This document shows positions 1-64,000 of a stretch of 64,000 nucleotides of DNA, one piece after another. The notes below the pieces were generated by a model. The model searched no databases, had not been told where the DNA came from, and worked only from the letters and a program-made list of their open reading frames with translations. The DNA is from an uncultured Methanosarcinales archaeon (lineage in GTDB: Archaea; Nanobdellota; Nanobdellia; Woesearchaeales; GW2011-AR4): assembly GCA_964564925.1 (NCBI GenBank), contig CAZMBY010000001.1, positions 37,929-101,928 on the forward strand. The letters run 5' to 3'. The stretch's first letter is position 1; each line of letters opens with the position of its first letter. The translations under genes were made by a program, and so were the position numbers.

Positions 1-69
1 GTTTTATTCATCATTTAATATTTAATTCTACTTATATAATAAATATTAATAAATCAAATTTTTCCAAAG

Positions 70-108
70 GATACTTATATAATATGTAATTTAACTTATA
101 AAATATAA
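70..108 (+). promoter_or_regulatory. Putative archaeal TATA/BRE promoter upstream of the 109..618 / giant-gene operon
   Basis: AT-rich 'tacttatataata' (about 73-85) lies ~25-35 nt upstream of the ATG at 109, and a second 'cttataaaatataaatg' abuts the start. Seen by eye only. Confidence 0.3.
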
Positions 109-618
109 ATGCAAGAAAAAGAGGGGATTAAGCAGGCTGAAAAAAGAGTTTTGGATACATTAAACTATCTTAAAAAGCAGAAGTATACTCAAGAACAGAT
201 AAGTGAGATTGTTGGAAGAGTTCTAAGGATACAGCCAAAAGAAGAGGTCAAAGTGCCTATTTCTGTTTTCAAAAGTAACCATCTTGGCAGCTTGGAGACA
301 ATTGTAAAGTACCTTAGGGAAAACTTATTTCTTACCTTCAGGCAGATTGGCACCCTGACAAACAGAAATCAGGTGGCATTGGCTGTCACGTACAGAAATG
401 CAAAGAAAAAAGCGCACGCCAAATTTGCTGAAGAGGTGTCCCCTTATTCTATTCCTGTTTCGATTCTTCAGGACAGAAAGCTAAGCGTTCTCGAGAATAT
501 ATCTTCCTACTTAAAAGACACTTTTGGGCTTACTTATCATGCGGTTGCTGTGCTGCTGAACAGGGATGACAGAACAATCTGGACTGTTTACCAGAGGGCA
601 AAGAAAAAGAGAAAATGA
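109..618 (+). CDS. Small DNA-binding protein with two tandem HTH modules resembling sigma-70 region 4 (ECF-type)
   Basis: Internal duplication of a ~55-aa module: '...LGSLETIVKYLRENLFLTFRQIGTLTNRNQVALAVTYRNAKKK' and '...LSVLENISSYLKDTFGLTYHAVAVLLNRDDRTIWTVYQRAKKK'. These match the sigma70_r4 pattern (LxxLxxxxrxvfxLxxxxGlsxxEIAxxLgxsxgTVksrlxRArkkL). The stop overlaps the giant gene start by 4 nt (ATGA at 615-618). Confidence 0.45.
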   Translation: MQEKEGIKQAEKRVLDTLNYLKKQKYTQEQISEIVGRVLRIQPKEEVKVPISVFKSNHLGSLETIVKYLRENLFLTFRQIGTLTNRNQVALAVTYRNAKKKAHAKFAEEVSPYSIPVSILQDRKLSVLENISSYLKDTFGLTYHAVAVLLNRDDRTIWTVYQRAKKKRK

Positions 619-3600
619 ATAGAATACAAAATTTCGAAAAATACGGATATGTTTATGCAGCTGTGCTAGCTGTGATACTTCTTTCAGCAATAATACTCAT
701 TAACAAGCCCGCAACAACAGGATTTGCTGTTGCAAATGAATCTTCTGATGATAAGGCTAAAAGCAAGGATATTAACGAGAGTGTTGAGCCTGCTTCCAAG
801 AAAACAATTGAAATTCCAGCCATAAATGTGTCTGCAGTTGAAACTGGCAATAATGTAACAACAAATGAAACAAAAGATAAGTCAAAAGAGGAAAAACAGA
901 GTGAAAAAAAACCAGAAGACAAAACCATTGAAATAAAGCTTGATTACAAGAGCGGAACTCTGTATGACAGCGATGACGATGGTGTTGAAACAACAACGGG
1001 CATTGTGGACTTAAGCGTTGAAAACACAAAATTCGGCTGGGATGCAAAGGATGAGAACCTTTGCACGAGATGGGAAGTATACAGCATTGAAGATGCAGCT
1101 TCAACTATATTATGCTATGGAGGCGAAAAATGCTGCGAATTCGTCAATTTGCTGTCTTCGCGCCCAACTTGGAACGAGCCGTTTTATGCCAGCTACGGCT
1201 CTTATGGCGCAACCCTGCTCAACATTGTCAGTGCTCAAGTCTTATATGTCGACTACAGCCTGGATCCAAACGAGCCGTTTGCTGAGGTTTACAACAGCGA
1301 ATGGGAAAACTCAAGCGTACAGTTCTTTTCAGAGTACATCGACTTCAAGGACACTTGCATTGACACTTGCCTGCTAAGCGGCTTTAACGAAAGCTCATAT
1401 AAATTGATTTTTGAGATAAATAATTCTGTGCTGGTGCTTGACACATTGACTTATACAACAGTAGAAACCATAGACAAAGTCAGAGTCGATGTAGATGTTA
1501 AGGACAGCGAAGGAATTGCATCAGGCTCTTATAGTCTTTATAAGAATAATGATTTAGTCACAGGGGAATATGTAGAGCCTGATTATTACAATATTGAGAT
1601 TATCCCGAATGAAAAAATCATAGACAGATTAGTTGTCAGGCTCAATATATCAAAGCCATTGACAGCCAAAATAGGCCTTGATGATGTAACCAGGGATATT
1701 TCAATAGATTATGTTGACATAAAGAAGACCTTTGCTGCAAGCCTTGAGGATTTGCAGTTTGACGAGGCTGAGCTGGAAGCGACTGCAAGCGCAAATTCTT
1801 TGTATAGATGCAAGCAATGGGACTTTGAAAGGGAGCTGTGCTTTGGCTCATGGGAAAAAGTGATGGATTTGGCTGCTGGCCAGCAGTACAAGCTTTCATT
1901 GGCAAAGGAGGCTGCTGGATTTGTTGAGGGAAATGCAAACATAACAATATCAAATGCAACTGATTTAATTTTTGTTGCAAATATTCCCAACATAAGCATA
2001 GTCAAAAATGGCAATGCGACCATCAATTTGAGCCAATACTTCTCAAATATTGGCGATAAGACAACTTTCACTTATTATTTGCAAGACAACATGAGCATTC
2101 TGTTTGAAAATGACATTGCAACAATCATCCCCGGCAAGGATTTTGTTGGCAGAAGGATAACATTCATAATTGGAAACCAAAGCGACACAGTTGCTGTCTC
2201 AAACGTGTTCAGCATTAATCTTACAGAAGAAAATCCTGCCTTGAAGCGCGGTAAAAGAGGTCCTAACATATTCGAGGATGAAGATGTCCAATTTAGCCGA
2301 GATGGCATCATCTTTGAAACTCCACAAGGTGATTATTTAGAGACCAAGATTATTCCAGATTTGCCAACGCCTCATTCGCATGGTTATGAAATAAGCAGAA
2401 GAAAATTAGCGCAAAAATTTGCATTCAATGCCACAAATAACGGCATTGCCAATCAATTGAAAAATAAGGCTGTTAATGTAGCATATCAATTAAACTTTTT
2501 GCATGACATATCAGGAGAATATCTCTTTGACAAAATCAACCTTAAAGGCAACAGATTTTTCTTCAAGAAAGACTTCTACTGTAATGTGCAGACTGGCAGC
2601 AATCAGTATAATGTCAAAGGCAATATTTTAAATCAAAATTTGCTTGAAGGCGGAGAATCATTAGTCATAAATATTTCTTATTCATTGCCAGCAGACATTC
2701 AAAAAGATTCTGTGATTACATGCTACGACCCAGTCCAGCCCAACACAGATTATGTTGATGGCTCTGCAACTTTGATTGGGACTGGAAGCCCGGAAACAAC
2801 TCTTGCTTCTTTGGGTACTGACATTCCAGCAGGCACAAACGCTGTCTTAGTTTTTGCATACATGAATACAAGTAGTGCGTCAGACAGTGATACAACATTC
2901 ACACTGCGAAGAAATGGAAACCTGATATTAACAAGTGCTGGCGCATCCCAAATTGAGACTACCGCAGTAGCAGAGACAGAGCTATGGGCAGGAGTTTATC
3001 TCGATGAAAATGCTCCAGCCTCTCCATTATATGAATTGAATGCAACATCAACCCTTTCAAACGCAATAATAGGTGAGGCGAAGATCGCCGTGCTTAACGG
3101 AGTGACTGGATACTACAACAGGTCTTCCAGAACTCCTATCACAGTATCAACAACAGTTCCTACATCGCTTGCAATGGCAAAAACAAATTTACCTGCAGGA
3201 AACCATACAATAATTGCAATAGTCGAATATAATATGACAGGTGCGGCAGGAAGGAATATTGCTGCAAAGGGCCTTCAGTTGAGGAATGTTTCAGGGAACA
3301 CTTTCAGTGTGCTTGCACAGAATGAATATATCATAGAGTTATCCTCGTCTGGTGCTGCAGACAATTCCAGGGTTGCTGTGCTCACAGCCTATGATACAAA
3401 TGCTCCGGCAAATGCGCAATATAATCTGACCTCAGTGATAAGCGGCTCGTTAGTTGTGGGAACAGGCACAATACTGGTGCTGGATTCCAACAACATGTCG
3501 ATAGCATATTCCAACATTTCAAATAATTTAGGTATTACCGCAACTAATATAACAAGCTACACTACAGATTTTCCAGCTGACGGTGATTCAATCGTAATTG

Positions 3601-6600
3601 CAACGGCACAGGCAACATCTACTACATCAAACAAGTTTATACCGGCAGGCGGCCTGCAAATCAGGCAAAATAATGAATCGAGTGTGAACGGCACTTCAAG
3701 CGAATTTACTCTTATGGTTGATGTTGGCGTAGCTGGGAATTTTTTTGGACTTGTCAGAAAATATGGCAATATTTCAGCAAATCCTGATTACAGCCTGTTG
3801 AGCAACATATCAAGCACAGCACACGTAACCACAATGACAGGTAGATTGCTAGCCATAAGAGTGAAAAGCCCTACTGCCGATGTGACTTTCCCGATGGTCA
3901 ACACTTCTTTTAACATTTCAAGCCCGACAGCAGGCCAAGTGATAAACTTCACAGGCAATGCTACAGACGACATTGGATTGGTTGCAATGAACATAACCTA
4001 TAACCTATCGGGAATCATAACCTATCTTAATTTTTCATTGTCAGGCTTGCCAAAATTCCAGCAAGTGAGCAACGTTACCACACTTCCGGCAACAGCAGCA
4101 GTCCTTAATTTCACTTTGTATGCTACAGACATAGGGAATAATGTTAAGCAGAACAGCACTTTGATCAGTGTGACAACAGTAGACCAATTTCCATCATTAA
4201 AAATCAGCTTCAATCTTTCCTCCATACAGCAAGGGAATGTAATAAACTTTTCAGCCAATGCAACAGATGATGCTGGATTATTATTTATTAATTTGACAAA
4301 CAACCAGTCAGGGTCAGGGCAATTTATGAATTATTCAGTTTCTGGAATATCCTATAATGTTAGCAACACAACTTCTATAACTGCTGCCGCTGGAAATGTC
4401 ATCAACTTCACAGCTTATGCAACCGACTCAATAAACCAAGTCACTCAATTAAGCCAGTTGTTTACTGTTATTGAGAGCGCTGCACCTGTTGTCAACACTA
4501 CATTCAATATTTCATCTCCATTAATTAACAACGTGATTAACTTCACAGGAAACATAACAGATGAGAGTGGATTGCTGATGGCAAACATAACATGGAACAT
4601 AAGCGGGATAATCACTTATTCCAATTATACAATTAGTGGAACATCTGCACAAGTCAGCAATGCAACTCAATTAACATCATCTGGAGTATTCAATTTCACG
4701 ATGTTTGCTACAGACACAAGCAATAATGTCAAGCAGAATTCAACTTTGATAATAGTGCCATTTGGCACCTTCTACGTCAACATAAGCCTGCCATTAAATA
4801 ATTCGCAAGTTACAGTTAATACAACATTTTCCTTAATTGCCAATGTAACCTGTAAAAATGCAGATTGCGGCGTTGTTCAGGGGCTTGCAAGGTATAACGA
4901 TAGTGGAAGCAATATCAGCAACAAGAGCATTAGCACTGTAAAATTTGCAACTCCATTGTTTATTAATGGCTCTGGAAGCGGCATTAAGCAATACAATTTT
5001 GGCGGTGTCACCTATCCTGCAGCCATTACATCGAGTAATGCAACTTATGGGTATCATACTTCAACAAAACCACAATTTGTAAATTTAACATCAGAAACAG
5101 AATTTGGTGGTGGAGGGAACACTGCAAATAATTATACTAATATTTCAAGCTTGGATGAAGTTTATGCACTATCTACCGGAGGCTCTAGTAGATTTGTTGC
5201 ACATAAATTCATATTCAAAATTAATGAATCTGAAAGTGCGGTTTCAAAATTGACAATATTTTGGAATGGGACAGGAGGACGCTCAGGGGGCGATTTAGGC
5301 GGTCCTGATGTTAATATCAACTTATCAATTTGGGATAGCAATGCTTGGGAAGTTTTGGGAAATTGTACTAAACCTAATGTTAATCCTATTACAGATTCTG
5401 GTTGTGTGATTAACTCTACCATAATAACAAACATTGGAAATTATATCAATGAAACAGATAACAACGCAGTCTACATATTAGCTATATCATCATTCAGTGG
5501 ACAAGGTGGTCCTGGCGGTTATACCAGTGCTGTTAAAACCAACTACATAGAACTCAATGTTACTTCCACAGCACAAAACCCGCTCTCATGCGGCAATATG
5601 CTCCAAAACGACCAGTGCCAGTTGAACTGGACGATTAATGCTAGCGGTGATGTTGGCTCTCAATTAGTTGTTGATGTCAACTTCAGCTCTGACAATGCAA
5701 ATGTTGCTGCGAATGACACAGAGGATCATTTGATTATAATTGTCGGTGCAGCAGACACAACATTCCCAATAGTAAACACATCATTCAATATTTCATCTCC
5801 ATTAATTAACAATGTGATTAACTTTACTGGAAATATAACTGATGAGACTGGGTTGTTGATGGCAAACATAACATGGAACATAAGCGGGATAATCACTTAT
5901 TCAAACTACACAATCAGCGGAACTTCCGCTCAAGTAAGCAATGCAACTCAATTAACTTCATCCGGAGTATTCAATTTTACAATGTATGCTACTGATACTA
6001 ACAACAATGTAAAGCAGAATTCAACTTTGATAATAGTGCCGTTTGGTGGCTTACTTATCAACATAAGCCTGCCACTAAATAATTCGCAAGTAGTTGCTAA
6101 TACAACATTTTCCTTAATTGCTAATGTAACCTGCAAGAATGCAGATTGCGGCGTTGTTCAAGGAATTGCAAGGTACAACGATTCAGCAAGCAATGTTTCA
6201 AACAAGTCGATAAGCATAACATTTGGAGCAACTCCATTGTTTGTGAATGGCACAGGAGAGGTCATTAAACATTATGATTTTGGAGGAATCACTTATCCTT
6301 CTCCAGTTGCTTTAAGCAATGCAACATACGGCAATCATACTTCCACAAAGCCAGATTCCATAAATTTATCAGGGGAGTCTGAATTTGGAAGTGGTGGAAG
6401 CCTAAATATTAATTATTCAAATATCTCATCTCTTGATGATGTATTTGCTAAAACAAGGGACAACACTGCTAAGTTCGCAGCGCAAAAATTCACTTTCAAA
6501 ATCAATGAGTCCGAGGATGCAATATCCAGCTTAAAAATTCTTTGGAACGGTACAGGTGGTCGAGGAGCAGAAGGCGATTCACAAGGTGTGAATGTCAACG

Positions 6601-9600
6601 TTTCAATTTGGAATAGTAATGCTTGGGAGGCGATTGGAAACTGCACAAAACCGAGCGTAGACGCAAGTAGTGATACTGGCTGTGTCATAAATATATCCAT
6701 CACCTCAAATATTGCTAACTACATAAATGAAACGGACAATAATGCAGTTTATATATTGGCGTTATCAATGTTTCCTGGAAGCTTTGGAAGAGTGAGTGTG
6801 GTCAGGACCAACTATATAGAATTGAATGCAACAACTACAGCAGCAAATCCTCTTTCCTGCGGCAATATGCTCCAAAACGACCAGTGCCAGCTAAACTGGA
6901 CGATTAATGCAAGTGGGGATGTTGGCTCTCAGTTAGTTGTTGATGTCAACTTTAGCTCTGACAATGCAAATGTTGTTGCGAATGACACAGAAGATCATTT
7001 GATTACAATTGTAGGTGCAGCAGACACAACTCCACCAATCGTGAACACAACATTGAATGCAACAACAGGAGCAGATGGGTATCAATTCACTTCAAGGAAT
7101 ATAGATGTCTTGAACTTTACGGGAAATGTGACTGATGAGACAGCTTTGCTGTCTGCAAACTGGACAGTAAACTTCTCAAGCAACAAGCAGTTCATGAACT
7201 ACACTTTGTCTGGAACAAGTGCGCAGGCAAGCAACACAACGGATTTAAGGGGATTGGTTAATGGAAGTGTATTGAACTTTACATTATTTGCAACTGATAC
7301 TTCAAATAATGTAAAACAAAATTCTACTCTGCTGATCGTTACTGACGCTTTAGTGCCTGTTGTGAATACAACCTTAAATGCAACTCCAAGAATAAAAGAT
7401 GTCATAAACATAACAGCAAACATAACTGATGAAACAAGAATAATGACTGCTAACATAACAATCAACTTCACAACAGGGACTGTATACGTAAATTTCACTT
7501 CGACAAGCGCATCATCACAATTCAGCAACTCAAGCCAGATCCCAGACAACTGTGTTGGAGGCTGTGTGATAAACTACACAGTTTATGCCACAGACACGAG
7601 CAATAATGTTAAGCAAAACTCAACTGTTGTGACGGTTATAGACAATGTGTTCCCGATAGTAAATACTACATTCAATAAAACAAACCCTGCGGTTAATGAC
7701 ATAATCAACATCTCAGGAAACATAACGGATGAAACTGGCTTGCTTTCGGCGAACATCACATGGAACATATCAGGCATAATAACTTATTCAAACTATACTC
7801 TTTCCGGAACCTCGGCCCAATTATCCAATTCCACTGCCTTAGCCTGCACTGAGTCTTGTGTTATAAACTTTACAATGTATGCCACAGATGCATCTGCCAA
7901 TGTCAAGCAGAACAGCACATTGCTTATTATAAATGATTTAACTGCACCAGTTGCCAATACAACTTTTAACTCAACAATCCCAAGAAATATAGACATAATT
8001 AATTTCAGTGGCAATATAACTGACGGGATAGGATTGCTTTCTGCAAACTGGACAATAAATTATTCAAATAATAAGATTTACATGAACTATACTTTGTCGG
8101 GAACAACTGCGCAAGTGAGCAACACAACTGATTTAAGGGGATTGGTTAATGGAAGTGTATTAAACTTTACTTTATATGCAACAGACACTTCAAATAATGT
8201 CAAGCAGAATTCAACTCTGCTGATTGTTATTGATTCTTTAGCTCCTGTTGTAAATACGACATTCAATATTTCATCTCCATTCATTAACAACGTGATTAAC
8301 TTTACTGGAAACATAACAGATGAGAGTGGGTTGTTGATGGCAAACATAACTTGGAACATAAGCGGAATGATAACCTATTCTAATTACACTTTATCTGGGA
8401 CTAGCGCACAAGTAAGCAACGCGACAACTTTGCCTTCAACCCCTGCTGTAATTAACTTCACGATGTTTGCTACAGACACAAGCAATAATGTCAAGCAGAA
8501 CTCCACTTTGATTTCCGTAATTGATTTGATCCCAAGGATCAACGCTTCTTTGGATGATGCACTTCCATTCCAATTCTCAAGGGTAAACATGACTGCAAAT
8601 GTCAGCGATGAAACAGGATTGGCTTTCTGCCAGTTCATTGACAACCAAAGCCTCTCTAATGGGGCCAAGACTTACTTCAATACCTCTGTCACTGGAACAA
8701 GCGATCAATGCAGCCAAAACTATACGATAAGATTGGCTGCTGGAAGCGTGATTAACTTTACTGTTATTGTGAATGATACAAATAATAATATTAACGCTAG
8801 TGTTAATAGAAGTGATTCTGGTACTTTACATATTGGGCAGATTATAACTGTTAGATCTAATGCTATTAATAATTGTACCACACTTGATGCTCCAAATTCA
8901 GTTTTTAACTTAACGCAAGATGCAAATAGCGGGGAAACCTGCTTCTACATAGCTGCGAATAATGTAACTCTAGATTGCAAAGGTTTTGAGATTAATTATT
9001 CGCAAAGCGCTGTTGGGTATGGAATTAATATATCAAGCCAGAATTATTCTACTGTTAAAAGCTGCAATATTGTGCAGGCTGATTTATCTTCTGATACGGC
9101 AAATTCTTATGGGGTTTATGTATTTAAGAACTCGAGCAACAATACTTTCTACAATAATACAATAACAACTAGTGGGAGTAATGCTAATGGGGTGCATTTA
9201 ACTTCAACTGCTTATAATAATTCTGTTTATAGCAATACGATAGCAACTAGTGGTGCTGGGATTGGGGTGTATTTACTTTTAACTGCTTATGGCAATAATG
9301 TGCATAATAATAACATAACAATAACAACTAGTGATAGTAACGGGTTTGGGGTGTCTTTAAATTCAAATGCTTATAATAATTCTGTTTATGGCAATACGAT
9401 AATAACTAGCGGGAGTACTGGGTATGGGGTGTATTTACTATCAACTGCTTATAATAATTCTGTTTATAGCAATACGATAGCAACTAGTGGGGGTGTTGGG
9501 ATTGGGGTGTATTTAGACACAACTGCTTATGGTAATAATATTTATAGCAATAACATAACAACTACTGGGAGTAATGGGAATGGTGTGTGTTTAGACACAA

Positions 9601-12230
9601 CTGCTTATGGTAATAATGTATATGATAATAACATAACAACTAGCGGGAGTACTGGGTATGGGGTGTGTTTAGATACAACTGCTTATGGTAATAATATTTA
9701 TAGCAATAACATAACAACTAGCGGGAGTAACGGTTTTGGGGTGTATTTACTATCAACTGCTTATAATAATTCTGTTTATGGCAATACGATTGCAACTAGC
9801 GGGAGTACTGGGTATGGGGTGCGTTTAGCATCGACTACTTATGGTAATAATGTATATGATAATAACATAACAACTAGCGGGGGTAACGGTTTTGGGGTGT
9901 ATTTACAATCAACTGCTTATAATAATTCTGTTTATGGCAATACGATTGCAACTAGCGGGAGTACTGGGTATGGAGTGTATTTACTATCAACTGCTTATAA
10001 TAATTCTGTTTATAGCAATACTATCACAACATCCAATTTGTCCAGTCACGGTATTTATCTAAATAACAATGTTTTCAACAACACAATTTATGGCAACAAC
10101 ATTACAACAAAAAATACAAGCAGTTCTTATAGTATTTACTTGGAAAGGGGCGTAAACAACAATTCATTCTACAGGAATAGGATATCATCATTGGCAGCAG
10201 GAATTGTGATTAACGGAAGCACTCCGACAGATACTGAAGTGACAACATTCAATTCGTTCACAAACGATACAATAGTTCCATGCACAACAGGATGCGCTTC
10301 TAACTACCAAGATATTGTTCTGACAGCAAATGCAACCGATATAACATTCATTAATGCCAGCTTCAACAAGTCAAGAGTTGCATTTAGTCCTTTGGGATTA
10401 GCTGCGCCAAGAGAAAAAAACAACATGACGGTCCAATGGTTCCTTGATGTCAACGTAACAAATTCCTCAAACAATAATCCCATAGCAAATGCACAGGTTG
10501 TTATCAATGACACAAATGGCTTAAATATATTTAATGGCACGACAGATGCAACTGGAGGCATTCCCACACAGCTTGTCACAGAATTTACAATGAACGGCTC
10601 TGTCCCTTGGGGCAATAATGACAGCTGCAGGCAGGTATTAAACACTCTTATAACTGAAAACTTGACTTGCTTCACAACCTACAACATAAGCGTTAATTAT
10701 ACAGGTTATAATAATAACAACACAAAGGCTGATGTTAACAGCAGCAAGTTCTTGAATTTGAGCATGGCGATTATCGCAGACACAACATTCCCAATAGTCA
10801 ACACAACATTAAACGCGACAATTGCATCAGAAGGAACATCTCAGTTCACAGCAAGGAATATAGATGTGATTAATTTCACAGGCAACATCACAGATGAAAC
10901 TGGATTGTTGTCAGCAAACTGGACTGTAAATTTCTCAAACAATAAGCAGTTCATGAACTACACATTATCAGGCACTACAGCGCAAGTGAGCAACACAACT
11001 GATTTAAGGGGATTGGTAAATGGAAGCGTATTGAATTTCACTTTGTATGCAACTGACACTTCAAATAACGTAAAACAAAATTCAACTTTGCTTATCGTGA
11101 CAGACGCTTTAGTGCCTGTTGTTAACACAACTTTCAATATTTCATCTCCATTCATTAACAACGTGATTAACTTTACTGGAAACATAACTGATGAAAGTGG
11201 ATTGAAGTTTGTTAATGTGACTTACAATTTAAGTGGAGTAATAACATACGCAAACTACACTATTTCAGGAACAAGCATACAGATAAGCAATGTCACAACA
11301 TTGTGCAGCTCTGCTTGTGTATTAAACTTCACTATGTTTGCAACTGACACTTCGAGTAATGTCAAGCAGAACAGCACTTTGATCACAGTTACAAACAGAG
11401 CGCCAATAATCAAGCTCAACAACGTGACTGGTTTTGCTGTTGATCCTGTTGAAGCGGGAAATTCAATAATCTTGCTCTCATTCAATGTCACAGATTCTGA
11501 TGGAGCAGCAACAATCAATGCAAGCAAAGCGATTGTCAACCTGACTCTGGGAACAAATGATGGGCAGTTCAGGTTTAACATATCAAGGCCTGATAGCGAC
11601 TCAGAATTTGGCACATGCATCAATCACACAGAACCAGGTCCCGGCTCTGAAACTGCAAGAGTGGTAATAAACTGCACTGTTTTGTTAAGATACTATGAAA
11701 ATTCAAGCTCCAACTGGGTGATTAATATCAGTGTAAAGGATATATCAGGCTCGGCTGCAATAAATGACACTTTGAGATTTACTTATAATGTCTTGTCTGC
11801 GATTTCGTTGCCATACCAATCCATAAACTTCAGCACTGTAAACCTTGGGCAGCAGAATGTGAAGGCGTATCCGCATATCCTGATGAACAACACAGGCAAT
11901 GATGACTTCAACAGGATAAACATGAGCGCAGCTGCACTTGTCGGCACGACAACAGCATCTGAGAGTATTGGAGTCACTAACTTTGGCGTCAACTTGACAA
12001 ACAGCTCAACATCTGAAAACAAATACCTGGCATTCTCTGCTGATGGCACAGTTAATTTGAGAAATCCTCTTAATGGGAGCAACGCCTCTTTATATCACGG
12101 GCATACAAGCGCCTTCGCTCCAAACAATGACAAAGGGAACATAAGCGCTTTCATTTGGGTCAATGTGCCAAGCTCTGGATTGAGCGCGCAATTATACAAC
12201 GCGACCTGGAATATAACTGCTGTTTCTTGA
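615..12230 (+). CDS. Giant (3871 aa) secreted/cell-surface glycoprotein with N-terminal signal anchor, many Ig-like ~86-aa modules, lectin-like domains and an embedded right-handed beta-helix repeat domain
   Basis: Uninterrupted 11.6-kb ORF with an N-terminal hydrophobic segment (YVYAAVLAVILLSAIILI). Roughly 9 N-x-S/T sequons per 86-aa module, e.g. 'TTFNISSPLINNVINFTGNITDESGLLMANITWNISGIITYSNYTISGTSAQVSNATQL...FNFTMFATDTSNNVKQNSTLIIV' repeated more than 10 times. No C-terminal TM. Confidence 0.85.
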   Translation: MNRIQNFEKYGYVYAAVLAVILLSAIILINKPATTGFAVANESSDDKAKSKDINESVEPASKKTIEIPAINVSAVETGNNVTTNETKDKSKEEKQSEKKPEDKTIEIKLDYKSGTLYDSDDDGVETTTGIVDLSVENTKFGWDAKDENLCTRWEVYSIEDAASTILCYGGEKCCEFVNLLSSRPTWNEPFYASYGSYGATLLNIVSAQVLYVDYSLDPNEPFAEVYNSEWENSSVQFFSEYIDFKDTCIDTCLLSGFNESSYKLIFEINNSVLVLDTLTYTTVETIDKVRVDVDVKDSEGIASGSYSLYKNNDLVTGEYVEPDYYNIEIIPNEKIIDRLVVRLNISKPLTAKIGLDDVTRDISIDYVDIKKTFAASLEDLQFDEAELEATASANSLYRCKQWDFERELCFGSWEKVMDLAAGQQYKLSLAKEAAGFVEGNANITISNATDLIFVANIPNISIVKNGNATINLSQYFSNIGDKTTFTYYLQDNMSILFENDIATIIPGKDFVGRRITFIIGNQSDTVAVSNVFSINLTEENPALKRGKRGPNIFEDEDVQFSRDGIIFETPQGDYLETKIIPDLPTPHSHGYEISRRKLAQKFAFNATNNGIANQLKNKAVNVAYQLNFLHDISGEYLFDKINLKGNRFFFKKDFYCNVQTGSNQYNVKGNILNQNLLEGGESLVINISYSLPADIQKDSVITCYDPVQPNTDYVDGSATLIGTGSPETTLASLGTDIPAGTNAVLVFAYMNTSSASDSDTTFTLRRNGNLILTSAGASQIETTAVAETELWAGVYLDENAPASPLYELNATSTLSNAIIGEAKIAVLNGVTGYYNRSSRTPITVSTTVPTSLAMAKTNLPAGNHTIIAIVEYNMTGAAGRNIAAKGLQLRNVSGNTFSVLAQNEYIIELSSSGAADNSRVAVLTAYDTNAPANAQYNLTSVISGSLVVGTGTILVLDSNNMSIAYSNISNNLGITATNITSYTTDFPADGDSIVIATAQATSTTSNKFIPAGGLQIRQNNESSVNGTSSEFTLMVDVGVAGNFFGLVRKYGNISANPDYSLLSNISSTAHVTTMTGRLLAIRVKSPTADVTFPMVNTSFNISSPTAGQVINFTGNATDDIGLVAMNITYNLSGIITYLNFSLSGLPKFQQVSNVTTLPATAAVLNFTLYATDIGNNVKQNSTLISVTTVDQFPSLKISFNLSSIQQGNVINFSANATDDAGLLFINLTNNQSGSGQFMNYSVSGISYNVSNTTSITAAAGNVINFTAYATDSINQVTQLSQLFTVIESAAPVVNTTFNISSPLINNVINFTGNITDESGLLMANITWNISGIITYSNYTISGTSAQVSNATQLTSSGVFNFTMFATDTSNNVKQNSTLIIVPFGTFYVNISLPLNNSQVTVNTTFSLIANVTCKNADCGVVQGLARYNDSGSNISNKSISTVKFATPLFINGSGSGIKQYNFGGVTYPAAITSSNATYGYHTSTKPQFVNLTSETEFGGGGNTANNYTNISSLDEVYALSTGGSSRFVAHKFIFKINESESAVSKLTIFWNGTGGRSGGDLGGPDVNINLSIWDSNAWEVLGNCTKPNVNPITDSGCVINSTIITNIGNYINETDNNAVYILAISSFSGQGGPGGYTSAVKTNYIELNVTSTAQNPLSCGNMLQNDQCQLNWTINASGDVGSQLVVDVNFSSDNANVAANDTEDHLIIIVGAADTTFPIVNTSFNISSPLINNVINFTGNITDETGLLMANITWNISGIITYSNYTISGTSAQVSNATQLTSSGVFNFTMYATDTNNNVKQNSTLIIVPFGGLLINISLPLNNSQVVANTTFSLIANVTCKNADCGVVQGIARYNDSASNVSNKSISITFGATPLFVNGTGEVIKHYDFGGITYPSPVALSNATYGNHTSTKPDSINLSGESEFGSGGSLNINYSNISSLDDVFAKTRDNTAKFAAQKFTFKINESEDAISSLKILWNGTGGRGAEGDSQGVNVNVSIWNSNAWEAIGNCTKPSVDASSDTGCVINISITSNIANYINETDNNAVYILALSMFPGSFGRVSVVRTNYIELNATTTAANPLSCGNMLQNDQCQLNWTINASGDVGSQLVVDVNFSSDNANVVANDTEDHLITIVGAADTTPPIVNTTLNATTGADGYQFTSRNIDVLNFTGNVTDETALLSANWTVNFSSNKQFMNYTLSGTSAQASNTTDLRGLVNGSVLNFTLFATDTSNNVKQNSTLLIVTDALVPVVNTTLNATPRIKDVINITANITDETRIMTANITINFTTGTVYVNFTSTSASSQFSNSSQIPDNCVGGCVINYTVYATDTSNNVKQNSTVVTVIDNVFPIVNTTFNKTNPAVNDIINISGNITDETGLLSANITWNISGIITYSNYTLSGTSAQLSNSTALACTESCVINFTMYATDASANVKQNSTLLIINDLTAPVANTTFNSTIPRNIDIINFSGNITDGIGLLSANWTINYSNNKIYMNYTLSGTTAQVSNTTDLRGLVNGSVLNFTLYATDTSNNVKQNSTLLIVIDSLAPVVNTTFNISSPFINNVINFTGNITDESGLLMANITWNISGMITYSNYTLSGTSAQVSNATTLPSTPAVINFTMFATDTSNNVKQNSTLISVIDLIPRINASLDDALPFQFSRVNMTANVSDETGLAFCQFIDNQSLSNGAKTYFNTSVTGTSDQCSQNYTIRLAAGSVINFTVIVNDTNNNINASVNRSDSGTLHIGQIITVRSNAINNCTTLDAPNSVFNLTQDANSGETCFYIAANNVTLDCKGFEINYSQSAVGYGINISSQNYSTVKSCNIVQADLSSDTANSYGVYVFKNSSNNTFYNNTITTSGSNANGVHLTSTAYNNSVYSNTIATSGAGIGVYLLLTAYGNNVHNNNITITTSDSNGFGVSLNSNAYNNSVYGNTIITSGSTGYGVYLLSTAYNNSVYSNTIATSGGVGIGVYLDTTAYGNNIYSNNITTTGSNGNGVCLDTTAYGNNVYDNNITTSGSTGYGVCLDTTAYGNNIYSNNITTSGSNGFGVYLLSTAYNNSVYGNTIATSGSTGYGVRLASTTYGNNVYDNNITTSGGNGFGVYLQSTAYNNSVYGNTIATSGSTGYGVYLLSTAYNNSVYSNTITTSNLSSHGIYLNNNVFNNTIYGNNITTKNTSSSYSIYLERGVNNNSFYRNRISSLAAGIVINGSTPTDTEVTTFNSFTNDTIVPCTTGCASNYQDIVLTANATDITFINASFNKSRVAFSPLGLAAPREKNNMTVQWFLDVNVTNSSNNNPIANAQVVINDTNGLNIFNGTTDATGGIPTQLVTEFTMNGSVPWGNNDSCRQVLNTLITENLTCFTTYNISVNYTGYNNNNTKADVNSSKFLNLSMAIIADTTFPIVNTTLNATIASEGTSQFTARNIDVINFTGNITDETGLLSANWTVNFSNNKQFMNYTLSGTTAQVSNTTDLRGLVNGSVLNFTLYATDTSNNVKQNSTLLIVTDALVPVVNTTFNISSPFINNVINFTGNITDESGLKFVNVTYNLSGVITYANYTISGTSIQISNVTTLCSSACVLNFTMFATDTSSNVKQNSTLITVTNRAPIIKLNNVTGFAVDPVEAGNSIILLSFNVTDSDGAATINASKAIVNLTLGTNDGQFRFNISRPDSDSEFGTCINHTEPGPGSETARVVINCTVLLRYYENSSSNWVINISVKDISGSAAINDTLRFTYNVLSAISLPYQSINFSTVNLGQQNVKAYPHILMNNTGNDDFNRINMSAAALVGTTTASESIGVTNFGVNLTNSSTSENKYLAFSADGTVNLRNPLNGSNASLYHGHTSAFAPNNDKGNISAFIWVNVPSSGLSAQLYNATWNITAVS
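4480..7030 (+). repeat. Tandem intragenic duplication of a ~1.28-kb (~425-aa) segment within the giant gene (copy 1 ~4480-5756, copy 2 ~5757-7030)
   Basis: The protein segments 'FNISSPLINNVINFTGNITDE...CGNMLQNDQCQLNWTINASGDVGSQLVVDVNFSSDNANV..NDTEDHLI.IVGAADTT' occur twice back to back. They are ~80-85% identical at protein level and carry identical DNA stretches (e.g. 5571-5700 vs 6851-6980). Confidence 0.8.
9105..10200 (+). repeat. Array of ~15 near-identical 66-69-nt (22-23 aa) tandem repeats encoding parallel beta-helix (PbH1/pectate-lyase-like) rungs
   Basis: The protein repeats 'NNSVYGNTIATSGSTGYGVYLLSTAY' / 'GNNVYDNNITTSGSNGFGVYLxSTAY'. The DNA units at 9760-9830 and 9910-9980 are nearly identical. 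Confidence 0.8.
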
Positions 12231-12300
12231 ATCTATTGCAACTGCCCATGAACTACGAGGGAGAATAAATGCCTGAAAAACAAAAAGTTTAGGGGGTTTT

Positions 12301-12840
12301 TTACTCATATAATTCTTTGGGTATACTAAACTCTTTATTGGAAAACACTGTTTCTTCGCATTGGGATATAGCTTTCTTGCAAATATCCGTCATATACTTA
12401 TATTTGCCCATAATTTCCTGGCTCTTGATTGAAGAACCGTATCTGGCTTGTTCCCTTTCATCCACATCTGATTTTTCTGCTTTCTCCCTGTAAACCGTTA
12501 TTCTGTCAATAAAATCATCATCGTATTCTATGAGATTGCTGTCTTTGACATATCTCAGAAAAGCAGCGGTGCATTTTTGGCTTCTGCTTTCTATCCCAAA
12601 TTTTGACAAAATAGCAAGAGCACAATAATAAAGAGTGTAAAACCATTCTTCCGGAATCTTATAGTCAAATCCCTTCTCCTTGTAAAAGTCGCAAAGTTCC
12701 AAGTTCTTCTTTGCCTTGGCAATATACTCTTGTGCTTTTTTATCGTCCTGTGTAATGATAAGCAACCCTTTGTGCTTTTTTCCTTTTTTCTCGTCCTTTA
12801 TTGCTGTTATAAAACAATCTCTGACACTTTCTGGTTTCAT
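12301..12840 (-). CDS. HEPN-domain-like protein, putative toxin partner of the adjacent nucleotidyltransferase
   Basis: 179-aa ORF overlapping the upstream MNT gene by 4 nt. It is helical with a HEPN-like N-terminal helix, 'KKAQEYIAKAKKNLELCDFYKEKGFD'. The R-x(4-6)-H motif was not clearly located, so the call is architectural. Confidence 0.45.
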   Translation of the reverse strand: MKPESVRDCFITAIKDEKKGKKHKGLLIITQDDKKAQEYIAKAKKNLELCDFYKEKGFDYKIPEEWFYTLYYCALAILSKFGIESRSQKCTAAFLRYVKDSNLIEYDDDFIDRITVYREKAEKSDVDEREQARYGSSIKSQEIMGKYKYMTDICKKAISQCEETVFSNKEFSIPKELYE

Positions 12841-13439
12841 TTTCTGGCTATTCTTTTGAAGAATTCAATAAACCTTTCCTGGCCAAATAATACTATGCCT
12901 TTCTTTATTGCATCAATAAATGCCTTATTTGGCTTTTCAAGCTCCTGCTTGAATTCTAGCGGTGTAAAGTTTATAATATGTATTTTCTTGCTTAGGGTTT
13001 TTTGTATATTTTTTATTGTTTCCTCAATTTCTATAAACTTATTTTTTTTTGAGGTTATTCCCAAGACATCGACATCATCAGCTTCCTGCGGTGAATTGAT
13101 TATGCTGCCGTATAGAATAAAAAAATCTCCTTTGCTTTCAAGTTCCGCAAAATTATTTCGCCATCTTTGGTATTTTAAGGCATCTTCAGTCAAATGCAGT
13201 GCCAAATTTTTCTCCACAAGCGGGTTATCCCAATTCAAGCTTATATTGTAAGTGCTTGTTTTTCCGGAGCCGATTTTGGAAAGGATAATAAGCTTTTCAG
13301 ACTTCATTTTCTTAAGGATCTTCCATGTTCCTGGCCTGCTTAATCCAGCCTCATCTGCTAAATAGGTTATAGTTGGCTTTATTGCAGAATCTTTCAATAA
13401 TATTTTCAAAATTTTTGAGTTTGATTTTTTATGCTCCAT
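12837..13439 (-). CDS. Minimal nucleotidyltransferase (MNT/Pol-beta superfamily) with N-terminal winged HTH; putative antitoxin of a HEPN/MNT pair
   Basis: It carries a 'GS-x9-DxD' nucleotidyltransferase motif, 'ILYGSIINSPQEADDVDVLGI'. N-terminal 'ITYLADEAGLSRPGTWKILKKMKSEKLI' is HTH-like. Confidence 0.6.
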   Translation of the reverse strand: MEHKKSNSKILKILLKDSAIKPTITYLADEAGLSRPGTWKILKKMKSEKLIILSKIGSGKTSTYNISLNWDNPLVEKNLALHLTEDALKYQRWRNNFAELESKGDFFILYGSIINSPQEADDVDVLGITSKKNKFIEIEETIKNIQKTLSKKIHIINFTPLEFKQELEKPNKAFIDAIKKGIVLFGQERFIEFFKRIARK

Positions 13440-13527
13440 CGGCTATTTCCTTTTAGTTAATAGTTATTAACTTATCGTTAATAGTATATAAAAATGTTTC
13501 GGTTTTTTCTTTCATATACCGAGCTCT

Positions 13528-13590
13528 GGATTAAGCGCGCAATTATACAACGCAACTTGGAATATAACTGCTGTTTCTTGGATACTACTG
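13528..13590 (+). pseudogene. Orphan remnant of the 3' end of the surface-protein C-terminal cassette
   Basis: 'gagctctggattaagcgcgcaattatacaacgcaacttggaatataactgctgtttcttgg' is ~90% identical to the last ~60 nt of both 615..12230 and 14236..15180 (…SGLSAQLYNATWNITAVS*). It has no upstream ORF. Confidence 0.7.
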
Positions 13591-14235
13591 TATTGCTATT
13601 GAGTTGCGAAGAAGAAAAATAAACCATAACTCATTCATTTTGCTCTTGCTCAAGGCTTGACAATAATTTTTTCAGCTTCAATTTTGGCGTCTAAGTTTTT
13701 ATTGCAGCCCAGACAAGATTGCAGTCAATTCCAAAAATTGCATGATTGCTAAGCACTTTTAGCTTGTCTGCCTTCTTTACCTTAATAATGGTCAAAGCTA
13801 ATGGGTTATACTCAATCACCTTTTCACTTGTGGGATATTGAATTTCAAGTGCCACTTCCAATCATAAACTAGGATTATTTAAATATTTTTCTTGAAGTTT
13901 ACCTCTTTCTTGAAAAATACTCCAGGAAAGGCTCATCCACTTTTGGATGCCGTTTTACCTTTCTTTTCTTTTGCCTCAACATTATAATTATTTTATGAAA
14001 TTCGAATAAACCTTTGCGGATTTCGTTAACAATATTGGCAGTTTAACTTCAAAAAGCAAAACTTTTATATACAACTTATTGAATAAATCATTTATATAAT
14101 ATCTTAAAAGGTATACTTGATCCATATTATAAATAAGTTTCAATAGTTATAGGCCAAAATTGGTTTGTAGCCCATTAGCTTTTTCTTGGCTGTGAATCGC
14201 GGGGGAGTTTTGGGTTTATAACGAAAACCCCGAAA

Positions 14236-15180
14236 ATGATTGTAAGGATAAAAAAGAGGAGCCTGGCATTATTAGTTATACTTGCTATTGTCAGTGTATC
14301 TATAGTGTATGCAGCTTCCACTTCTGTTGTAAAAAAATTTAAGGTTGATCTTGTCATTACAAACAGAAATCCGCAGATTAATGTTTCTAATGTGAGCGGT
14401 TTTTCTGTTGATCCTTCAGAGGGAGGAAATTCAATTGTTTTGATTTCATTCAATGTCACAGACGCAGATGGAGCAGGCAATATAAACGCAAGCACAGCCA
14501 TAGTCAATTTCACGCTTGGCTCTCCGAATGGGCAGCATTACGCCAATGTATCTGCTGTAGCAAGCTCTGAATTCGGAACGTGCATAAACCATAGCGAATC
14601 GAGCACAGTAGTTGTGGTAAATTGCACTGTTGTAGTCCCATATTTCGCTAATTCCAGCTCTATTTGGGTTGTGAATATAAGCATTAGAGATATATTTGGC
14701 GGCTCAGCCACAAATGACACACTAAGGTTTACATATAACATCCTCTCAGCGTTGTCATTGCCCTATTCATTCACCAACTTCAGCACTGTAAACCTTGGGC
14801 AGCAGAATGTGAGGGCGTATCCGCATATCCTGATGAACAACACAGGCAATGATGACTTCAACAGGATAAACATGAGCGCAGCTGCACTTGTCGGCACGAC
14901 AACAGCATCTGAGAGTATTGGAGTCACTAACTTTGGCGTCAACTTGACAAACAGCTCAACATCTGAAAACAAATACCTGGCATTCTCTGCTGATGGCACA
15001 GTTAATTTGAGAAATCCTCTTAATGGGAGCAACGCCTCTTTATATCACGGGCATACAAGCGCCTTCGCTCCAAACAATGACAAAGGGAACATAAGCGCTT
15101 TCATTTGGGTCAATGTGCCAAGCTCTGGATTGAGCGCGCAATTATACAACGCGACCTGGAATATAACTGCTGTGTCGTAA
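14236..15180 (+). CDS. Secreted 314-aa paralog of the giant protein's C-terminal ~290 aa, with its own signal peptide
   Basis: N-terminal signal 'LALLVILAIVSVSIVYAAS'. Residues 40-175 are ~55% identical to the giant protein region 'NRAPIIKLNNVTGFAVDPVEAGNSIILLSFNVTDSDGAATINAS...'. The last ~135 aa are identical to the giant protein C-terminus. Confidence 0.8.
   Translation: MIVRIKKRSLALLVILAIVSVSIVYAASTSVVKKFKVDLVITNRNPQINVSNVSGFSVDPSEGGNSIVLISFNVTDADGAGNINASTAIVNFTLGSPNGQHYANVSAVASSEFGTCINHSESSTVVVVNCTVVVPYFANSSSIWVVNISIRDIFGGSATNDTLRFTYNILSALSLPYSFTNFSTVNLGQQNVRAYPHILMNNTGNDDFNRINMSAAALVGTTTASESIGVTNFGVNLTNSSTSENKYLAFSADGTVNLRNPLNGSNASLYHGHTSAFAPNNDKGNISAFIWVNVPSSGLSAQLYNATWNITAVS
14777..15175 (+). 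repeat. ~400-bp segment ~99% identical to 11827..12225 (3' end of the giant gene)
   Basis: Direct comparison of the two stretches shows one substitution (gaaggcg vs gagggcg) plus differences in the last two codons. Upstream flanks have diverged. Confidence 0.9.
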
Positions 15181-15220
15181 CTAAAAAAATTTATTAATAG
15201 AGCAAATCCTAACTAGGTGA

Positions 15221-15772
15221 ATGAAGCGTTTAATAGTTCTGGCAGCAGCTTTGATGATTGCGATTCCAATTGTAAATTCTCTTGGTGTAGTGTCTGATTA
15301 TTTGGAAGGAAACACTTTGGAGATAACAGAAGGCCAATCAAAGATTTTCAGCATAAGGCTCCAAAATCCAACTGAAAGCGAAATAGCTATTGTTTTGAAT
15401 TACGACAAGGCTTTTATGAAAGCTGTAGACTATAAAGAAGTTTATGTTTTGCCTGCCAAAACATCAGGATACAGGGTATTATTCAATGTAACAGCGCCAG
15501 GCAAGCCAGGCATGTACGCCATAAGCTATACTGTTGGCGAGGTAGAGCCAAGCGGCGGCGGAGGCTTGCCATTGCGCCTTAAGATAAGCAAAAATCTTAA
15601 TCTGAAGGTTGTTGAAGACCCAAACAAGCCAAAAGTCAGCCGCTCTAAGGATGACTTTATGGCAATATTGCTGATGATGGCAATGATTGCAGGCATTTTG
15701 ATAGTGTTTCTGTACAGAAAAAGCCGCAGAAGACATGCCAAAAGGTATACCAATAGAAAAGTAAATAAATGA
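15221..15772 (+). CDS. Small secreted protein with signal peptide and C-terminal TM anchor plus basic tail
   Basis: N-terminal 'LIVLAAALMIAIPIVNS', C-terminal 'ILLMMAMIAGILIVFLYRKSRRRHAKRY'. The ORF is clean, following a GGTGA-like RBS. Confidence 0.55.
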   Translation: MKRLIVLAAALMIAIPIVNSLGVVSDYLEGNTLEITEGQSKIFSIRLQNPTESEIAIVLNYDKAFMKAVDYKEVYVLPAKTSGYRVLFNVTAPGKPGMYAISYTVGEVEPSGGGGLPLRLKISKNLNLKVVEDPNKPKVSRSKDDFMAILLMMAMIAGILIVFLYRKSRRRHAKRYTNRKVNK

Positions 15773-15794
15773 TTAGTGTAAGGTTCTTGTAAAC

Positions 15795-16949
15795 ATGAGA
15801 AAGGCTTTGATATTATTATTTGTGGTTTTGAGCATATTTGTACTGCAAATTAAGCATGCGTACAGCCCATCAGTAGGCATAGGCTTGCAGATAAACTCAA
15901 CAGATAGCGGCTCGTCTTCCTCGACAAGCTCCAGCAGCTCAGGTGGTGGAGGAAGTTCTGGAGGAGCGGGAGGTGGGGGTGGAGGCGAGGTTCTTACACC
16001 AGTTGAGCCGGGATTTACCCTCAATAAGAATTCGCTTAAAGTGGTTTTAAGGCAGGGCGAACAAAAAGAGGATTCCTTTGAAATAAGGAATACCGGCAAC
16101 ACAATACTAGACATATCGACTGACCTTAAGAGCTTGAAGAAGTTTTTATTCTCTCCAACCCAAGACACTTTAAAGAATACATTAAATCCCGCTGAATCTG
16201 AGTCAGTAGACCTTGTCTTTGGCGCTGATGAGGAGATGAAGCCGGATGTTTACAGCGGCGAAATATCAGTAAAAAGCGGAGAATTGGAAAAGATAATCAA
16301 CACAATCATAGAGGTGGAGTCTGCCAAGCCGCTGTTTGATGTTGATGTGCAGGTATTGCCGGAATTCAAAAGCCTATATCCAGGAGACGAGATAACAATC
16401 CAGGTCTCTTTGTTTAATGTCAGGGGGTTTGGAAGGGTTGATGTGCTTATAGAATACTCTATAAGGGATTTTAAAGGCAATGTGATAGCTGCAGAGGAAG
16501 AAACTGTGGCTGTTGAAACCCAAGCCAAGTTTGTAAGGCAACTTTTAGTTCCAAGCGACCTGAAGCCAGGAACTTACATTTCCGCTGTTAAGGTCACTTT
16601 TGGGGATTCGGTGGGGACGAGCTCTGATTTGTTTGAAGTCAAAGCCAAAACCATAAAGCTGTATCCCACATTGCTGAAGAATTATAAGCCATATTTATTT
16701 GTTGGAATTGCATTTGCAGTCCTAGTGGCTTTTTTTCTTATAAGGTATGAATTCAATCCGAGAAAAAGGTATGTTCCTGTTACAAAAGAAGGTGCCAAAA
16801 AAGTGATTAGATCAGAGGCTAAGATGCAGAAACTGGGGAAGGAGCTTCGCGCTATAGAAGGCGCCTATAAATCAGGCTTCATTTCTAAGCAAACTTACTT
16901 AAAAGACAAGATTAGGGTGGAAAAAGAGCTGAAAAAGCTGGGGAGATAA
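15795..16949 (+). CDS. Surface protein with signal peptide, poly-Ser/poly-Gly linker, beta-rich ectodomain, C-terminal TM and short coiled/SHOCT-like cytoplasmic tail
   Basis: 'ALILLFVVLSIFVLQI' signal, then the 'DSGSSSSTSSSSSGGGGSSGGAGGGGGGE' linker. C-terminal TM 'YLFVGIAFAVLVAFFLI' is followed by '...GAYKSGFISKQTYLKDKIRVEKELKKLGR'. Confidence 0.6.
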   Translation: MRKALILLFVVLSIFVLQIKHAYSPSVGIGLQINSTDSGSSSSTSSSSSGGGGSSGGAGGGGGGEVLTPVEPGFTLNKNSLKVVLRQGEQKEDSFEIRNTGNTILDISTDLKSLKKFLFSPTQDTLKNTLNPAESESVDLVFGADEEMKPDVYSGEISVKSGELEKIINTIIEVESAKPLFDVDVQVLPEFKSLYPGDEITIQVSLFNVRGFGRVDVLIEYSIRDFKGNVIAAEEETVAVETQAKFVRQLLVPSDLKPGTYISAVKVTFGDSVGTSSDLFEVKAKTIKLYPTLLKNYKPYLFVGIAFAVLVAFFLIRYEFNPRKRYVPVTKEGAKKVIRSEAKMQKLGKELRAIEGAYKSGFISKQTYLKDKIRVEKELKKLGR

Positions 16950-17095
16950 ACAGGCAATAAAAGGAAAATTTTAAATTTTAGTTATATCAAACTAAATATT
17001 GAATTTCAAGCCCAAAAAAATTATGGATATTTCTTTTTCATCTTTTCTAAATTGTGAAATAGATAATTAATGAAAAACAAAAATTATTAAAGCGA

Positions 17096-18886
17096 ATGCA
17101 GTTACAGAAGGAAATGAGAATTTGGATTGTTTTCTTAATCGCAGTTTTGCTGGTAGCTCCAAATGCATTTGCCAAGCAGGGCCATATGAAGCTGCTTGCT
17201 GTCCGAGAGACAGAAAACGGGTATGAAGGCGGCATTGCGGACCTCTACTTGGAAATAAAGCCGGGCTCTGGCAGGGTTTTTTTGGAAACATTCCCCTTGA
17301 CAAAAACAGACACCCAAATGTCGACGAGGTTTGCGAAGGCGATAGCCTGTGACGCTCTAGAAAAGGATTGCGATGATGTTGATTTCTTTTACACAATAAC
17401 TGCGGACTCTGCCATAATAGCCGGGCCGAGCGCAGGCGCATCGATAGCAGTCCTTACGGTTGCAATGCTTGAAGGCCTGTCATTAAATGAGAAGTACGCG
17501 ATAACAGGAACAATAAATTCCGGAGGCCTCATAGGCCCTGTCGGCGGCTTAAAAGCAAAGGTTGAGGCTGCAAAAAGAGCAGGATTGAAGACGGTTTTCA
17601 TACCTGCAGGAGAGATAGTTGCAAAGGTGGACAACACGACAACAGACCTTAGAAACCTGTCAAGAGAGCTTGGCATAGGCATCGTTGAAGTATCAACTCT
17701 TGGAGAATCTGTCAAGAAGTTCACAGGCAGAGAAATAATTCAAAACTTCAAAGTTATAGATATAGACGAGCAGTATAAAACTACAATGAAGACTCTGGCA
17801 AATGACCTTTGCGACAGAAGCAATAAGCTGAAAGCAGAGGTAGAAAAGGTAGCCTTATCCGGCAATCTTTCTCAAATAAAGGAAATTGCCTACAACCTGA
17901 CCATAAAAGGCAAGGAAGCGTTTGAAAAGCAAACGTTTTACTCGTCTGCAAGCTACTGTTTTGGTGCAAATGTTGAGCTGTCTACCCTGCTGTTCATTCT
18001 CAAAAATTTTTCCAGGGACGCTGCAATCAAAGAGATGCATAAATTAAATGAGGAGATAGTCCAGTTCAGGACAAGAGTTGAAAAACAGGAGAGGAAGACA
18101 ATTACAGACTTGGAAGCCTATATTGTCGTGAAAGAAAGGCTTGCTGAAGCAGAAGATTCTGCCATTCAATCTATTGAGATATTGAACAGGACTAATAAAA
18201 CAGAGAGGGCTGCACGGTCTTTTGCGTATGCATCTGAGAGGGTTAACTCTGCCAATTCGTGGGCAACTTTTCTTGGAAAGAACGGCAAGTCTTTCAACTT
18301 AAACAAAGACGTGCTGAAAAAATCATGCCAAAACAAGATAAGCGAAGCTGACGAAAGAATGCAGTATGTTGAGCTTTATTTTCCCGCTACATTGGAGAGC
18401 ATAAAAAGAGAGATTGAAAAAGCCGGAAATGAGCTTGAAAATGGCAATTACGAGCTGTGCCTGTCTATGGCGAGCAGGGCAAAGGCTGATGTCGATATCA
18501 TACTCAGCGTATTTGGCGTTGACAGCTCACAGTTTGAGAATATTCTTGAAAGAAAGCTGGAAATAGTGAAAAACAGCATTGCAAGCGAAGCTGCCAAGGG
18601 CATTTTCCCGATACTGGGGTACAGCTATTATGAGTACGCGATCTCCCTAAAAGACAGCGACATATACTCCGCTCTGCTGTATTCTGAATATGCGCTGGAA
18701 CTTGGCAACCTGGACATCTACTTTAAGGAAGAAAAGGAAAAGGCCTCAGTAAAAAAAAGGTTAAATGTCGATAAGAAAATGGTTTCTGTCTTTCTCATAG
18801 GGGTTATTGTTGGGCTCGCAGCATCATATACCATTAAACTAAAAAGTGCTGATAGGGCAAGAAAAAAGAAGAGCAAGCGAAAATAA
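17096..18886 (+). CDS. Secreted/membrane-anchored Lon-like (S16 family) serine peptidase domain protein with long helical C-terminal region and C-terminal TM
   Basis: It has the Lon proteolytic-domain Ser motif 'IAGPSAGASIAVLTVAMLEG' and the Lys-containing 'GLIGPVGGLKAKVEAAKRAGLKTVFIPAGE'. N-terminal signal 'IVFLIAVLLVAPNAFA', C-terminal 'VFLIGVIVGLAASYTI'. No AAA+ module. Confidence 0.7.
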   Translation: MQLQKEMRIWIVFLIAVLLVAPNAFAKQGHMKLLAVRETENGYEGGIADLYLEIKPGSGRVFLETFPLTKTDTQMSTRFAKAIACDALEKDCDDVDFFYTITADSAIIAGPSAGASIAVLTVAMLEGLSLNEKYAITGTINSGGLIGPVGGLKAKVEAAKRAGLKTVFIPAGEIVAKVDNTTTDLRNLSRELGIGIVEVSTLGESVKKFTGREIIQNFKVIDIDEQYKTTMKTLANDLCDRSNKLKAEVEKVALSGNLSQIKEIAYNLTIKGKEAFEKQTFYSSASYCFGANVELSTLLFILKNFSRDAAIKEMHKLNEEIVQFRTRVEKQERKTITDLEAYIVVKERLAEAEDSAIQSIEILNRTNKTERAARSFAYASERVNSANSWATFLGKNGKSFNLNKDVLKKSCQNKISEADERMQYVELYFPATLESIKREIEKAGNELENGNYELCLSMASRAKADVDIILSVFGVDSSQFENILERKLEIVKNSIASEAAKGIFPILGYSYYEYAISLKDSDIYSALLYSEYALELGNLDIYFKEEKEKASVKKRLNVDKKMVSVFLIGVIVGLAASYTIKLKSADRARKKKSKRK

Positions 18887-19016
18887 CCCAAGCAGAACAA
18901 AATCGCATGCGAGCAAGCTCATTGTGAACTCGCTCACAACTCACGTTGTCCTGCCGGGAAAAAAAGAGGTGATAGATTGTTACTTTATAATGGATTAAAC
19001 ATATTATCACTATAAA

Positions 19017-20009
19017 ATGGATAAACTAATATTTAAACTTTTCTGTTTGGGAGCGCTTTCTTTCTTGGTTATATTTTCATCCGGGTGCAAAAATGCAACA
19101 AGTTACGCGACAAAAGAAATTCCCTATGAAATCAATAAAGAGCCTGAGGCATACTTTTGCCCAGAAGATGACTGCGGCAAAGCTTATATTGGTCAAATCA
19201 AGTCTGCCAATGCCACTGTTCATTGCGCGTTTTACGACATAGATTTAAAGGAAATGGTCAATGCTCTTTCAAATAAGAGCAAAACAGCTGATGTAAAAGT
19301 TGTCATGGACAGCTCAAATTATGACGGACAAATCAAAGGGAATGCTGTAAAGTTCGATGGAAATGAGCAGCTGATGCACAATAAATTTTGCGTAATTGAC
19401 AATGAGATTGTGATAACAGGATCATTCAACCCTACAGATAACGACAATTACAGGAACAACAATAATGTTGTAGTCATTTATTCCAAAACACTTGCTAAAA
19501 ATTATGAGAGTGAGTTCGATGAGCTGTGGAACGGCAAATTTGGCCAAGGGACTAATGTCAATAGCCCGATTGCTTATGTGAACAGCATAAGGATTGAAAA
19601 TTATTTTTGCCCGGAAGATGGATGCGCATTGCGCATAATTGACTTGATTAAGAATGCTAAAAGAAGCGTGCATTTCATGTCATTCAGTTTTACTCATGAG
19701 GGTATTGCCGATGCCATAATAAGAAAAGATAACATAGATATCAAGGGGATTTTTGATTCGCAGCAATCTGCCATTAAATATTCCCAGTTCAAAAGATTGA
19801 ATGGGTTTGGGATTGATGTGAAAAAAGACCTGAATAAATACAAAATGCACCATAAAGTGTTCATCATAGACAATGAGACAGTTGCAACCGGCAGCTTCAA
19901 CCCCACATTGAGCGCTGACACCAAGAATGATGAGAATCTGATTGTCATACATGACAGAAGAATTGCTGGCGAATTCATGAAAGAGTTCTACAGTTTATGG
20001 GAAGAGTGA
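19017..20009 (+). CDS. Secreted phospholipase D-superfamily protein (two HKD motifs; Nuc-like nuclease or PLD)
   Basis: It has two 'HxKxxxxD…GSxN' motifs: 'HNKFCVIDNEIVITGSFNPTDN' and 'HHKVFIIDNETVATGSFNPTLS'. N-terminal signal/lipobox-like 'LVIFSSGCKN'. Confidence 0.8.
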   Translation: MDKLIFKLFCLGALSFLVIFSSGCKNATSYATKEIPYEINKEPEAYFCPEDDCGKAYIGQIKSANATVHCAFYDIDLKEMVNALSNKSKTADVKVVMDSSNYDGQIKGNAVKFDGNEQLMHNKFCVIDNEIVITGSFNPTDNDNYRNNNNVVVIYSKTLAKNYESEFDELWNGKFGQGTNVNSPIAYVNSIRIENYFCPEDGCALRIIDLIKNAKRSVHFMSFSFTHEGIADAIIRKDNIDIKGIFDSQQSAIKYSQFKRLNGFGIDVKKDLNKYKMHHKVFIIDNETVATGSFNPTLSADTKNDENLIVIHDRRIAGEFMKEFYSLWEE

Positions 20010-20015
20010 TACGTT

Positions 20016-20210
20016 ATGAATTTTTCCAGAATAGAAAATTTTTTATATTATTTAGTAAAGTTATGGGATAAAATGGCCGAGAAAGAAGAGGAGTCAGACG
20101 CTTACAATGACTCTGAAAAGAAGGAAGATGAAGAGTATAATGATGACATACAGGATGAGGAGGACAGTAATGACGATGAGGATTCTGAAGAGGAAGGGGA
20201 TGAGGAATGA
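20016..20210 (+). CDS. Hypothetical small highly acidic protein
   Basis: 64-aa ORF rich in D/E (EEESDAYNDSEKKEDEEYNDDIQDEEDSNDDEDSEEEGDEE). It could be real or a chance ORF. Confidence 0.25.
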   Translation: MNFSRIENFLYYLVKLWDKMAEKEEESDAYNDSEKKEDEEYNDDIQDEEDSNDDEDSEEEGDEE

Positions 20211-20387
20211 GCATTGGCCTTGTCATAATATAGCAAACGACACAAGCGTTTATACAATGATAAGTCGTTTGCTTATTACGAGGAGGCAACTATTGTATAA
20301 TTATTTTTGTCTGCAAGTATAGTGTCCATATAGGCGGCAAATTCTGCATATGGCAAATTTTAAAAATACAGCAGAAACATCATTCTT

Positions 20388-21287
20388 ATGGCTGAAGTTT
20401 TAGTTCTAGGCACAATTGCACTGGACACTATCCAGACTCCTTTTGGCAGCGTTAGAAAAGCCTTGGGTGGCAGCGCAACATATGCTTCCTTTGCAGCCAG
20501 CTTTTTTGCCAAGCCTGCAATCATGTCGATTGTCGGAAACGATTTTCCAGCGGAGTATCTCGAATTGATTAAGGACAGAGGAATAAATCTACAGGGTGTC
20601 AAGATAAGCGGCAAGACTTTCCATTGGGACGGATTTTATGACTTTGACATGAACGAGGCCAAGACAAGAAAAACAGAGCTAAACTCTTTGGAGAGCTTCA
20701 AGGTTGACGTCCCAAAGGGATATGATGAAGTTGAGTATGTTTTCCTGGCAAATATCGATCCTGAGAGGCAGCTGGAAATGCTGAAGCAGCTTAAAAAGCC
20801 AAAGCTTGTCGTGATGGACACAATGAATTTTTGGATTAGCCACAAGAAAGATCTTTTGCTTGATGCTGTAAAGAAAGTTGATGTCCTGCTTCTTAACGAC
20901 GGAGAGGCGCGGCAGCTTTTCAGCACCATCAGCCTTGTTAAAGCTGCAAAGGATGCCTTAAAATTGGGCCCAAAAGCCGTGATAATAAAGAAAGGCGAGC
21001 ATGGCGCATTATTATTCACAAAAAACAGGCATTTCAATGCTCCAGGCTACCCGTTGGAGAACATAAAGGATCCTACTGGATGCGGGGACTGCTTTGGAGG
21101 GGGGTTTATCGGCTATATTGCAAAAACAGGGGATTTCAGCGAGAGAAATTTCAGGAAAGCGGTTGTTTATGGAAGCGTAGTCGCAAGCCACAATGCTGAG
21201 GATTTTGGATTGAGCAGGCTGAAATCGCTGACAATGAAAGACATAGAGAACAGGTACAAGGAGTTCCAGGAGATAAGGGAATTCTAG
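20388..21287 (+). CDS. PfkB/ribokinase-family carbohydrate or nucleoside kinase
   Basis: It has PfkB signature 2 'DPTGCGDCFGGGFIGYIA' and the N-terminal 'VLVLGTIALD' fold start. Length is ~300 aa. Confidence 0.85.
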   Translation: MAEVLVLGTIALDTIQTPFGSVRKALGGSATYASFAASFFAKPAIMSIVGNDFPAEYLELIKDRGINLQGVKISGKTFHWDGFYDFDMNEAKTRKTELNSLESFKVDVPKGYDEVEYVFLANIDPERQLEMLKQLKKPKLVVMDTMNFWISHKKDLLLDAVKKVDVLLLNDGEARQLFSTISLVKAAKDALKLGPKAVIIKKGEHGALLFTKNRHFNAPGYPLENIKDPTGCGDCFGGGFIGYIAKTGDFSERNFRKAVVYGSVVASHNAEDFGLSRLKSLTMKDIENRYKEFQEIREF

Positions 21288-21385
21288 GATTGTAATGTCA
21301 AGGCAAGCCAAATGCTATAGGCATTTCTAAGATTCTTTTCATGGCAAAGTTCTATCAACAAAATTTGCGGGCTGGATAAAGCTGA

Positions 21386-22111
21386 TTATTGCTTGCAAAC
21401 AAAACACTGCCCTGTGAACAAAGGTATAGGAACCTCACTCTTGTCCTCAAAAAACTCGTCTATGGCTTCTTTCGCTCCTGCACAAGACATGAAGCTGTAG
21501 TCATCAAATAATATGATTCCGCCTTTGGCCATCTTATCATAAAAGTATTCACAGCCATCCATCATAGACTTGTAGATATCCACGTCAATATGCACAAGAG
21601 AATATCCCATGCCATCAGGCACGTTCCTTGCCGACTCTGGAAACAATCCTTTGAATATTTTAAAATTTTTTTCATGCAGGAAAGTCCTTACATCCCAGTG
21701 ATTTGCATTCAAATCGCCTTCCTGCCAGAAATTATCTTTAGCTTCGTTCACGCCAGGCATGCCTTCAAATGTGTCAAAGCAATAGATGTCTTTCTGTTTA
21801 TTGGAAGCCTCGTACATGATTCTTGCACTTCCCCCTCTATAAACTCCAAGCTCTGCAAAAACACCGTCTAATTCCCTGCAGTTTCTACAAAATTTGTAAA
21901 GAACGAAAGCCCTTTTCTTGTCCAATAGCATCCTTGACTTAACCTTTTGATAAACATGGTTGAACTCTGCATTCTTATCCCATATATAGTCCATGCCTTG
22001 AAATATTTTGCCAGTAAAATTAACTACATCCGGAAACGTTTTAGTTGCCAGTTTCCATCTTAATTCATCCGGCACCAGCCTGCTTGTTAAATGCCTTATT
22101 TGTTTAATCAT
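21386..22111 (-). CDS. TylF/MycF-family class I SAM-dependent O-methyltransferase (macrocin-O-methyltransferase-like; sugar O-methylation)
   Basis: 'GVFAELGVYRGGSARIM' Gly-rich SAM motif, 'DTFEGMP', '..GGIILFDDY'. These are features characteristic of Methyltransf_24/TylF proteins. Confidence 0.7.
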   Translation of the reverse strand: MIKQIRHLTSRLVPDELRWKLATKTFPDVVNFTGKIFQGMDYIWDKNAEFNHVYQKVKSRMLLDKKRAFVLYKFCRNCRELDGVFAELGVYRGGSARIMYEASNKQKDIYCFDTFEGMPGVNEAKDNFWQEGDLNANHWDVRTFLHEKNFKIFKGLFPESARNVPDGMGYSLVHIDVDIYKSMMDGCEYFYDKMAKGGIILFDDYSFMSCAGAKEAIDEFFEDKSEVPIPLFTGQCFVCKQ

Positions 22112-22184
22112 TGATATAATCCTCCTTTTCGGTATTTTGATTATTTTATTCTTGTATTTTTCTTAATAAACAGGATGAATTGCA

Positions 22185-22658
22185 TCATATCTCTTCTTTC
22201 AAATTTGCAGTTGCGACCATTGTCAATGTGGATTGTATCTCTTTCTTGTCCTTTCTGAAGTCCAGGACAAACTTGTGGAACTCTTCCACATCCCTGAATT
22301 TTAATTTTATCAGCACGTCGTACTCGCCTGTTATTCCAAAAACTTCCTTCACGTGCCTGCTGTTGATCACTTTGCTGTCTATATAGTCTGAAGTGCTGCC
22401 CTTGACAAGCATTATCACAATGAAGTTTTCCCCGATGGCTTTGTCGTTTAATTTTATGGTAAATCTTTCAATTGATTTATTCCCAATCAGCTTTTGTATT
22501 CTCTGGTGGACTGTGCTAGGCCTTATCATGGTAAGCTTTGTGATTTCCCGTATAGATGCCCTAGAGTCATGCTTCAGGATTTCTATTATTTTTCGGTCTT
22601 TTGCATCTATAATCATATGGCCAAAAGGCCCTCTGTCTCTTGTTTGGGGGTAAATCAT
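22185..22658 (-). CDS. Lrp/AsnC-family transcriptional regulator
   Basis: N-terminal HTH 'DAKDRKIIEILKHDSRASIREITKLTMIRPSTVHQRIQKL' is followed by a RAM-like domain '..FIVIMLVKG...EVFGITGEYDVLIKLKFRDVEEF'. Confidence 0.8.
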   Translation of the reverse strand: MIYPQTRDRGPFGHMIIDAKDRKIIEILKHDSRASIREITKLTMIRPSTVHQRIQKLIGNKSIERFTIKLNDKAIGENFIVIMLVKGSTSDYIDSKVINSRHVKEVFGITGEYDVLIKLKFRDVEEFHKFVLDFRKDKKEIQSTLTMVATANLKEEI

Positions 22659-22775
22659 TCTCGAGAGCCTTTTAAAATAGAAATTTTATAGGAAATATTT
22701 AAATATATCTATTTTTGTTCATAAAAAATGAAAGAAAATAGATATTTTACAAGTTTTGGCTAAAAAAGTATATAA

Positions 22776-24074
22776 ATGTGCGTAAAGTTGCTTGTTCAGG
22801 TGATGGTCATGGACAAAGGCAAAGATTATGAGGTCAAAGACATAGGATTGGCAGAGCAAGGATTCCTGAATTTGGAGATTGCAGAATCAAGGATGCAGGC
22901 TCTAATGAGGATAAAGGAACGATTCAAAAGAGAGAAGCCTCTGGATGGCGTCAGAATAGGAATGGCGCTTCACGTAACAAAGGAAACAGGAGTTCTTGTA
23001 AGAACCTTGATAGCTGGAGGAGCAGAAGTCGCAATCACAGGATGCAACCCATTAAGCACGCAAGACGATGTTGCTGCTGCATTGGCAAAGGAGAATGTCA
23101 AGGTCTGGGCTTACAAGGGTGAAACGAAAGAGGATTATTACAAATACCTAAACAATGTCATAGCGTTCAAGCCAAACATAACAATCGATGATGGCTGTGA
23201 CTTGGTGTCTGAAATCCACAAAAAGCACCAGCATTTGATTAAAGGCATGATTGCAGGATGCGAGGAAACAACAACAGGCGTGATAAGGCTGAAAGCCATG
23301 GAAAAAGACAATGCCTTAAGATATCCCATGATTGCAGTCAATGACAATAAGACAAAGCATTTGCTGGACAATTACATAGGGACAGGGGAATCTACATGGG
23401 ACGGGATTAAGAGAGGGACTAACGTGCTGGTTGCGGGAAAAAATGTTGTTGTGGCTGGATATGGGGACTGCGGAAAAGGAGTTTCCTTAAAGGCAAAAGG
23501 TATGGGCGCAAGAGTAATAGTGACAGAAGTGAATTCATTCAGGGCGCTGCAGGCTTTCTATGATGGATATCAAGTCATGAAAATGGACGATGCGGCAAAG
23601 ATTGGCGATATTTTTGTTACAGTTACTGGGAATAAGCATATCATAAAAGTTGAGCACATGAATCTAATGAAAGATGGGGCCATATTGGCAAATTCAGGCC
23701 ACTTCGACATAGAGATAGACTATGCAGGGCTAAAAAAGGCGGCAAAGAAAGTGAGAGAGATAAGGCCGCTGGTGGAGGAATTCACATTAAAGAATGGTAA
23801 AAAGATATTGACATTGGGACAATGCAGGCTTGTAAACCTATCCTTAGCGGAAGGGCACCCAAGCGAAGTCATGGATACTAGCTTCTGCGGCCAGTCTCTT
23901 GCATGCGAATATGCATCCAAGAACAGGGGCAGACTGCCAGCCAAAGTTATCGATCTTCCGGAGGAGATTGATGATGAAATTGCGCAGCTGAAATTAGAGG
24001 CTTATGGGGTTAGAATTGATAAGTTGGATAAGGAGCAGATTGAATACCTCAACTCCTGGGAAGAAGGGACTTAA
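22776..24074 (+). CDS. ahcY: S-adenosyl-L-homocysteine hydrolase
   Basis: NAD-binding 'VVVAGYGDCGKGVSLKAKGMGARVIVTEV', 'HFDIEID', and N-terminal 'YEVKDIGLAEQGFLNLEIAESRMQALM'. The true start may be the internal Met at ~22806. Confidence 0.9.
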   Translation: MCVKLLVQVMVMDKGKDYEVKDIGLAEQGFLNLEIAESRMQALMRIKERFKREKPLDGVRIGMALHVTKETGVLVRTLIAGGAEVAITGCNPLSTQDDVAAALAKENVKVWAYKGETKEDYYKYLNNVIAFKPNITIDDGCDLVSEIHKKHQHLIKGMIAGCEETTTGVIRLKAMEKDNALRYPMIAVNDNKTKHLLDNYIGTGESTWDGIKRGTNVLVAGKNVVVAGYGDCGKGVSLKAKGMGARVIVTEVNSFRALQAFYDGYQVMKMDDAAKIGDIFVTVTGNKHIIKVEHMNLMKDGAILANSGHFDIEIDYAGLKKAAKKVREIRPLVEEFTLKNGKKILTLGQCRLVNLSLAEGHPSEVMDTSFCGQSLACEYASKNRGRLPAKVIDLPEEIDDEIAQLKLEAYGVRIDKLDKEQIEYLNSWEEGT

Positions 24075-24280
24075 TTTATTGATTTTTATGCCGATAAAAA
24101 AGAAGGGAAAGCTCACTTTGCACGTCCTCAGGATTGGTATTTTAGACGAGCTACATGACTTCTATATATTCAACTTAGAAAGAATTCCCGAGAATAATTT
24201 AAAACTTAAATTTAATTGTACTTAAATAATTCTCAGCGCACCAATTGTTGCAATCACAAGAATAATCGACAATGTAAATC

Positions 24281-25021
24281 TCACTTAAACCCGGTTTCCT
24301 CTTTCTCCACCAAAGAAAACGGAGTCTGGTCGAATAGAACTTTCAGCCCGTCTTTGCCTATGGTGATAGGATAGACATCAAGGCTGTGGTCCTGGCCTCT
24401 GAGCTTTGCTACTGTGATAACTCGCTCAAAATAAGAGCCTTTCCTTATCCTTGAAAGCACGATAATTCCTTCAAAAACAAAATCCATCATATCAAATGTC
24501 AGCCTGTCAAAATCAGTGACAGACCTTTCAGAAGCCACCAAGAAAGTCACTCCGGCTTTTTTCATCTGCTGCATGAATATCAGGACCTGCCTTCTGAATT
24601 CCATCTTATTTCCATCAAACTTTGGATAAAGGTACTCAAAAAAAATTAGGGAGTCAAGCGCAACTCTCTTTATATTGTTCTTTTTTATTGCATCGAGCAA
24701 TCCCTTGATAGAAGAGATTCCTCCTTTTAATTCTGCTATCGGCTTTTGCACAAAAAATATCCTGCCTTTTTTTGTCATGGATTCAAGGTCCATTCCAAGG
24801 TTATTTGCGGTCTGATTCATCACCTCAAGGCTTTCCTCTGTTGAAATGAAAATGCCGTTCTCATTGCAGTCTTTTGCACCATAGTAGATAAACTGCAATG
24901 CGAGTATTGTCTTGCCTGTTCCGGGCGCCCCAGTCACTAAAATAGAAGAATTCTTCCTCAAGCCTCCTTTTAATACTTGATCTAGGCCCGAGACGCCTGT
25001 CTTTATCAGCTCTACTGCCAA
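24281..25021 (-). CDS. Single-domain KaiC/RecA-superfamily ATPase (FlaH/ArlH-like)
   Basis: 'GVSGLDQVLKGGLRKNSSILVTGAPGTGKTILALQFIYYGA' (Walker A) and Walker B-like 'RVALDSL'. Length is ~246 aa. Confidence 0.8.
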   Translation of the reverse strand: MAVELIKTGVSGLDQVLKGGLRKNSSILVTGAPGTGKTILALQFIYYGAKDCNENGIFISTEESLEVMNQTANNLGMDLESMTKKGRIFFVQKPIAELKGGISSIKGLLDAIKKNNIKRVALDSLIFFEYLYPKFDGNKMEFRRQVLIFMQQMKKAGVTFLVASERSVTDFDRLTFDMMDFVFEGIIVLSRIRKGSYFERVITVAKLRGQDHSLDVYPITIGKDGLKVLFDQTPFSLVEKEETGFK

Positions 25022-25073
25022 AATATCACCCTTTTTGCTGTTTCAGTTCAAACTTATATAAAAGGCTTATGTT

Positions 25074-25703
25074 TTGCGGCTGCAATACGAAAAGTTTATA
25101 TTTAGAGTGATAGAGTTCATGCTTAAAAAAGTGGTGGAGATGCTCGAATTTAAAGAAACTTTTGATAATGAGGTTAAAAGCCTAAAGGACTACATACTTC
25201 TTATAACAGTTGATGCAAAAAATTACCAAAAAACAGCTATCGATATTGTCAGGTCCTTAATAAATGAGCAGAATGTCCCGGGCGTTTATGTGACATTGAA
25301 TAAGCCATACGAAATAGCCCAGAGATTGCTTTTGGGCAATGGAATAGACCCCAGGCTGATCATCTTTATAGATGCTGCAACCAGAGCAGAAATCCCAAAG
25401 AAAGTTGAAAATTGCCTGTACATCGGAAGCCCGGAAAAATTAAGTGACATGTCTGTTGCTATGGACCAGGCTGTCAAGGCATTAACTACTGAAGAAAAAT
25501 TCTTGATTTTTGACTCCTTAAACACATTGGCTATCTTTAACAAGCCTGCAACTGTGGCCCGCTTCATATATTTTTTGACGGCAAAAATGCGGGAATGGAG
25601 GGTAAAAGGGATAGTGATCACGCTTGAAAAGGAGACTGACCAAGTGATTCTTGACCAACTTACACAGTCATCTGATTTTAGGATTGACATAGGAGGTGAC
25701 TAA
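25074..25703 (+). CDS. Degenerate KaiC/RecA-like domain protein lacking Walker A (pseudo-ATPase)
   Basis: Same fold cues (..VYVTLNKPYEIAQRLL..IIFIDAAT..FLIFDSLNTLAIFNK..) but no GxxGxGKT. Divergently arranged with the KaiC-like gene. An alternative start is at the internal Met (MLKKVVEM). Confidence 0.45.
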   Translation: MRLQYEKFIFRVIEFMLKKVVEMLEFKETFDNEVKSLKDYILLITVDAKNYQKTAIDIVRSLINEQNVPGVYVTLNKPYEIAQRLLLGNGIDPRLIIFIDAATRAEIPKKVENCLYIGSPEKLSDMSVAMDQAVKALTTEEKFLIFDSLNTLAIFNKPATVARFIYFLTAKMREWRVKGIVITLEKETDQVILDQLTQSSDFRIDIGGD

Positions 25704-25705
25704 GA

Positions 25706-26113
25706 GTGGCGTATTTAGTCATAGTCAGCGTAACAACTGTGATATTCGGGATTGCATCGCTTTTGCTGATTTCAAAAGCAAGAAGCAGGCTAAGTGACGG
25801 GTCTATAAGGAGGTATTTGGATAATTTTGCCATATGCCTTGCATTTATGGTGATCTTTTCTGTATGGCAAAGTGCCAGAAATATTTTTGTTGACGGTGCA
25901 GCTGTCAGGGAGCATTCCCAGTATTTAACATACCCCGAGTACATATTTATCGTATTTGCCTATATAGCATTCATCATAGCATCATTCAGGGTAATCAAGA
26001 TAAGCCAGGAATTTGGATTCAAAGAAGATGGCAAGAGAATAGGCCATTTAATAGAAGAAAAAAGGGCTGTTAAAAAAATCGAAATCAAGAAGCGCATGGC
26101 TAAGAAAAAATAG
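25706..26113 (+). CDS. Small membrane protein (3 predicted TM helices) with basic C-terminus
   Basis: Hydrophobic stretches 'LVIVSVTTVIFGIASLLLI', 'LAFMVIFSVW' and 'IFIVFAYIAFIIASF'. Start codon overlaps the upstream gene. Confidence 0.45.
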   Translation: MAYLVIVSVTTVIFGIASLLLISKARSRLSDGSIRRYLDNFAICLAFMVIFSVWQSARNIFVDGAAVREHSQYLTYPEYIFIVFAYIAFIIASFRVIKISQEFGFKEDGKRIGHLIEEKRAVKKIEIKKRMAKKK

Positions 26114-26160
26114 GAATAGCCAAGCTTAAGAAAATCGCAATTGACTGGTATTCTAATAAA

Positions 26161-26571
26161 ATGGCGCATAAATCCCAAATTAGCGTAGAATACATGCTTG
26201 TTATAGGTTTCGCAACGCTGATGTCAATACCTTTGCTCATAATCTATTATACATATTACGCCGAGACAAATGATAGTGTGGCAGCTGGCCAAGCATTGCA
26301 GATAGCTAGAAAGGTGATTGATGCATCTGAATCGGTGTATTATCTTGGAAAGCCATCGCAAACAACTTTAAAGCTGAATTTTCCAAGCAATATCTTTTCA
26401 ACAAACCTGTCAAATAAAGAGGTTGTCTTCAAAATCAATACAAGAAATGGGGTGACTGACATTGTGCAGGTCTCTTCTGTGAATATGAGCGGAAGCCTGC
26501 CTAAAAGCCAAGGTGTCCATATTCTCACACTAAAAGCTGAAGACGGTTATGTTCAAATAACATCAAACTAA
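26161..26571 (+). CDS. Pilin-like protein with class III (type IV pilin-like) N-terminal signal/TM
   Basis: 'MAHKSQISVEYMLVIGFATLMSIPLLIIYY': a short basic N-terminus, then Q and a hydrophobic helix. ~136 aa. Confidence 0.5.
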   Translation: MAHKSQISVEYMLVIGFATLMSIPLLIIYYTYYAETNDSVAAGQALQIARKVIDASESVYYLGKPSQTTLKLNFPSNIFSTNLSNKEVVFKINTRNGVTDIVQVSSVNMSGSLPKSQGVHILTLKAEDGYVQITSN

Positions 26572-26578
26572 AAAAGAG

Positions 26579-26965
26579 GTGGCATTCATCAAGGCGCAAA
26601 TCAGTGCTGAATTTTCCATATTTATAGCTTTAGGCCTGCTGATTGCGATAGCATTCGAAATAGCTTCTTTAAATCAGTTAAATGCTTATCGGCTGCAGAA
26701 GGAAAATGAAGCGGTGAGGGATCTTGCGCTAAAGCTGCAAAAAGAGCTGCTTATAGCCGCTTCTGTCGAGGACGGCTACGTAAGGGTCTTTGAAGTGCCT
26801 GACAACCTTGATACAATAAACTATTCTATAACTACTCAAAACTCAACTCTTTTTGTCCAGTCAAAAAACGGTTTTCATTTTGTGGCAATCCCGAAAATAG
26901 TCGGCAATGTCACCAAAGGCACTAACCTGATAAACAAGACGGAGGGAGTGATTTATGTCAACTGA
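26579..26965 (+). CDS. Pilin-like protein with class III signal peptide (GTG start)
   Basis: 'M(V)AFIKAQISAEFSIFIALGLLIAIAF'. RBS 'aagaggtg' upstream; GTG initiation codon. Confidence 0.5.
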   Translation: MAFIKAQISAEFSIFIALGLLIAIAFEIASLNQLNAYRLQKENEAVRDLALKLQKELLIAASVEDGYVRVFEVPDNLDTINYSITTQNSTLFVQSKNGFHFVAIPKIVGNVTKGTNLINKTEGVIYVN

Positions 26966-27042
26966 TATTCTATGCAAAAAAGAGTTATTTTCAAATGGAA
27001 GAGCAGCAGTTGGAAATTGTTTAGTACACAAAGAGGTGTTAT

Positions 27043-28218
27043 ATGAATTCTAGGGCGCAAGCTTCTTACCTGGATTTTGCAATAGGCATGCTGCTTTTCA
27101 TAATCACATTAGTTGTTTACTACAGCTATACAAATAACATTCAGAAGGAAGAAAAAGATGTGCTAGATGTTATGCTTACCGAAGCTCAATCAATCTCCTC
27201 CTCATTGCTGCTGAGCGGATACCCGGAAGATTGGGACAACAATACTGTTGTGAGAATTGGAGTAGCCGATGATCAAAGGTTAAATGCAGGCAAGCTAAGG
27301 AGCTTCAAGAGATTAAATTATACCAGAACAAAACAAAGCTTTGGAACTCCTTATGAATACTTCGCCTATTTCGTCGGAAAAGATAATGCAGTACTTAACA
27401 TAAATGGAATTTGTGGTGTAGGCCACCCGCTTGTGAATTTGACTTATAAAACAAAAAGTGCATATTATTACCAGGACCCTTCAGATTCCTTCCTCAAGGA
27501 CTTCATGATCAATTCATTTAAGGCTGATTTGTATTTTGACGAAGACCCCGACGATACATATGATATAGATGGGCTGGCAAGCAATCTTACCAAATATGAC
27601 TTGGTTGTCATGGAACACCCAAAGCTGCAGCCATCTAAACTCGACCAGAATTACAGGGAGTTCAACAATTATACTGCAAGGGGTGGCAATTTAATAATAG
27701 GGGGCCTGTTAGTGGATGCTGCCTCTGGATTGGATCTTAATGGGATTACTTTTGACAAAAAAACCGGGCAGTCAGAGCCACAAAGAATAGCCGTTGTGAA
27801 CAACACTGATGTATTATTAGGCTTAGAAATAAATCAGACCATGACTTTCAACCAGTACTACTTTGTCTACAATGACACACCGCCAGTAATTGTTACCGAC
27901 CAAAGCGATGACGACTACAATCCAGTGCCTGCTGATAATTACGAGATATTAGCCGCATACAACAAAACACCAGAGGACGAGGCAATTGCAAAATGGCAGT
28001 ATGGCAATGGAACAGTGTATTTTTTCAGCGATTTCGACGTGATAAATTTTGACAGCAACTTCATAGAAATAATTGAAGATGTTGCTAAAGGCTTGGCTGG
28101 CGGCAACTGCATCTCTATAAATCTAACCGGGATTAATGTAAAGAACCTTGTGAAGACCGAGCGGTACTTGATATACGGGTCCGATATAGTCAAGATGGTG
28201 GTGTATGTATGGCAGTGA
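27043..28218 (+). CDS. Pilin-like N-terminus fused to a ~360-aa globular domain (minor pilin/pilus-associated protein)
   Basis: 'MNSRAQASYLDFAIGMLLFIITLVVYY' class III-like N-terminus. Overlaps the next gene by 10 nt. Confidence 0.5.
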   Translation: MNSRAQASYLDFAIGMLLFIITLVVYYSYTNNIQKEEKDVLDVMLTEAQSISSSLLLSGYPEDWDNNTVVRIGVADDQRLNAGKLRSFKRLNYTRTKQSFGTPYEYFAYFVGKDNAVLNINGICGVGHPLVNLTYKTKSAYYYQDPSDSFLKDFMINSFKADLYFDEDPDDTYDIDGLASNLTKYDLVVMEHPKLQPSKLDQNYREFNNYTARGGNLIIGGLLVDAASGLDLNGITFDKKTGQSEPQRIAVVNNTDVLLGLEINQTMTFNQYYFVYNDTPPVIVTDQSDDDYNPVPADNYEILAAYNKTPEDEAIAKWQYGNGTVYFFSDFDVINFDSNFIEIIEDVAKGLAGGNCISINLTGINVKNLVKTERYLIYGSDIVKMVVYVWQ

Positions 28219-31200
28219 AGAAAGGCATTTTTTTCACAATCGACAGCCTGCTTGCATCAGGAATTGTGATACTGACAGTTCTTCTTGTTTCAACATTTTA
28301 CATAAATGAGCATAAGAAAGTAAATGTAAGCTATGCCTCGCAGGATTTGGTCAGGGTTTTTTCCACTCTTAAAATAGGCGAGGTTGACAATGAGTATGTT
28401 GCGAGCCTTATTTCTTCAGGCGAGATTACAAATGTCAACTACACAATAATTGAGCAGATTGGCGACTTTTGGGCGCAAGACAGGATGGATTTGGCTCAAA
28501 AAATTGCGATTAATTTGACTCATGACTTGATCCCTGCAGCTTATGGGTTCAGCCTGCTTATTGACGAGGAGGAGATATATAGCAGAAATGTGCAATTAAG
28601 AAAAGCACTTGTTTCGTCAAGAAAGCTTGTGACAGGCATAACAAAGGCCCAGCCTACAGACGGATTCAGCGCAAGAGTGCTGCTCCAGGGAATCAAAAGC
28701 AAAAAAACAAATGCTTATGTTTACTTTGGCGGCTATGAGGGGGACGGAAATTTAACAAAAAAACTGACTCTTCCTAATGATGTAACTTCATTCGAAAGCG
28801 CGTATCTTGAAGTCGATGCTGGCGGAAATTTTACCTTGTATATTAATGGATTCGAATCTGGCGATTTCGTCAAGGGTTCAGCTGGCGGGGGGAGCCTATT
28901 GGCTGATAAGTGGAACTTAACAAGTAAAAATCTTACATTCTTCAAAGCAGGAGAAAACACTGTCACTTTAAATTTCACCTCAGACCAAAGTTATATTGCA
29001 GGAGGATTTCTTAAAGTGAAGTATGAAACTTCTTCGTTCAATGGGACTGAGGTGCCGGGATATGAAAAAAATTTGTTGCCGGGAATTGATGGGCTGATCA
29101 ATCTTTACTCTTCTGTTTATTTTCCAAGCAATTTAACTAACATGAGTGTGTACCTTCATTTTAAAAGCTCCAATCCTCTTTATTTGACGATAGGAAACAG
29201 CACAGTATTTGAGTATGGAGGATCTAACCAGATAGTGGAATTTACTCTGAATAGCAGTAATTTGTCAGAATCCATGAAAAGCAGCGCTTTGAGCTACGAT
29301 TTCCTAAAAGGAAAAACTGTCCCATTCAGGCTTGGATTGAGTAGCGGAATTCTTGCAGTTGGGGGGGCTGATTCCATACTGATCACAGACAGAACAAATA
29401 GCATGAGCAAATGCGATGTGCCTGCCAGCTGCTCGTTGTCAGGTTTATGCGACACAAACCCCAATGGGGGGTGCCACATGAGAAGAATTGATGCCGCTGC
29501 TGATAGTGACAGAAAATATATTGAAATTATGCTGAACGAAACAAAAAAAAACAATAAAGTCGGATTGGTGGGATTTGGCTTTGACACAAACCCTGTCTGT
29601 GACATTCGGGACTTTAGCCAAGACAACAGCTCATTAGCCAACTGGACAACATACTACAAGAGAAATGCCTGGTGCGGGAACACCTGCATCTCATGCGGCG
29701 TTTATTCCGCAACACAGATGTTGACAGAAAACGAGAAATTACATGGGTTTAATAAGATCACATTCAATGAGCCAAAGGAGTATAAGCTTGGAGTGAGCAA
29801 TTTCAATTCTGTCACAGTTTATGTCAATACAACATTCAATCCAAGCAATATTGTAAAAGCAAGGCTGTCAATTTTTGGCGATAAAGTTGATGTGGATAGC
29901 GGCCGCCAGGATTGCATATACTTCAATAATCGCTATATTGGGAGAATGTGTGAAACGAAAGGCGTAAAGCTAAGCTACCATACATGCCAGTATGTGATTA
30001 AGCCGGAATGGTTCAATACAGACGATTTGAGTAAAAACAACATAACAGTTACTGCCGGCACCAACTCAAACTGCTTTGGAGGGGCTGGAACAGAGGACAA
30101 TTGGAATTTAACTGATATAACCTTGATTGCATGGGAAGCTGATGAACCCCCAAGCATAATTTTCAATTCGACTTATGATAATGCCCAATATGCAGACGGC
30201 ATAGAGCTCAGCAAGACGCAAATAACAAATTCAACAACTTTCAACATAAGTAACGTGGTCTACATTGAAGAAAACAAAACTAAAATCAAGTCAGCCTGGT
30301 TAGAATTTGAGGCTGCAAATGGGAGCCTTGATAATTTCAATTGCGTGTACGTTAATGGGAATTTTATCGGAAGAGTTGATGCCCAGGAATGGAATTCGAC
30401 AAACAACAACAAATGGCAAAAGGTGATGTTTGATGTTCCAGATATTTTCCTGCGAAACGGCACAAATGAAGTAAACTTGACAAGCGGCACGTCTCAAAAC
30501 TGCAAGGGTTCAACTGGTAATACCCATGACAAGTGGCGCTTTAGGAATTTGAGCCTGACAGTTTTATGGTCAGATGCCAATTCAAAATATAACAGGCACA
30601 AGTCAATGCTCGTCATGAGCGATGGCATAGCAACCGAGGTGCTAGACAGAAGAAACGCCCAATATGCTGAAGCAAGGGATGAAGTTGTTGACAAGGCTTG
30701 CGAAGCACATAACCTCTTCAATATATCAATTTATACTGTAGCAATGGGTGATGCCGCTGACGCTCCAACACAGATGATGCAGGACGCTGCATGCTGTGAT
30801 AATTGCTCACATTATTATCGAGCAGAATCGCTTGATGAATTGCTAAATGTCTATGGGGAGATTGCAGCACTGTTGTCGAATGTAGCTTTTGAAGAAGGCT
30901 CTCAAACAGCGTTCTCCGGCTCCTTTTTTGAAAGGACGTCGTTGTTCCCGGACTCGTTCATCGATTTCAATTACACCTTGCCGGATTTTGAATTCAATAG
31001 GCTGCCTTTGGTTTTCGAAACAAACAGGTTCGGCAACGACATATCTTCCGGGCCATTAACAATATACCAAAACACCACATTTTCTGAAGGCAAGGTAACT
31101 TCTTATTCCAGTTCAATGTGGACTGACAAAGTGCTTGTGAACGGGACTTTAACATTCGATCTGGGAATATATGGGAATTACTCATCAAATGATCCAACAA

Positions 31201-31694
31201 TGACGAAGGTCTATAGAAACATCGGGGATCCGTTCACAGTGAATATACCTGCCAGTATGATTGATGAAGGAATTTATAATATTACTGTAAGCACAGGGAC
31301 AAACTCCTCAAACCCAACAAATGGCTCAGCGGATAACATGGTAATATACACGTTGCTCTTAAACACATTCACAGACTACAGCCCGGTTGTTGCAGAATCC
31401 GATGGCTGCTCCTGGACTGTGGAATTTCAGGATGGCACGTCATCATTAATCGACATTCCATTGGGCTATAACGGGCCCGATACCTGCAGCTTTACTGCAG
31501 CATTGAAAAAATACAGCTCGAATGATTCTGTGGAAACTGTGGTATTTCAGCTGTTCAAGAACCTCGACATAGACAAGGACGGCAGGCTTGACGTGAACAT
31601 TGACGCAAGCAGTCTGGAGGTCAACACCCTGACCATTTCAAAAGTGCCGTCTTTATGGGGACCTGCTGTTGTTGAAATCAGCGTATGGGAGTGA
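28209..31694 (+). CDS. 1161-aa pilin-like N-terminus protein containing a von Willebrand factor A (VWA) domain; candidate pilus-tip adhesin
   Basis: N-terminal 'MAVKKGIFFTIDSLLASGIVILTVLLV'. VWA/MIDAS-like motifs 'ILITDRTNSMSKCD' (DxTxS), 'MLVMSDGIATEV' and 'IYTVAMGDAAD' are separated by a large insertion. Many Cys and N-x-S/T sequons. Confidence 0.65.
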   Translation: MAVKKGIFFTIDSLLASGIVILTVLLVSTFYINEHKKVNVSYASQDLVRVFSTLKIGEVDNEYVASLISSGEITNVNYTIIEQIGDFWAQDRMDLAQKIAINLTHDLIPAAYGFSLLIDEEEIYSRNVQLRKALVSSRKLVTGITKAQPTDGFSARVLLQGIKSKKTNAYVYFGGYEGDGNLTKKLTLPNDVTSFESAYLEVDAGGNFTLYINGFESGDFVKGSAGGGSLLADKWNLTSKNLTFFKAGENTVTLNFTSDQSYIAGGFLKVKYETSSFNGTEVPGYEKNLLPGIDGLINLYSSVYFPSNLTNMSVYLHFKSSNPLYLTIGNSTVFEYGGSNQIVEFTLNSSNLSESMKSSALSYDFLKGKTVPFRLGLSSGILAVGGADSILITDRTNSMSKCDVPASCSLSGLCDTNPNGGCHMRRIDAAADSDRKYIEIMLNETKKNNKVGLVGFGFDTNPVCDIRDFSQDNSSLANWTTYYKRNAWCGNTCISCGVYSATQMLTENEKLHGFNKITFNEPKEYKLGVSNFNSVTVYVNTTFNPSNIVKARLSIFGDKVDVDSGRQDCIYFNNRYIGRMCETKGVKLSYHTCQYVIKPEWFNTDDLSKNNITVTAGTNSNCFGGAGTEDNWNLTDITLIAWEADEPPSIIFNSTYDNAQYADGIELSKTQITNSTTFNISNVVYIEENKTKIKSAWLEFEAANGSLDNFNCVYVNGNFIGRVDAQEWNSTNNNKWQKVMFDVPDIFLRNGTNEVNLTSGTSQNCKGSTGNTHDKWRFRNLSLTVLWSDANSKYNRHKSMLVMSDGIATEVLDRRNAQYAEARDEVVDKACEAHNLFNISIYTVAMGDAADAPTQMMQDAACCDNCSHYYRAESLDELLNVYGEIAALLSNVAFEEGSQTAFSGSFFERTSLFPDSFIDFNYTLPDFEFNRLPLVFETNRFGNDISSGPLTIYQNTTFSEGKVTSYSSSMWTDKVLVNGTLTFDLGIYGNYSSNDPTMTKVYRNIGDPFTVNIPASMIDEGIYNITVSTGTNSSNPTNGSADNMVIYTLLLNTFTDYSPVVAESDGCSWTVEFQDGTSSLIDIPLGYNGPDTCSFTAALKKYSSNDSVETVVFQLFKNLDIDKDGRLDVNIDASSLEVNTLTISKVPSLWGPAVVEISVWE

Positions 31695-31719
31695 AGGTAT
31701 AATGGAGTGAATATTTAGA

Positions 31720-32646
31720 ATGAACAAGAAAGCAATAATCTATACTGCTGCCGCAATAGCGCTGACCATTGTAATTGTTTTGACATACAGCTCTTATACT
31801 TCCTTCAGGTTAAATGAGAGAATGAGCCCTATACAGACAAGGATCGAGACAGTCAATTTCTTCATCAAGGATGTTGAAAACGATTTGGGAAAGGGAATTT
31901 TCATTGCCGGATTCAGGACGTTGCTCAGTCTCAACCAATTCATCGCCACAAATGGGACATTTATTGATGACGTAAATGAAAGGTTCAAAGAAGCCTTTCT
32001 CAACGGCACTATCAAAAATATTTCGTTCAGCTTAATGCAGGACTCCACTTTTACCGATTGGGCTGACAAGATTTCAGCTCAGGCAGATAAGGTTGATGTG
32101 ACATTTAATTATTCAATAAATGATATAAAATTGAACCAGAGTAGTCCGTGGTCTGTAGAGATTGGAGTCAATATAACTTTGGAGATAAGTGACAAGCGAA
32201 ATACAAGCTATTGGGTTAGGGACAGATTCCTGATTACAAAAATAAGCATAATAGACTTTGAAGATCCGCTTTATATAGTACATAGCGGTGGAAGAGTTAC
32301 AAATACCATAAGAATTTCAAATATCACAAAGTTTGTGGTTAACGGGGATGTTGAAAACCTTCTTGTGCATACTAATGAGTCATTTTATATTGTCCACAAC
32401 GACAGCCCAAGCTTCTTGATGAGATTGGAAGGCGAAATAGGGAATTCAAGTGCCGGCATAGAAAGCCTTGTTAACTTAGATGAATTTATCGGACAAGGCC
32501 TGCCAGTCAAGGACAGGAGCATAGTAGACTCCATATATTTTGGAACACAAAGTACGGTTAATTACAGGATTAACAAAACACCCGAATGGTTCAAAATTGA
32601 CCAGGACCATCTTGATATTTACCAGGTGACAAATATCACCATCTAA
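31720..32646 (+). CDS. Pilin-like N-terminus protein (308 aa), pilus-associated
   Basis: 'MNKKAIIYTAAAIALTIVIVLTY' followed by a beta-rich domain. Confidence 0.5.
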   Translation: MNKKAIIYTAAAIALTIVIVLTYSSYTSFRLNERMSPIQTRIETVNFFIKDVENDLGKGIFIAGFRTLLSLNQFIATNGTFIDDVNERFKEAFLNGTIKNISFSLMQDSTFTDWADKISAQADKVDVTFNYSINDIKLNQSSPWSVEIGVNITLEISDKRNTSYWVRDRFLITKISIIDFEDPLYIVHSGGRVTNTIRISNITKFVVNGDVENLLVHTNESFYIVHNDSPSFLMRLEGEIGNSSAGIESLVNLDEFIGQGLPVKDRSIVDSIYFGTQSTVNYRINKTPEWFKIDQDHLDIYQVTNITI

Positions 32647-32689
32647 AAACATAAGATTTTTATATGCATAAACAAAAAATTTTAACAAA

Positions 32690-33835
32690 ATGGAAATTGA
32701 AAGCAGCATAATAGAGACCGGTGTTGACAAGCTGGTAAGTTTGGTTAAAGTAAGAGGCAAAATAGCCCTGTCAGATGCTGCGAAAGAACTTGGAGTCAGC
32801 ACAACTGTAGTCCAGGAATGGGTCGATTTTCTCGAAGATGAGGGGATTATAAGCGTTGAGTACAAACTAACAAAGCCCTTCCTTGTAGAAAGGAAACTTA
32901 CTAAAAAAGAGGTTGATGCGAAGGCAAAGGAGTTTATAGGCAAAAAAGATGTTTTTGTTAGGAAAGCTGAAGTGAACCTTAGCTTTCTTGAAAAACAGGC
33001 AGACGAGCTAAGGAAAGTGAAAGAGGAATTTGAGAAATTAAAAAAAGACCTTGGCTTGGATCTTGGAACTCTAAAAGATGAGTTAAATGAGATTGAAAGG
33101 TATCAGCAGTTAAAGGAGGAAGTGCAAAAACAGGCGGAAGAGCAAAAGAAAGAGGCCCAATTGAGGATAGTCCAACTGGCAAAAGAGATTGAAAGAGAGC
33201 AAAAGAAATATCAGGAGTTTGTATCTGAAGTCAATATCGAAAGAGAACAATTGCTCAAAGAAAAGAAAGAAGCAGTTTCCATAGAGGAAAGCGAAGAAGC
33301 ATTAAACGCCAGATTGATTGAACTGAAAGACATGGTGGGCAAGCTGGAAAAAAAGCTTTCAGATGAAGGTGTCGCAGTAAAAAATTCAGAAGCGCATATA
33401 CAGAGGCTAAACCTCCTTATGGAAGAGGTAAAGCAACGCGTTGCAGAGGAAAAGGGGATAGTCGAGCCTTTAATAGAAAAAAATAAGGAGCAGGAACGAA
33501 AAATACTTGACCTTCAGGATCAAGTCCTGAAGAAGATAAGTGAAAATGAAAAAAGAGCGTCAAATGCCAAGGATCTGACAAAGAGATTTAAAGTTATTTT
33601 TGAGAAAAGAGTGGGTGCATTGGATTTGATTTACAAAGTGAACAAAGACCGTGATGAATTGGAAAAAAACCTTATGGAATTGATAAGGAAAGCCAAGTCT
33701 TTTCAGCTGACCATGAAAAAAGGAGATGTAAGCAAGGAAATGATTGAGCTGGAGAAAAAATTCAGCGAAGTTAACCAAAAAAAGAGCATTTTTGAAGAGG
33801 AGCTTAAGAAGCTAACATCATTTTTTAGGATGTAA
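32690..33835 (+). CDS. Winged-helix plus long coiled-coil protein (pilus/archaellum accessory, FlaC/D/E-like?)
   Basis: N-terminal 'KIALSDAAKELGVSTTVVQEWVDFLEDEGIISVEY' wHTH, then ~300 aa of heptad-rich K/E sequence. Confidence 0.5.
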   Translation: MEIESSIIETGVDKLVSLVKVRGKIALSDAAKELGVSTTVVQEWVDFLEDEGIISVEYKLTKPFLVERKLTKKEVDAKAKEFIGKKDVFVRKAEVNLSFLEKQADELRKVKEEFEKLKKDLGLDLGTLKDELNEIERYQQLKEEVQKQAEEQKKEAQLRIVQLAKEIEREQKKYQEFVSEVNIEREQLLKEKKEAVSIEESEEALNARLIELKDMVGKLEKKLSDEGVAVKNSEAHIQRLNLLMEEVKQRVAEEKGIVEPLIEKNKEQERKILDLQDQVLKKISENEKRASNAKDLTKRFKVIFEKRVGALDLIYKVNKDRDELEKNLMELIRKAKSFQLTMKKGDVSKEMIELEKKFSEVNQKKSIFEEELKKLTSFFRM

Positions 33836-33861
33836 ATTATTTATCAAAAGAGGTGTAGATT

Positions 33862-35541
33862 TTGTTTAAAAAATTCAGCTTGAATAGAAGTAAAGAGGAC
33901 AAAAAGATAACAACGGCTAAAGAGGAGCATATAAATGAGGAAAGCAAACCTCATGTAAAGGGTCAAGCAGTAAAATTAACGGGCCTGCCTCCAATTGAAA
34001 TAAAGCCGAAGGCTATTGAAAAAAAGCATGCGGATAAACAAGCACTTCATGCCAAGAAAGAAGATGCCAACTTGCTTGCAACATACAACTTTGTATCGGA
34101 CAACATACCCATCATCATCAATATTTACAAAAAAAAAGGCGAATTTGTCCCCATATATGAAGTTTCAATATCAAGCATAAGCAAAAATACTGAGATTATT
34201 CTTGAAAAGATCAGGGAAGAATTGACCACCCAAGTGAGTTTAGGCATGGTCGACATTCTTGCAACAAAGGACACAGGGATCGTTGAGCAGAGGTTCATGG
34301 AGGCAATAACCCTGTTGGTCAACAAGCATTTCCCAGATGCTGACGACCAAACGGTGAATTTCCTCAAATCTTACGTGATACAAAGGAGCCTTGGGCTGGG
34401 CAGCGTGGAAATTCTCATGGATGACAACAACCTTGAGGAGATAGCCATAAATAACGCAGACGAGCCGGTATGGGTCTATCACATCAAATTCGGCTGGCTT
34501 AAGACAAGTGTTATGCTGCAAAGTGAGGACCAGATAAGGCATTACGCCACGATGATTGGAAGAAGGGTAGGGAGGCAGATAACAATACTTGAGCCTTTGA
34601 TGGATGCCCATCTCAGGGGGGGCGATAGGGTGAATGCAACGCTTGAGCCGATTTCTGTCCAAGGAAATACAATTACTTTAAGAAAATTCGCAGCCAAGCC
34701 CTGGACGATTACTGACTTCATAAAAAGCAATGCAATCTCATCAGAAGCTGCTGCGCTAATATGGCTGGGGGTGCAATTCGAACTCTCAGCATTAATATCC
34801 GGCGGAACAGCGACTGGAAAAACCTCTATGCTGAATGTTGTCGCAAATTTCTTTCCCCCTAACCAAAGGATCATAAGCATAGAGGATACACGGGAGATAC
34901 AGCTCCCAAAATTCCTGCATTGGCTCCCAATGGTAACAAGGCTTCCAAATCCGGAAGGCAAAGGCGAGGTTTCAATGCTTGACTTGCTGGTTAACTCTTT
35001 AAGGATGAGGCCTGACAGGATTATAGTTGGGGAAATAAGAAGGAAAAGGGAAGCAGAGGTGCTTTTTGAAGCCATCCATACTGGCCATTCAGTTTATGCA
35101 ACTGTCCACGCAAATGACACTCAGGAGACGATAACCAGGCTGTCAAACCCGCCAATAGAGATTCCAAAAACAATGCTGCCTGCTATATCGATGATTGTTG
35201 TGCAGTATAGAAACAGAAGAACAGGCGTAAGAAAAACATTCCAAATAGCTGAAATTTTACCTGATTCCGAGCCTAATGTGCTTTTGCAATTGGATATAAG
35301 GCAAGGTGTTTTAAAAAAAATTGCAGAATCAAAAGCTTTGCTAGGCACAATTGAAATGTTCACAGGCTTTACAAGAAACGAATTGAAGGGCTCTTTGCAG
35401 GAGAAAGAGGATATTTTGAAATGGCTTGCAAAGAACAGCATTAACACTGTGGACACTGTAGGAAGAGTAATGGCTGAGTATTACACAAATAAGGACAATC
35501 TAATGAAATACGTCAAAAGCAACAGGATATTGGGCGACTAA
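33862..35541 (+). CDS. FlaI/ArlI-TadA-VirB11 family secretion ATPase (type IV pilus/archaellum assembly ATPase)
   Basis: Walker A 'ISGGTATGKTSMLN', Asp box 'IISIEDTREIQ', Walker B 'RPDRIIVGEIR', His box 'HTGHSVYATVHAN'. Confidence 0.85.
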   Translation: MFKKFSLNRSKEDKKITTAKEEHINEESKPHVKGQAVKLTGLPPIEIKPKAIEKKHADKQALHAKKEDANLLATYNFVSDNIPIIINIYKKKGEFVPIYEVSISSISKNTEIILEKIREELTTQVSLGMVDILATKDTGIVEQRFMEAITLLVNKHFPDADDQTVNFLKSYVIQRSLGLGSVEILMDDNNLEEIAINNADEPVWVYHIKFGWLKTSVMLQSEDQIRHYATMIGRRVGRQITILEPLMDAHLRGGDRVNATLEPISVQGNTITLRKFAAKPWTITDFIKSNAISSEAAALIWLGVQFELSALISGGTATGKTSMLNVVANFFPPNQRIISIEDTREIQLPKFLHWLPMVTRLPNPEGKGEVSMLDLLVNSLRMRPDRIIVGEIRRKREAEVLFEAIHTGHSVYATVHANDTQETITRLSNPPIEIPKTMLPAISMIVVQYRNRRTGVRKTFQIAEILPDSEPNVLLQLDIRQGVLKKIAESKALLGTIEMFTGFTRNELKGSLQEKEDILKWLAKNSINTVDTVGRVMAEYYTNKDNLMKYVKSNRILGD

Positions 35542-35542
35542 A

Positions 35543-36370
35543 ATGAGGACTGACATATTCAAGACTCTGTTCCAGCGGGTTTCAAAGTCATTTCCAAACC
35601 TTAGGCTGAAGCTGAAGCAGGCTGGCATGGATGACAAGCCAGATTTGTTTATCAAGAAAACTTTTGTCACGTCATTCTATATGACAACAGGGGTCGTTGT
35701 TTCGTTATTTCTGGTGCTCGCTAAATTGGACGTCCTAAAGGGAGTGATATTCCTGATTATACCTGTTATTTTTGTTGTGATGCTTTTTTATCTTATGAGG
35801 CTCCCGGATGCAAAAATATCAAGGAAAGAAAGGGAGATAAGCAAGGAAATTGTCTTTGCAGGAAGGTTCATCATAATAGAGCTGGAGTCCGGCGTGCCTC
35901 TCTATAATGCAATGGTCAATGTTTCAAAAAACTATGAGATTATAGGGAAATACTTCAAGGAGATAACAGACAAAGTCGACCTTGGAACAAGCATTGAGGA
36001 TGCATTGAATGAAGCGGTAGAGTTCATCCCCTCAAATGACTTCAGAAAAATACTTTGGCAAATCATAAACTCGATAAGGACAGGCTCCAATGTTGCAAAG
36101 GCGCTTTACTCTGTGATGGAGCAAATCACAAAAGACCAGATAACAGAGGTCAACAGGTACGGTAAAAAGCTGAACCCGTTAGCGATGTTCTATATGATAG
36201 TGGCAGTTATTTTGCCGTCCTTGGGAATGACAATGCTGATAATACTGTCTTCTTTCATACAATTTGAGCTAAGCCTCACCATTTTGATTGCGCTTGCAGG
36301 CTTTTTGGGATTTGTGCAGTTCATGTTCATATCATTGGTTAAGTTCTCAAGGCCTGCCATTGAGTTTTAA
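35543..36370 (+). CDS. FlaJ/TadB-like polytopic membrane platform protein (first of two separate genes)
   Basis: T2SSF-like domain 'EIVFAGRFIIIELESGVPLYNAMVNVS...IEDALNEAV...VAKALYSVMEQI' flanked by TM helices. Starts 2 nt after the ATPase stop. Confidence 0.7.
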   Translation: MRTDIFKTLFQRVSKSFPNLRLKLKQAGMDDKPDLFIKKTFVTSFYMTTGVVVSLFLVLAKLDVLKGVIFLIIPVIFVVMLFYLMRLPDAKISRKEREISKEIVFAGRFIIIELESGVPLYNAMVNVSKNYEIIGKYFKEITDKVDLGTSIEDALNEAVEFIPSNDFRKILWQIINSIRTGSNVAKALYSVMEQITKDQITEVNRYGKKLNPLAMFYMIVAVILPSLGMTMLIILSSFIQFELSLTILIALAGFLGFVQFMFISLVKFSRPAIEF

Positions 36371-36416
36371 CTTGCATGCGAGTTTTTCTCGCGTGCCACA
36401 GCTTCCATTAAGCACA

Positions 36417-37517
36417 ATGTTCAACCTCAAAAACATATTGAAGAAAAAAAGCGGTGCAGATAAGCAAGAAACTAGAATTGAGTTTTTCAAGAAAAAATTC
36501 AAGAAGGCCCAGGAAAAAAGGACATTATCAGCCCAAAGGAAGCAAAGAATCAGGGAGTATATAGAAAGAGCCGGTCTTGAAGCGAATCCACAAAAGCTTT
36601 CGAAGATTTTTTTTAATACTGCCATTATAATAAACCTTGCAATATCTGCCTATCTTATCTATTACTTCTCTGTCAATTATGGGATTGAGTGGAGCGCGAT
36701 TGTAACTTCTATGCTGGTCCTATGGATCTTTATCTTTATATTCCTGGTTTTTGCATTGTGGATTATATTCTACATAGCAGTGGATTTGAAGATTTTCAGG
36801 AGAAGGGTCGATTTGGAGGATGTCTTACCTGATTTCCTGCAGTTGACTGCCGCAAACATAAATGCAGGCATGACCATTGACAGGGCATTATGGTATTCTG
36901 TCAGGCCAAGATTTGGAGTGCTTGCCAAAGAGATAGAGATGGTTGCCAAGGAAACAATGAGCGGGGTCGATTTGAAGGTTGCATTGGACAAATTTGCTGC
37001 AAGGTATGACTCCGCAATTCTCAAGAGGTCTATCAGCATGATCAATGAAGGAATAGAAGCTGGCGGGCAAATAGGAGATTTGCTTAACAGGATAGCTGTC
37101 AATATCCAGGAGCAGAAATCAATGATGAATGAGATGTCTGCAAACGTCACAACTTATGTGATATTCATAACATTTGCAACAATAGCTGCCGCGCCCTTCC
37201 TGTTCGCCATGTCAGGAGTCTTAATAGGCGTGGTAAAGACGATAGGCACTTCATTGGGCTCAGCGACAACTGCGGCTGCAAGCGCCGGCGTGCCAATAAT
37301 GTTCCAAGGCACAGGCATATCTGAGTCAGATTTTAAGATTTTTTCCGTTGTATCGCTGATAATAACTTCATCATTCTCTGCCATGATGGTATCCACAATA
37401 AAAAAAGGGAACATAAAATCAGGGATAAAATACATACCCATCTTCATAATTGTAACTTTATCGATATATTTCATTGTGCAGGGAGTTTCACAGAAATTGT
37501 TTGTATTTTTTGTTTAA
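36417..37517 (+). CDS. FlaJ/TadC-like polytopic membrane platform protein (second gene)
   Basis: 'DFLQLTAANINAGMTIDRALWYSVRPRFGVLAKEIEMVAKETMSGVDLKVALDKFAARYDSAILKRSISMINEGIEAGGQIGDLLNRIA' T2SSF-like domain plus TM helices. The ORF track starts at 36288. That extension overlaps the upstream gene and a GCATGCGAG…CTCGC hairpin, so the Met at 36417 is preferred. Confidence 0.65.
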   Translation: MFNLKNILKKKSGADKQETRIEFFKKKFKKAQEKRTLSAQRKQRIREYIERAGLEANPQKLSKIFFNTAIIINLAISAYLIYYFSVNYGIEWSAIVTSMLVLWIFIFIFLVFALWIIFYIAVDLKIFRRRVDLEDVLPDFLQLTAANINAGMTIDRALWYSVRPRFGVLAKEIEMVAKETMSGVDLKVALDKFAARYDSAILKRSISMINEGIEAGGQIGDLLNRIAVNIQEQKSMMNEMSANVTTYVIFITFATIAAAPFLFAMSGVLIGVVKTIGTSLGSATTAAASAGVPIMFQGTGISESDFKIFSVVSLIITSSFSAMMVSTIKKGNIKSGIKYIPIFIIVTLSIYFIVQGVSQKLFVFFV

Positions 37518-37640
37518 ATCCTGCAATTAAATGTTTCGAACATTAATTGTGCTGCAATTCAAGCAATTACGGGAATTCACCCGCATCAATCCATATTATT
37601 GATTAGCATGGGAAAGATTTATATATTAGCTATTTAATTG

Positions 37641-37680
37641 ATATATAAAATAAAAATGGAATTTAAATGAGGTGAAGTTA
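37641..37680 (+). promoter_or_regulatory. Putative promoter (TATA 'atatataaaa') and SD-like 'aggtga' for the pilin gene pair
   Basis: The TATA-like box is at 37641-37650, ~35 nt upstream of ATG 37681. 'gaggtgaag' sits 5-9 nt upstream of that ATG. Confidence 0.3.
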
Positions 37681-38133
37681 ATGAGTGATTCTCCTTTGTT
37701 CAAGCCGAAAAAATCCCAAGCTGCCATGGAATTCTTGATGACCTATGGCTGGGCTATACTTGTTGTTCTTGCTGCTATTGCTGCTCTTGCCTATTTTGGC
37801 GTTTTAAGCCCGGAAAAATTTCTTCCGGAAAAGTGCCTTGTAGAGACAGGGTTCACCTGCATAAGCTCAAAGGTAGAGTCTAGCCAATCCACTATCGTGC
37901 TTCAAAACAGCTACGGGAGGAGTGTTGTCATTGACAATATCCAGATTGGCAGCTGTTCCACTGCATTCACAACAACTCTGACAAGCGAGGATCAAAACAA
38001 TTTTGTGCTGACTGGCTGCAGCAACGGCGATGTAAAGGAAGTATTCAAAGGTGAGGTGATTATTAAGTACACGGAAAAGAACACCAATCTTTCAAAAACT
38101 GCATACGGCCAAATAAACACTAAAATAGAATAA
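37681..38133 (+). CDS. Archaeal type IV pilin (class III signal peptide, major pilin candidate)
   Basis: 'MSDSPLFKPKKSQ^AAMEFLMTYGWAILVVLAAIAALAYFG' is a canonical archaeal prepilin processing site (K-S-Q/AA) plus hydrophobic helix, then a ~110-aa beta domain. The ORF track begins at an upstream GTG (37672). Confidence 0.7.
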   Translation: MSDSPLFKPKKSQAAMEFLMTYGWAILVVLAAIAALAYFGVLSPEKFLPEKCLVETGFTCISSKVESSQSTIVLQNSYGRSVVIDNIQIGSCSTAFTTTLTSEDQNNFVLTGCSNGDVKEVFKGEVIIKYTEKNTNLSKTAYGQINTKIE

Positions 38134-38183
38134 ATTTAAATACTAATGATTTTATAAAAAGAATGATAGAGGTGAATTGAATC

Positions 38184-38618
38184 ATGAACCGAAAATCCCA
38201 AGCTGCACTTGAATTTATTATGACTTATGGCTGGGCCATTCTTGTTGTTTTAGTTGCCATAGGCGCCTTGGCATATTTTGGGGTATTAAGCCCTGACAGG
38301 TTCTTGCCGTCAAAATGTGTTCTTCAATCGGGAATAGCATGTGTTGACCACAAAGCTACCTCAACATCGCTTACTGTAGTTGCTCAGAACTCTTTTGGGT
38401 ATGACTTAACGATAACTGATGTCAAAGCCCAGCAGTGCACAGCACAAACTGGATTGACAACATCATTTCCCAATGGGGGGCAGGCAACACTCGTCATGGT
38501 GTGTACAAATTCCGGAAGCAAGTACAATGGTCAGTTTAATATAACCTACAATACACCATCTGATGTTGGCGGCATTTCCCATACTAATATTGGGCAAGTG
38601 ACAACAAGAATTGAGTGA
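38184..38618 (+). CDS. Archaeal type IV pilin paralog
   Basis: 'MNRKSQ^AALEFIMTYGWAILVVLVAIGALAYFG'. ~45% identical to the upstream pilin; RBS 'gaggtga' at 38169-38175. Confidence 0.7.
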   Translation: MNRKSQAALEFIMTYGWAILVVLVAIGALAYFGVLSPDRFLPSKCVLQSGIACVDHKATSTSLTVVAQNSFGYDLTITDVKAQQCTAQTGLTTSFPNGGQATLVMVCTNSGSKYNGQFNITYNTPSDVGGISHTNIGQVTTRIE

Positions 38619-38843
38619 ACGAACTAATTCTTTTTTATTTTTATATTTTGCTTATAAAATCGTATGGCGAATACCCACAGATTACTTTGAAATGACTTAA
38701 AATTTCAAAGTTCACAGAAAATGCAAAGCAATTTCTTAGGACATCAAGAATCTTTGGTTTTTGAGTGATTTCCTAAAAGATAATCTGGGGGCTGAAAACC
38801 AAAACTTTAAGTAATCAAAATTATCTATAATAAAATTCAATTA

Positions 38844-39422
<579 letters not shown>

Positions 39423-39792
39423 ATTTTGCACCAGGAAGGCAAGGAAGCATACATTCTTTATTTTTCTGCACCCAAACAATCCAAAACCCGGGAGTAAATG
39501 GTTGAAAAAAGTATGCAGCAAATTCTCAATGGAAATGGATAAAATGATCAGTAAATTCGATAACAAACGCTCGGTTGCGCCTCGTTCCACTCAAATTTGA
39601 CTTCGCATGTATCGTTAGGGTTTCTCGTTTAGCGAACCATACATTAAACTTTTAGCGTAGCGACCTCTGCAAGAAGGGAAAGTTCAAGGTGAATGGTTTG
39701 CGTCAGAAACCCCCCAGCCTTAGCTGGATTAAAAGGGTGTATATGCCAATGACTAGAGCAAGGTATAGGAAAGAGAAGAGGTTGGGTGCCAG

Positions 39793-40368
39793 CTAATCAC
39801 AATATACATACTTTATCGGAAAACTGCATCCAACAGCAGCGCATGACTCGGGAGTCAATCTATTGTCTTGGTCAATTTTATCCTGTATTTTTTCACCCTT
39901 GGAATGATATAAGCATTCAACTTTGGCAATCTCTTCAAGTCGCTTATCAAAGACGCAGCATCCACAGCCGCAGGAGATGTAGTATTCTGGCTCCGGGCCT
40001 TCTTTAGCAGAATTGTTCATTTCTTTCACATAAGCACATTTATTAGAAACACATCTTGCTTCAGGAGCTGGAGCACATTCATTAATCATTCTTGAGCATT
40101 TGGAAGCATATTTTTGCATTTTGCCATAGAATAATTCTTTATCAACTTCCTTATTAATGAAATGATAGCATCCAAATTCAATATAGCTCCCTCCCAATAT
40201 CAAAATATCGCAATCAGAATCAATTTGGCAGTAGTTGGCTTTGTCGATTTCACTTTCTATATCATCATGTTGATTTTGGCAAGAAAGAGGCTGATTCAGA
40301 AAAAAATAGCCTGATCCAGCGACTATAAAGATTGAAGCAATTATAATAAAAATATGTTTCTTCTCCAT
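39793..40368 (-). CDS. Cys-rich secreted/lipoprotein-like protein (191 aa)
   Basis: N-terminal 'HIFIIIASIFIVAGSGYFFL', then 14 Cys including CGCGCC and CxxC-like pairs. Function unknown. Confidence 0.45.
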   Translation of the reverse strand: MEKKHIFIIIASIFIVAGSGYFFLNQPLSCQNQHDDIESEIDKANYCQIDSDCDILILGGSYIEFGCYHFINKEVDKELFYGKMQKYASKCSRMINECAPAPEARCVSNKCAYVKEMNNSAKEGPEPEYYISCGCGCCVFDKRLEEIAKVECLYHSKGEKIQDKIDQDNRLTPESCAAVGCSFPIKYVYCD

Positions 40369-40399
40369 AATTCAACAATAAAAAGTTAAAAAAGAAGTA

Positions 40400-43300
40400 T
40401 TAATATTCCCCTTTTCTCTTTTGCCAAGCAAAGTAGCCAATACCTGCCGCTACAACAATTAACAAGACTACAATCCATCCCATTGATGTCCTGCTTAATC
40501 CTCCCTCTGGTGCAACTGCTGTTGGTGTGGATGGTTGTGCTGTTGGAGGCTGCTCTGTTGGTGTAGTTGGAGGCTGCTCTGTTGGCGGCTGTGTAGTTGG
40601 AGGCTGCTCTGTTGGAGCTGCTTCTTTAGTTCCTATGGCAAATGTGCTTGTTCCTGGTGATGTTGATTGATAGCTGACATAATCTGCATCGCTTCCTGAC
40701 TTGGTTGTTGGCAATGGGTTCCACTGGCCATCGCTGTACCTGTACAGCACTATATCATCTTCAGAAGCCCCATTGCTTACCAGCCATGATTTTGGCACTC
40801 TGAAGTTAATTGTTGTGCTTGACGTGTCTAAATCTGCAAAATTGCTCTTTGTTATCTGCAGGTATTGGAATACTTTTGCTGCTGCAGCTGTTGAATATGG
40901 ATTTGCTTTCAGGCTATCCACACTTAATGATGGGTTTGAAACAGCATTAGCAATTCCGATTATTACTGCAGTAAAGGCTATATTCTGGTTGTTGATAGTT
41001 AAAGTTGCTGTTGAGCCTGCAGCTAACTGGTCCCATACTCTACCGACATTTGCTTCTACATTGCTTACCACTCCTCCTCCGCCTCCTCCCCCACCGCCGC
41101 TACTGCTTGAGGAGCTTGAGCTTGAAGAAGAAGCTGCTGAGCTTGTACTAAAGTTAAATGTTCCGTTCTTAGCGCAGTTTCCATTGTTGTCGCATATTGT
41201 TACGTTGAAATGGTATGTTGTAGAGGCAGTTAGTCCAGTTATTTCTACATCCTGTGAGGCATTAAAATCAGTTTGCATGGCAGCAACAGTATTAACTATT
41301 GCCCCTACTGAAGTGCCATAGTACACTGTTGCATTTACCGATTCATTGATGCCGCTTATTGTAATTGTAGCTGTTGTTGTGCCGCCGCTTGCTGAAACTG
41401 CAGTTAGATTCGGCACGTTTGGAGCTGCAGTGTCTGAAACGTTGAACTGCCACAAGTAATTGTTAACGTTGCTATCCGAGTCAGTAACCGTGAAGGTAAT
41501 ATTGAATAGGTTGTCTCCACCAGCATTATTTATTGTATTATTAAACCTCTCGGTTGAGCCAAGGCATATTCCGCTGCTCAAAGTCATTGTTTTGTTGGAA
41601 ACAGACGAGTTTATTGAGTATTTGCAACTTATGGCGTCTGCTGTTACTGATATGTTTGGAACAAACATGCCTACTAACTGGTCTAAAGCTGGTGTTGTGA
41701 CATTTACCAATGGGATTGCTGAATTGTTCACAAACCCTAATCCACTGAAATGGGGCAAATATACCCTTATCGAGCTGTTGTCTGTGTAATTCCAGCAGGC
41801 TGAAGCAGTAAAGCTTGGACTAAATCCTGCTGCGCATTCAGACAAGTTACTCTCTGCGGTGACATCATCAATGTCCGGGAAATACCATAATTCGAATTTG
41901 CCACCAATCTCGTATTGGCTCGCATTGTTAATCCTGTAATTTATTATTCCATAATATGAATTATTGTTGGGGAGGAAATCGTGAATTGTCTTATCAAACC
42001 ATATAAGCTCCTGAACTTCTGAAGTAAAGTTATTGTTTATTTGAGTCATTGTAAGCGAATTATTCATCAGGAAAGTAAAGTTCCTGTCCCAGTTTGCAGC
42101 GGAACCGTTAAATACAACAGTAACATTGTCTATTCTCTGCGAGCCGTTCATGTCCATAAACAGTTTCCAGGTCGAGTCATTAACAACCCTAAAACTGTTG
42201 CTTCCATTATTTAATGTTTCACCTGAAGCATCAGTCAAGTTGACAAAAGATATATTAGTATTGGTAACAAGCAACGATGTATTCACATAGTCTGAAAAGT
42301 TCAGAGGACCTGTTATTGTGAAAGTCAATTGGGTTGCATTTACTACATTACCTAAAGAATCATTCGCTGTCAGCTTTAGCGTATGGGTTCCGGGCGTGAA
42401 GAAGAACCACGTGCTGTTGCCATAAGTGTTATTGACACCTTGGCCGCCTGTGCCTCCTGATGTGCTTGTGTTTATTGCAATCGGTGCAGATACATTGTCA
42501 AGGTAATAACCTACAAAGGATATAGAACTGTCTTGGTCAATTGCTGAGAAATTTATTGATACGTTGCTGTTCGTAAAGGATTGTCCATTTGTTGGTGCGT
42601 AAACATAAATTGAAGGAGCCACATTATCAACAAGGAATCCAAATGTTGTTGCATTTGAGTTTCCTGCTGTGTCTGTTACAGTTACTTTTAACGACCTATT
42701 GCCCGATGTTGTTGGGCATGTTGATGCATTGAATGGGAATACCACAGTGTTGTTTTGGAAATAAACTGTTGTGCTTGAATCACAACTCGAAACATAAGAT
42801 AGGTTAGCGACACTTGCTCCTGATCCAGCAATTCCAAGCCCATAAAACCCAAGTCCCTTAACATTGTCTCTTAATATGCTTGAAGTCAGGTTTGTCTCAT
42901 TTACAGCAGCGGTAGTAATAAGATTATTGGCAGTTACGTTGCTAAAGTTTAATGCTGGAACGCCTCCGCTTTGAACCGTGAAAGTGTGATTTCTGGCTTC
43001 AATATTTCCCCATGTATCTCTTGTTTGTACTAAGATGAAGTGTGACCCATTTACCAATGTGCATGATGGATCGTTTGTTGGTGTGAATGAGCTATTTCTA
43101 AAGGCATCTGCGTTGCCATCAGAAGCGCTTGCGGTTGTAAATCTCTTGAACTTGTTGCAGCCAACTAACACCCCATCAAGGCTGACGTTGATTTCTGCCA
43201 TGCCGCTTGTTTCAATTACAGACCAGCTTACCAATGGCAATGTGGCTGTTGAACCTGTTAGATTAGAGCCGTTTACTGAAACTGTCCCATTGATTGTTAT

Positions 43301-44647
43301 AGCTGACTTTGTCGTATCATTGATGTTCACAGTGATGTTTCGTGCTGCGCCAGATTCATGAGAGGCATTAGTATTTCTATTGCCAAGCGTGTCATTAACT
43401 AATATTCTAAAGGTTATATTCTTGCCTTCAAATTCATTGCGGCCTTTTGAGGGCATGAAACTGAAATTAATACTTGCATTGGTATTTGTTCCAGCATTTG
43501 TTATATTACCCGATATATAATTATTTGTGGTATTTACAGTCTGCCAAGAATTAGCAGTTACATTAAAGAACTGCAAGTCTGCATGGGACGGTTGTGTCAA
43601 GTTATCAGTAAAATTTGCTAATACAAAGATTCTTTTGCCTTGCGCGCCTGAGCCTCCACTAGTCTGCACATCTGATGGCGCACTTGCACCATATCTATCA
43701 CAATAAGACTCTATTGCTGAGGAGCCTGTTTCATTAGTGCAAATAGTGAGATTAACGACATATGGTGGTATCTGGTCAACTGTGACTCGTGATGAAATGC
43801 CTGTGCTATAGGTGCCAAGAGCGTCCATTGCCGATATGTTTAATAGATATGTTCCGTTGCTAGTGAAACTCCTATAAGTAGCATTACAGGTTGTGGCAGC
43901 AGTGCTGATATCACCATTTGTCGCTGAACAGCTTAAGTTGGTTGTATCGCTTCGGTTTATATAGGTGAAAATCCTCACTTGCGCTCCGCCATAGAATATG
44001 GATAGGTTAATAGAATTATTTATAGTCATATTCAACCCTTGCCCAGAATCATTAACTTTGAATTGTATCGATAAAACCTCTGTTGAAGAGGAAGTGTTCA
44101 AGGATGAATTAACTGTTTGATCAGGGACTGTAAAGTTGAATTGTGGCGCGGATGAATCAAGGAAAAAAGTCAAGTTTGTGCTATTAAAGAACAAATCAAC
44201 TTGCGTGCCATTAGAGCTATTAAGGCAGCCAATGTTCCAAGTAAAGTTGCCATTTGTGCTGAATGTGTAGTTAATGTAGCTTATACTGTTATTAATAATG
44301 CCATCAGTATTTGCATTAATTCCTGTCCCATTTGTTCTGTTTGCTGCACCAACCCAGCCGTTATTTCCATTGAAACCACTGATAGCACTTGTTGTATTGA
44401 TGTACAATGTACAATTCGACTGATTTTCAGAGGCACGATCCCAAGTTACATTAAATGTGAAATTTACGTTCCTGCCGATAGAATTATTATAAGTATTGTT
44501 CAATGGCGCTAGCAATTTTATTGACATTGCTTGAGTATAGAAAACAGTCATTAAGAAAATCAGAGCTATGCATAAAAACAGCGCAGTATTCACTTTCGCA
44601 TCTTTAGAATTAACTATAGCGCTAAAACCCTCTTTTTTCATTATCAC
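40400..44647 (-). CDS. Giant (1415 aa) S-layer-like surface glycoprotein with signal peptide, N/T/S-rich beta-rich ectodomain, poly-Ser/poly-Gly spacer, Pro/Thr/Gln-rich repeat stalk and C-terminal TM anchor
   Basis: Signal 'ALFLCIALIFLMTVFYTQA', very dense N-x-S/T sequons, and '…SSSSSSSSSSSSGGGGGGGGG…'. The stalk repeats 'PTEQPPTTQPPTEQPPTTPTEQPPTAQPSTPT' (27-nt DNA repeats ~40500-40620). C-terminal 'MGWIVVLLIVVAAGIGYFAWQKRKGEY'. Confidence 0.85.
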   Translation of the reverse strand: MIMKKEGFSAIVNSKDAKVNTALFLCIALIFLMTVFYTQAMSIKLLAPLNNTYNNSIGRNVNFTFNVTWDRASENQSNCTLYINTTSAISGFNGNNGWVGAANRTNGTGINANTDGIINNSISYINYTFSTNGNFTWNIGCLNSSNGTQVDLFFNSTNLTFFLDSSAPQFNFTVPDQTVNSSLNTSSSTEVLSIQFKVNDSGQGLNMTINNSINLSIFYGGAQVRIFTYINRSDTTNLSCSATNGDISTAATTCNATYRSFTSNGTYLLNISAMDALGTYSTGISSRVTVDQIPPYVVNLTICTNETGSSAIESYCDRYGASAPSDVQTSGGSGAQGKRIFVLANFTDNLTQPSHADLQFFNVTANSWQTVNTTNNYISGNITNAGTNTNASINFSFMPSKGRNEFEGKNITFRILVNDTLGNRNTNASHESGAARNITVNINDTTKSAITINGTVSVNGSNLTGSTATLPLVSWSVIETSGMAEINVSLDGVLVGCNKFKRFTTASASDGNADAFRNSSFTPTNDPSCTLVNGSHFILVQTRDTWGNIEARNHTFTVQSGGVPALNFSNVTANNLITTAAVNETNLTSSILRDNVKGLGFYGLGIAGSGASVANLSYVSSCDSSTTVYFQNNTVVFPFNASTCPTTSGNRSLKVTVTDTAGNSNATTFGFLVDNVAPSIYVYAPTNGQSFTNSNVSINFSAIDQDSSISFVGYYLDNVSAPIAINTSTSGGTGGQGVNNTYGNSTWFFFTPGTHTLKLTANDSLGNVVNATQLTFTITGPLNFSDYVNTSLLVTNTNISFVNLTDASGETLNNGSNSFRVVNDSTWKLFMDMNGSQRIDNVTVVFNGSAANWDRNFTFLMNNSLTMTQINNNFTSEVQELIWFDKTIHDFLPNNNSYYGIINYRINNASQYEIGGKFELWYFPDIDDVTAESNLSECAAGFSPSFTASACWNYTDNSSIRVYLPHFSGLGFVNNSAIPLVNVTTPALDQLVGMFVPNISVTADAISCKYSINSSVSNKTMTLSSGICLGSTERFNNTINNAGGDNLFNITFTVTDSDSNVNNYLWQFNVSDTAAPNVPNLTAVSASGGTTTATITISGINESVNATVYYGTSVGAIVNTVAAMQTDFNASQDVEITGLTASTTYHFNVTICDNNGNCAKNGTFNFSTSSAASSSSSSSSSSSGGGGGGGGGVVSNVEANVGRVWDQLAAGSTATLTINNQNIAFTAVIIGIANAVSNPSLSVDSLKANPYSTAAAAKVFQYLQITKSNFADLDTSSTTINFRVPKSWLVSNGASEDDIVLYRYSDGQWNPLPTTKSGSDADYVSYQSTSPGTSTFAIGTKEAAPTEQPPTTQPPTEQPPTTPTEQPPTAQPSTPTAVAPEGGLSRTSMGWIVVLLIVVAAGIGYFAWQKRKGEY

Positions 44648-44822
44648 TCCTCTTTAATGTAGCAACTTATGTGGCAAATGATAATTGTTTGGGCAACATA
44701 TATTTAAACTTTTTGATTTTGATGATATTGAAACATATCCCGATTCCGCATAAGTTTAAGAATATTAGAACTTTGGTGATATTTGCCATAAGTGCCTCAA
44801 AAAATCCTTCAATTAGCTCAAA

Positions 44823-45164
44823 ATGATAAGAAACCTGACAAAAAAGAAGATTATAGCTGAAAATACCAGAATCTGCGGTGATATTTTCTCAAAATTTATG
44901 GGATTGATGCTCTCAAAGAAACAGGAAAAGGCATTAGTCTTTGAATTTGAAAAGGAAAAGAGCATCTCATTGCACATGTTTTTTGTCTTTTATTCAATAG
45001 ATGTATTGTTTCTGAACGAGGGTAAGATTGTTGTCGATAAGAAAGAAAGCTTCAGGCCGTTTACACTCTATAAATCAAGGAAAAAAGCGATGTACGCTGT
45101 TGAACTGCCGAATGGAACCATAAAGATGACAAAAACTGAGATAGGCGATAAAATTGAGTTTTGA
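44823..45164 (+). CDS. DUF192-family (COG1430-like) small conserved protein
   Basis: It matches the DUF192 pattern: 'FMGLMLSK…ALVFEF…ISLHMFFVFYSIDVLFLNEGKIVV…AMYAVELPNGT…GDKIEF'. Confidence 0.6.
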   Translation: MIRNLTKKKIIAENTRICGDIFSKFMGLMLSKKQEKALVFEFEKEKSISLHMFFVFYSIDVLFLNEGKIVVDKKESFRPFTLYKSRKKAMYAVELPNGTIKMTKTEIGDKIEF

Positions 45165-45309
45165 TTTTTTTGTATATTTTATTTTTGAATTTGTTATTGA
45201 ATAAAATTTATTGATTAAGCAAAGTCTACGATGAATAAATTCAATATGCTATACGTTTAAAAAAACAATAATCTTTAAATAACGAGAATAAAAACTATGT
45301 TACCATATC

Positions 45310-45499
45310 GGGGATGTAGTACAATCTGGCCAGTATAGCCGCCTCCAGTTCATCTGGAAATCTGAGCTGGTGATATGCGAGTGAGCTCGTGCAAACTCGC
45401 TCACAGATGCACAGCGATGAAATGATTAAGGCGATAGCGGCTGATTTTCAGTGGAATCACTCAAAAGCCGAAATTAGGGTTCAAATCCCTACATCCCCA
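45310..45499 (+). tRNA. tRNA-Trp (anticodon CCA at 45345-45347) interrupted by long intron sequence (~115 nt total; one long or two introns)
   Basis: Acceptor GGGGATG(45310-16)/CATCCCC(45492-98), discriminator A. D-arm GTAC/GTAT with loop AATCTGGCCA. Anticodon stem 5' GCCGC(45338-42), loop CTCCAG. T-arm TAGGG-TTCAAAT-CCCTA (45475-91). The 3' anticodon-stem partner GCGGC is at 45437-41, so the intron follows G37 (45348). A further ~28 extra nt lie before the T-arm. A T-rich terminator follows. Confidence 0.7.
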
Positions 45500-45512
45500 C
45501 TTTTTATTTTTT
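45500..45512 (+). terminator. T-rich archaeal-type terminator after tRNA
   Basis: 'ctttttatttttt' immediately 3' of the discriminator base. Confidence 0.4.
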
Positions 45513-45566
45513 ACTCATTAACTTTATTGAAGTTCTAAAGAATTAAAAAAATCAAGAAAAAATAAT

Positions 45567-47966
45567 CTAATAGTAAGCTTCCCCTTCTGTCTGGTCCGGG
45601 ATCTCTTCGCTGAATTCTTCGCTTGGCTCCAGCCATTTCTTTATGCCAAAAGCAAGCCCAATCCCGGCAAGCAATACTGCGATGCCTATCAGGGTTATTT
45701 CTAGGATGTTTTTAAGGCTGGCATTCAAAAATGCGCTTGACGCTACATTTCCCTTGAGCGCAATATCCTTCAGCACTTTATCATTGCTTTTTATTGTAAC
45801 AAGGAAAATCTGCTCGCCTTTCACTTTTGCAGTTGTTGACGCGAATATATTGATTGCTTTTGTTTCTTTTGGCCTTATGACAAACGTGTTTGAGTCGCTT
45901 AATCTTAAGCTGGCCCAGTCTGCCCCGTCCAGCAATACAGTATAAGCATTGGCATCAGGCCCCTGGTTTGTCAGCATCAAGGTGTATATGACTTCGCTGC
46001 CGTCATTACGCATGTCCTGCTTAAGTATCGGGACATTTATCAAAAGCTTGTCATTGACCACTTGCTTTGTCTGGTCATCCGTTCCTGTAACTAGTATAGG
46101 CATTTCTTTTGTTTCGCTTTCGCTTCCGAATTGGGACATTATTTCTGATCTCAATGTGTATGTGCCTGTTTGGGCATCATCAGGGATTTTGAGGACAAAA
46201 TCTTCCTCTATTTCGGATTTCTTTCCTTTGTTTGCAAGCTGGTCAGCAAACCTTGTTGCTGAAACTCCAAGCTCTGGAATGCTTACCTCTGCCCTTATCC
46301 CTTCAAGCGGAACCACACCGCTGTTCTTGAACCTTAAGCTCACGACAAGGCTTTTGCCTGCTGCCACATTATCTTCAGGCATTAGCATCAAGCTGCTTAT
46401 TACAAATGGGAATTCCTTCTGGCTTATCTTCAATCCATATACTTTCTCTTCAAAGTCGCCTTCGGCATCGACAACTTTAACTCTGAGCTTGAAGCTATTC
46501 TGCTCAAAAGGCCCGATCAATGGCAGCTCAAGCTTCTTTAATGTGCTCTCGTCTTTGCCCATATCAAAAGTTGTTGTCGCATCTGCAACCACATCGCCGT
46601 TTTCAAAGGCCAAAACAGCGTCTATGTGGGCATTCTCAACATTTTCAAGCGCTGTCAGCCTTACCCTCAATCCAATTTCTTTTTCGCCTTCTCCAATTAC
46701 AAGAAAATTATTTTCGTCTGCCGCCAATATCTTGCTTTCCACCTCGACACTGTCAACAGAAACGTCCAATGCTCTTCCGGCTGCTCCGCTAACTAGATTT
46801 CTGCCGTTCATTGTGAGCCCGTATATCTGCTTTATTGAGGTGCCTTCTGCATCCACAATCTTTATCGTTAATTCAAAGGAATTGCTCTGCTTCAGCTTAT
46901 TTATCAATTCAAGCGTCAAAAGCCTAGAGTCGCTTGTGTCTTCATCCATATCAAAATTTGGAGAAGCATCGGCTATAACAGCACCGCTCTTGAGGTCTTT
47001 TAAAACTGCCTCGACATGCGCATCTTCCAAATCTTCCAGAGTTGTGAACTCTACAAGGACATCAAATTCGTTGTCTTCATCAATAAAATTTGTCTTCGAT
47101 TCTGCAACTACTTTACTATTGACTTTCACCCTGTCTATTGAGACATCCAATCCTGTTCTTGCTGCTGAAGAGTCTGTTGCCAATCCATATGCTTTCTGCT
47201 CAACATTGCCCTCTGCATCAATAATCTTTATTGTCAAGCTAAAGCTGCCTTCCCTCTTAAGGTCGTCGATAAGCCTTAAAGTCAAAGTTGCAGATGATTT
47301 CTTGTCATTGCCCAAATCAAAAGTTGCTGTCGCATCAGAAACAACCTTGCCGCTGCTTTTTCCCTGAAGGATTGCCTCGACATGCGCATCTTCCAGATCC
47401 TCAAGCGCTGTAAACTCGACTAAGGCAGAGTACACATCAGCATCATCAACAAGGTTTTCTTTTGAGCTTGCAAGAACAACCCCATTTAAAATAACCCTGT
47501 CGATGGATACATCAAAACCATCGCCTTTGACATCATCAAAAGCAATGAAATAGATTTTGCTTTCAAGCTTGCCTTGGTCATTGCCAACTTTGATTTCCAG
47601 CTTGAATCTTTCATCTCCTAGATCGCTGACGTCAAGAAGCAAAAGAGCAGATGTCTTATGGCCATCAAACAAAGTAAAGGGCACTGTGGAATCGGACACC
47701 GTAAGTCCGGTCTTTAAGTCTGTAAGCACAGCATCTACCTTCAGATTCTGCAAGTCTGCAAAAGCAGCCAAGTCAACATATGTGTTGAAGATAAAAGCTT
47801 CAGGGATAAGGTTTGTCTTGCCTTCCGCCAATGTGTGCCTGTTGACCCTGACCTCATCAATTGAAATTTTATCAGAGCCTGACGCTGAGCTTGCATAAGC
47901 GAAGCTAGCAAACAAAGGAATAAGCAAAATCATCAACATTCCTAAACTTAGTATTTTTCTAGTCAT
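45567..47966 (-). CDS. 799-aa surface protein with signal peptide, four ~110-aa internal repeats, and C-terminal TM anchor with acidic tail
   Basis: Signal 'LGMLMILLIPLFASFAYAS'. Repeats 'GLDVSIDRVKVNSKVVAESK.NF.D…FTTLEDLEDAHVEAVL….TIKI.DAEG' occur at least 4 times. C-terminal 'ITLIGIAVLLAGIGLAFGIKKW…EEIPDQTEGEAYY'. Confidence 0.8.
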   Translation of the reverse strand: MTRKILSLGMLMILLIPLFASFAYASSASGSDKISIDEVRVNRHTLAEGKTNLIPEAFIFNTYVDLAAFADLQNLKVDAVLTDLKTGLTVSDSTVPFTLFDGHKTSALLLLDVSDLGDERFKLEIKVGNDQGKLESKIYFIAFDDVKGDGFDVSIDRVILNGVVLASSKENLVDDADVYSALVEFTALEDLEDAHVEAILQGKSSGKVVSDATATFDLGNDKKSSATLTLRLIDDLKREGSFSLTIKIIDAEGNVEQKAYGLATDSSAARTGLDVSIDRVKVNSKVVAESKTNFIDEDNEFDVLVEFTTLEDLEDAHVEAVLKDLKSGAVIADASPNFDMDEDTSDSRLLTLELINKLKQSNSFELTIKIVDAEGTSIKQIYGLTMNGRNLVSGAAGRALDVSVDSVEVESKILAADENNFLVIGEGEKEIGLRVRLTALENVENAHIDAVLAFENGDVVADATTTFDMGKDESTLKKLELPLIGPFEQNSFKLRVKVVDAEGDFEEKVYGLKISQKEFPFVISSLMLMPEDNVAAGKSLVVSLRFKNSGVVPLEGIRAEVSIPELGVSATRFADQLANKGKKSEIEEDFVLKIPDDAQTGTYTLRSEIMSQFGSESETKEMPILVTGTDDQTKQVVNDKLLINVPILKQDMRNDGSEVIYTLMLTNQGPDANAYTVLLDGADWASLRLSDSNTFVIRPKETKAINIFASTTAKVKGEQIFLVTIKSNDKVLKDIALKGNVASSAFLNASLKNILEITLIGIAVLLAGIGLAFGIKKWLEPSEEFSEEIPDQTEGEAYY

Positions 47967-48214
47967 TTACCGCGACTGCCCCAACAAATTTTTATTATTA
48001 GACAGTAATTACAATTTTTGAAGTATCTATAAGCTACTATATAAAGTTTTCGGTTTTAACCATTTGAAAGTAGGTACATATCCTTAAAGTAGAGGTTTAC
48101 ATATTTAAAGATTTATCTGGGATTAGATTGAATTGTTATTTTATTTCTATATTGAAAATAAATTAAAGGATATTTTTAATCATCTATATATATAAGATTG
48201 CAATTCTATACGGC

Positions 48215-49306
48215 ATGATTACTATAATAGGGGCCGGGCCTGCGGGAAGCTATTTGGCTTACTTGCTGGCAAAACAGGGTGAAAAAACAGTGATAATAGA
48301 AGAGCATGACACTGTTGGCAAGCCAATTCAATGTACAGGCATAGTCACCCATTCAATTGAAAAATTTTTCAGGCTGAAGAAGGGAATAGTTGCTAATAAG
48401 CTTGACAAGGTGATTGTCAACAGCAAAAGCAATAAAATCACAGTCAATGTTGATGAAATTGTGATGTGGCGTGACAAATTTGACCAGTTTGTTGCCGAGA
48501 TGGCGCAGGAAGCCGGAGCTGAAATGCTGCTTAACCACAAGTTTCTGGATTTCAATGGGAAGGACCTTATAAAAATAAAGGACAAAAAAAGCAATAAAAC
48601 AAAGGACATCAGGACAGACATTGTTATTGGAGCTGACGGCCCATATTCTTCTGTGGCTAAAGCTTGCGGCATGGCTCAAGACCAGAGGAATTATATTGGA
48701 ATGCAGGCGAAAGTAAACCTTAGCATGGACAACACAGCCTTCGAAACGTATTTTGGCAGTGATTTTCCAAATTTTTTTGGCTGGTGCGTGCCAGAATCTG
48801 ATGGTACTGCGAGGATTGGCATTGGCTGCTTTGAAAATGCTCAAGAGCATTTCTACAGGTTTTTGCAGAAAAGGACAGGTAAAAAAGAAGTGCTGTGCTG
48901 GGAATCCGGCTTAATTCCCGTGTATAATCCAAAGAAACAGCTGCAAAAAGGCAATGTCTATTTGATAGGCGATGCTGCAACCCAAGCCAAAGCAACAACT
49001 GGAGGCGGGATAATACCATCCTTAAAAGCAGCCCATACATTGTGCGATTGCATTATCGGCAAGAAAGACTACAATAAGGAATTCAAAAGGCAGTCTGGAA
49101 AGGAATTGCTTTTGCACTTGAGGATTAGGAATCTGTTAAACAAATTCAGCGACAGGGATTACGACAGGCTATTGGGACTCATGGATAAAGAGAAGGTAAG
49201 AAAAATACTAAAAAAATATGACAGGGACACTCCAATACCTCTTGTGGCAAACTTGCTGCTCAAGGAGCCCGGATTTCTTTACTTCTCAAAGCTGCTCTTT
49301 GCTTAA
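48215..49306 (+). CDS. FAD-dependent geranylgeranyl reductase family oxidoreductase (archaeal lipid/isoprenoid saturation)
   Basis: Rossmann motif 'MITIIGAGPAGSYLAYLLAKQG', plus 'IGADGPYSSVAK' and 'GNVYLIGDAA' typical of the GGR/FixC-like family. Confidence 0.8.
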   Translation: MITIIGAGPAGSYLAYLLAKQGEKTVIIEEHDTVGKPIQCTGIVTHSIEKFFRLKKGIVANKLDKVIVNSKSNKITVNVDEIVMWRDKFDQFVAEMAQEAGAEMLLNHKFLDFNGKDLIKIKDKKSNKTKDIRTDIVIGADGPYSSVAKACGMAQDQRNYIGMQAKVNLSMDNTAFETYFGSDFPNFFGWCVPESDGTARIGIGCFENAQEHFYRFLQKRTGKKEVLCWESGLIPVYNPKKQLQKGNVYLIGDAATQAKATTGGGIIPSLKAAHTLCDCIIGKKDYNKEFKRQSGKELLLHLRIRNLLNKFSDRDYDRLLGLMDKEKVRKILKKYDRDTPIPLVANLLLKEPGFLYFSKLLFA

Positions 49307-49311
49307 AGGCT

Positions 49312-52300
49312 TTGCACAATAACCCGCTCTTGAATCTCGTTTTTGCCATCGACTCAGCTGCAATGTATGGGATAATGGCATTTTTCTATCTGGAACCTCG
49401 AAAAATGCTAAAACAATGTCCGGATTGGCTTCGCATTTTGATGGCAAAACTACTTTTTGTGCAAAGCCTTTCTAACAAAAGCTTTTTAATGATGCGCCAT
49501 TTCCCTTCCAAAGGGTGTATTTTGTTTATGGAGTCAAAAGAAGACGAAGAAATTTCTATAAGTGCTAAGAAATCAAAGATTTCTGGCATCTCCGAAAATT
49601 CAGACGAGGAATTTTCGATAGATTTTGGCAAGATAAAGAAGTTTTTCAAGGGCAAGGGAGAGAAGGAGCCTGAAGATAGCCCAAAAACCGAGAAAACCGA
49701 AGATGAAGAGATTGCAGTAGATTTCAGCAAAGTCAAGAATTTCTTTAAATCTGGCGAAAAGGAAAGAGGAAGCGAGGATATAAACGTAGACTGGTCAAAA
49801 TTTGCTGATTTCTTTAAAACATATGGCATCGTATTAATTGCCTTGATTCCAATAATACTTTCAATCTATGTCAGAATGCAGGCTGATACCCTGCCATTCG
49901 CTGATGATTGGGCATCAAATAGCGTGTTCAACAACATCAGAAACCAGATAAGGAATAGCATAGACCAGCAATACCCAAATTTGCCAAGTGCAAACAAGGA
50001 TGCTTTGGTTGAAACAGAGATGCAGAATTTTATCAATCAGAACAAGCAGCAGATTGACCAGCAGGTGAAAGGGACATCAGACTACGTCAAGTCATTCTTC
50101 CAGGACGAGAATGGCAATAATTACATGCCAGACATTGATCCTTATTATTGGGTCAGGTATGCTGACAATATTGTCGATCATGGTTATCCTGGCGATGTCT
50201 TGGTTGAAGGGAAATCTTATGACAACAGGCAAGTAGCTCCAAAAGGAAGGTTTGTAACTGGCGACATGTTTCATTCATACTTCTTGGCATATTTTTACAA
50301 GTTCTTGCATTTATTTTCGCCAAGCCTGACTCTGATTCGCTCATCATTTTATGCTCCTGTATTTTTGTCGGCTTTGTGTGTCTTGCTTGTTTTCCTAATA
50401 GCAAGGAAAATTGCCGGAAACACAGGCGCTCTCATGGCGGGGTTGATAATGGCAGTAAATTCCGCATTCTTAGGAAGAACTATGTTTGGGCATGCTGACA
50501 ATGATGGGTGGGTTATCTTCTTTCCGCTGATCGTCACCTGGCTGTTCATTCAGACTATTGACGCCACAAGCATAGCCAAGGTCATTATTTCTGCTGCTCT
50601 GGCAGGTTTCTTCACAGGCTTGTTCACTTTAGCATGGAGCGGCTGGTGGTTCATTTTTGATTTTCTCCTCATTACTGTAGCAGTGACATTCCTATACCTA
50701 GTGCTTACAAACCTTCTGGACATCAGGAAAAATCTTAGATTCTTATTCCAGAATACTGTTATCAGGGATATAATAATTTTTGGCATTGTTTATTTCATTG
50801 CAACTGCAATGTTCACCACTTTCTTTTCTGGATGGGGCCAGTTCAGCAACAGCTTTCTTGGCCCTTTAAGCTTTAAGTCAATCAAAGAGCCGGTGAGCAG
50901 CGGCTCATTGTGGCCAAATGTATTGACCACAGTTGCAGAATTGAATGAAGGCTCCTTCAATGGCATTGCCAATTCAGTTGGAGGGTACCTATTCTTCTAC
51001 ATAAGCTTAATCGGATTGCTTTTGGCAGTCTCAAGAACAGAGGGCCTGAGGAAGTTTGATTTTTATTACAACGTTGCTGGATTTATTTATTATGCTGCAT
51101 TCCTGCAGCTTGTGAAAGCAGAAACTATAAACTCAATATATACCATAATGGCAGGAGTCCTGCTTCCAGTTGCGGTAAGGATGATTATTCTGATATACCA
51201 CAAAGACAGATCCTATGATTTCAAACTTTCCCTGTTGCTTTCGCTGTGGATTGTATCAACTATTTTCGCGAGCATAAAAGGAATTAGATTCACATTGCTT
51301 CTTGCTCCTGCATTCAGCGTTGCGTTTGGTGTTGCGCTTGGGAAGCTGTATATGTTTAGCTCAAAATTATTGAACAAAGAGCTGAAAATTAACAAGATTG
51401 TCGGCAACTCTGTCCTTATTTTATTGATATTGTCTTTGGTTTATGTGAATCCCACAAAGGCTGCCATAGGCGCTTCAAGTTCTGATCCGCCAATTGTCAA
51501 TGACGCTTGGTACTCTGCTTTGACCGCAATAAAGGAGGATTCAAAGCCAGATGCAATAATAACATCGTGGTGGGATTTTGGACATCATTTCAAGTCAATA
51601 ACTGACAGGAGGGTCACATTTGACGGAACAACTCAAACCTATCCACCGGCTCACTGGGTTGGCAAGCTGTTGATGTCGGACAATGAAAACCAATCTCTTG
51701 GAATTCTGAGAATGATGGATTGCAGCAGCAATGATGCCTATGTTTTGCTGCAAAAATTAGATGGCAACGACACTCACTTATCTATTAAGATAATAAATGA
51801 AATTGTAGGGCTTGACAAAAAAAGTGCCGAGAAAAAATTAATGGGCTATAAATTTAGTGATGAAAAAATCAAGGAGCTTCTTTCATATACCCATTGCGAT
51901 CCTGCAGAAGGCTACTTCATTGCCTCAGATGACATGATTGGAAAAAGCGGTGTTTGGGGCCATTTCGGCAGCTGGAATTTTGAAAGAGCTGACATATGGC
52001 AGAATGCAAGGAACATGGCTGAAGAAGACGCTGTCCAATATATGGCAGCCAAGTTTAACTATAGCAGGCAAAATGCGCAAAACCTATACGTTGAAATGCA
52101 GGAGATATTGGGCATAGATGACGCAAACAAACTTAACAGGAAGGCAAATGAATGGGTTGCTCCATGGCCGGGGTATGCAGGCACAATAAACTGTGCAAGG
52201 AATGGAGATGGTATTTTTGAATGCCCTCAACTGAGCGTTGGCAAGGACAATTCCGGCAGGGATGTATATGCCTCATTTTTCATAAATATGACCGGCTATG

Positions 52301-52701
52301 ACGTCTTTGGCAAGGTTGGCGGCACTGAGATAAGGGCAAATCCAGTTGCGTTCACCACAGAGGATGGCATTTACAAAAAACAATTTGACGGGAATACATT
52401 CGGCCTTGGGTTTACAGTAATTCCGGCAGGTGAAGACAGCGTCTTGGTTGTGATGTCCAGCCCGCAGCTTGTAGGCTCAATGTTCACGAGAATGTTTTAC
52501 ATGCAGGGGCATGGGCTTAAGTATTTTAAATTATTTAATCATCCTTCAAGAGGCTTGACAGGAACTGACATTTATGTTTACAAGGTTGATTGGGATGGAA
52601 AGAATGCGACTATTGTTGAACCCTATGTCGATAATTTGAGAAAACAAACCGAAGCAACAGCCATCATTCCTTCGGCAGAGCCTGCAGCAAACAGCTCCTA
52701 G
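49312..52701 (+). CDS. aglB: AglB/STT3 oligosaccharyltransferase
   Basis: Catalytic 'WWDFGHH' (WWDYG motif) at ~51567-51590. It has about 13 N-terminal TM helices and a large C-terminal soluble domain. The ORF-track N-terminus (49312-49527) lacks features; the start is probably the Met at 49528 (MESKEDEE…). Confidence 0.85.
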   Translation: MHNNPLLNLVFAIDSAAMYGIMAFFYLEPRKMLKQCPDWLRILMAKLLFVQSLSNKSFLMMRHFPSKGCILFMESKEDEEISISAKKSKISGISENSDEEFSIDFGKIKKFFKGKGEKEPEDSPKTEKTEDEEIAVDFSKVKNFFKSGEKERGSEDINVDWSKFADFFKTYGIVLIALIPIILSIYVRMQADTLPFADDWASNSVFNNIRNQIRNSIDQQYPNLPSANKDALVETEMQNFINQNKQQIDQQVKGTSDYVKSFFQDENGNNYMPDIDPYYWVRYADNIVDHGYPGDVLVEGKSYDNRQVAPKGRFVTGDMFHSYFLAYFYKFLHLFSPSLTLIRSSFYAPVFLSALCVLLVFLIARKIAGNTGALMAGLIMAVNSAFLGRTMFGHADNDGWVIFFPLIVTWLFIQTIDATSIAKVIISAALAGFFTGLFTLAWSGWWFIFDFLLITVAVTFLYLVLTNLLDIRKNLRFLFQNTVIRDIIIFGIVYFIATAMFTTFFSGWGQFSNSFLGPLSFKSIKEPVSSGSLWPNVLTTVAELNEGSFNGIANSVGGYLFFYISLIGLLLAVSRTEGLRKFDFYYNVAGFIYYAAFLQLVKAETINSIYTIMAGVLLPVAVRMIILIYHKDRSYDFKLSLLLSLWIVSTIFASIKGIRFTLLLAPAFSVAFGVALGKLYMFSSKLLNKELKINKIVGNSVLILLILSLVYVNPTKAAIGASSSDPPIVNDAWYSALTAIKEDSKPDAIITSWWDFGHHFKSITDRRVTFDGTTQTYPPAHWVGKLLMSDNENQSLGILRMMDCSSNDAYVLLQKLDGNDTHLSIKIINEIVGLDKKSAEKKLMGYKFSDEKIKELLSYTHCDPAEGYFIASDDMIGKSGVWGHFGSWNFERADIWQNARNMAEEDAVQYMAAKFNYSRQNAQNLYVEMQEILGIDDANKLNRKANEWVAPWPGYAGTINCARNGDGIFECPQLSVGKDNSGRDVYASFFINMTGYDVFGKVGGTEIRANPVAFTTEDGIYKKQFDGNTFGLGFTVIPAGEDSVLVVMSSPQLVGSMFTRMFYMQGHGLKYFKLFNHPSRGLTGTDIYVYKVDWDGKNATIVEPYVDNLRKQTEATAIIPSAEPAANSS

Positions 52702-53370
52702 ATGAAAATGAACAATGTCTGGGCCATAACACCGGCACACAACGAGGAAAGGGACATAGCCTTGATTATCAAGAAAACCAAGAGATATGCAGATGAAGTT
52801 GTGATTGTTGACGATGGGAGCATGGACAGGACAAGCATTTATGCAAAGAAGGCAGGTGCAATTGTTTTGAGGCACATTGTCAACCTGGGCAAGGGCGCTG
52901 CACTTAAAACAGGCTGTGACTATGCTATTAAGAAAGGTGCAAAATTGATTGTTGTGCTTGATGCTGATGCGCAGCACAACCCTGACAACATTCCAAGGTT
53001 TCTGGACAAATTGAAAAAATATAGCATCGTGTTTAGCTACAGGAAGCTAAGCAGGAAGATGCCGATTGTGCTGCGCTTCGGAAACTGGTTCATATCAGGC
53101 ATTGTCAGCCTGTTTTACGGCGTCAGCTTGAAGGACACCCAATGCGGATTCAGGGCATTCACCGCAGATGCGTACAAAAAAATAAGGTGGAATGCAAGCG
53201 ACTATTCAATGGAATCTGAGATGATAGCAAGGGCAGGAAAGCAAAACTTAAAATATGTGCAGATTCCAATTGAAACAATCTATTCCGACAGGTACAAGGG
53301 CACAACAATTGTAGACGGCATAAAAATTGTAATGAATATGCTTTGGTGGAGGCTGTTTAACACGAAATAA
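52702..53370 (+). CDS. GT2-family dolichyl-phosphate sugar transferase (DPM1/AglD-like)
   Basis: 'ITPAHNEERDI', 'VVIVDDGSMDRT', 'IVVLDADAQHNP' (DxD) and 'QCGFRAF' are hallmarks of GT2 Dol-P-Man/Glc synthases. Confidence 0.8.
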   Translation: MKMNNVWAITPAHNEERDIALIIKKTKRYADEVVIVDDGSMDRTSIYAKKAGAIVLRHIVNLGKGAALKTGCDYAIKKGAKLIVVLDADAQHNPDNIPRFLDKLKKYSIVFSYRKLSRKMPIVLRFGNWFISGIVSLFYGVSLKDTQCGFRAFTADAYKKIRWNASDYSMESEMIARAGKQNLKYVQIPIETIYSDRYKGTTIVDGIKIVMNMLWWRLFNTK

Positions 53371-53371
53371 A

Positions 53372-53713
53372 ATGGCGAATATCCTTGGAATTCAGATTGC
53401 AGGCTCGCTTTTTGGGCTGTTTATGATCTACTATTCTTTTTTGAACTACAAAAGGAAGCAGTTCACAACAAAAGAGTTTGGATTTTGGCTTCTGCTGTGG
53501 GTACTTTTTATTTTGGTTTCGCTGTTTCCGTTTTTGCTTGACCCTGTTGTCAAGCCCGCAGGGTTTTTGAGAGCGCTGGATTTGTTAACAATTACCGGCT
53601 TTATATTTCTGATAGGTGCTGTGTTTTATACATACACCCTGACAAGGAAAAATCAGAAGCAGCTTGAAGAGATTGTAAGAATCGTTGCAATGAAAAAAAG
53701 CAGGAAGAAGTAG
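53372..53713 (+). CDS. Small 3-TM membrane protein co-transcribed with the GT2 gene (DUF2304-like)
   Basis: 113 aa. 'IAGSLFGLFMIYYSF', 'FWLLLWVLFILVSLFPFLL', 'LLTITGFIFLIGAVFY'. Start is 2 nt after the GT2 stop. Confidence 0.5.
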   Translation: MANILGIQIAGSLFGLFMIYYSFLNYKRKQFTTKEFGFWLLLWVLFILVSLFPFLLDPVVKPAGFLRALDLLTITGFIFLIGAVFYTYTLTRKNQKQLEEIVRIVAMKKSRKK

Positions 53714-53825
53714 GCTAAGGACACCAATCCTTAATCATTATTAAATATCCATGCTTTTGCTGCCCTTGGAATGAATTCAGCAAAAAAAATAAATTGAAAT
53801 GCGCTTCATCTGTTTATTCTTAATC

Positions 53826-54494
53826 TTAGAAAAACTTGTACCGAGCAAAGGCAATAATAAATGTTATTATAATTGATAATGCCTGCAGGGAAAAAACAAC
53901 AGGATATTTTTTCCAGCTCATGCTCCTGTTGGGATATATTTCCTTGAATTTATTCTCAAAAAGCAGGATTGAGCCATGCAGTGTAAAAAGCATCAGAAAG
54001 CCTGCTAAAATAAAGCCAACTATCTGGCCCTGAAAAACCAATTCCTTGAAGTGCGCCCAATTGTCGACAAAAATTGCCCAGAAAATCCAGATAATAAATC
54101 CCAGCTCAAATACTGATATTTCATAATGCCGAATTGACCATGCAAATACAGCAGCCAGTACAATATAATATGGAAGGCTCATTAACAGGTCAGCAAAAAT
54201 GCTGCTTGTAGCAAACAAATAAGCTGTTTCTCCAGCTCTAATCTTATCCAAGTTGCTTAAGAAAGCGAGCACTTCAACAAATAAGCCGTTCAGGACCACA
54301 GCTATTCCGTAAGAAAGAAGCGGCCTTTTTATTTTTGGGATTATTGCCTTTTCAATTGGCGCATGGAATATGAAAAAAAGGCCATAGACAATTCCTGCCA
54401 AATATAATATTCTCTCCGAGCCTTTTGCCATGGCAATGCCAAAAAACAAGGAAAAGAGTATTGCAAAAATCCCGAATTTTTGGTATTTATCCAT
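53826..54494 (-). CDS. Polytopic membrane protein of unknown function (~6 TM)
   Basis: 222 aa, almost entirely hydrophobic helices (e.g. 'FGIFAILFSLFFGIAMA', 'IIWIFWAIFVDNWAHF'). Confidence 0.45.
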   Translation of the reverse strand: MDKYQKFGIFAILFSLFFGIAMAKGSERILYLAGIVYGLFFIFHAPIEKAIIPKIKRPLLSYGIAVVLNGLFVEVLAFLSNLDKIRAGETAYLFATSSIFADLLMSLPYYIVLAAVFAWSIRHYEISVFELGFIIWIFWAIFVDNWAHFKELVFQGQIVGFILAGFLMLFTLHGSILLFENKFKEIYPNRSMSWKKYPVVFSLQALSIIITFIIAFARYKFF

Positions 54495-54626
54495 TTTTTA
54501 TTTGTCAGAAAATTTTTGAACATTTTATGAATTTGGTTTTCATGCTTGATTCAGAAGCGCCTATGTGGGACGTCTGACTTCCAAGGCATTCTGTACGACG
54601 GAAAAATATGGCGTGATATGTGGAAC

Positions 54627-55910
54627 TCATCGCACCGGCTGCCACGAATATCTCTGTGGACCTATTCCCGGCACAGTAAAAAGCACATGACGATTTGTGC
54701 CGTCGAGATTTGTAGCCCCTACTCCAATCGGCTCAGGATTCTCCCCATAGATCGGAAGAGTTGGGTGAAGAATCATTTTACTGTCTGGGGACCATGCTGG
54801 ATCATCACCTTGCGTAAGCATTCTCTTGTTCGTTCCATCAGCATCCATCACCCAGATATGCCAGGTTGCCATGATATTGCGGTCGCGTGCTGTAGGCTGG
54901 CTAGTGCCTTTCCTGGTGGCTTCGCTCAATTCAAACATCTCTACACCTTGCCAATAAGCAATGTATTTTCCGTCTGGAGACCATGCGGGGACTTTTTGCT
55001 CGACAGGGGCACCAATCGAGTTATCATACGACGACTCGGTTAATGCAACTGGATTTTTACCGTCAGAATCCATCACCCAAATGCGGAATTTGTCCCAGTC
55101 GCGATCCGAAGCGAATGCAATGCGTTTCCCATCAGGTGACCAACTCGGAACTGCGTCAGAATCATTTCCAAAAGTAAGCTGTTTTTTATTAGAACCATCG
55201 GCATCAATTACAAAGATTTTGACATTCATGATATCCATTGGGTCTTTTTTTCCAGATGCCAGTTCCTGCTCCATGTCTGGAGTTATTAAGCCAGCAGTAT
55301 AAGCAATATGTTCGCCATCCGGAGACCAATCTGGGAGTAAACTCATACTACCGGAGCGCTTTTCGGTGATGGCCTTGTTATCAGAGCCATCAGCATTCAT
55401 CACGTGGAAGACAATTCCATTTTGGGCCTCTGATTGTGTCATATATGCGATTTTCTTTCCATCAGGAGACCACTTTGGCGCAACGTTGCCGTTGCCATCA
55501 TTTGTCAATTGCTTTCGGTTTGAGCCATCAGGAGAAACTGTAAAAATCTGATAGCGCCCTTTTTCATCTTGATAGGAAACTGCAATGAGTCCGCTTGCCG
55601 TGCCGTTTGCCGTTGATGTGCCAAACTGCTCCTGATTTTTTTTATCAAGGAGTAAAAGAACTCTGTCCAAAATATTTTCAGCGTCGTCATATTTTTTCGC
55701 TTTCAATAAAGGATCAAGCTCCTGAAGCTGATTTTGCACTTGTGTTGGGTCGCCTCCTGCAGAGATTAATTTTTCAATTCCTGCTTGGACTTTATTGGCT
55801 TTCTCCTGTATTCTCAATTGGGTTTCAGAAGGACGATTGATTAGAATGAAAATGGCTATTCCAATTATAAAAATAATTCCAATGACAATTAAAATAATTT
55901 TTGGTTTCAT
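54627..55910 (-). CDS. N-terminally membrane-anchored TolB-like (PD40) beta-propeller protein
   Basis: TM 'IILIVIGIIFIIGIAIFILI', a helical ~90-aa linker, then repeated 'PDWSPDGEHIAY', 'PSWSPDGKRIAF', 'PAWSPDGKYIAYW' and 'PKWSPDGKKIAY' blades. Confidence 0.75.
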   Translation of the reverse strand: MKPKIILIVIGIIFIIGIAIFILINRPSETQLRIQEKANKVQAGIEKLISAGGDPTQVQNQLQELDPLLKAKKYDDAENILDRVLLLLDKKNQEQFGTSTANGTASGLIAVSYQDEKGRYQIFTVSPDGSNRKQLTNDGNGNVAPKWSPDGKKIAYMTQSEAQNGIVFHVMNADGSDNKAITEKRSGSMSLLPDWSPDGEHIAYTAGLITPDMEQELASGKKDPMDIMNVKIFVIDADGSNKKQLTFGNDSDAVPSWSPDGKRIAFASDRDWDKFRIWVMDSDGKNPVALTESSYDNSIGAPVEQKVPAWSPDGKYIAYWQGVEMFELSEATRKGTSQPTARDRNIMATWHIWVMDADGTNKRMLTQGDDPAWSPDSKMILHPTLPIYGENPEPIGVGATNLDGTNRHVLFTVPGIGPQRYSWQPVR

Positions 55911-55914
55911 GTTT

Positions 55915-57489
55915 TTACAATTGACCGCTCAAGAATTTCTTGTACGCTTCAATAGCTTCCTTGCTTTTTGTCGCCTTTCCGTATGGCCCTCCTGAATCAA
56001 TTGGCTCCTGCCAGGCAAAGATATTGACAAGCGAAGCGCCATGCGAAAAAAAGTTTGAGAGATACTGTTCCCACGATAGGCCAACTGCTCCACTCCCAAC
56101 GGCAGTGTTCGTCCCTTCTGCCATTGCCCAGTGCGGATTACCCTGCCTTTCCAGCTCGTTGTAGATATTTGCAAAAGTCGCTTCAGTACCATTTACTTTC
56201 AAAATATTAGGATAAACACTAAACCCGGCCCGGGCGTTTGCAGTAAAGCCAACTGAAGGCACAGCATGCCCAACCATAGCTGAATATGAAAAATTAGTAA
56301 TATCTGTTTGCTTTTTAATCTGATCGATAAAGGAGGGAGTAAACAATTCTCTTGGAGGGAAGGCAATGTGGCTGTAAATCCTATCCTTTGGAATACCTGA
56401 TAAAAATAAACTATTCGTCCATAAATCAATCCAATTATTGAGAACTTCTTCCAATGCCTTGTCGAAATCAGCAGGCGGGTTTGAGGCGCTGTATCCTGAG
56501 TTTGTTAGCGAACAGTAGCCTATCCTCTTTTTCACAATTTTCAGATTATTCGCTGCATCGTCATTCTTTCCAATATAGCTCGGGTCAGGAAGATGAGTCT
56601 CCCAGCCGGCTATGACCCCGGCAAAAAGAGATTCCTTGTGTTTTGCTACAAGCCCATCTATTCCTTTTTTTATTTCTGCTCCGATGACATCCTTGGCAAT
56701 GCGCCTGATTTCTTGGCGAAGTGTCGGGCTTGAATAGCACATCTGAGGAGCAAGTTTTATATTAATCCAGCCAACAAAGCGCTGGGGATGAATCGTTCCA
56801 TCCCAATCAGTCCATTCCACATTTTGTGGATCGCTCCACAAATCCTTTCGGTTAATCCAAAACATCGAATCGTCAATGTGAAACGCAACTGCCACATTTT
56901 TCTCCTCGGCAATTTTGAATGATTCTCGAATCATAGTACGCAATTCCTCATCGGTGTGGTCAAGCGCCAAAGGCCCAATCGAAACTCCAAGCTGGCGCGT
57001 CTTTCCATCTCCGCGATTATTATTAACTGCCTTAAGAATATCATCAATATTATTTCTTATGTCTTTTCCATCAAAAGGCTGTGTTTTTCCTTCAGGGCTT
57101 GGCGCATATGTAAAAAGCTGGAAAATGAGATATTGTATTTCATCGCTTTTAATACTTGGAAATTGAGAGTTAGTTTGTGTAAAATTTTTATTGATATCGA
57201 TTTCTTTTTCGCTTTCAAGCATTTCAATTGCCTTGTCTAATACCGCTTCAGCTTCTTTATATTTTCCAGATTTCATCAGCGGATCAATTTCCTGAAGAAT
57301 CGCTGAAATTGGAGATGGATTTTTTCCTTCACTTACCCATTTTTCCATGCCTTTTTGTACTTGTTCTGCTTTTTTCGGAAAGCTTTCTGGAGGATGATTT
57401 GAAAAAATTAAAAAAGCAACCACAGAAATAATCAAAACTCCGATAACTATAAAAACAATTTTTGTTTTCATCAGGTTTTTATCGCACAA
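55915..57489 (-). CDS. Membrane-anchored protein: same N-terminal anchor+linker as 54627..55910, fused to a ~400-aa conserved domain also found at the C-terminus of 60120..63560
   Basis: N-terminal 'MKTKIVFIVIGVLIISVVAFLIF…AEQVQKGMEKWVSEG…LQEIDPLMKSGKYKEAEAVLDKAIEMLE' parallels the neighbour's N-terminus. C-terminal domain motifs 'GPLALDHTDEELRTMIRESFKIAEEKNVAVAFHIDDSMFW', 'VEWTDWDG' and 'GWETHLPDP' match the 1146-aa protein. Fold unknown (possibly glycosidase-like). Confidence 0.7.
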   Translation of the reverse strand: MCDKNLMKTKIVFIVIGVLIISVVAFLIFSNHPPESFPKKAEQVQKGMEKWVSEGKNPSPISAILQEIDPLMKSGKYKEAEAVLDKAIEMLESEKEIDINKNFTQTNSQFPSIKSDEIQYLIFQLFTYAPSPEGKTQPFDGKDIRNNIDDILKAVNNNRGDGKTRQLGVSIGPLALDHTDEELRTMIRESFKIAEEKNVAVAFHIDDSMFWINRKDLWSDPQNVEWTDWDGTIHPQRFVGWINIKLAPQMCYSSPTLRQEIRRIAKDVIGAEIKKGIDGLVAKHKESLFAGVIAGWETHLPDPSYIGKNDDAANNLKIVKKRIGYCSLTNSGYSASNPPADFDKALEEVLNNWIDLWTNSLFLSGIPKDRIYSHIAFPPRELFTPSFIDQIKKQTDITNFSYSAMVGHAVPSVGFTANARAGFSVYPNILKVNGTEATFANIYNELERQGNPHWAMAEGTNTAVGSGAVGLSWEQYLSNFFSHGASLVNIFAWQEPIDSGGPYGKATKSKEAIEAYKKFLSGQL

Positions 57490-58963
57490 TCACAGACACA
57501 GTCGTTTTCATCATATTTCCAGCGGCATCAAACGCCTTGGCTTTCAGCTTATATGCCTTGGCGACCTTCGGAGTCCATGTGCATTTGTATGGTGGAGCTG
57601 AAACGGTGCAAAGAAGTTCTGTATCAGCGAGGAATTCCACATGTGTAACTCCGATGTTATCCGATGCAGTTGCTTTGATGATAGTTGATATTCCTTTCTT
57701 AATGACGGCTTTATTCAACGGTTTGGTTATGGAGACGGAAGGAATCTGGTTGTCTGGTGGAAAATTATTACATAGAGGGAAATTGAAAGTTTTTCCTGTG
57801 GGAGGGATTGCAACGGCGATGGAGCCAACTGGATACCAATAAGCCGAACGTTTAGTGCCCGCAAAGTAAAGAAGCGGCTTACATGAAGATTCATCAAGGA
57901 AAAACGAAGGCGTCCCATGAAACCACGAGTCCCAATCCTGGCCGGATAGTCGAGTGATAGGAATAAACTGTGCATCCCATAAACTGTTTTTATCCCGCGA
58001 ACGGCCCTGGATTCCGAAGTATGTTTCCGCAGACCCACCGAAACCGTTTTGAAGTACTACGACTTGCATTTCGTCATACATTAACTTCGGAGTGTTTAAG
58101 TCGGCCGTGCCGACGGTATCCATCTGCTCGGTCCGAATGGGTGATGACTCTGGTAACTGATCTAATCTTGTTACAGGCGTGCTTTGAAATACTTTTGAAA
58201 AAACATCAAACCATAATCTTGTCTCGCCCAGACTAATCCATTGCAGGTCTGGTCGCGAATACCCAGTATGATTCGCATCACACGCGCTCAAACCATTTAG
58301 ATATTTATCATTTCGGAAGAGCAGATTATAATTCTTATCAAAGGAGGCAATGCCAATATTTCCGCAACTATCTCCATTTGGAATTTCCGGATGCCACTCG
58401 GCAGCGGTATAGAGAACCCACAAATTTTTTTCACCGGAAGTTGCAGAATCTTGCACAAATAGCGAGGGATCGTTCACCTGATGGATGATACCGGTAGGCC
58501 ATTGAGTCGAACTTGTCTCACATGCCTTGTGATCGGGCCGGAGAATGAATTTTTTGAATGTCCAATTAAGACCATCACTCGACTCTGCAAGCCCAATCGC
58601 ATCCTGTGAGCCAGGACCACATGGAATAACACCGGCACCGAACATCATGACATACTTGCCGTTGTACTTTACGACGCTTGGTGAATAGATAGTTACGATT
58701 CCCAGTTGAGTTCCCAATGGCTCTAATCCAGTAGTCGGAATATCTTCAATTCCAAAAATCTTCTTATATGTCCAATTTACATTTTTTAATTGATTGATGA
58801 TTGACTCTGTCGGTAGCGGAAGTTTATTAGCCCTTCCAACTAAATTGCGTGAGTTTTCAGAATAAATGAAACTCATTGAATCATCTTGAAAGTCATGAAA
58901 TGAGAAAAAAGTGAAAATTGTAGCTGAGAATAAAACCAGAAAAAGAGAAGTTAAATTTTTCAT
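57479..58963 (-). CDS. Secreted five-bladed beta-propeller glycoside-hydrolase-like protein (GH43/GH32 clan-like) with C-terminal Ig-like domain
   Basis: Signal 'LFLVLFSATIFTFFSF'. 'VTIYSPSVVKYNGKYVMMFGA' and 'QVNDPSLF' resemble GH43-type propeller motifs. The C-terminal ~90 aa are Big/Ig-like ('..ATASDNIGVTHVEFLADTELLCTVSAPPYKCTWTP'). Confidence 0.5.
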   Translation of the reverse strand: MKNLTSLFLVLFSATIFTFFSFHDFQDDSMSFIYSENSRNLVGRANKLPLPTESIINQLKNVNWTYKKIFGIEDIPTTGLEPLGTQLGIVTIYSPSVVKYNGKYVMMFGAGVIPCGPGSQDAIGLAESSDGLNWTFKKFILRPDHKACETSSTQWPTGIIHQVNDPSLFVQDSATSGEKNLWVLYTAAEWHPEIPNGDSCGNIGIASFDKNYNLLFRNDKYLNGLSACDANHTGYSRPDLQWISLGETRLWFDVFSKVFQSTPVTRLDQLPESSPIRTEQMDTVGTADLNTPKLMYDEMQVVVLQNGFGGSAETYFGIQGRSRDKNSLWDAQFIPITRLSGQDWDSWFHGTPSFFLDESSCKPLLYFAGTKRSAYWYPVGSIAVAIPPTGKTFNFPLCNNFPPDNQIPSVSITKPLNKAVIKKGISTIIKATASDNIGVTHVEFLADTELLCTVSAPPYKCTWTPKVAKAYKLKAKAFDAAGNMMKTTVSVIVR

Positions 58964-59027
58964 TTCGTAAATTAATCCTTATACCCATTTAATAAATTTT
59001 TGGTTTCGTGTGGTTTTCCAAAAAAGA

Positions 59028-60107
59028 TTATTGGAGCATCTTTGCTCTCCACGGTCTTCTGCCGGCTCCATATGCGAACGGCAGGAGCACTCTTGGGTTG
59101 CTGCCGTCGGCATTCATTATCCATGTTTGAGCGCCGCTATTGTTCTTATAGGGGTTGGGGTTGCGATTGGATTCAAATATAATGCTCTTTCCGTCTGGGG
59201 ACCAGCTAGGATTATCACTATTAATATTAACCTGGGTCTCGAAGGTAATCTGTGTGCGGCCTGTGCCGTCGGCATTTATCACCCAAATATTCCCGTACTC
59301 TGTCTCGTACCCAGACCAAAAAGCAATCTTTTTTCCGTCCGGAGACCATGCCGGAGCATTGGCATCAGGAGCGGTAGGGTTTTCTGGAAACGTGAGCTGT
59401 GTCTGGTTCGTTCCGTCGGCATTCATCACCCATATCTCGGAGTTGCCGCTCTGGGTTGACGCGTAAGCTATTCTCTTTCCATCGGGGGAAAATGAAGAAT
59501 GGATGCTCCACCTTATGGGGCCATGAGTCCTCGTGAATGAACTCTTGGTAGTGGTCGTCAGCTGACGCTTATCAGTACCATCACTATTCATGACCACAAT
59601 TTCAGGATGGCCGCTTTGAATGGAAGCATACATGACCTTTGAACCATCAGGGGAGAATGCAGGCGAAATTCCACCATCAGGGGGAAACGTCAACTGCTTT
59701 TTATTTCTGCCATCTGCATCCATTGTCCATATCTGCGGATTTTCTCCTTGCTTCTGCATATAAACGATTCTGTTGCCATCATAAGACCAAGCAGGCAATC
59801 CGTTCATTCCTCCGTTCGTCAGATTGCGCCTACCGCTTCCATCAATCTGTATTACGAATATATCTGACGTACTACTATCACCGGGATCCGCAGAAAATGA
59901 ACCACTTCCCATGACTAACTCTCCAGAGGAGTATTGCAAATCTTTCAGTGAACTATTTTTTTCTGTTGGCTCGGGTCGCTGGGATATTGGGAACGTACCA
60001 GAACCAGGCGACATGGCTGGAGAATTCAAAAGCAATAAATACCCTGCGCCAAGAAGCATGAGAACTCCGATTACAATAAATACGATCTTCATGGAATTGG
60101 CTGCCAC
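59028..60107 (-). CDS. Membrane-anchored TolB-like (PD40) beta-propeller protein
   Basis: TM 'IVFIVIGVLMLLGAGYLLLL', then 'PAWSYDGNRIVYMQ', 'PAFSPDGSKVMYAS', 'SSFSPDGKRIAYAS', 'PAWSPDGKKIAFWS' and 'PSWSPDGKSIIFES'. Confidence 0.75.
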   Translation of the reverse strand: MAANSMKIVFIVIGVLMLLGAGYLLLLNSPAMSPGSGTFPISQRPEPTEKNSSLKDLQYSSGELVMGSGSFSADPGDSSTSDIFVIQIDGSGRRNLTNGGMNGLPAWSYDGNRIVYMQKQGENPQIWTMDADGRNKKQLTFPPDGGISPAFSPDGSKVMYASIQSGHPEIVVMNSDGTDKRQLTTTTKSSFTRTHGPIRWSIHSSFSPDGKRIAYASTQSGNSEIWVMNADGTNQTQLTFPENPTAPDANAPAWSPDGKKIAFWSGYETEYGNIWVINADGTGRTQITFETQVNINSDNPSWSPDGKSIIFESNRNPNPYKNNSGAQTWIMNADGSNPRVLLPFAYGAGRRPWRAKMLQ

Positions 60108-60119
60108 GCGGCATCTCCT

Positions 60120-63100
60120 CTACTCGGAAAGATTCTTGCCATTTAGGAATTTTTTATACGCCTTGATGGAATCTGGCCCTTCTGTCGCAATGCGGAAAGG
60201 ATCGTTCTTTGTTGCATTGCCGCCGATGCCCCATGCAAATATATTAACCAAAGTTGCTCCATGCCCGAACATCCTCGCAAGATAAGATTCCATGGAGCTT
60301 CGCTGATAATCCATATTTGTTCCCTCGGCCATAGCCCATGATGGATTGCCGCTGATGCCGAAAAGCTCATAGAGTTCATCAATCCCACCAGTAGAATACA
60401 AACTATAACCCGGATGCAGGTATTCGCTTATTACAACTTCCGGAGGTGCAGACCAAACCATTTGTGAATATGTTTCATTATATTTTAATTCACCTTTTGA
60501 TTTTTTATCATTATATGCGACTTTAGGAAAGAATGCCACATGGCCATAAACCTTTTCCTTTTGGACACCTCCTGCTATAAGGTTTTTTGCCCAAAGCTCG
60601 ATAAATTCATGGACGATTTTCTCTCGTTCCTTATCAAGATCAGGAGGTGGGTTTGTCTTGTTGAAGCCGCGATTAGTGAATCCACAATAACCGAGAACCT
60701 TGTCTTCGGCATCAAAATCCCTCCCCATACCAGTTTCCCATCCGGTAATGACTCCTGCAAGTAAATCCTGTTTCCCTTTTTTTGTAAGTCGATTAACACC
60801 ATCCGCTATTTCTTGGCCAATGACATCGCGCGCAAGCCGCTTCACTTCCTGCTTGACAGCTTTGCTGTTAAAACACATCTGAGGCCCGATTTTAACGGGT
60901 TGAGGGCCCCAAGCGAGTTTTAGCCCAGTGCTTGGCTTGCCATTCCAATTGCGCCATTCGACGTTTTGGGAGTTGCTCCAGAGGTCGCTCCTTCTAACCC
61001 AGAATTTAGAATCGTCAATATGAAAGCCGATAGATACATTTTTCTCGAGCGCAATAGCAAATGAATCCCTTATAATCTGCCTCATTTGCTCATCAGTCTG
61101 ATCGAGCGCTAAAGGCCCCATGATGAATCCAAGTTTTCTTTCATTGTTTCCTTTTGTGCCAATGGTGTCAATGACGTTTTGAATCATTCCAGCCATAGCG
61201 GTTTTTGATGGAGGGGCTTTCATGGGTGATTCACCGATAGGAACTGCTGGATCATGGTCGGAAGTGAAGATTTGAAAAGTAAGGTATTGGATTGCATTGC
61301 TAGTAGGAGGAGCAACATCTTTGGGTATCCACTTAGGAGCGTTCGCTTGCGCTTTGATTCTGGTTGGAATTTGCTTCGCCCCGTCCAAACTAACCACTGA
61401 TGCGAATGCGCCTTGGTCAGTAATTTCCGTGAAGAGCGCATCACTACCATTTAGGTTCGGAGCTATTGTAAGAAATGCGGGTTTTGTAAGACGGCGTAGT
61501 CCTGTGGTATCAATATTGATGATCCAGAGATTATTTTTATACGGGCCGGTTCCGGGAATCGTACTCGGCTGGTCGGAATTCCAGCGGCTGAATACGACTC
61601 TCTGATTGTCAGATGAGACCTCTGGATCATGGACGCTTGCGACTCCAAGAGGGCCTGCGTTGTCGATGACCATTCGAGGATTAGTACCATCGGAATTCAT
61701 AACCCACAGCTGGTCATAATTCTTGCCCGCAGGAACCCGAAGAAATGCAACCAAGCTGCCATCTTCAGAGACGCCAGGGTCTCCTTCGCGCGAGTTAGGT
61801 GTATCGGTAAGTTGGGTCAGGCCGGTGCCATCGTATTTAATCTTGTAGAGTTCAATAGCATAGGCATCGTCCGGGCTCAGATCGCGAGATCCAGCAAAGT
61901 ATATGAAGCCATGCTGATCAAAACCAACCCCGCCATCTCCTGCAGCGGCGAACTCCGGTACAAGCTGCGCTTCTGTCCCCTTTTCAAGGTCAAAAAGGAA
62001 CATCCGAGCGAGACCGGCATCGTTGCCAAGCAGAGGACGGGGATGGTCATCTATAACCACATATCGGTGATCATATGAGACGGCAACATGCTCAATATTC
62101 CTCGGATTTTCAAAAGTGATTTGAGCTAAATTTCCCCCACTTCTATTCATAGTATAGATAAGACCATTAGAGTGGTACACGATATCAGCATTATCCGGAA
62201 TTTTGCCGAGTTTGACTGGTGTGGGGAGGGAAATACTAATTTCAACAGTATTTTTTACCGGCTGCCATGAAAGCCCGTCAATAGTCCCTTTTGCCCTGAA
62301 AAGAAGCCGTTTATCTGAGCCGTTTGGGCCAACGGCTACAACAGAAATTGCATCTCCAGGCTCCAAGCCACAACTGCGTTCAACAGGATCCCCCTTTTCA
62401 TCAGCGCAGCCAGAATGAATGATTGTGCTTCCATCAGGGGACCATTTAGGGTCATCGCCTGTGCCAAGTTTTCTTTGGTTGCTGCCGTCAGCGTTCATAA
62501 TCCAGACATCGCGTGGCAGGCCACGCCTGGGATCAGTGGCTTCAACGCCAGCCCAATACGCTATGTATTTGCCGTCAGGAGACCACGCAGGAACCTTCTG
62601 TTCAATATCTGCTTGCAGTTTTTCGTCGTAGTATGCCCTCGTGAGAAGCTTTGGATTCTTTCCCTTTGCATTCATAACCCAAATCTGATACCTGCCACCA
62701 TCCCGATTTGAGGTGAAAGCAATTTTTGTTCCATCTGGAGACCAAGTCGGAATATTGTCATCAAAGGGCCCTAGCGTAATCTGCCGACGGTTTGAGCCAT
62801 TTGAATTCATTACCCAGATTTTTAGGGCTTGAGATCCGGTATTGCTTGAATAGGCGATTTTCTGGCCATCAGGGGACCACGAAGGCGCCAGAGCACCGAC
62901 ACCAGCAAGTGTCTCAGTTAACTGTTTCTTATTATCGCCATTAGAGTCCATGACCCAAATTTGCATACCTCCGGATTGACGTGAAACGTAAGCAATTTTT
63001 TTGCCATCAGGAGACCATGCAGGCATCCAACTATGGTTATTGTCACTTGTCAGCTGTTTCCAACTTGACCCATTAGAGGTAACACTAAATATCTGAACTT

Positions 63101-63560
63101 GACCTTGCGCATCTTTATCTGCTATTGTTATCAGCCCGTTCGAGTTTTTTGATGCCTGATTAACATTCAAAACTCCAAGGCTATTTGATTGCTGGCAACA
63201 TTTGCTTGATGAATCAGCAAAAGTGCTGCAGCGGACAGTTCCTCCCGTATTTCCTGCTGTGCAGTCAAAATTGGCTTTTGTTCCATTAAATCCGATAAAT
63301 TTGCATGTTCCTGAAGGTATTTCTGGAGAAATGCAATCCACAACCTTGCCAAAATTGCATGATATAGTATACTTTTCACCGTTTGATACATGCGAGGCAT
63401 TCATACTTCCGCCAATGTAAGACAGGGATTTGCATTTGGCAGCTGAGCTGGCTTTTCCTGACAAGTCACTGTTTTCTGTTAGTAAGCTGCATCCAATCAA
63501 AGCAAGAGAAAATGAAACTAAAAAAAGAAATATTTTTGATCTCTTCATTTGAAATCTCAT
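60120..63560 (-). CDS. 1146-aa lipoprotein/secreted fusion: Cys-rich N-terminal module + TolB-like beta-propeller(s) + C-terminal ~400-aa domain paralogous to 55915..57489
   Basis: Signal plus 'LIGCS' lipobox-like. Blades 'PAWSPDGKKIAYVS', 'PSWSPDGQKIAYSS', 'PTWSPDGTKIAFTS', 'PAWSPDGKYIAYWAG', 'PKWSPDGSTIIHSG'. C-terminal 'GPLALDQTDEQMRQIIRDSFAIALEKNVSIGFHIDDSKFW…VEWRNWNG…GWETGM'. Confidence 0.8.
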   Translation of the reverse strand: MRFQMKRSKIFLFLVSFSLALIGCSLLTENSDLSGKASSAAKCKSLSYIGGSMNASHVSNGEKYTISCNFGKVVDCISPEIPSGTCKFIGFNGTKANFDCTAGNTGGTVRCSTFADSSSKCCQQSNSLGVLNVNQASKNSNGLITIADKDAQGQVQIFSVTSNGSSWKQLTSDNNHSWMPAWSPDGKKIAYVSRQSGGMQIWVMDSNGDNKKQLTETLAGVGALAPSWSPDGQKIAYSSNTGSQALKIWVMNSNGSNRRQITLGPFDDNIPTWSPDGTKIAFTSNRDGGRYQIWVMNAKGKNPKLLTRAYYDEKLQADIEQKVPAWSPDGKYIAYWAGVEATDPRRGLPRDVWIMNADGSNQRKLGTGDDPKWSPDGSTIIHSGCADEKGDPVERSCGLEPGDAISVVAVGPNGSDKRLLFRAKGTIDGLSWQPVKNTVEISISLPTPVKLGKIPDNADIVYHSNGLIYTMNRSGGNLAQITFENPRNIEHVAVSYDHRYVVIDDHPRPLLGNDAGLARMFLFDLEKGTEAQLVPEFAAAGDGGVGFDQHGFIYFAGSRDLSPDDAYAIELYKIKYDGTGLTQLTDTPNSREGDPGVSEDGSLVAFLRVPAGKNYDQLWVMNSDGTNPRMVIDNAGPLGVASVHDPEVSSDNQRVVFSRWNSDQPSTIPGTGPYKNNLWIINIDTTGLRRLTKPAFLTIAPNLNGSDALFTEITDQGAFASVVSLDGAKQIPTRIKAQANAPKWIPKDVAPPTSNAIQYLTFQIFTSDHDPAVPIGESPMKAPPSKTAMAGMIQNVIDTIGTKGNNERKLGFIMGPLALDQTDEQMRQIIRDSFAIALEKNVSIGFHIDDSKFWVRRSDLWSNSQNVEWRNWNGKPSTGLKLAWGPQPVKIGPQMCFNSKAVKQEVKRLARDVIGQEIADGVNRLTKKGKQDLLAGVITGWETGMGRDFDAEDKVLGYCGFTNRGFNKTNPPPDLDKEREKIVHEFIELWAKNLIAGGVQKEKVYGHVAFFPKVAYNDKKSKGELKYNETYSQMVWSAPPEVVISEYLHPGYSLYSTGGIDELYELFGISGNPSWAMAEGTNMDYQRSSMESYLARMFGHGATLVNIFAWGIGGNATKNDPFRIATEGPDSIKAYKKFLNGKNLSE

Positions 63561-63799
63561 TTTTCTTTATCTGAGTAGCAGATTAATATAGTTTTGGTTT
63601 TTATTTTTACTTTAATGTTTATGTTAAACGGCAGAAATAGAGGCAAGGAACATCAATCTATTTTATTGTGGCAATATTTAAATATTGTATATAGTTAGCA
63701 ACTTCCATGTTTATGCTAATAAAACTTGTAGATAGGTACATAGGGGGCTTTATCTGTAATTTTCTTGGATTTTTCAATAGGAAGAAGCAGATTGAAGGG

Positions 63800-64000
63800 A
63801 TGGAATTTGGCAAGATACTGGTTGTGCAGCTTTGGGGAATTGGGGAAACAATCCTGACTTTGCCGGCCATTGAAGCCCTGAGGAAGAAGTATCCCAAAGC
63901 AGAGATAAATGTGCTTGCAACTTCAAGAAACAAAGATGTTTTCTTTAAAAATGGAAACTTGGATAAGATTGTGGAAATGAAAGTGAATCCATTCTCTGTA
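63800..64000 (+). CDS. Partial (N-terminal) GT9-family glycosyltransferase (heptosyltransferase-like)
   Basis: 'KILVVQLWGIGETILTLPAIEALRKKYPKAEINVLA' matches the GT9 N-terminal pattern (ILvirlgalGDvilTlPalraLr…P.A.I). The ORF is truncated by the window end. Confidence 0.5.
   Translation, partial: MEFGKILVVQLWGIGETILTLPAIEALRKKYPKAEINVLATSRNKDVFFKNGNLDKIVEMKVNPFSV

Follow-up and report, generated by a model that had tools for sequence, protein, structure and literature searches.

A woesearchaeal gene cluster for a probable lineage-specific type IV pilus with a split membrane platform and a giant VWA pilin-like protein

In the present study, a type IV pilus-like locus was analyzed in a 64-kb window, by which we mean the whole stretch of woesearchaeal DNA under study. 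On the plus strand of positions 26161-38618, five genes encode proteins with class III (prepilin) N-termini, 136, 128, 391, 1161 and 308 aa in size, and these are followed by the genes of a winged helix-turn-helix (wHTH)/coiled-coil protein, an ATPase of the GspE/FlaI family, two single-domain T2SSF proteins and two pilins (144-150 aa). The open reading frames given in the initial annotation were all present, with matching or near coordinates, and each component on which it had based a type IV pilus-like locus was verified. Just upstream (24281-26113) lie genes for a KaiC ATPase, a degenerate KaiC-like protein and a small membrane protein. Because kaiC (24281-25021, minus strand) falls outside 26161-38618, the start of the locus is better set at about 24281. 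The same gene order was seen in dozens of Woesearchaeota and Nanoarchaeota genomes. In a synteny comparison of 80 related loci, some of which do not reach far enough upstream to show kaiC, the order from kaiC to pilA2 was kept, and a chance arrangement is thus excluded. From 25074 to 37517 the genes overlap or are separated by at most 77 nt, a spacing that would be compatible with co-transcription.

The assembly ATPase (33862-35541, plus strand, 559 aa) is a member of the GspE/VirB11/FlaI superfamily (Pfam T2SSE, E 8e-34), in agreement with the FlaI/TadA type first assigned to it. It has a variable Lys-rich N-terminal tail and a PilB3_C-like C-terminal domain, whose match (E 2.6e-4) is under the Pfam cut-off. 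Against the PDB, the scores were 234 bits for AfGspE (2OAP; residues 132-548), 174 for FlaI and 156 for CpaF. The catalytic core is 39% identical to that of AfGspE, compared with 45% between AfGspE and FlaI. Orthologues about 80% identical occur throughout Woesearchaeota, and in a neighbour-joining tree the DPANN ATPases formed their own clade outside the AfGspE+FlaI group.

The membrane platform is split between two plus-strand genes, each with one T2SSF domain: platform protein 1 (35543-36370, 275 aa; Pfam T2SSF, E 1.1e-15) and platform protein 2 (36417-37517, 366 aa from the ATG at 36417; E 2.2e-12). The first matches the N-terminal half of the fused platforms of archaea, aligning to residues 33-238 of the 484 of UpsF, and its gene is kept in 68 of the 80 loci; the second corresponds to the C-terminal half and aligns to residues 189-462 of the 465 of ArlJ/FlaJ. 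The similarity between the two is marginal (E 0.17), which fits ancient halves rather than recently duplicated ones. The initial annotation had regarded two separate T2SSF genes as Tad-like; both genes were confirmed, but they are no oddity for archaea. A split platform is known both for clade 1 (Epd-like) and for many loci of clade 2 (Makarova 2016; Denise 2019), and the layout is therefore less anomalous than had been implied. Such a platform is also documented for bacterial Tad and likewise for Methanococcus Epd pili, and TadC and TadB have been described as halves matching fused platform proteins (Denise 2019).

The operon has a single long intergenic gap, of 163 nt (37518-37680), downstream of the platform genes. 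It contains a putative pilin promoter with TATA-like A/T-rich elements, aaagatttatatatt and gatatataaaat, and a putative ribosome-binding site, GAGGTGA (37612-37675, plus strand), all read from the sequence. Two major-type pilins follow on the same strand (in the N-termini below, a slash marks the predicted cleavage point): A1 (37681-38133, 150 aa, ...KPKKS/QAAMEFLMTYGWAILVV) and A2 (38184-38618, 144 aa, MNRKS/QAALEFIMTYGWAILVV), which are paralogues with 45% identity. For A1, the ATG at 37681, 6 nt past a GAGGTGA ribosome-binding site, is favoured as the start, while the mechanical start (GTG 37672) falls within that site. The first 35 residues of mature A1 are almost invariant in about 37 loci. 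Pilin A2 has 3266 homologues, none of them annotated, and in their alignment Q6, E10, F11 and four Cys are invariant, the N-terminal helix is nearly so, and one N-x-T sequon (N119) is conserved. The AlphaFold2 (AF2) model of A2 (pLDDT 82.5) consists of an N-terminal helix (3-32) and an 8-strand beta-sandwich; its best structural matches are the archaeal type IV pilins Aap 8q30 (E 8.6e-4), 8fk7, 8tib and 6w8u. Just past the A2 stop codon, a T-rich tract, ttcttttttatttttatatttt (38619-38650, plus strand), is likely to act as the operon terminator.

In all five upstream pilin-like proteins, a small residue and a hydrophobic helix follow a short basic N-region; thus the class III-like N-termini proposed earlier for genes of 128 to 1161 aa were confirmed in every case and are kept in orthologues. 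The 136-aa protein (26161-26571, plus strand, MAHKS/QISVEY) carries the motif K[SA]/Q[VI]S[VM]EY, kept in about 33 loci and fitting the class III signal QxSxE(F/Y). The 128-aa protein (26579-26965, plus strand, FIKA/QISAEF) has a motif kept in 30 loci and a weak Pfam Class_IIIsignal match (E 0.035, residues 5-25). Orthologues of the 391-aa protein (27043-28218, plus strand, NSRA/QASYLDF) begin K[AS]/QAW[YF]MDF, and some of them (158-173 aa) are devoid of its C-terminal extension. In about 42 loci, those of the 308-aa protein (31720-32646, plus strand, MNKKA/IIYTAAAIAL) begin KK[AGS]/IF[YF]T and continue into a hydrophobic helix. No family match above threshold in Pfam or NCBIfam was obtained for the 391- and 308-aa proteins, which have 11 and 13 N-glycosylation sequons, respectively; in the same databases, no curated family was matched by the two pilins and four of the five minor proteins. 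The class III N-termini of the seven genes are kept in orthologues of 30-40 other genomes, and within the whole window the Gln+1 type is confined to the pilus locus. In five of the seven pilin-like proteins, position +1 is Gln and position +5/+6 is Glu or Asp, as in EppA-cleaved pilins. Cleavage therefore most likely occurs at K-S/Q-A-A, with a small residue in position -1, Gln in +1 and Glu in +5, rather than at Q/A. The two short pilins first annotated stand, with the ATG at 37681, but their cleavage point had been set one residue too far. In a crude motif search of the window and of 1.25 Mb from related loci, no prepilin peptidase came to light. The pilin-like proteins carry 2.2-4.2 sequons per 100 aa, compared with 0-0.8 in the cytoplasmic ones; this contrast, together with an AglB/STT3 gene 11 kb downstream of the locus, supports an extracellular location of the former.

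The largest of these proteins (28209-31694, plus strand, 1161 aa) is a candidate modular adhesin, as judged from homologue domains, AF2 modelling, Foldseek and conservation. A class III N-terminus (VKKG/IFFTIDS) with its helix (1-33) is followed by a helical region (40-104), beta-sandwich domains (113-377), a VWA domain (387-510 and 797-890) and C-terminal beta-rich domains (910-1160). A variable insert (about 515-790), made up of two jelly rolls and forming the least conserved part of the protein among 52 homologues, splits the VWA domain. The MIDAS residues of this domain (D394-x-T396-x-S398 ... T492 ... D805) are intact and kept in 49-52 of these. The homologues, about 900, 1130 or 1460 aa long, match Pfam VWA (PF00092/PF13519) and, in some, Laminin_G_3. 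With the AF2 model (mean pLDDT 82.5), Foldseek retrieved jelly-roll/carbohydrate-binding folds, the VWA domain of ITIH1 and the vWA pilin PilB of S. sanguinis (7ba2, E 1.6e-4). The protein also has 39 sequons and 20 Cys. By analogy, it may be an adhesive component of the pilus tip.

Four further proteins accompany the machinery. The KaiC-family ATPase (24281-25021, 246 aa), transcribed divergently from the pilus operon, has an intact Walker A motif (GAPGTGKT; Pfam KaiC, E 7e-50), and its gene adjoins the locus in 9 related loci extending far enough upstream. The KaiC-like ATPases said to complete the locus were thus recovered, with this one lying outside the range originally given. The degenerate KaiC-like protein (25074-25703, plus strand, 209 aa from a mechanical TTG start) matches Pfam DUF7504 (E 5.9e-6) and KaiC (E 4.9e-4), with no Walker A motif visible in its sequence. 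The small membrane protein (25706-26113, plus strand, 135 aa) contains some three hydrophobic segments, ends in a Lys-rich tail and matched no family in Pfam or NCBIfam; its gene begins 3 nt past the DUF7504 gene, and the two keep this order, immediately adjacent, in 16 loci. The 381-aa cytoplasmic protein (32690-33835, plus strand) has an N-terminal wHTH (about 1-65), whose profile matches LrpA (1i1g, E 6.6e-4), with HTH_24 in 9 of 24 members, and then a long coiled coil with SMC-type matches (96-363), so that its description as a wHTH coiled-coil protein was upheld. Its gene lies directly 5' of the ATPase gene in 66 of the 80 loci, distant paralogues included.

A KaiC-family ATPase and a coiled-coil cytoplasmic protein beside an ATPase and platform of the same superfamily, with class III subunits, recall the archaellum (ArlB/F/G/H/I/J/X or CDE). 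A divergent form, a rotating motility filament keeping ArlH-like (KaiC) and ArlX-like (coiled-coil) parts, could also draw on FlaI as the top-scoring NCBIfam model for the ATPase and on the FlaF soluble domain among the structural matches of pilin A2. However, the ATPase reached 247.8 bits with the ArlI/FlaI equivalog, whose cut-off is 550, the halves of the split platform scored 12-31 bits with ArlJ models (cut-offs 400-570), and the KaiC ATPase scored 43.6 bits with ArlH (cut-off 215) and 144 with KaiC. Neither archaellin nor the ArlF, ArlG and ArlCDE families were matched among the locus proteins in Pfam and NCBIfam; an ATPase of the ArlI clade with ArlF/ArlG partners had been named beforehand as the mark of an archaellum. 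The position of the DPANN ATPases in the tree also argues against it, and neither a VWA adhesin nor a set of five minor pilins belongs to an archaellum. Archaellum identity is thus largely refuted, and we regard it as extremely improbable. The layout had been described as unlike the canonical archaellum, which holds; its anomaly was overstated.

Very large glycosylated surface proteins lie on both flanks (615-12230 and 40400-44647). The second (minus strand, 1415 aa) has 98 N-glycosylation sequons (6.9 per 100 aa), a Ser/Gly and Pro/Thr linker and a C-terminal membrane anchor, and 14 related loci have a homologue (35-57% identity) downstream, encoded on the opposite strand. Whether it is part of the pilus system is uncertain; S-layer-like proteins are known to adjoin PilA-type loci (Makarova 2016). 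These flanking proteins, of which the second is a conserved neighbour, speak for the alternative of a pseudopilus or a surface-display system, as in type II secretion or the bindosome. Instead of a long pilus, the machinery would then build a short stub within the periplasm or across the S-layer, which would insert and hold the VWA/lectin, 391- and 308-aa proteins at the surface or export the giant surface proteins. The set of five non-major pilin-like proteins is reminiscent of GspH-K in type II secretion systems, and large class III-signal proteins with functional domains resemble the logic of the bindosome, whose BasE model aligned with nearly the full ATPase (61-545) at 152 bits (NCBIfam cut-off 1000). 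Against this, no secretion substrate is identifiable, and the two dedicated pilin genes under their own putative promoter, the nearly invariant pilin helix with its thousands of homologues and a fold most similar to that of subunits from long archaeal pili favour a true fibre. A pseudopilus is accordingly unlikely.

Overall, we consider the cluster, known here from genes alone, to encode a complete archaeal type IV pilus that is specific to the Woesearchaeota/DPANN lineage and most likely adhesive (probability about 0.75). The adhesion pilus with a large tip complex suggested by the initial annotation gains strength from the class III/VWA/MIDAS/jelly-roll architecture of the 1161-aa protein, and a minor-pilin/VWA tip complex is the best reading, with adhesion and tip location inferred. 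In such a pilus, an A24 prepilin peptidase encoded elsewhere would trim the basic leader from the seven prepilins (K-S/Q, K-A/Q, K-G/I). Homology identifies both the ATPase and the two half-size T2SSF proteins; as a hexamer, the ATPase would dock on the latter, which jointly amount to a single fused platform protein of the ArlJ/PilC type. The five non-major pilin-like proteins may form a priming complex that ends at the tip, where the 1161-aa protein would present its metal-dependent (MIDAS) VWA domain and lectin-like jelly rolls as an adhesive head, with the variable insert perhaps tuning the ligand bound. Tip location and ligand are proposed by analogy with PilY1 and minor pilins, TadG and the S. 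sanguinis vWA pilin PilB. The two abundant mature pilins (130 aa), probably disulfide-bonded and N-glycosylated, would polymerise into the fibre via their nearly invariant N-terminal helices. The linkage of KaiC, its degenerate partner, the small membrane protein and the wHTH/coiled-coil protein suggests cytoplasmic accessory or regulatory roles, possibly comparable to those of ArlH and ArlX. To our knowledge, this group is without any cultured member. For tiny DPANN cells, the locus is a candidate means of attachment to surfaces or hosts. An Ups- or competence-like pilus for DNA uptake or cell-to-cell exchange would instead serve nucleic acid acquisition, mating or feeding contacts of genome-reduced DPANN. 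These need external nucleotides, pili and competence genes are common in ultra-small groundwater organisms (PMC9938205), and type IV pili do such jobs elsewhere. The conserved locus, however, encodes no DNA-binding pilin, ComEC-like channel or nuclease, and its conspicuous conserved module is the VWA/MIDAS and lectin-like adhesin; we hold this alternative to be very unlikely.

The machine type preferred here, a type IV pilus, is already known, and the lineage-specific version includes the giant VWA pilin-like protein. Among the closest systems are the clade 2 pili (Makarova 2016), such as Haloferax volcanii PilB3-PilC3 with PilA1-6 and that of Archaeoglobus fulgidus. AfGspE, a clade 2 member like the Nanoarchaeum and Nst1 ATPases, is the nearest solved ATPase and aligns through the PilB3_C-like domain. 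In many clade 2 loci, two tadC-like genes are accompanied by KaiC-family neighbours and an S-layer-like protein (Makarova 2016), a pattern shared by the woesearchaeal locus. The differences are the core identity of the ATPase and its separate DPANN clade, pilins with Gln+1/Glu+5 outside curated pilin families, and the additional wHTH/coiled-coil partner, five minor pilin-like genes and giant VWA pilin. The Epd system of Methanococcus maripaludis (clade 1, 'Epd-like' of Denise et al. 2019) likewise has two contiguous single-T2SSF genes beside the ATPase, Gln+1 pilins, as EppA requires, which are N-glycosylated by AglB, and, in its locus model, at least five minor pilins and large adhesin-like proteins with lectin-type domains (Makarova 2016). 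Its major pilins, however, are about 70 aa and mostly stand-alone genes, unlike the woesearchaeal pilins (144-150 aa, in the operon); the present locus has no gene for EppA (9 TM), FleN/MinD or transglutaminase, and clade 1 is reported solely from class I methanogens and Thermococci. Compared with Tad/Flp (TadA/CpaF, TadB, TadC, TadE/F, TadG), the locus is without secretin, TadZ and TadD, the NCBIfam TadA model scored 186 bits (cut-off 373), CpaF is the furthest removed among the three solved relatives and the pilins are three times the length of Flp. Shared with Tad are the order ATPase, platform, platform, the split of the platform, pseudopilin-like minor subunits and, as in TadG, a VWA protein with a pilin-like N-terminus. 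Finally, no sequence relationship beyond the VWA fold was detectable to the modular vWA pilins and tip adhesins (Streptococcus sanguinis PilB 7BA2, Pseudomonas PilY1; concept in PMC8179133), and the woesearchaeal protein is archaeal, about three times larger and has a VWA domain split by the variable two-jelly-roll insert; it has in common with them a class III signal and pilin helix fused to a MIDAS VWA domain and lectin-type modules.

In the present study, the gene cluster at 24281-38618 was interpreted as an adhesive type IV pilus whose tip bears a minor-pilin complex with a VWA/lectin protein, and we put the probability of this reading at roughly three in four. Protein families, domain content, conserved motifs, the pilin fold and synteny were all determined directly and carry the reading. 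Three hallmarks of the type IV filament superfamily are present, namely a hexameric GspE/VirB11 ATPase, a T2SSF platform adjoining it and class III subunits with a hydrophobic N-terminal helix and a beta-rich head, and the machine itself is of a known kind rather than a new one. Its distinctive features are an ATPase clade specific to DPANN, pilin families that lack annotation, an obligatory winged-helix/coiled-coil partner and a giant, modular VWA pilin whose insert varies. Every gene listed for the locus in the initial annotation was present. In this AT-rich window (G+C about 40%), 13 plus-strand genes lie within 25074-38618, overlapping or spaced by no more than 77 nt save for one gap of 163 nt 5' of the pilin genes, and the KaiC gene (24281-25021) is transcribed divergently from them. 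The closest relatives of the ATPase, the 1161-aa protein and pilin A2 belong to Woesearchaeota/Nanoarchaeota (DPANN) metagenome-assembled genomes, and the related genomes used here derive from groundwater passed through filters (0.1-0.2 um fractions). The window proteins were compared by tblastn with 80 related loci (L001-L080), and the following gene order was found across Woesearchaeota: kaiC, kaiC-like, membrane protein, the 136-, 128-, 391-, 1161- and 308-aa proteins, the winged-helix/coiled-coil protein, ATPase, platform 1, platform 2, pilin and pilin. A second, rearranged locus type, with an ATPase about 57% identical to that of the window, occurs in the same genomes, so that two to three such systems per genome are common. 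In this second type a short pilin core replaces the 1161-aa gene and the 136- and 128-aa genes lie 3' of the pilins. Single Woesearchaeal genomes were seen to have two or three paralogues of the pilus locus, whose ATPases share about 77% and about 55-63% identity with the window ATPase (L006/L059/L072, L003/L058, L049/L053, L037/L048, L036/L047, and further L012/L061, L011/L067, L025/L069 and L027/L055). One DPANN-type locus (L071, JAFCCF010000049.1) is labelled as an Aminicenantes bacterium and several other records as 'uncultured Methanosarcinales', which are probably errors of binning or taxonomy assignment in the source assemblies. The tRNA and Rfam scans of the window gave no matches. In the searchable literature, the coverage of which is incomplete, a Woesearchaeal locus of this kind was not found described.

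The 559-aa protein encoded at 33862-35541 is an ATPase of the GspE/VirB11/FlaI superfamily (Pfam T2SSE, E 8e-34). Its best solved match was AfGspE (2OAP) with 234 bits over residues 132-548, the PilB3_C-like C-terminal region included, followed by FlaI (174 bits) and CpaF (156 bits). The PilB3_C model itself scored 21.5 bits against a cut-off of 27; several orthologues with 80% identity have this domain on record. Over the catalytic core, identity of the window ATPase is highest with AfGspE (39%), followed by FlaI (36%) and CpaF (35.5%); AfGspE and FlaI are 45% identical to each other. In a crude neighbour-joining tree without bootstrap, built with these three solved relatives as its only references, the DPANN ATPases formed a separate clade that is sister to AfGspE plus FlaI. 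Core identities and tree exclude membership in ArlI; the ATPase may be a deep branch of clade 2, a relative of the Epd type or a clade of its own. AfGspE belongs to clade 2, and likewise the ATPases of Nanoarchaeum and Nst1 (Makarova 2016, supplement). Among 10 distant homologues, the cluster look-up returned only the labels 'FlaI' and 'Euryarchaeota archaeon', and orthologues of the ATPase in many genomes share about 80% identity. Many DPANN homologues (P0245, P0246, P0256 and others of the protein search) are about 1000-1240 aa long and match in two stretches, which meet or overlap near query residues 310-343. An intein (Intein_splicing plus LAGLIDADG homing endonuclease) was found within the T2SSE domain of all three long homologues checked; the window ATPase has none.

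A divergent archaellum, the reading that the initial annotation had set against its own, is very improbable on these data. The NCBIfam FlaI equivalog gave 247.8 bits against a cut-off of 550, and the ATPase lies outside the AfGspE+FlaI group. The platform is encoded by two genes, for which the ArlJ models reached 31 bits (cut-off 400) and 12 bits (cut-off 570). In addition, the KaiC-family protein (Pfam E 7e-50) is closer to KaiC (144 bits) than to ArlH (43.6 bits, cut-off 215), and none of the seven class III proteins matched the archaellin (ArlB), ArlF or ArlG families in Pfam or NCBIfam at E <= 0.1.

The gene for platform 1 (275 aa, 35543-36370) starts 1 nt after the ATPase gene and that for platform 2 (366 aa, 36417-37517) comes next. 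Each protein has one T2SSF domain (Pfam, E 1e-15 and 2e-12, respectively). In alignments with fused platform proteins, platform 1 covers the N-terminal half (positions 33-238 of 484 in UpsF) and platform 2 the C-terminal half (positions 189-462 of 465 in ArlJ), and the similarity of platforms 1 and 2 to each other is marginal (E 0.17). The same split pattern in TadC/TadB and Epd-like systems has been explained by gene fission (Denise et al. 2019), and two tadC genes have been reported for clade 1 (Epd) as well as for many clade 2 loci of Euryarchaeota (Makarova et al. 2016). Thus, the two separate T2SSF genes noticed in the initial annotation are real, but the layout is no anomaly, since it is a documented archaeal feature (Makarova 2016, Denise 2019); because many clade 2 loci also have it, adjacent single-T2SSF genes are not exclusive to Epd-like pili. 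With Epd-like systems the locus shares the split platform, Gln+1 pilins, many minor pilins and a lectin-type adhesin, but its pilins have 144-150 aa against about 70 aa for the major pilins of clade 1 (Makarova 2016), and it is without EppA, MinD and transglutaminase genes. Traits reminiscent of clade 2 (PilB3/AfGspE type) are the AfGspE-like ATPase, KaiC and the S-layer-like neighbour. As to bacterial Tad, the TadA model (TIGR03819) gave 186 bits on the ATPase against a cut-off of 373, and no secretin (RcpA) or TadZ/MinD-type gene was found among the locus proteins scanned.

The genes of the two major-type pilins, A1 (37681-38133) and A2 (38184-38618), are paralogues with 45% identity. GAGGTGA and A/T-rich TATA-like elements lie 5' of the ATG at 37681, and a T-rich tract lies 3' of the A2 gene. 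The pilin N-termini, [KR][SAG]-QAA[ML]EF[LI][MT]TYGWAILVV, are near-invariant in about 37 related loci and 52 sampled homologues, and represent the QxSxE-type motif of Pfam Class_IIIsignal. Since class III signal peptides have a basic residue at position -2 and a small one at position -1, the predicted cleavage is most likely at K-S/Q (the slash marking the site), giving Gln+1/Glu+5. The pattern [KR][SAG]/Q is found in both major-type pilins and three of the minor proteins, and within the whole window Gln+1 N-termini are confined to the pilus locus. Gln+1 is required by EppA of Methanococcus (PMC4390842). Neither the window nor the related loci yielded this 9-TM prepilin peptidase, which Epd-like loci often encode themselves, and a crude scan of the window and 1.25 Mb of related loci yielded no multi-TM ORF with the GxGDxK-type motif of A24 prepilin peptidases. 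Prepilin peptidases are often encoded outside the pilus locus, and the prepilins would be processed by an A24 peptidase encoded elsewhere. A 7-TM ORF at 53826-54494 had no family match. The pilin family has 3266 detectable members, none of them annotated and none with a Pfam domain; by sequence, the search against PDB returned only noise, and Pfam and NCBIfam gave no match. In the AlphaFold model (pLDDT 82.5), a 30-residue N-terminal helix (residues 3-32) is followed by an eight-strand beta-sandwich, and the best PDB fold matches by Foldseek were archaeal type IV pilins, including the S. acidocaldarius Aap filament (E 8.6e-4), the pili of P. calidifontis and P. arsenaticum and the S. islandicus tri-pilus. 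Four cysteines are invariant and one N-x-T sequon is conserved, which points to disulfides and N-glycosylation of the pilin.

Upstream, five minor pilin-like proteins are encoded at 26161-32646 (+), and class III-like N-termini are conserved in all five across the related loci, which makes seven class III genes together with both pilins. These N-termini are K[SA]/Q[VI]S[VM]EY in the 136-aa, K[AS]/QxSxEF in the 128-aa, K[AS]/QAW[YF]MDF in the 391-aa, KK[AG]/[IV]FFTIDS in the 1161-aa and KK[AGS]/IF[YF]T in the 308-aa protein. The upstream pilin-like proteins contain 2.2-4.2 N-glycosylation sequons per 100 aa, whereas their cytoplasmic neighbours in the locus have 0-0.8; the higher density fits an extracellular location. 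Genes for an AglB/STT3 oligosaccharyltransferase (1129 aa, about 12 TM, Pfam STT3 E 1.8e-35) and then a GT2 glycosyltransferase lie 11 kb downstream of the pilus locus at 49312-53370 (+), and bear on the dense sequons of the pilin-like and surface proteins.

The largest of the five, the 1161-aa protein, has homologues with VWA (PF00092/PF13519) and, in some, Laminin_G_3 domains, falling into three size classes (about 900, 1130 and 1460 aa). The counterpart gene in some related loci encodes merely a pilin-like core of 170-200 aa, which indicates that the 1161-aa gene is a pilin module with effector modules added. In the structure model (pLDDT 82.5), an N-terminal helix and a small helical region are followed by beta-sandwich domains (113-377), a VWA fold (387-510 plus 797-890) into which two jelly-roll domains (about 515-790) are inserted, and beta-rich C-terminal domains (910-1160). 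The MIDAS residues D394, T/S396, S398, T492 and D805 are kept in 49-52 of 52 homologues; the jelly-roll insert is the least conserved region and is missing from 30-48% of them. Foldseek matched the model to carbohydrate-binding/jelly-roll folds (BcsB, PNGase F, reelin repeats), to the VWA domain of ITIH1 and to S. sanguinis PilB, a vWA modular pilin (PMC8179133). The closest functional parallels are PilB, PilY1 and TadG. By analogy, the minor-pilin complex with the VWA/lectin protein probably sits at the pilus tip and would bind a ligand there. The locus could instead encode a short pseudopilus or a surface-display system, which we consider unlikely, and a pilus for DNA uptake or exchange appears less probable still.

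The proposed adhesive pilus is of interest since Woesearchaeota and other DPANN archaea are abundant, uncultured and thought to live attached to other cells. The pilus cluster is among the best-conserved surface machineries of the group, with two or three paralogous copies in most genomes, yet its pilins and accessory proteins are annotated only as hypothetical. The parts list obtained here provides candidates for attachment, foremost the VWA/MIDAS-lectin modular pilin with its variable insert, improves the annotation of thousands of database proteins and adds a DPANN data point on the evolution of split-platform (Epd/Tad-type) pili. A more far-reaching proposal, which we regard as speculative and rather doubtful, is that the locus represents a DPANN-specific, deep-branching lineage of type IV pili joining Epd/Tad-like traits (fissioned platform, Gln+1 pilins, many minor pilins and a VWA pilin-like protein) with those of clade 2, in which the modular VWA/lectin tip pilin with its hypervariable insert would be a host- or surface-recognition device of Woesearchaeota episymbionts. 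If such a lineage exists, it would bear on the origin of the Tad-type layout, and the insert of such a device would be a genomic marker of host range.

Among the cytoplasmic accessories, the 381-aa protein encoded at 32690-33835 combines a winged HTH of Lrp/AsnC/MarR type (profile match to LrpA 1i1g, E 6.6e-4) with a long coiled coil. Its gene lies directly 5' of the ATPase gene in 66/80 loci, including paralogues with about 55% ATPase identity and an Aenigmatarchaeota locus; conservation over such distances argues for a functional partner of the ATPase rather than a casual neighbour. Three upstream genes are conserved together in the closest group of loci, encoding the KaiC-family ATPase, a KaiC-like DUF7504 protein without Walker A (25074-25703) and a small membrane protein (25706-26113). 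KaiC-family genes have been linked with archaeal pilus loci (Makarova et al.), and here the KaiC-family and winged-helix/coiled-coil proteins may be accessory or regulatory parts of the pilus. In 14 of the 80 related loci the pilus genes are followed, on the opposite strand, by the gene of a large glycosylated surface protein; its counterpart in the window has 1415 aa (40400-44647, -), 98 N-x-S/T sequons (a density of 6.9 per 100 aa), a linker of poly-Ser/Gly and Pro/Thr and a C-terminal membrane anchor, and may act as an S-layer-like partner to the pilus. Two intervening genes were ruled out as parts of the system, each having a homologue in 0/80 related loci. The first encodes a DUF4256 protein (38844-39422, +, Pfam E 6.5e-91) and, placed between the pilins and the surface protein and absent from all 80 loci, may be a recent insertion; the second is a Cys-rich ORF of 191 aa (39793-40368, -) with 16 Cys, an N-terminal hydrophobic segment and no family match. 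At 615-12230 (+) lies a giant ORF (3871 aa). It carries a hydrophobic segment at the N-terminus, matches Pfam only faintly (bMG3, PTPLA) and probably encodes a surface protein of the very large kind that DPANN genomes typically have.

Follow-up and report, generated by a model that had tools for sequence, protein, structure and literature searches.

Gene content and conservation of the pilus locus

The window (the whole analysed stretch of DNA, 64 kb long) contains a cluster of type IV filament genes preceded by three conserved upstream genes (Table 1). The gene for protein D, the subject of this analysis, is the fourth in a five-gene cassette (A–E) whose products all have pilin-like N-termini. 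Protein C is rich in N-glycosylation sequons, and the N-terminus of protein E is of the same type as that of protein D, but without the acidic residue. A conserved gene for a winged helix-turn-helix (wHTH)/coiled-coil protein separates the cassette from the gene for the assembly ATPase, which is followed by genes for platform proteins and candidate major pilins. The split of the platform into two single-T2SSF genes is a hallmark of Epd/Tad-like systems (PMC6668835), and the gene content identifies the locus as that of an archaeal type IV pilus of the Epd/Tad-like kind.

Table 1 Features of the pilus locus and of protein D (slashes mark the putative cleavage position)
Feature	Position	Strand	Basis
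KaiC-like ATPase, conserved upstream	24281-25021	-	homology, synteny
DUF7504/KaiC-like protein, conserved upstream	25074-25703		homology, synteny
Small membrane protein, conserved upstream	25706-26113		synteny
Cassette protein A, 136 aa, minor-pilin-like, HKS/QISVEY (+1 Q, +5 E)	26161-26571	+	class III motif
Cassette protein B, 128 aa, minor-pilin-like, IKA/QISAEF; homologous to A	26579-26965	+	motif, homology
Cassette protein C, 391 aa, pilin-like, SRA/QASYLDF (+1 Q, +6 D)	27043-28218	+	motif
Protein D, pilin-like VWA protein, gene 4 of 5 in the cassette	28209-31694	+	ORF calling, homologues
D, residues 1-33: leader MAVKKG, putative class III cleavage after G6, then hydrophobic helix IFFTIDSLLASGIVILTVLLVSTFY	28209-28307	+	homologue alignment, model
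D, residues 34-164: conserved helical and small beta-sheet domain, no significant solved-fold match	28308-28700	+	model, Foldseek
D, residues 165-384: two predicted beta-sandwich domains	28701-29360	+	model, profile comparison
D, residues 385-505: VWA N-terminal half	29361-29723	+	alignment, model, profile matches
D, residues 506-788: insertion within the VWA domain	29724-30572	+	model, homologue comparison
D, residues 789-892: VWA C-terminal half	30573-30884	+	alignment, model, spliced search
D, residues 893-1161: conserved all-beta C-terminal region	30885-31694	+	alignment, model
Cassette protein E, 308 aa, NKKA/IIYTAAAIAL	31720-32646	+	N-terminal type
381-aa protein, N-terminal wHTH and long coiled coil	32690-33835	+	family searches, synteny
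Type IV filament assembly ATPase (T2SSE; FlaI/TadA-like)	33862-35541	+	Pfam, NCBIfam
Two platform-protein genes, one T2SSF domain each	35543-36370 and 36288-37517	+	Pfam, NCBIfam
Two candidate major pilins, 153 and 144 aa, KKS/QAAMEF and RKS/QAALEF, then (L/I)MTYGWAILVV	37672-38618	+	motif

The arrangement recurs in dozens of Woesearchaeota/Nanoarchaeia genomes. Among related loci, A/B/C lie upstream in 48 of 59, E lies downstream in 54 of 59, and an ATPase gene is found within 10 kb in 35 of 50; the A-B-C-D-E order is kept in most loci although the sequences are only 33–66% identical. An earlier note on this DNA had recommended a look-out for similar VWA-pilin fusions in other archaeal pilus loci, and the same cassette and pilus locus do recur in related archaeal genomes. 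Scanning of species-representative genomes yielded 267 stretches matching the protein D family, almost always within the same pilus cassette, while three distant members (L004, L038, and L039) are not adjacent to pilus genes. Homologues and synteny suggest that the host is a Woesearchaeota-type (DPANN) archaeon. Two further large ORFs of the window (49312-52701, 1129 aa; 60120-63560, minus strand, 1146 aa) were considered as paralogues of protein D and rejected, as they show no BLASTP similarity to it and encode AglB/STT3 and a PD40 beta-propeller protein.

The gene for protein D starts with ATG and, as first read from the sequence, is a real ORF of 1161 aa and the longest of the region. It begins 10 nt before gene C ends, an overlap that suggests translational coupling. 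An alternative in-frame GTG at 28215 gives the N-terminus MKKGIFFT..., which is the commonest among the homologues.

A VWA domain with a complete MIDAS, split by an insertion

Sequence and model agree that the VWA domain of protein D is genuine and that its MIDAS is complete (D394-x-T396-x-S398, T492, and D805). All three VWA motifs quoted in the earlier note are present at conserved VWA positions: DRTNS supplies D394/T396/S398 at the end of beta1, MSDG (M803-S804-D805-G806) ends beta4, and AMGDAAD lies at the end of beta5, where G847 is invariant in the family. The N-terminal half of the domain contains beta1 with D394-R-T396-N-S398, a Cys-rich arm (402–425), alpha1, beta2, beta3, alpha2, the MIDAS residue T492, and alpha3, and the C-terminal half contains beta4 ending in S804-D805-G806 (the MIDAS Asp), alpha4, beta5 (SIYTVAMG), alpha5, beta6, and alpha6.

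Intact protein D had no significant match in Pfam or NCBIfam; Pfam misses the VWA domain because a 283-aa insertion (residues 506–788) splits it. Matches of the intact protein to AbiH, FokI, and a PTS IIB chain in Pfam, NCBIfam, and PDB sequence searches were rejected as chance noise. When the insert was removed in silico (380–505 joined to 789–895), the protein matched PF00092 VWA (E 1.4e-5) with 25.8 bits, which exceeds the gathering cutoff of 23.8 bits. Own VWA-family matches were obtained for 21 of 33 long-form and 20 of 21 short-form homologues. Compared to solved VWA proteins, the family profile matched Mfa5 (6tnj, E 6.4e-6) and 4rck (E 2.3e-5), with the DxSxS, T, and D of 4rck aligning with D394/T396/S398, T492, and D805.

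The AF2 model of protein D (pLDDT 80.3) has the canonical VWA order of secondary structure elements, running from b1 (387–394), a1 (426–441), b2 (450–456), b3 (465–470), a2 (473–482), and a3 (494–510) through the insert to b4 (797–804), a4 (819–837), b5 (840–846), a5 (854–862), b6 (869–872), and a6 (875–890). Foldseek matches include the VWA-containing proteins ITIH1 and PitA; the full-length search returned mainly multi-beta-sandwich proteins (reelin, Cry toxins, PNGase F, and BcsB), and the VWA domain is not cleanly isolated in it. Profile search and structure prediction, the checks proposed at the outset, therefore confirmed both the VWA fold and the complete MIDAS. The MIDAS is complete in 111 of 117 homologues, and S398 and D805 are lost together in three of the closest ones, implying that metal-dependent binding is not universally required. 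In protein D itself, the MIDAS may bind a divalent metal, on which ligand binding would then depend.

The insertion consists of two homologous beta-sandwich modules (about 511–645 and 646–790), and its site is a length-variable hot spot, ranging from 7 to ~605 residues across homologues. The earlier note did not recognise that the VWA domain is split by this two-module insertion. About six predicted beta-sandwich modules surround the VWA domain, two of them in the alpha3-beta4 loop, and the first of the two at residues 165–384 is a distant relative of the insert module. The C-terminal end (KVPSLWGPA..E..VWE) is near-invariant in the family. The non-VWA parts have fold matches to PNGase F, reelin repeats, BcsB, and beta-galactosidase sugar-binding domains. 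Compared to Pfam and the PDB, the insert-module profile gave no significant match, and its sub-threshold matches were to galactose-binding-like, CBM-like, and DUF7383 families, so that ‘lectin’ is a fold-level guess. The initial description of ‘Cys-rich lectin-like’ regions is partly right: there are 20 Cys, of which the long forms conserve nearly all, and the non-VWA parts are predicted beta-sandwiches, but sequence comparison gives no significant lectin or CBM family.

Extracellular features of protein D

Protein D contains 39 N-x-S/T sequons, compared to 18 expected from its composition. Sequon density is 2.2–4.2 per 100 aa in the cassette neighbours and 0.5–0.7 in cytoplasmic proteins, and an AglB/STT3 gene is present in the window. 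The N-terminal hydrophobic helix, the twofold sequon excess, the 20 conserved Cys, and the multiple beta-sandwiches together point to an extracellular location. Protein D is thus probably a large extracellular modular protein that is N-glycosylated and disulfide-bonded.

The N-terminus follows class III rules but differs from that of the locus pilins

The N-terminus of protein D reads M-K-K-G followed by IFFTID and ~22 hydrophobic residues. The hydrophobic helix (about residues 7–33) is extremely conserved and D12 is invariant. In homologues, two basic residues and A or G directly precede IFFT(I/L)D and a hydrophobic helix of 22–25 residues, behind leaders of differing length. Each of the 53 aligned homologues whose N-terminus is intact (the truncated P0120 not counted) has two residues drawn from K, R, or N and then A, G, or S, followed by I, V, or Q, by F or Y, by F or L, and by T or S. 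The published rule for archaeal class III substrates asks for a short charged leader that has G, A, or S in position −1 and a charge in position −2, and for a hydrophobic H-domain directly behind it (PMC4371748), all of which the N-terminus of protein D shows. A simple signal peptide, the counter-reading raised in the earlier note, does not describe this N-terminus, which is not Sec-type: the short K-K-G leader is followed by a hydrophobic helix of 22–25 residues.

Protein D has Ile at +1, Ile at +5, and Asp at +6, whereas proteins A, B, and C and both major pilins have Gln at +1, and all of these except C (Asp at +6) have Glu at +5. This +1 Gln/+5 Glu signature (Epd/EppA-type) is absent from protein D, and EppA, the Epd-type peptidase of Methanococcus maripaludis, needs +1 Gln (PMC4371748). 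In hhalign comparisons, the N-terminal profile of protein D matched A, B, and C as well as the major pilin at a probability of <1%; only protein E resembled it, weakly (67% over 13 residues), whereas A and B matched the major pilin at 92–94%. We found no match in protein D to Pfam Class_IIIsignal (PF04021), none to TadE/Tad (PF07811/PF13400) in protein D (E<=0.1) or among the families matched by 54 homologues (E<=0.01), and none to the Pfam N_methyl family in protein D. A model of residues 1–168 (moderate pLDDT, 71.5) contains helices at 5–35, 40–53, 62–70, 80–89, and 93–107 and short strands at 114–158, and in a Foldseek search against the PDB it had no significant pilin neighbour (best E 3.1). 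The ‘pilin-type N-terminal helix’ of the first reading is therefore real as a helix that obeys the class III rules, but it comes without the Q+1/E+5 of the locus pilins, likeness to their profiles, or a detectable pilin fold.

The scanned ORFs of the 64-kb window include no peptidase A24 or prepilin peptidase gene; a 7-TM ORF (53826-54494, minus strand) was considered and rejected, as it has no Pfam match and no GxGD motif on reading. The signal peptide of protein D is presumably cleaved. Because protein D has neither Q+1/E+5 nor a detected pilin fold, we infer rather than observe its incorporation into the filament and its tip location.

Proposed role and alternative explanations

Our preferred reading, held with slightly better than even confidence, is that protein D is a modular, tip-located extracellular adhesin and part of an Epd/Tad-like type IV pilus made by an archaeon of the Woesearchaeota (DPANN) type. 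The basic leader M-K-K-G would be removed by a class III signal peptidase whose gene would lie elsewhere in the genome, and the helix would then dock with those of proteins A, B, C, and E, giving a complex that primes assembly on the ATPase/platform machine. Polymerisation of the major pilins below this complex would bring it to the pilus tip. There, the VWA domain would display its MIDAS metal site amid the beta-sandwich modules, including the two in the alpha3-beta4 loop, and the assembly would bind a ligand on a partner cell or surface, with the number of inserted modules (0 to ~5 between species) tuning reach or specificity. Protein D is a plausible attachment protein because it resembles the bacterial pilus-tip adhesins TadG/CpaL and PilB. 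The tip location put forward in the earlier note is suggested by analogy, and incorporation into the filament and binding of a ligand are proposals of this model.

A possible, though unlikely, alternative is that protein D is an unprocessed pilus accessory, anchored N-terminally in the membrane by a signal-anchor helix and exposed at the surface near the pilus base, where it would anchor the filament or steer it across the envelope, or else serve as a surface adhesin co-regulated with the pilus. This explanation resembles the original TadG ‘anchor’ proposal, and the archaellum proteins ArlF and ArlG, which are unprocessed, provide a parallel. It would account for the N-terminus of protein D, which lacks the +1 Gln/+5 Glu of the locus pilins, shows no profile similarity to them, has no detected pilin fold behind the helix, and includes a hydrophobic stretch long enough to span the membrane; the membrane-anchor hypothesis for TadG is cited in Makarova 2016. 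However, the invariant basic-basic-(G/A) before the helix and the invariant +6 Asp are hard to explain by a simple anchor, the five-gene arrangement mirrors bacterial minor-pilin operons, and TadG is present in pilus fibre preparations, with its orthologue CpaL now modelled at the tip (PMC11870444).

It is improbable that protein D is a pilus-independent surface adhesin or an S-layer-associated glycoprotein that merely neighbours pilus genes. The distant homologues that lie away from pilus genes fit such a role, as do the many large surface proteins of DPANN genomes, several of which are encoded in this window, but the conserved order of the five genes in most loci at such low identity, the suggested translational coupling of genes C and D, and the N-terminal type common to proteins D and E argue against it. 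It is highly improbable that protein D acts inside the cell as a VWA regulator, in the manner of ArnB or of the MoxR-associated vWA proteins that have been connected with archaeal T4P loci: vWA proteins are listed as putative archaeal T4P regulators (Makarova 2016), but this reading is effectively refuted by the extracellular signatures of protein D (helix, sequons, Cys, and beta-sandwiches), by the locus, in which neither a MoxR/GvpN ATPase nor an FHA partner was found, and by the lack of significant ArnB-type family similarity in NCBIfam.

Significance of the protein D family

DPANN archaea such as Woesearchaeota are widespread, mostly uncultured, and thought to depend on contact with other cells. 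The protein D family provides a concrete, conserved candidate for an attachment molecule of these archaea, given its 267 matching stretches and their almost constant association with the same pilus cassette. Under our preferred reading as a pilus adhesin, the ‘modular pilin’ principle of joining an adhesion domain to a pilin-type helix would hold in Archaea as well as in Bacteria. The family also holds an annotation lesson: where other domains are inserted into the VWA domain, standard profile searches overlook it, and the long forms are therefore labelled ‘hypothetical’.

Comparison with known systems

The literature searched contains no archaeal VWA-bearing pilin-like protein, in agreement with the initial remark that VWA tip adhesins are not established for archaeal type IV pili. 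The sole vWA mention in Makarova 2016 concerns cytoplasmic ArnB-type regulators, and vWA is nowhere mentioned in a 2026 survey of archaeal TFF. VWA is thus already tied to archaeal type IV filament biology through ArnB, which is cytoplasmic and regulatory, unlike protein D. Large tip adhesins have been proposed in archaeal T4P loci, namely the DUF2341/arCOG03508 ‘PilY-like’ proteins of clade 1 systems (Makarova 2016). Like protein D, these are large secreted proteins of Epd-like archaeal pilus loci and hypothesised tip adhesins, but the published candidates carry DUF2341, Ig-like, or beta-helix domains rather than VWA, and a family search found no DUF2341 match in protein D.

Among bacterial proteins, TadG/CpaL and Streptococcus sanguinis PilB are better comparators than the sortase-pilus tip proteins named in the earlier note, whereas PilY1, also named there, is indeed among the closest analogues. 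Other pili have VWA tip or accessory subunits, namely Mfa5 (Porphyromonas gingivalis type V fimbriae, 6tnj) and the sortase-pilus tip pilins RrgA, PitA (7w6b), and SpaC. Like protein D, they contain a VWA domain that has a MIDAS and inserted arms, which in their case is presented on a pilus for adhesion, and Mfa5 is the best solved-structure sequence match for the family. However, these subunits are assembled by unrelated chemistry (transpeptidation by sortase, or strand exchange), and a class III N-terminus is missing from them. PilY1 (P. aeruginosa, M. xanthus) and PilC (Neisseria) are large tip-associated adhesins, as is proposed for protein D; PilY1 has an N-terminal VWA domain, is encoded with a minor pilin set, primes assembly, and ends at the tip. 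PilY1/PilC have a Sec signal peptide, no pilin helix, and a C-terminal beta-propeller. Protein D differs in its N-terminal hydrophobic helix and in its C-terminal 270 residues, which are predicted to form beta-sandwich, and had no PilC/PilY1 family match in the family search. PilY1/PilC join the minor pilins by beta-strand complementation (PMC13533445).

PilB of S. sanguinis is a pilin with a vWA module, a proven adhesin that is proposed to be tip-exposed (PMC8179133). Both PilB and protein D combine a class III-type N-terminus with VWA, a functional-type MIDAS, and flanking ‘arms’, and are encoded in a pilus locus. PilB is a 50-kDa protein whose pilin fold is canonical and whose N-terminus bears the bacterial N-methylation motif (IPR012902) with +5 Glu, whereas protein D has no detected pilin fold, no N_methyl match, Ile at +5, and many more domains. 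The published modular pilin survey took the bacterial IPR012902 motif as its definition and makes no mention of archaea (PMC8179133).

CpaL of C. crescentus and TadG of A. actinomycetemcomitans belong to bacterial Tad (type IVc) pili as their large, minor pilin-like proteins. The C. crescentus protein CpaL/TadG is predicted to combine a pilin module with a vWA domain that two tandem beta-rich domains interrupt, and to sit at the tip (PMC11870444). Protein D is alike in its N-terminal leader and hydrophobic pilin-type helix, in its single VWA domain with MIDAS D-x-T-x-S...T...D, in the two tandem beta-rich domains that interrupt this domain, and in its genomic setting beside smaller minor pilins, one TadA-like ATPase, and two single-domain platform genes. 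However, there is no detectable sequence relationship beyond the VWA core and no Pfam TadE/Tad match; protein D is about twice the size, with extra beta-sandwiches on both sides, has its acidic residue at +6, and, being archaeal, works without a secretin or outer membrane. The insertion in CpaL lies between the DxTxS segment and the remaining domain (residues 204–383, with T470 and D515 after the insert), whereas that in protein D lies behind the MIDAS Thr and alpha3 and ahead of beta4. Given these different insertion sites, common descent of the whole of protein D with TadG/CpaL is not demonstrated.

Tad systems have been inferred to derive from Epd-like archaeal systems (PMC6668835), and a possible archaeal counterpart of TadG/CpaL bears on this proposed origin of Tad pili. 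As a tentative and doubtful extension, the bacterial TadG/CpaL VWA minor pilin may have its archaeal homologue, and possibly its ancestor, in the protein D family, such that a VWA tip subunit would already have been part of the Epd-like machine when Bacteria received it from Archaea. Proteins of this family would then serve Woesearchaeota-type DPANN archaea as a pilus-tip adhesin recognising a host or partner cell, with the 0 to ~5 beta-sandwich modules in the VWA loop as the determinant of specificity or reach.

The D family and its split VWA domain

The gene for D, a pilin-like protein, is by far the longest open reading frame of the region; it begins with ATG, and a 10-nt overlap joins its start to the stop codon of the preceding gene. 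A GTG in the same frame at 28215, six bases past this ATG, would give MKKGIFFT..., the commonest N-terminus among homologues. Intact D had no significant match in Pfam, NCBIfam, or PDB sequences; therefore, the VWA domain that the earlier note had proposed needed an independent test. A search of a 5.8-billion-protein collection yielded D itself, on a single 104-kb NCBI contig, and 178 relatives, including full-length forms (1105–1173 aa, 35–66% identity), a larger group of about 880–930 aa (hereafter, short forms), and a small group of about 1340–1480 aa. The named relatives belong to MAGs of Candidatus Woesearchaeota or Nanoarchaeia. 'VWA domain-containing protein', with precomputed PF00092/PF13519 matches, is the existing annotation of many short forms; all long forms bearing a source name are 'hypothetical protein', and most are nameless.

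An alignment of 54 family members showed that residues 506–788 of D (hereafter, the insert) are exactly what the short forms miss. When D was spliced in silico (380–505 joined to 789–895), it matched PF00092 (E 1.4e-5) with 25.8 bits, above the curated cutoff of 23.8 bits. VWA families were matched individually by 21 of 33 long and 20 of 21 short homologues, and the D-family profile aligned across both VWA halves with Mfa5, a fimbrial subunit of P. gingivalis (6tnj, E 6.4e-6), and the solved VWA protein 4rck (E 2.3e-5). In the latter alignment, DxSxS, T, and D lie opposite D394-R-T396-x-S398, T492, and D805. An AlphaFold2 model built on the family alignment (mean pLDDT 80.3, pTM 0.54) has the strand and helix order canonical for VWA (see table). 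The residues flanking the insert thus form one genuine VWA domain, and its predicted metal site (MIDAS: D-x-S/T-x-S, T, D) is complete in D. The three VWA motifs quoted in the earlier note (DRTNS, MSDG, and AMGDAAD) are the ends of b1, b4, and b5. The site is complete in 111 of 117 homologues, with DRTxS in long forms versus DVSGS in short forms. In three of the closest relatives of D (P0002, P0004, and P0007), S398 (replaced by K, N, or G) and D805 (by S) are lost jointly; judging from these substitutions, one sub-lineage apparently gave up metal-dependent binding.

Coordinates of features in the window and of VWA elements in D (arrow, putative processing site)
Feature	Position	Strand	Length	Details
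Giant ORF	615-12230	+	3871 aa	
KaiC-like ATPase	24281-25021	-		divergent, upstream of cassette
DUF7504/KaiC-like protein	25074-25703	+		directly upstream of cassette
Small membrane protein				upstream of cassette
A	26161-26571	+	136 aa	HKS↓QISVEY
B	26579-26965	+	128 aa	IKA↓QISAEF
C	27043-28218	+	391 aa	SRA↓QASYLDF
D (VWA protein)	28209-31694	+	1161 aa	KKG↓IFFTID
E	31720-32646	+	308 aa	KKA↓IIYTAAA
wHTH/coiled-coil protein				downstream of cassette
T2SSE ATPase (FlaI/TadA-like)				downstream of cassette
First platform gene				downstream of cassette; one T2SSF domain
Second platform gene	36288-37517	+		downstream of cassette; one T2SSF domain
Two candidate major pilins (37672-38133 and 38184-38618)				downstream of cassette; KS↓QAAxEF(L/I)MTYGWAILVV
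Large protein	40400-44647	-	1415 aa	
Large protein	45567-47966	-	799 aa	
AglB/STT3 oligosaccharyltransferase	49312-52701	+	1129 aa	E 1.8e-35
GT2 glycosyltransferase	52702-53370	+		directly after AglB/STT3
PD40/Tricorn-like and Big_7 cluster	54627-63560	-	427, 359, 1146 aa (PD40/Tricorn-like)	
VWA before insert (D residues)	b1 387-394, a1 426-441, b2 450-456, b3 465-470, a2 473-482, a3 494-510			AlphaFold2
VWA insert (D residues)	515-787			AlphaFold2, all-beta
VWA after insert (D residues)	b4 797-804, a4 819-837, b5 840-846, a5 854-862, b6 869-872, a6 875-890			AlphaFold2

The N-terminus of D

Behind a leader of variable length, homologues share a near-invariant [KR][KR][AG], with (I/V)FFT(I/L)D and 22–25 hydrophobic residues directly behind it. 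This arrangement agrees with the published archaeal pattern, in which position -1 is G/A/S, position -2 is charged, and processing takes place ahead of the H-domain (PMC4371748). It is quite unlike the Sec-type signal peptides elsewhere in the window. Gln at +1 is found in A, B, C, and both major pilins, and Glu at +5 in all of these except C; this pair is the signature of EppA substrates, and M. maripaludis EppA requires the +1 Gln (PMC4371748). The signature is absent from D and E. N-terminal profiles of A and B match each other and the major pilin (92–97%), and that of D resembles E only, weakly (67% over 13 residues). The locus thus has two N-terminal classes (Q versus I/V at +1), with D in the second; two peptidases, or a single permissive enzyme of PibD type, would account for them. 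Modelled alone (pLDDT 71.5), residues 1–168 comprise one long helix, a bundle of helices, and a small sheet, and the best structural match (E 3.1) is not significant. The pilin-type helix of the earlier note thus holds in part: by its sequence the N-terminus resembles class III leaders, is not a Sec signal peptide, and is putatively processed, but it departs from the signature and profile of the pilins in this locus. The main rival to a processed pilin-like protein would have this helix as an uncleaved anchor, with D acting at the cell surface or pilus base, a reading that we regard as possible but rather doubtful.

Conservation of the pilus locus

D is encoded by the fourth of five co-directional genes, whose products all open with a short basic leader ahead of a hydrophobic helix. 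In those related loci for which sufficient flanking sequence was available, at least two of A, B, and C lie directly upstream in 48 of 59 (all three in 45), E follows downstream in 54 of 59, and an ATPase is found within 10 kb in 35 of 50. Beside this conserved setting, a pilus-independent adhesin appears improbable. Two single-domain platform genes are a hallmark common to archaeal Epd-like systems and bacterial Tad pili (PMC6668835), and a 2026 survey of archaeal TFF assigned loci of this kind ('system 1') to methanogens and DPANN. Here, the second platform gene has a mechanical TTG start and an 83-nt overlap with the first; its first ~80 residues look non-native, and an in-frame Met lies ~80 codons downstream in the translation (36531 was taken as the tblastn query start). 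In many related loci, the KaiC-like ATPase and DUF7504/KaiC-like genes keep their place upstream of the cassette; by analogy with other archaeal T4P for which such control was suggested (Makarova 2016), they may regulate the pilus.

When one genome per GTDB species was scanned, relatives of D turned up in 267 stretches. The best 72 of these are all DPANN-type records, titled Woesearchaeota, Nanoarchaeia/Nanoarchaeota, 'Nanobdellati', Aenigmatarchaeota (one), unclassified 'archaeon' or 'uncultured archaeon' MAGs, and, in many cases, third-party 'uncultured Methanosarcinales' MAGs. The records under this last label (L006, L007, L010–L013, and others) carry a DPANN-type pilus cassette in matching gene order, and the label is probably wrong. 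The flanking genes in the window (Lon-like, PLD, PfkB, AdoHcy hydrolase, KaiC) have the gene order of a Woesearchaeota MAG, which assigns the window to a Woesearchaeota-type DPANN archaeon.

Insert modules and extracellular features

The insert consists of two homologous modules (~511–645 and ~646–790; hhalign probability 99.6%, E 2.7e-24), the second distantly related to the 165–278 beta-sandwich and to region 905–1055. Across the family, the insert site holds 7, ~166, 283, 393, 490, or 605 residues (0 to ~5 modules), and the remaining parts (N-terminal region, the two halves of the VWA domain, C-terminal region) are constant in length. Standard VWA topology would put the a3-b4 loop, and with it the insert, on the side of the domain facing away from the MIDAS, and a Cys-rich arm (402–425 in D; longer in short forms) would sit in the b1-a1 loop on the MIDAS face. 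Whole-protein Foldseek returned multi-jelly-roll matches (reelin repeats, Cry toxin, PNGase F, BcsB, beta-galactosidase), together with ITIH1, which contains a VWA domain, and PitA, a tip pilin of a pilus. Of the 'Cys-rich lectin-like' regions in the earlier note, the Cys content stands (20 residues, conserved almost throughout), but 'lectin-like' is a fold-level suggestion only, because no sequence family matched the insert module significantly.

D contains 39 N-x-S/T sequons versus 18 expected from composition, and cassette neighbours carry 2.2–4.2 per 100 aa versus 0.5–0.7 in cytoplasmic proteins. The AglB/STT3 gene, 18 kb downstream of D, and the adjoining GT2 gene fit this heavy load of N-glycosylation sequons. 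Together, the sequon excess, conserved Cys, and AglB/STT3 mark D as an extracellular, probably glycosylated protein; a regulatory vWA protein, the cytoplasmic role to which vWA proteins of archaeal T4P were previously confined (Makarova 2016), is very improbable.

The window encodes other large proteins. The giant ORF has no Pfam match in its first ~1460 residues and right-handed beta-helix/NosD and weak bMG3 matches in its C-terminal third; it probably belongs to the very large surface proteins that characterise DPANN genomes. The 1415-aa and 799-aa proteins, with only weak Ig-like, FixG_C, or NPCBM-associated matches, are probably surface-exposed. The secreted PD40/Tricorn-like beta-propeller proteins cluster with a Big_7 Ig-domain protein, and a similar PD40/Tricorn protein lies just upstream of the pilin cassette in L002, a related locus.

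Proposed role and comparison with known systems

The best-supported reading, which we favor with some reserve, is that D would be a class III-processed pilin-like protein carried to the pilus tip as a VWA adhesin. No peptidase A24 gene was found within the 64-kb window, which counts against a pilin-type N-terminus; processing would fall to a class III peptidase encoded elsewhere. Through its N-terminal helix, D would assemble with A, B, C, and E on the ATPase/platform machine to form a priming complex, and major pilins would polymerise beneath D, carrying it to the tip. There, the MIDAS-bearing VWA domain and several beta-sandwich modules would be displayed and bind a partner cell or surface. 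This scheme is drawn by analogy with three bacterial systems: S. sanguinis PilB, C. crescentus CpaL/TadG, and PilY1/minor-pilin complexes.

In S. sanguinis, the pilin PilB carries a vWA module and is a proven adhesin (PMC8179133). C. crescentus CpaL/TadG is predicted to combine a pilin module with a vWA domain that has a DxTxS MIDAS and is interrupted by two beta-rich domains in tandem; it was modelled at the tip with two minor pilins, and TadG was detected in pilus preparations (PMC11870444). D may work like these proteins, but it has no TadE/Tad or N_methyl match, and thus falls outside the TadG/CpaL and PilB families as defined by sequence; nor does it match the PilC/PilY1 family, and its insertion point within the VWA domain differs from that of CpaL. 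The large archaeal tip adhesins hypothesised previously are DUF2341 proteins (Makarova 2016). In the open-access literature searched, we found no archaeal pilus locus described as encoding a pilin-like VWA protein, in agreement with the earlier remark that VWA tip adhesins are not established for archaeal type IV pili, although such absence is not proof. In principle, the D family is unsurprising given the Tad-Epd relationship, Tad pili being inferred descendants of an Epd-like archaeal system (Denise et al., PMC6668835). Even so, D is a well-conserved, testable candidate for the adhesin by which a large, uncultured group of archaea would attach, and it may be the archaeal equivalent of TadG.

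Follow-up and report, generated by a model that had tools for sequence, protein, structure and literature searches.

The closest described counterpart of the locus reported here is the guide borne by the intron of euryarchaeal tRNA-Trp genes, for which Bortolin et al. 2003 reportedly found guide pairing and the splicing-competent bulge-helix-bulge (BHB) motif to be mutually exclusive folds. Box C/D RNPs methylate the nucleotide that is paired five positions upstream of the D or D' box (the N+5 rule), and those of archaea normally use two K-turns. Engineered 'half-mer' box C/D RNAs with one K-turn and one guide have been used in vitro, and we know of no natural substrates for half-guides. In Euryarchaeota, a complete box C/D RNA with guides for Cm34 and Um39 is nested within the tRNA-Trp intron (PMC4090602, PMC11408192, PMC7994747, PMC7714728). 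In Haloferax, both this intron and the methylations that depend on it can be dispensed with, as PMC4090602 relays from Joardar 2008. Among DPANN archaea, Nanoarchaeum equitans encodes fibrillarin, Nop56, and 27 C/D sRNAs, one of which lies in a tRNA-Met intron (PMC3491384). Multi-intron tRNA genes with non-canonical BHB introns have been described in Thermoproteales, ARMAN/Micrarchaeota, other DPANN, and Asgard (PMC4090602, PMC5829648, PMC3239211), and DPANN endonucleases with an L3 loop accompany increased tRNA gene disruption (PMC5829648).

A tRNA-Trp(CCA) gene with two introns

A stretch of archaeal DNA of 64,000 nt (hereafter the window) was analyzed, where a tRNA-Trp(CCA) gene in three exons was found on the plus strand at positions 45310-45499. 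Exon 1 (45310-45348) includes the acceptor 5' strand GGGGAUG (45310-16), the D arm GUAC-AAUCUGGCCA-GUAU, the anticodon-stem 5' strand GCCGC (45338-42), and the 5' part of the anticodon loop, CUCCAG (C32 U33 C34 C35 A36 G37), with the anticodon CCA at 45345-47. Exon 2 (45436-45443) is only 8 nt long and consists of A38, the anticodon-stem 3' strand GCGGC directly after it (positions 39-43, at 45437-41), U44, and G45. Exon 3 (45473-45499) contains A46, U48, the T arm UAGGG-UUCAAAU-CCCUA (45475-91), the acceptor 3' strand CAUCCCC (45492-98), which pairs with GGGGAUG and includes the G1-C72 pair, and the discriminator A73 at 45499, after which no CCA is encoded. The T arm is separated from the anticodon stem by 33 nt in the window versus 4 in relatives. 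When both inserts were removed in silico, a 74-nt sequence was obtained that ARAGORN called tRNA-Trp(CCA), with all junction registers tried, and the acceptor, D, anticodon, and T stems of this spliced tRNA were all intact and paired.

The gene is framed by elements that recur in its relatives. A TATA-box-like element, TTTAAATA, occurs at 45274-45281 on the plus strand, roughly 30 nt before the start of the tRNA, and the same element was found at an equal upstream distance in relatives L001, L022, L031, and L035; it is a putative archaeal promoter element. Downstream of the gene, the sequence reads as a T-rich run, CUUUUUAUUUUUU (45501-45516, plus strand), which likely serves as an archaeal transcription terminator, and the genes of the relatives also end with similar downstream T runs.

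The flanking genes of the window are archaeal and include a DUF192 protein, a geranylgeranyl-reductase-like flavoprotein, and AglB/STT3. The named homologs of the DUF192 protein belong to Woesearchaeota/Nanoarchaeota, and the window was therefore placed in the Woesearchaeota (DPANN). In the nearest syntenic relative, L001, the tRNA-Trp gene lies in the same place downstream of the DUF192 gene, and a tRNA-Trp gene with an insert in the T loop is also present in the P0018 loci (L002-L005), which were found through DUF192 synteny. Two large open reading frames on the minus strand flank the tRNA (40400-44647, 1415 aa; 45567-47966, 799 aa). Both gave only weak Pfam matches, to Ig-like or purple-acid-phosphatase-N domains, and for this reason they probably encode lineage-specific surface proteins. 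Exact-sequence look-ups of two window proteins returned no match.

A search with a 24-nt degenerate exon-1 pattern retrieved 28 Woesearchaeota/Nanoarchaeia genes and three bacterial chance hits, and a narrower pattern yielded 10 further loci from metagenomes. Exon 1 of the window is homologous to the 28 Woesearchaeota tRNA-Trp genes. The relatives (28 genome and 10 metagenome loci) share exon 1, the interrupted loop CUCCAG/A, and the complementary 3' strand, and the roughly 30 distinct homologous genes from Woesearchaeota/Nanoarchaeia are each interrupted after G37 (37/38). Five of the records (L011, L020, L021, L022, and L038) are titled 'uncultured Methanosarcinales archaeon' yet carry the Woesearchaeota-type exon 1 and intron module, which suggests that these bins are mislabeled or contaminated.

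Many relatives contain further inserts in the D loop, T stem, or T loop. An insert of 15-30 nt after A14-A15-N of the D loop brings the number of introns to up to three per gene; it was observed in L001/L029 (3131-3274), L002-L005, L009, L011, L013, L014, L021, L024, L028, and L034, and in L001 it reads GUAU-AAU[GGAUUACAAAAAUCCGUACAU]CCUGGCUA. T-loop inserts directly follow UUCAAAU in L002/L009, L008, L017/L035, L020, L022, L026, L031, and L046/L047, and in L010, L013, L027, and L033 an insert separates the T-stem 5' strand from the T loop (53-54). Because of these T-loop and T-stem inserts, such genes were missed by a search based on acceptor and T-arm closure.

Standard gene finders do not recover the gene in the window. 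Over the entire 64 kb, ARAGORN at default settings reported no tRNA and Rfam at gathering thresholds gave no match; with permissive E-values, Rfam matched solely T-arm fragments to tmRNA/mascRNA models within 45290-45520. Lowering the ARAGORN threshold produced 123 obviously false calls. With introns allowed, ARAGORN returned a single gene for the 64 kb (45310-45500) and called it tRNA-Leu(CAA) with a single 116-nt intron at 45345-45460. The original prediction, which was made from the sequence alone, had named a different anticodon from a tRNA finder as grounds for its rejection, and such a call is formally what was obtained. It is an artefact, since the ARAGORN model permits one intron and the gene has two. 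Although it is the sole ARAGORN model on the unspliced sequence, it leaves an anticodon stem of 4 bp with a C-C mismatch in place of the expected 5 bp, puts the intron before the anticodon, and lacks a long variable arm, which tRNA-Leu requires. Its loop, CUCAAAA, falls within intron 2, where unrelated sequence is found in L032, L044, and L048, and it is missing from L022, L046, and L047, which have no intron 2. In contrast, CUCCAG, the perfectly complementary 3' strand, and A38 are kept in all relatives. The comparative data thus refute the tRNA-Leu(CAA) reading, and the probability left to it is practically negligible.

The identity of the locus as a tRNA-Trp(CCA) gene with two introns is well supported. 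All coordinates given in the original prediction held on re-reading of the sequence, and its assignment to tRNA-Trp(CCA) was borne out by the ARAGORN call on the spliced sequence and by the homologous genes. According to a 2026 preprint, 30 of 123 complete Woesearchaeales genomes lack a tRNA-Trp, for which split genes or loss were considered (10.64898/2026.05.13.725050). Two- or three-intron genes that are invisible to default tools offer a simpler explanation for these 'missing' genes.

Splice motifs and a K-turn in intron 1

Intron 2 comprises 29 nt at position 45/46 (45444-45472, plus strand) and was delineated by its hBHBh' fold and by comparison with L032, L044, and L048. Its 4-bp central helix (H) is formed by CGGC (45438-41) and GCCG (45467-70) and is paired in 100% of cells. 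The two bulges are of 3 nt each, UGA (45442-44) and AAA (45471-73). The inner helix (h') pairs UUUU (45445-48) with AAAA (45463-66) and is extended by AGUG/CACU around a GAAU loop, and the outer helix is short, with G39.U45474 and A38-U45475. Minimum-free-energy (MFE) folding of this region gave essentially this structure. Across the window, L032, L044, and L048, 92% of the cells in the intron-2 helices were paired and five pairs showed compensatory changes, while the slid controls were all far lower, with a collapse of pairing. The variable loop restored by splicing, UGAU, is that of L022, L046, and L047, which lack intron 2 (GCGGU-UGAU-CAGGG). Intron 2 is hence well supported as a near-canonical, near-perfect BHB intron, and it is confined to a small subclade that consists of the window, L032/L043, L044, and L048, all with the same length of 29 nt. 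The original prediction had left the choice between a second, non-canonical intron and an unusual variable region; the data favor a BHB intron at 45/46 and not a variable arm.

Intron 1 comprises 87 nt at the canonical position 37/38 (45349-45435, plus strand), and its removal restores the 7-nt anticodon loop CUCCAGA. The BHB motif at this site is relaxed. The central helix includes C32-G45433, C34-G45431, and C35-G45430 with a mismatch of U33 and C45432, the bulges are A36-G37/U and A-U/A38 (a slash marks the splice site), and the anticodon stem forms the outer helix. An intron at 37/38 was found in every relative, at lengths of 16-87 nt, and the 4-bp central helix contained at least one mismatch in each of them, including the minimal intron of 16 nt. 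Since the motif is mismatched throughout the family, the exact splice sites of intron 1 rest on tRNA homology. As judged from these alignments, the gene family uses relaxed BHB motifs at 37/38, in agreement with the reported L3-loop endonucleases and tRNA gene disruption (PMC5829648). Folding at each junction for BHB motifs, as had been proposed, therefore gave a fit to hBHBh' at 45/46 and, at 37/38, a relaxed motif in which the bulges and the outer helix fit and the central helix has a mismatch.

The central helix of intron 2 uses nucleotides 40-43, and for this reason its BHB motif excludes both the anticodon stem and the BHB motif of intron 1. Such mutually exclusive folds imply sequential folding or an ordered splicing. 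In the proposed sequence of events, a 190-nt precursor would be transcribed, and the archaeal splicing endonuclease would excise both introns at their bulge-helix-bulge motifs.

Within intron 1, a D'-like box, CUGA (45362-45365), forms the non-bulged strand of a predicted K-turn. It is followed by a canonical stem of GCUG (45366-69) and CAGC (45412-15), which encloses a 42-nt hairpin (45366-45415 in total), and by a C'-like box at 45416-45423, where a G (L1) precedes AUGAAAU; all of these elements lie on the plus strand. The A and U that follow the G correspond to L2 and L3, the sheared pairs are G45419.A45365 and A45420.G45364, and these are followed by A45421-U45363. In a box C/D K-turn, a canonical stem and a 3-nt bulge are followed by tandem G.A/A.G pairs, by a pair of the U.U or U-A type, and by one Watson-Crick pair. 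The window agrees with this description in sequence, with the stem GCUG/CAGC, the bulge G-A-U, the tandem G.A/A.G pairs, and a non-canonical stem. The arrangement is of the internal C'/D' type, because the D-type box precedes the C-type box and is linked to it by a hairpin.

A shared plan was recognized in 26 distinct sequences, where a leader of 3-6 nt is followed by UGG(A)(G), 4 nt, NNGA, a hairpin, RAUGA, and a variable tail. The NNGA element is conserved in the relatives with variants such as CUGA, AUGA, and UUGA, among others, and RAUGA is invariant in those that bear the K-turn. The hairpin between the two boxes spans 8-19 nt in relatives and 50 nt in the window. Covariation was evaluated on a loop-trimmed alignment, for the stem of the hairpin and for the pairs that the first two NNGA bases form with the two bases after RAUGA. 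Among the 26 sequences, 96% of the cells in the K-turn stem were paired and 2 of the 3 pairs had changed on both sides. Over the stem and the NNGA pairs, such both-side changes amounted to 30 cells, compared with 9.7 expected by shuffling, a level that was reached in 0 of 500 shuffles, and the covariation score of 0.62 exceeded the slid controls, which scored at most 0.12. In canonical K-turns, the first base of box D (C1) is paired with the sixth of box C (G6); the equivalent positions here, base 1 of NNGA and base 6 of the C'-like box, also covaried (AU in 15 sequences, UA in 6, and CG in 1). A conserved and covarying C'/D'-type K-turn in intron 1 is well supported by these patterns, from which a three-dimensional kink and protein binding are predicted.

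Some close relatives have short introns without the K-turn (16 nt in L040 and 27 nt in L046/L047), as do L019 and L039, and the K-turn is therefore dispensable. The loss of the module in L019, L039, L040, and L046/L047 fits the dispensability of the Haloferax intron as PMC4090602 cites it from Joardar 2008.

The K-turn loop of the window contains an extra 42-nt hairpin (45370-45411, plus strand; core GCGAGU...ACUCGC), which occurs once in the window and is absent from all relatives. It was considered as a third, nested BHB intron. On either strand, however, the flanking bulge sits on the 5' side of the 4-bp helix, which mirrors the layout of a BHB motif, and the insert is probably not a third intron.

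Four C/D-like words had been noticed in this region by the original prediction. Two of them, 'ctgagc' and 'cgatgaa', correspond to the conserved boxes, and the other two, 'ggtgatatg' and 'gctgatt', are not conserved. The latter is not a D box, because it consists of C43-U44-G45 and the first bases of intron 2. Other candidate boxes were also rejected: GUGAUAU (45370-76) as a box C lies, like 'ggtgatatg', within the window-specific 42-nt insert; and AUGAUUA (45422-28), read as a box C followed by a 12-nt guide and CUGA (45441-44) as box D', is not conserved in L022, L032, and L048, while its CUGA is exon and intron-2 sequence.

In a subclade of L013, L014, L017/L035, L026, L033, and L011, a D-box-like CUGA (or UUGA/CCGA) was observed exactly 4 nt upstream of the 3' splice site, with the CUGA form noted in L013, L014, L017, and L026. 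The GA of this box also contributes to the mismatched central BHB helix, in which GAAG faces C32-C35. The intron of L017/L035 starts with UGAUGG, and G37 together with the intron start resembles a box C. Some lineages may thus have a full C/D pair.

The integrity of these elements bears on whether the locus could be a decaying pseudogene, that is, a tRNA-Trp copy that has gathered insertions while the functional tRNA-Trp comes from another locus or from split halves. The unusual length of the intron, with its 42-nt insert found in no relative, would agree with decay, as would the lack of a call by standard tools, and, of this genome, the comparison covers the window. Against such decay, every stem of the spliced tRNA is intact, the intron-2 BHB motif is intact and covarying, the K-turn boxes and stem are preserved around the 42-nt insert, and the promoter and terminator elements are conserved. 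The pattern scan, moreover, gave one such gene per relative genome, all of them interrupted. A pseudogene retains a slim chance at best, and we regard this reading and that of a tRNA-Leu(CAA) as very unlikely.

A candidate guide for C34

Upstream of the D'-like box, the segment CUGGA (45354-45358, plus strand) is complementary to U33-G37, and the resulting anticodon-intron hairpin is present in the MFE fold of the precursor. The partner of C34, G45357, occupies the fifth position ahead of the CUGA box. This distance between the C34 partner and D' was identical in 26 of the 29 distinct K-turn-bearing sequences, and the spacing was one nucleotide longer in the three exceptions (L030, L041, and L042). 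The four spacer bases themselves differ, and the lengths of all other intron segments vary, including the leader (3-6 nt) and the loop (8-50 nt). Methylation of C34 by L7Ae and Nop5-fibrillarin would be the best reading of this fixed N+5 spacing. The guide duplex is short, with 5 bp in cis and 6 bp with the spliced tRNA, compared with the usual length of about 10 bp.

The remaining parts of a complete C/D RNA were not found. No terminal box C was found between the 5' splice site and the guide in intron 1 of the window, and no terminal box D, as a CUGA near 45435, was found in the window or at the intron 3' ends of its closest relatives. No D box follows the 15 nt after the C'-like box that could serve a guide for position 39, and position 39 is a G. 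Between the C'-like box and the exonic CUGA/UUGA (positions 43-46) there are 16-18 nt, a length that is not constant among relatives. The original prediction had suggested that the intron-encoded box C/D guide for C34 and U39 may extend to this lineage. Box C/D-type motifs related to that guide are present in intron 1, in a DPANN lineage. A candidate for the C34 component was found in the expected register, with 5-6 bp of complementarity and a conserved C'/D' K-turn, and a complete C/D RNA was not found; the suggested guide for position 39 was not borne out, the base being G39 rather than U39.

The introns of L008, L012, L016, and L027 (59-87 nt) contain a segment of 7-9 nt that is complementary to the last two intron bases and A38-C43, with CUGA(U/G)GAAG downstream, and its pairing would bury the 3' splice site. 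As a guide for position 39 in these four relatives, the segment was rejected, as there is no D box at the right distance, and the window does not have the segment.

L7Ae is described as universal in archaea (PMC5539422), and it would bind the intron-1 K-turn. Nop5-fibrillarin would then be placed to 2'-O-methylate C34 in the same precursor; alternatively, the target would be C34 of another tRNA-Trp, reached by the excised and probably circularized intron 1. L7Ae binding, C34 methylation, the splicing order, and circularization are all inferred. In a sample of 391 kb, which is too small to be informative, tBLASTn gave no match to fibrillarin or L7Ae, Nop5 was likewise not found, and a strict regular expression identified no stand-alone C/D sRNA.

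The main rival to a methylation guide is that the K-turn would be a structural module that binds L7Ae and takes no part in methylation, with the gene and its introns as described above. It could clamp the long intron so that a weak BHB motif forms, or stabilize the excised circular intron, and the complementarity to the anticodon would then be the ordinary anticodon-intron helix of many pre-tRNAs. The imperfect central BHB helix in all members makes an assisting protein plausible, and the guide duplex of just 5-6 bp and the absence of a second K-turn also agree with a structural role. In many relatives, UGGAG is able to pair with the spacer that follows the C'-like box (by eye, in L013 and L017 for example), which would close the intron into a hairpin, and L7Ae binds many K-turns outside C/D RNAs in archaea (PMC5539422). 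However, a purely structural role leaves unexplained why the C34-partner-to-D' distance is exactly N+5 while the other intron lengths vary, and relatives with introns of 16-27 nt splice without a K-turn despite the mismatched helix, which argues that the K-turn is not needed for the BHB motif. A structural module is accordingly considered unlikely, with perhaps a minor share of the probability.

The guide reading is thus preferred over a structural module. Taken as a whole, the locus is probably a two-intron, BHB-spliced tRNA-Trp(CCA) gene of Woesearchaeota, in which a C'/D' K-turn in intron 1 would guide 2'-O-methylation of C34 and no guide for position 39 is present. The further proposal that intron 1 forms a natural minimal 'half' box C/D RNP, in which a single K-turn and one cis guide of 5-6 bp alone direct fibrillarin to C34, is advanced tentatively, as an idea that we would not yet back over its negation.

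If true, such a half RNP works without the second K-turn that has been thought necessary for the architecture of archaeal C/D RNPs, and three folds of a single precursor, each of which excludes the others, set the order of methylation and the two splicing events. The precursor is a compact test case for ordered folding, since three structures compete for shared nucleotides, namely the guide hairpin, the splice motif of intron 2, and the anticodon stem together with the splice motif of intron 1. A guide for the wobble base of tRNA-Trp that is borne by its intron has so far been described for Euryarchaeota, and the window would provide a conserved, reduced counterpart from DPANN, with its methylation predicted from the guide register. 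Such a counterpart bears on the age of the arrangement and on the minimal RNA for a C/D-type guide.

Comparison with known systems

The intron-1 module may be viewed as a one-sided or 'half-mer' relative of the guide in euryarchaeal tRNA-Trp introns, as represented by the 103-nt intron of Haloferax volcanii and by Pyrococcus sR50 (general system in PMC4090602, PMC7994747, PMC7714728). The two share the host gene and the 37/38 site, a K-turn of CUGA-type and UGAUGA-type boxes, a D'-side guide on the anticodon with C34 as the N+5 target, which in the window is a candidate guide, and the reported mutual exclusion of guide pairing and a splicing-competent BHB motif. They differ in that the window intron has an internal C'/D'-type K-turn only, with terminal boxes C and D absent. 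It also has no D guide, carries G39 and not U39, and forms a duplex of 5-6 bp. In addition, the window belongs to DPANN (Woesearchaeota), contains a 42-nt extra hairpin in the K-turn loop, and has a second intron.

As a multi-intron tRNA gene, the locus is not unusual in kind: the described genes also combine several introns, include short hBHBh' introns outside the anticodon loop, and are missed by standard finders. The difference is that the 45/46 central helix of the window uses the anticodon-stem 3' strand. The sRNA in the tRNA-Met intron of Nanoarchaeum equitans is likewise a stable C/D-like RNA from a DPANN archaeon within a long intron (66 nt; PMC3491384). Compared by description, it resides in a different tRNA and has a box C and a box D, whereas the window has a lone C'/D' K-turn. 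The engineered 'half-mer' RNAs are artificial, while the intron-1 module would be natural, conserved, and cis-acting. Multi-intron tRNAs and the tRNA-Trp intron guide were thus already known, and their combination in Woesearchaeota is new. Two other features are also new: the module is reduced to one conserved K-turn and a cis guide of very short length, and the splice motif of the 45/46 intron is in competition with the anticodon stem.
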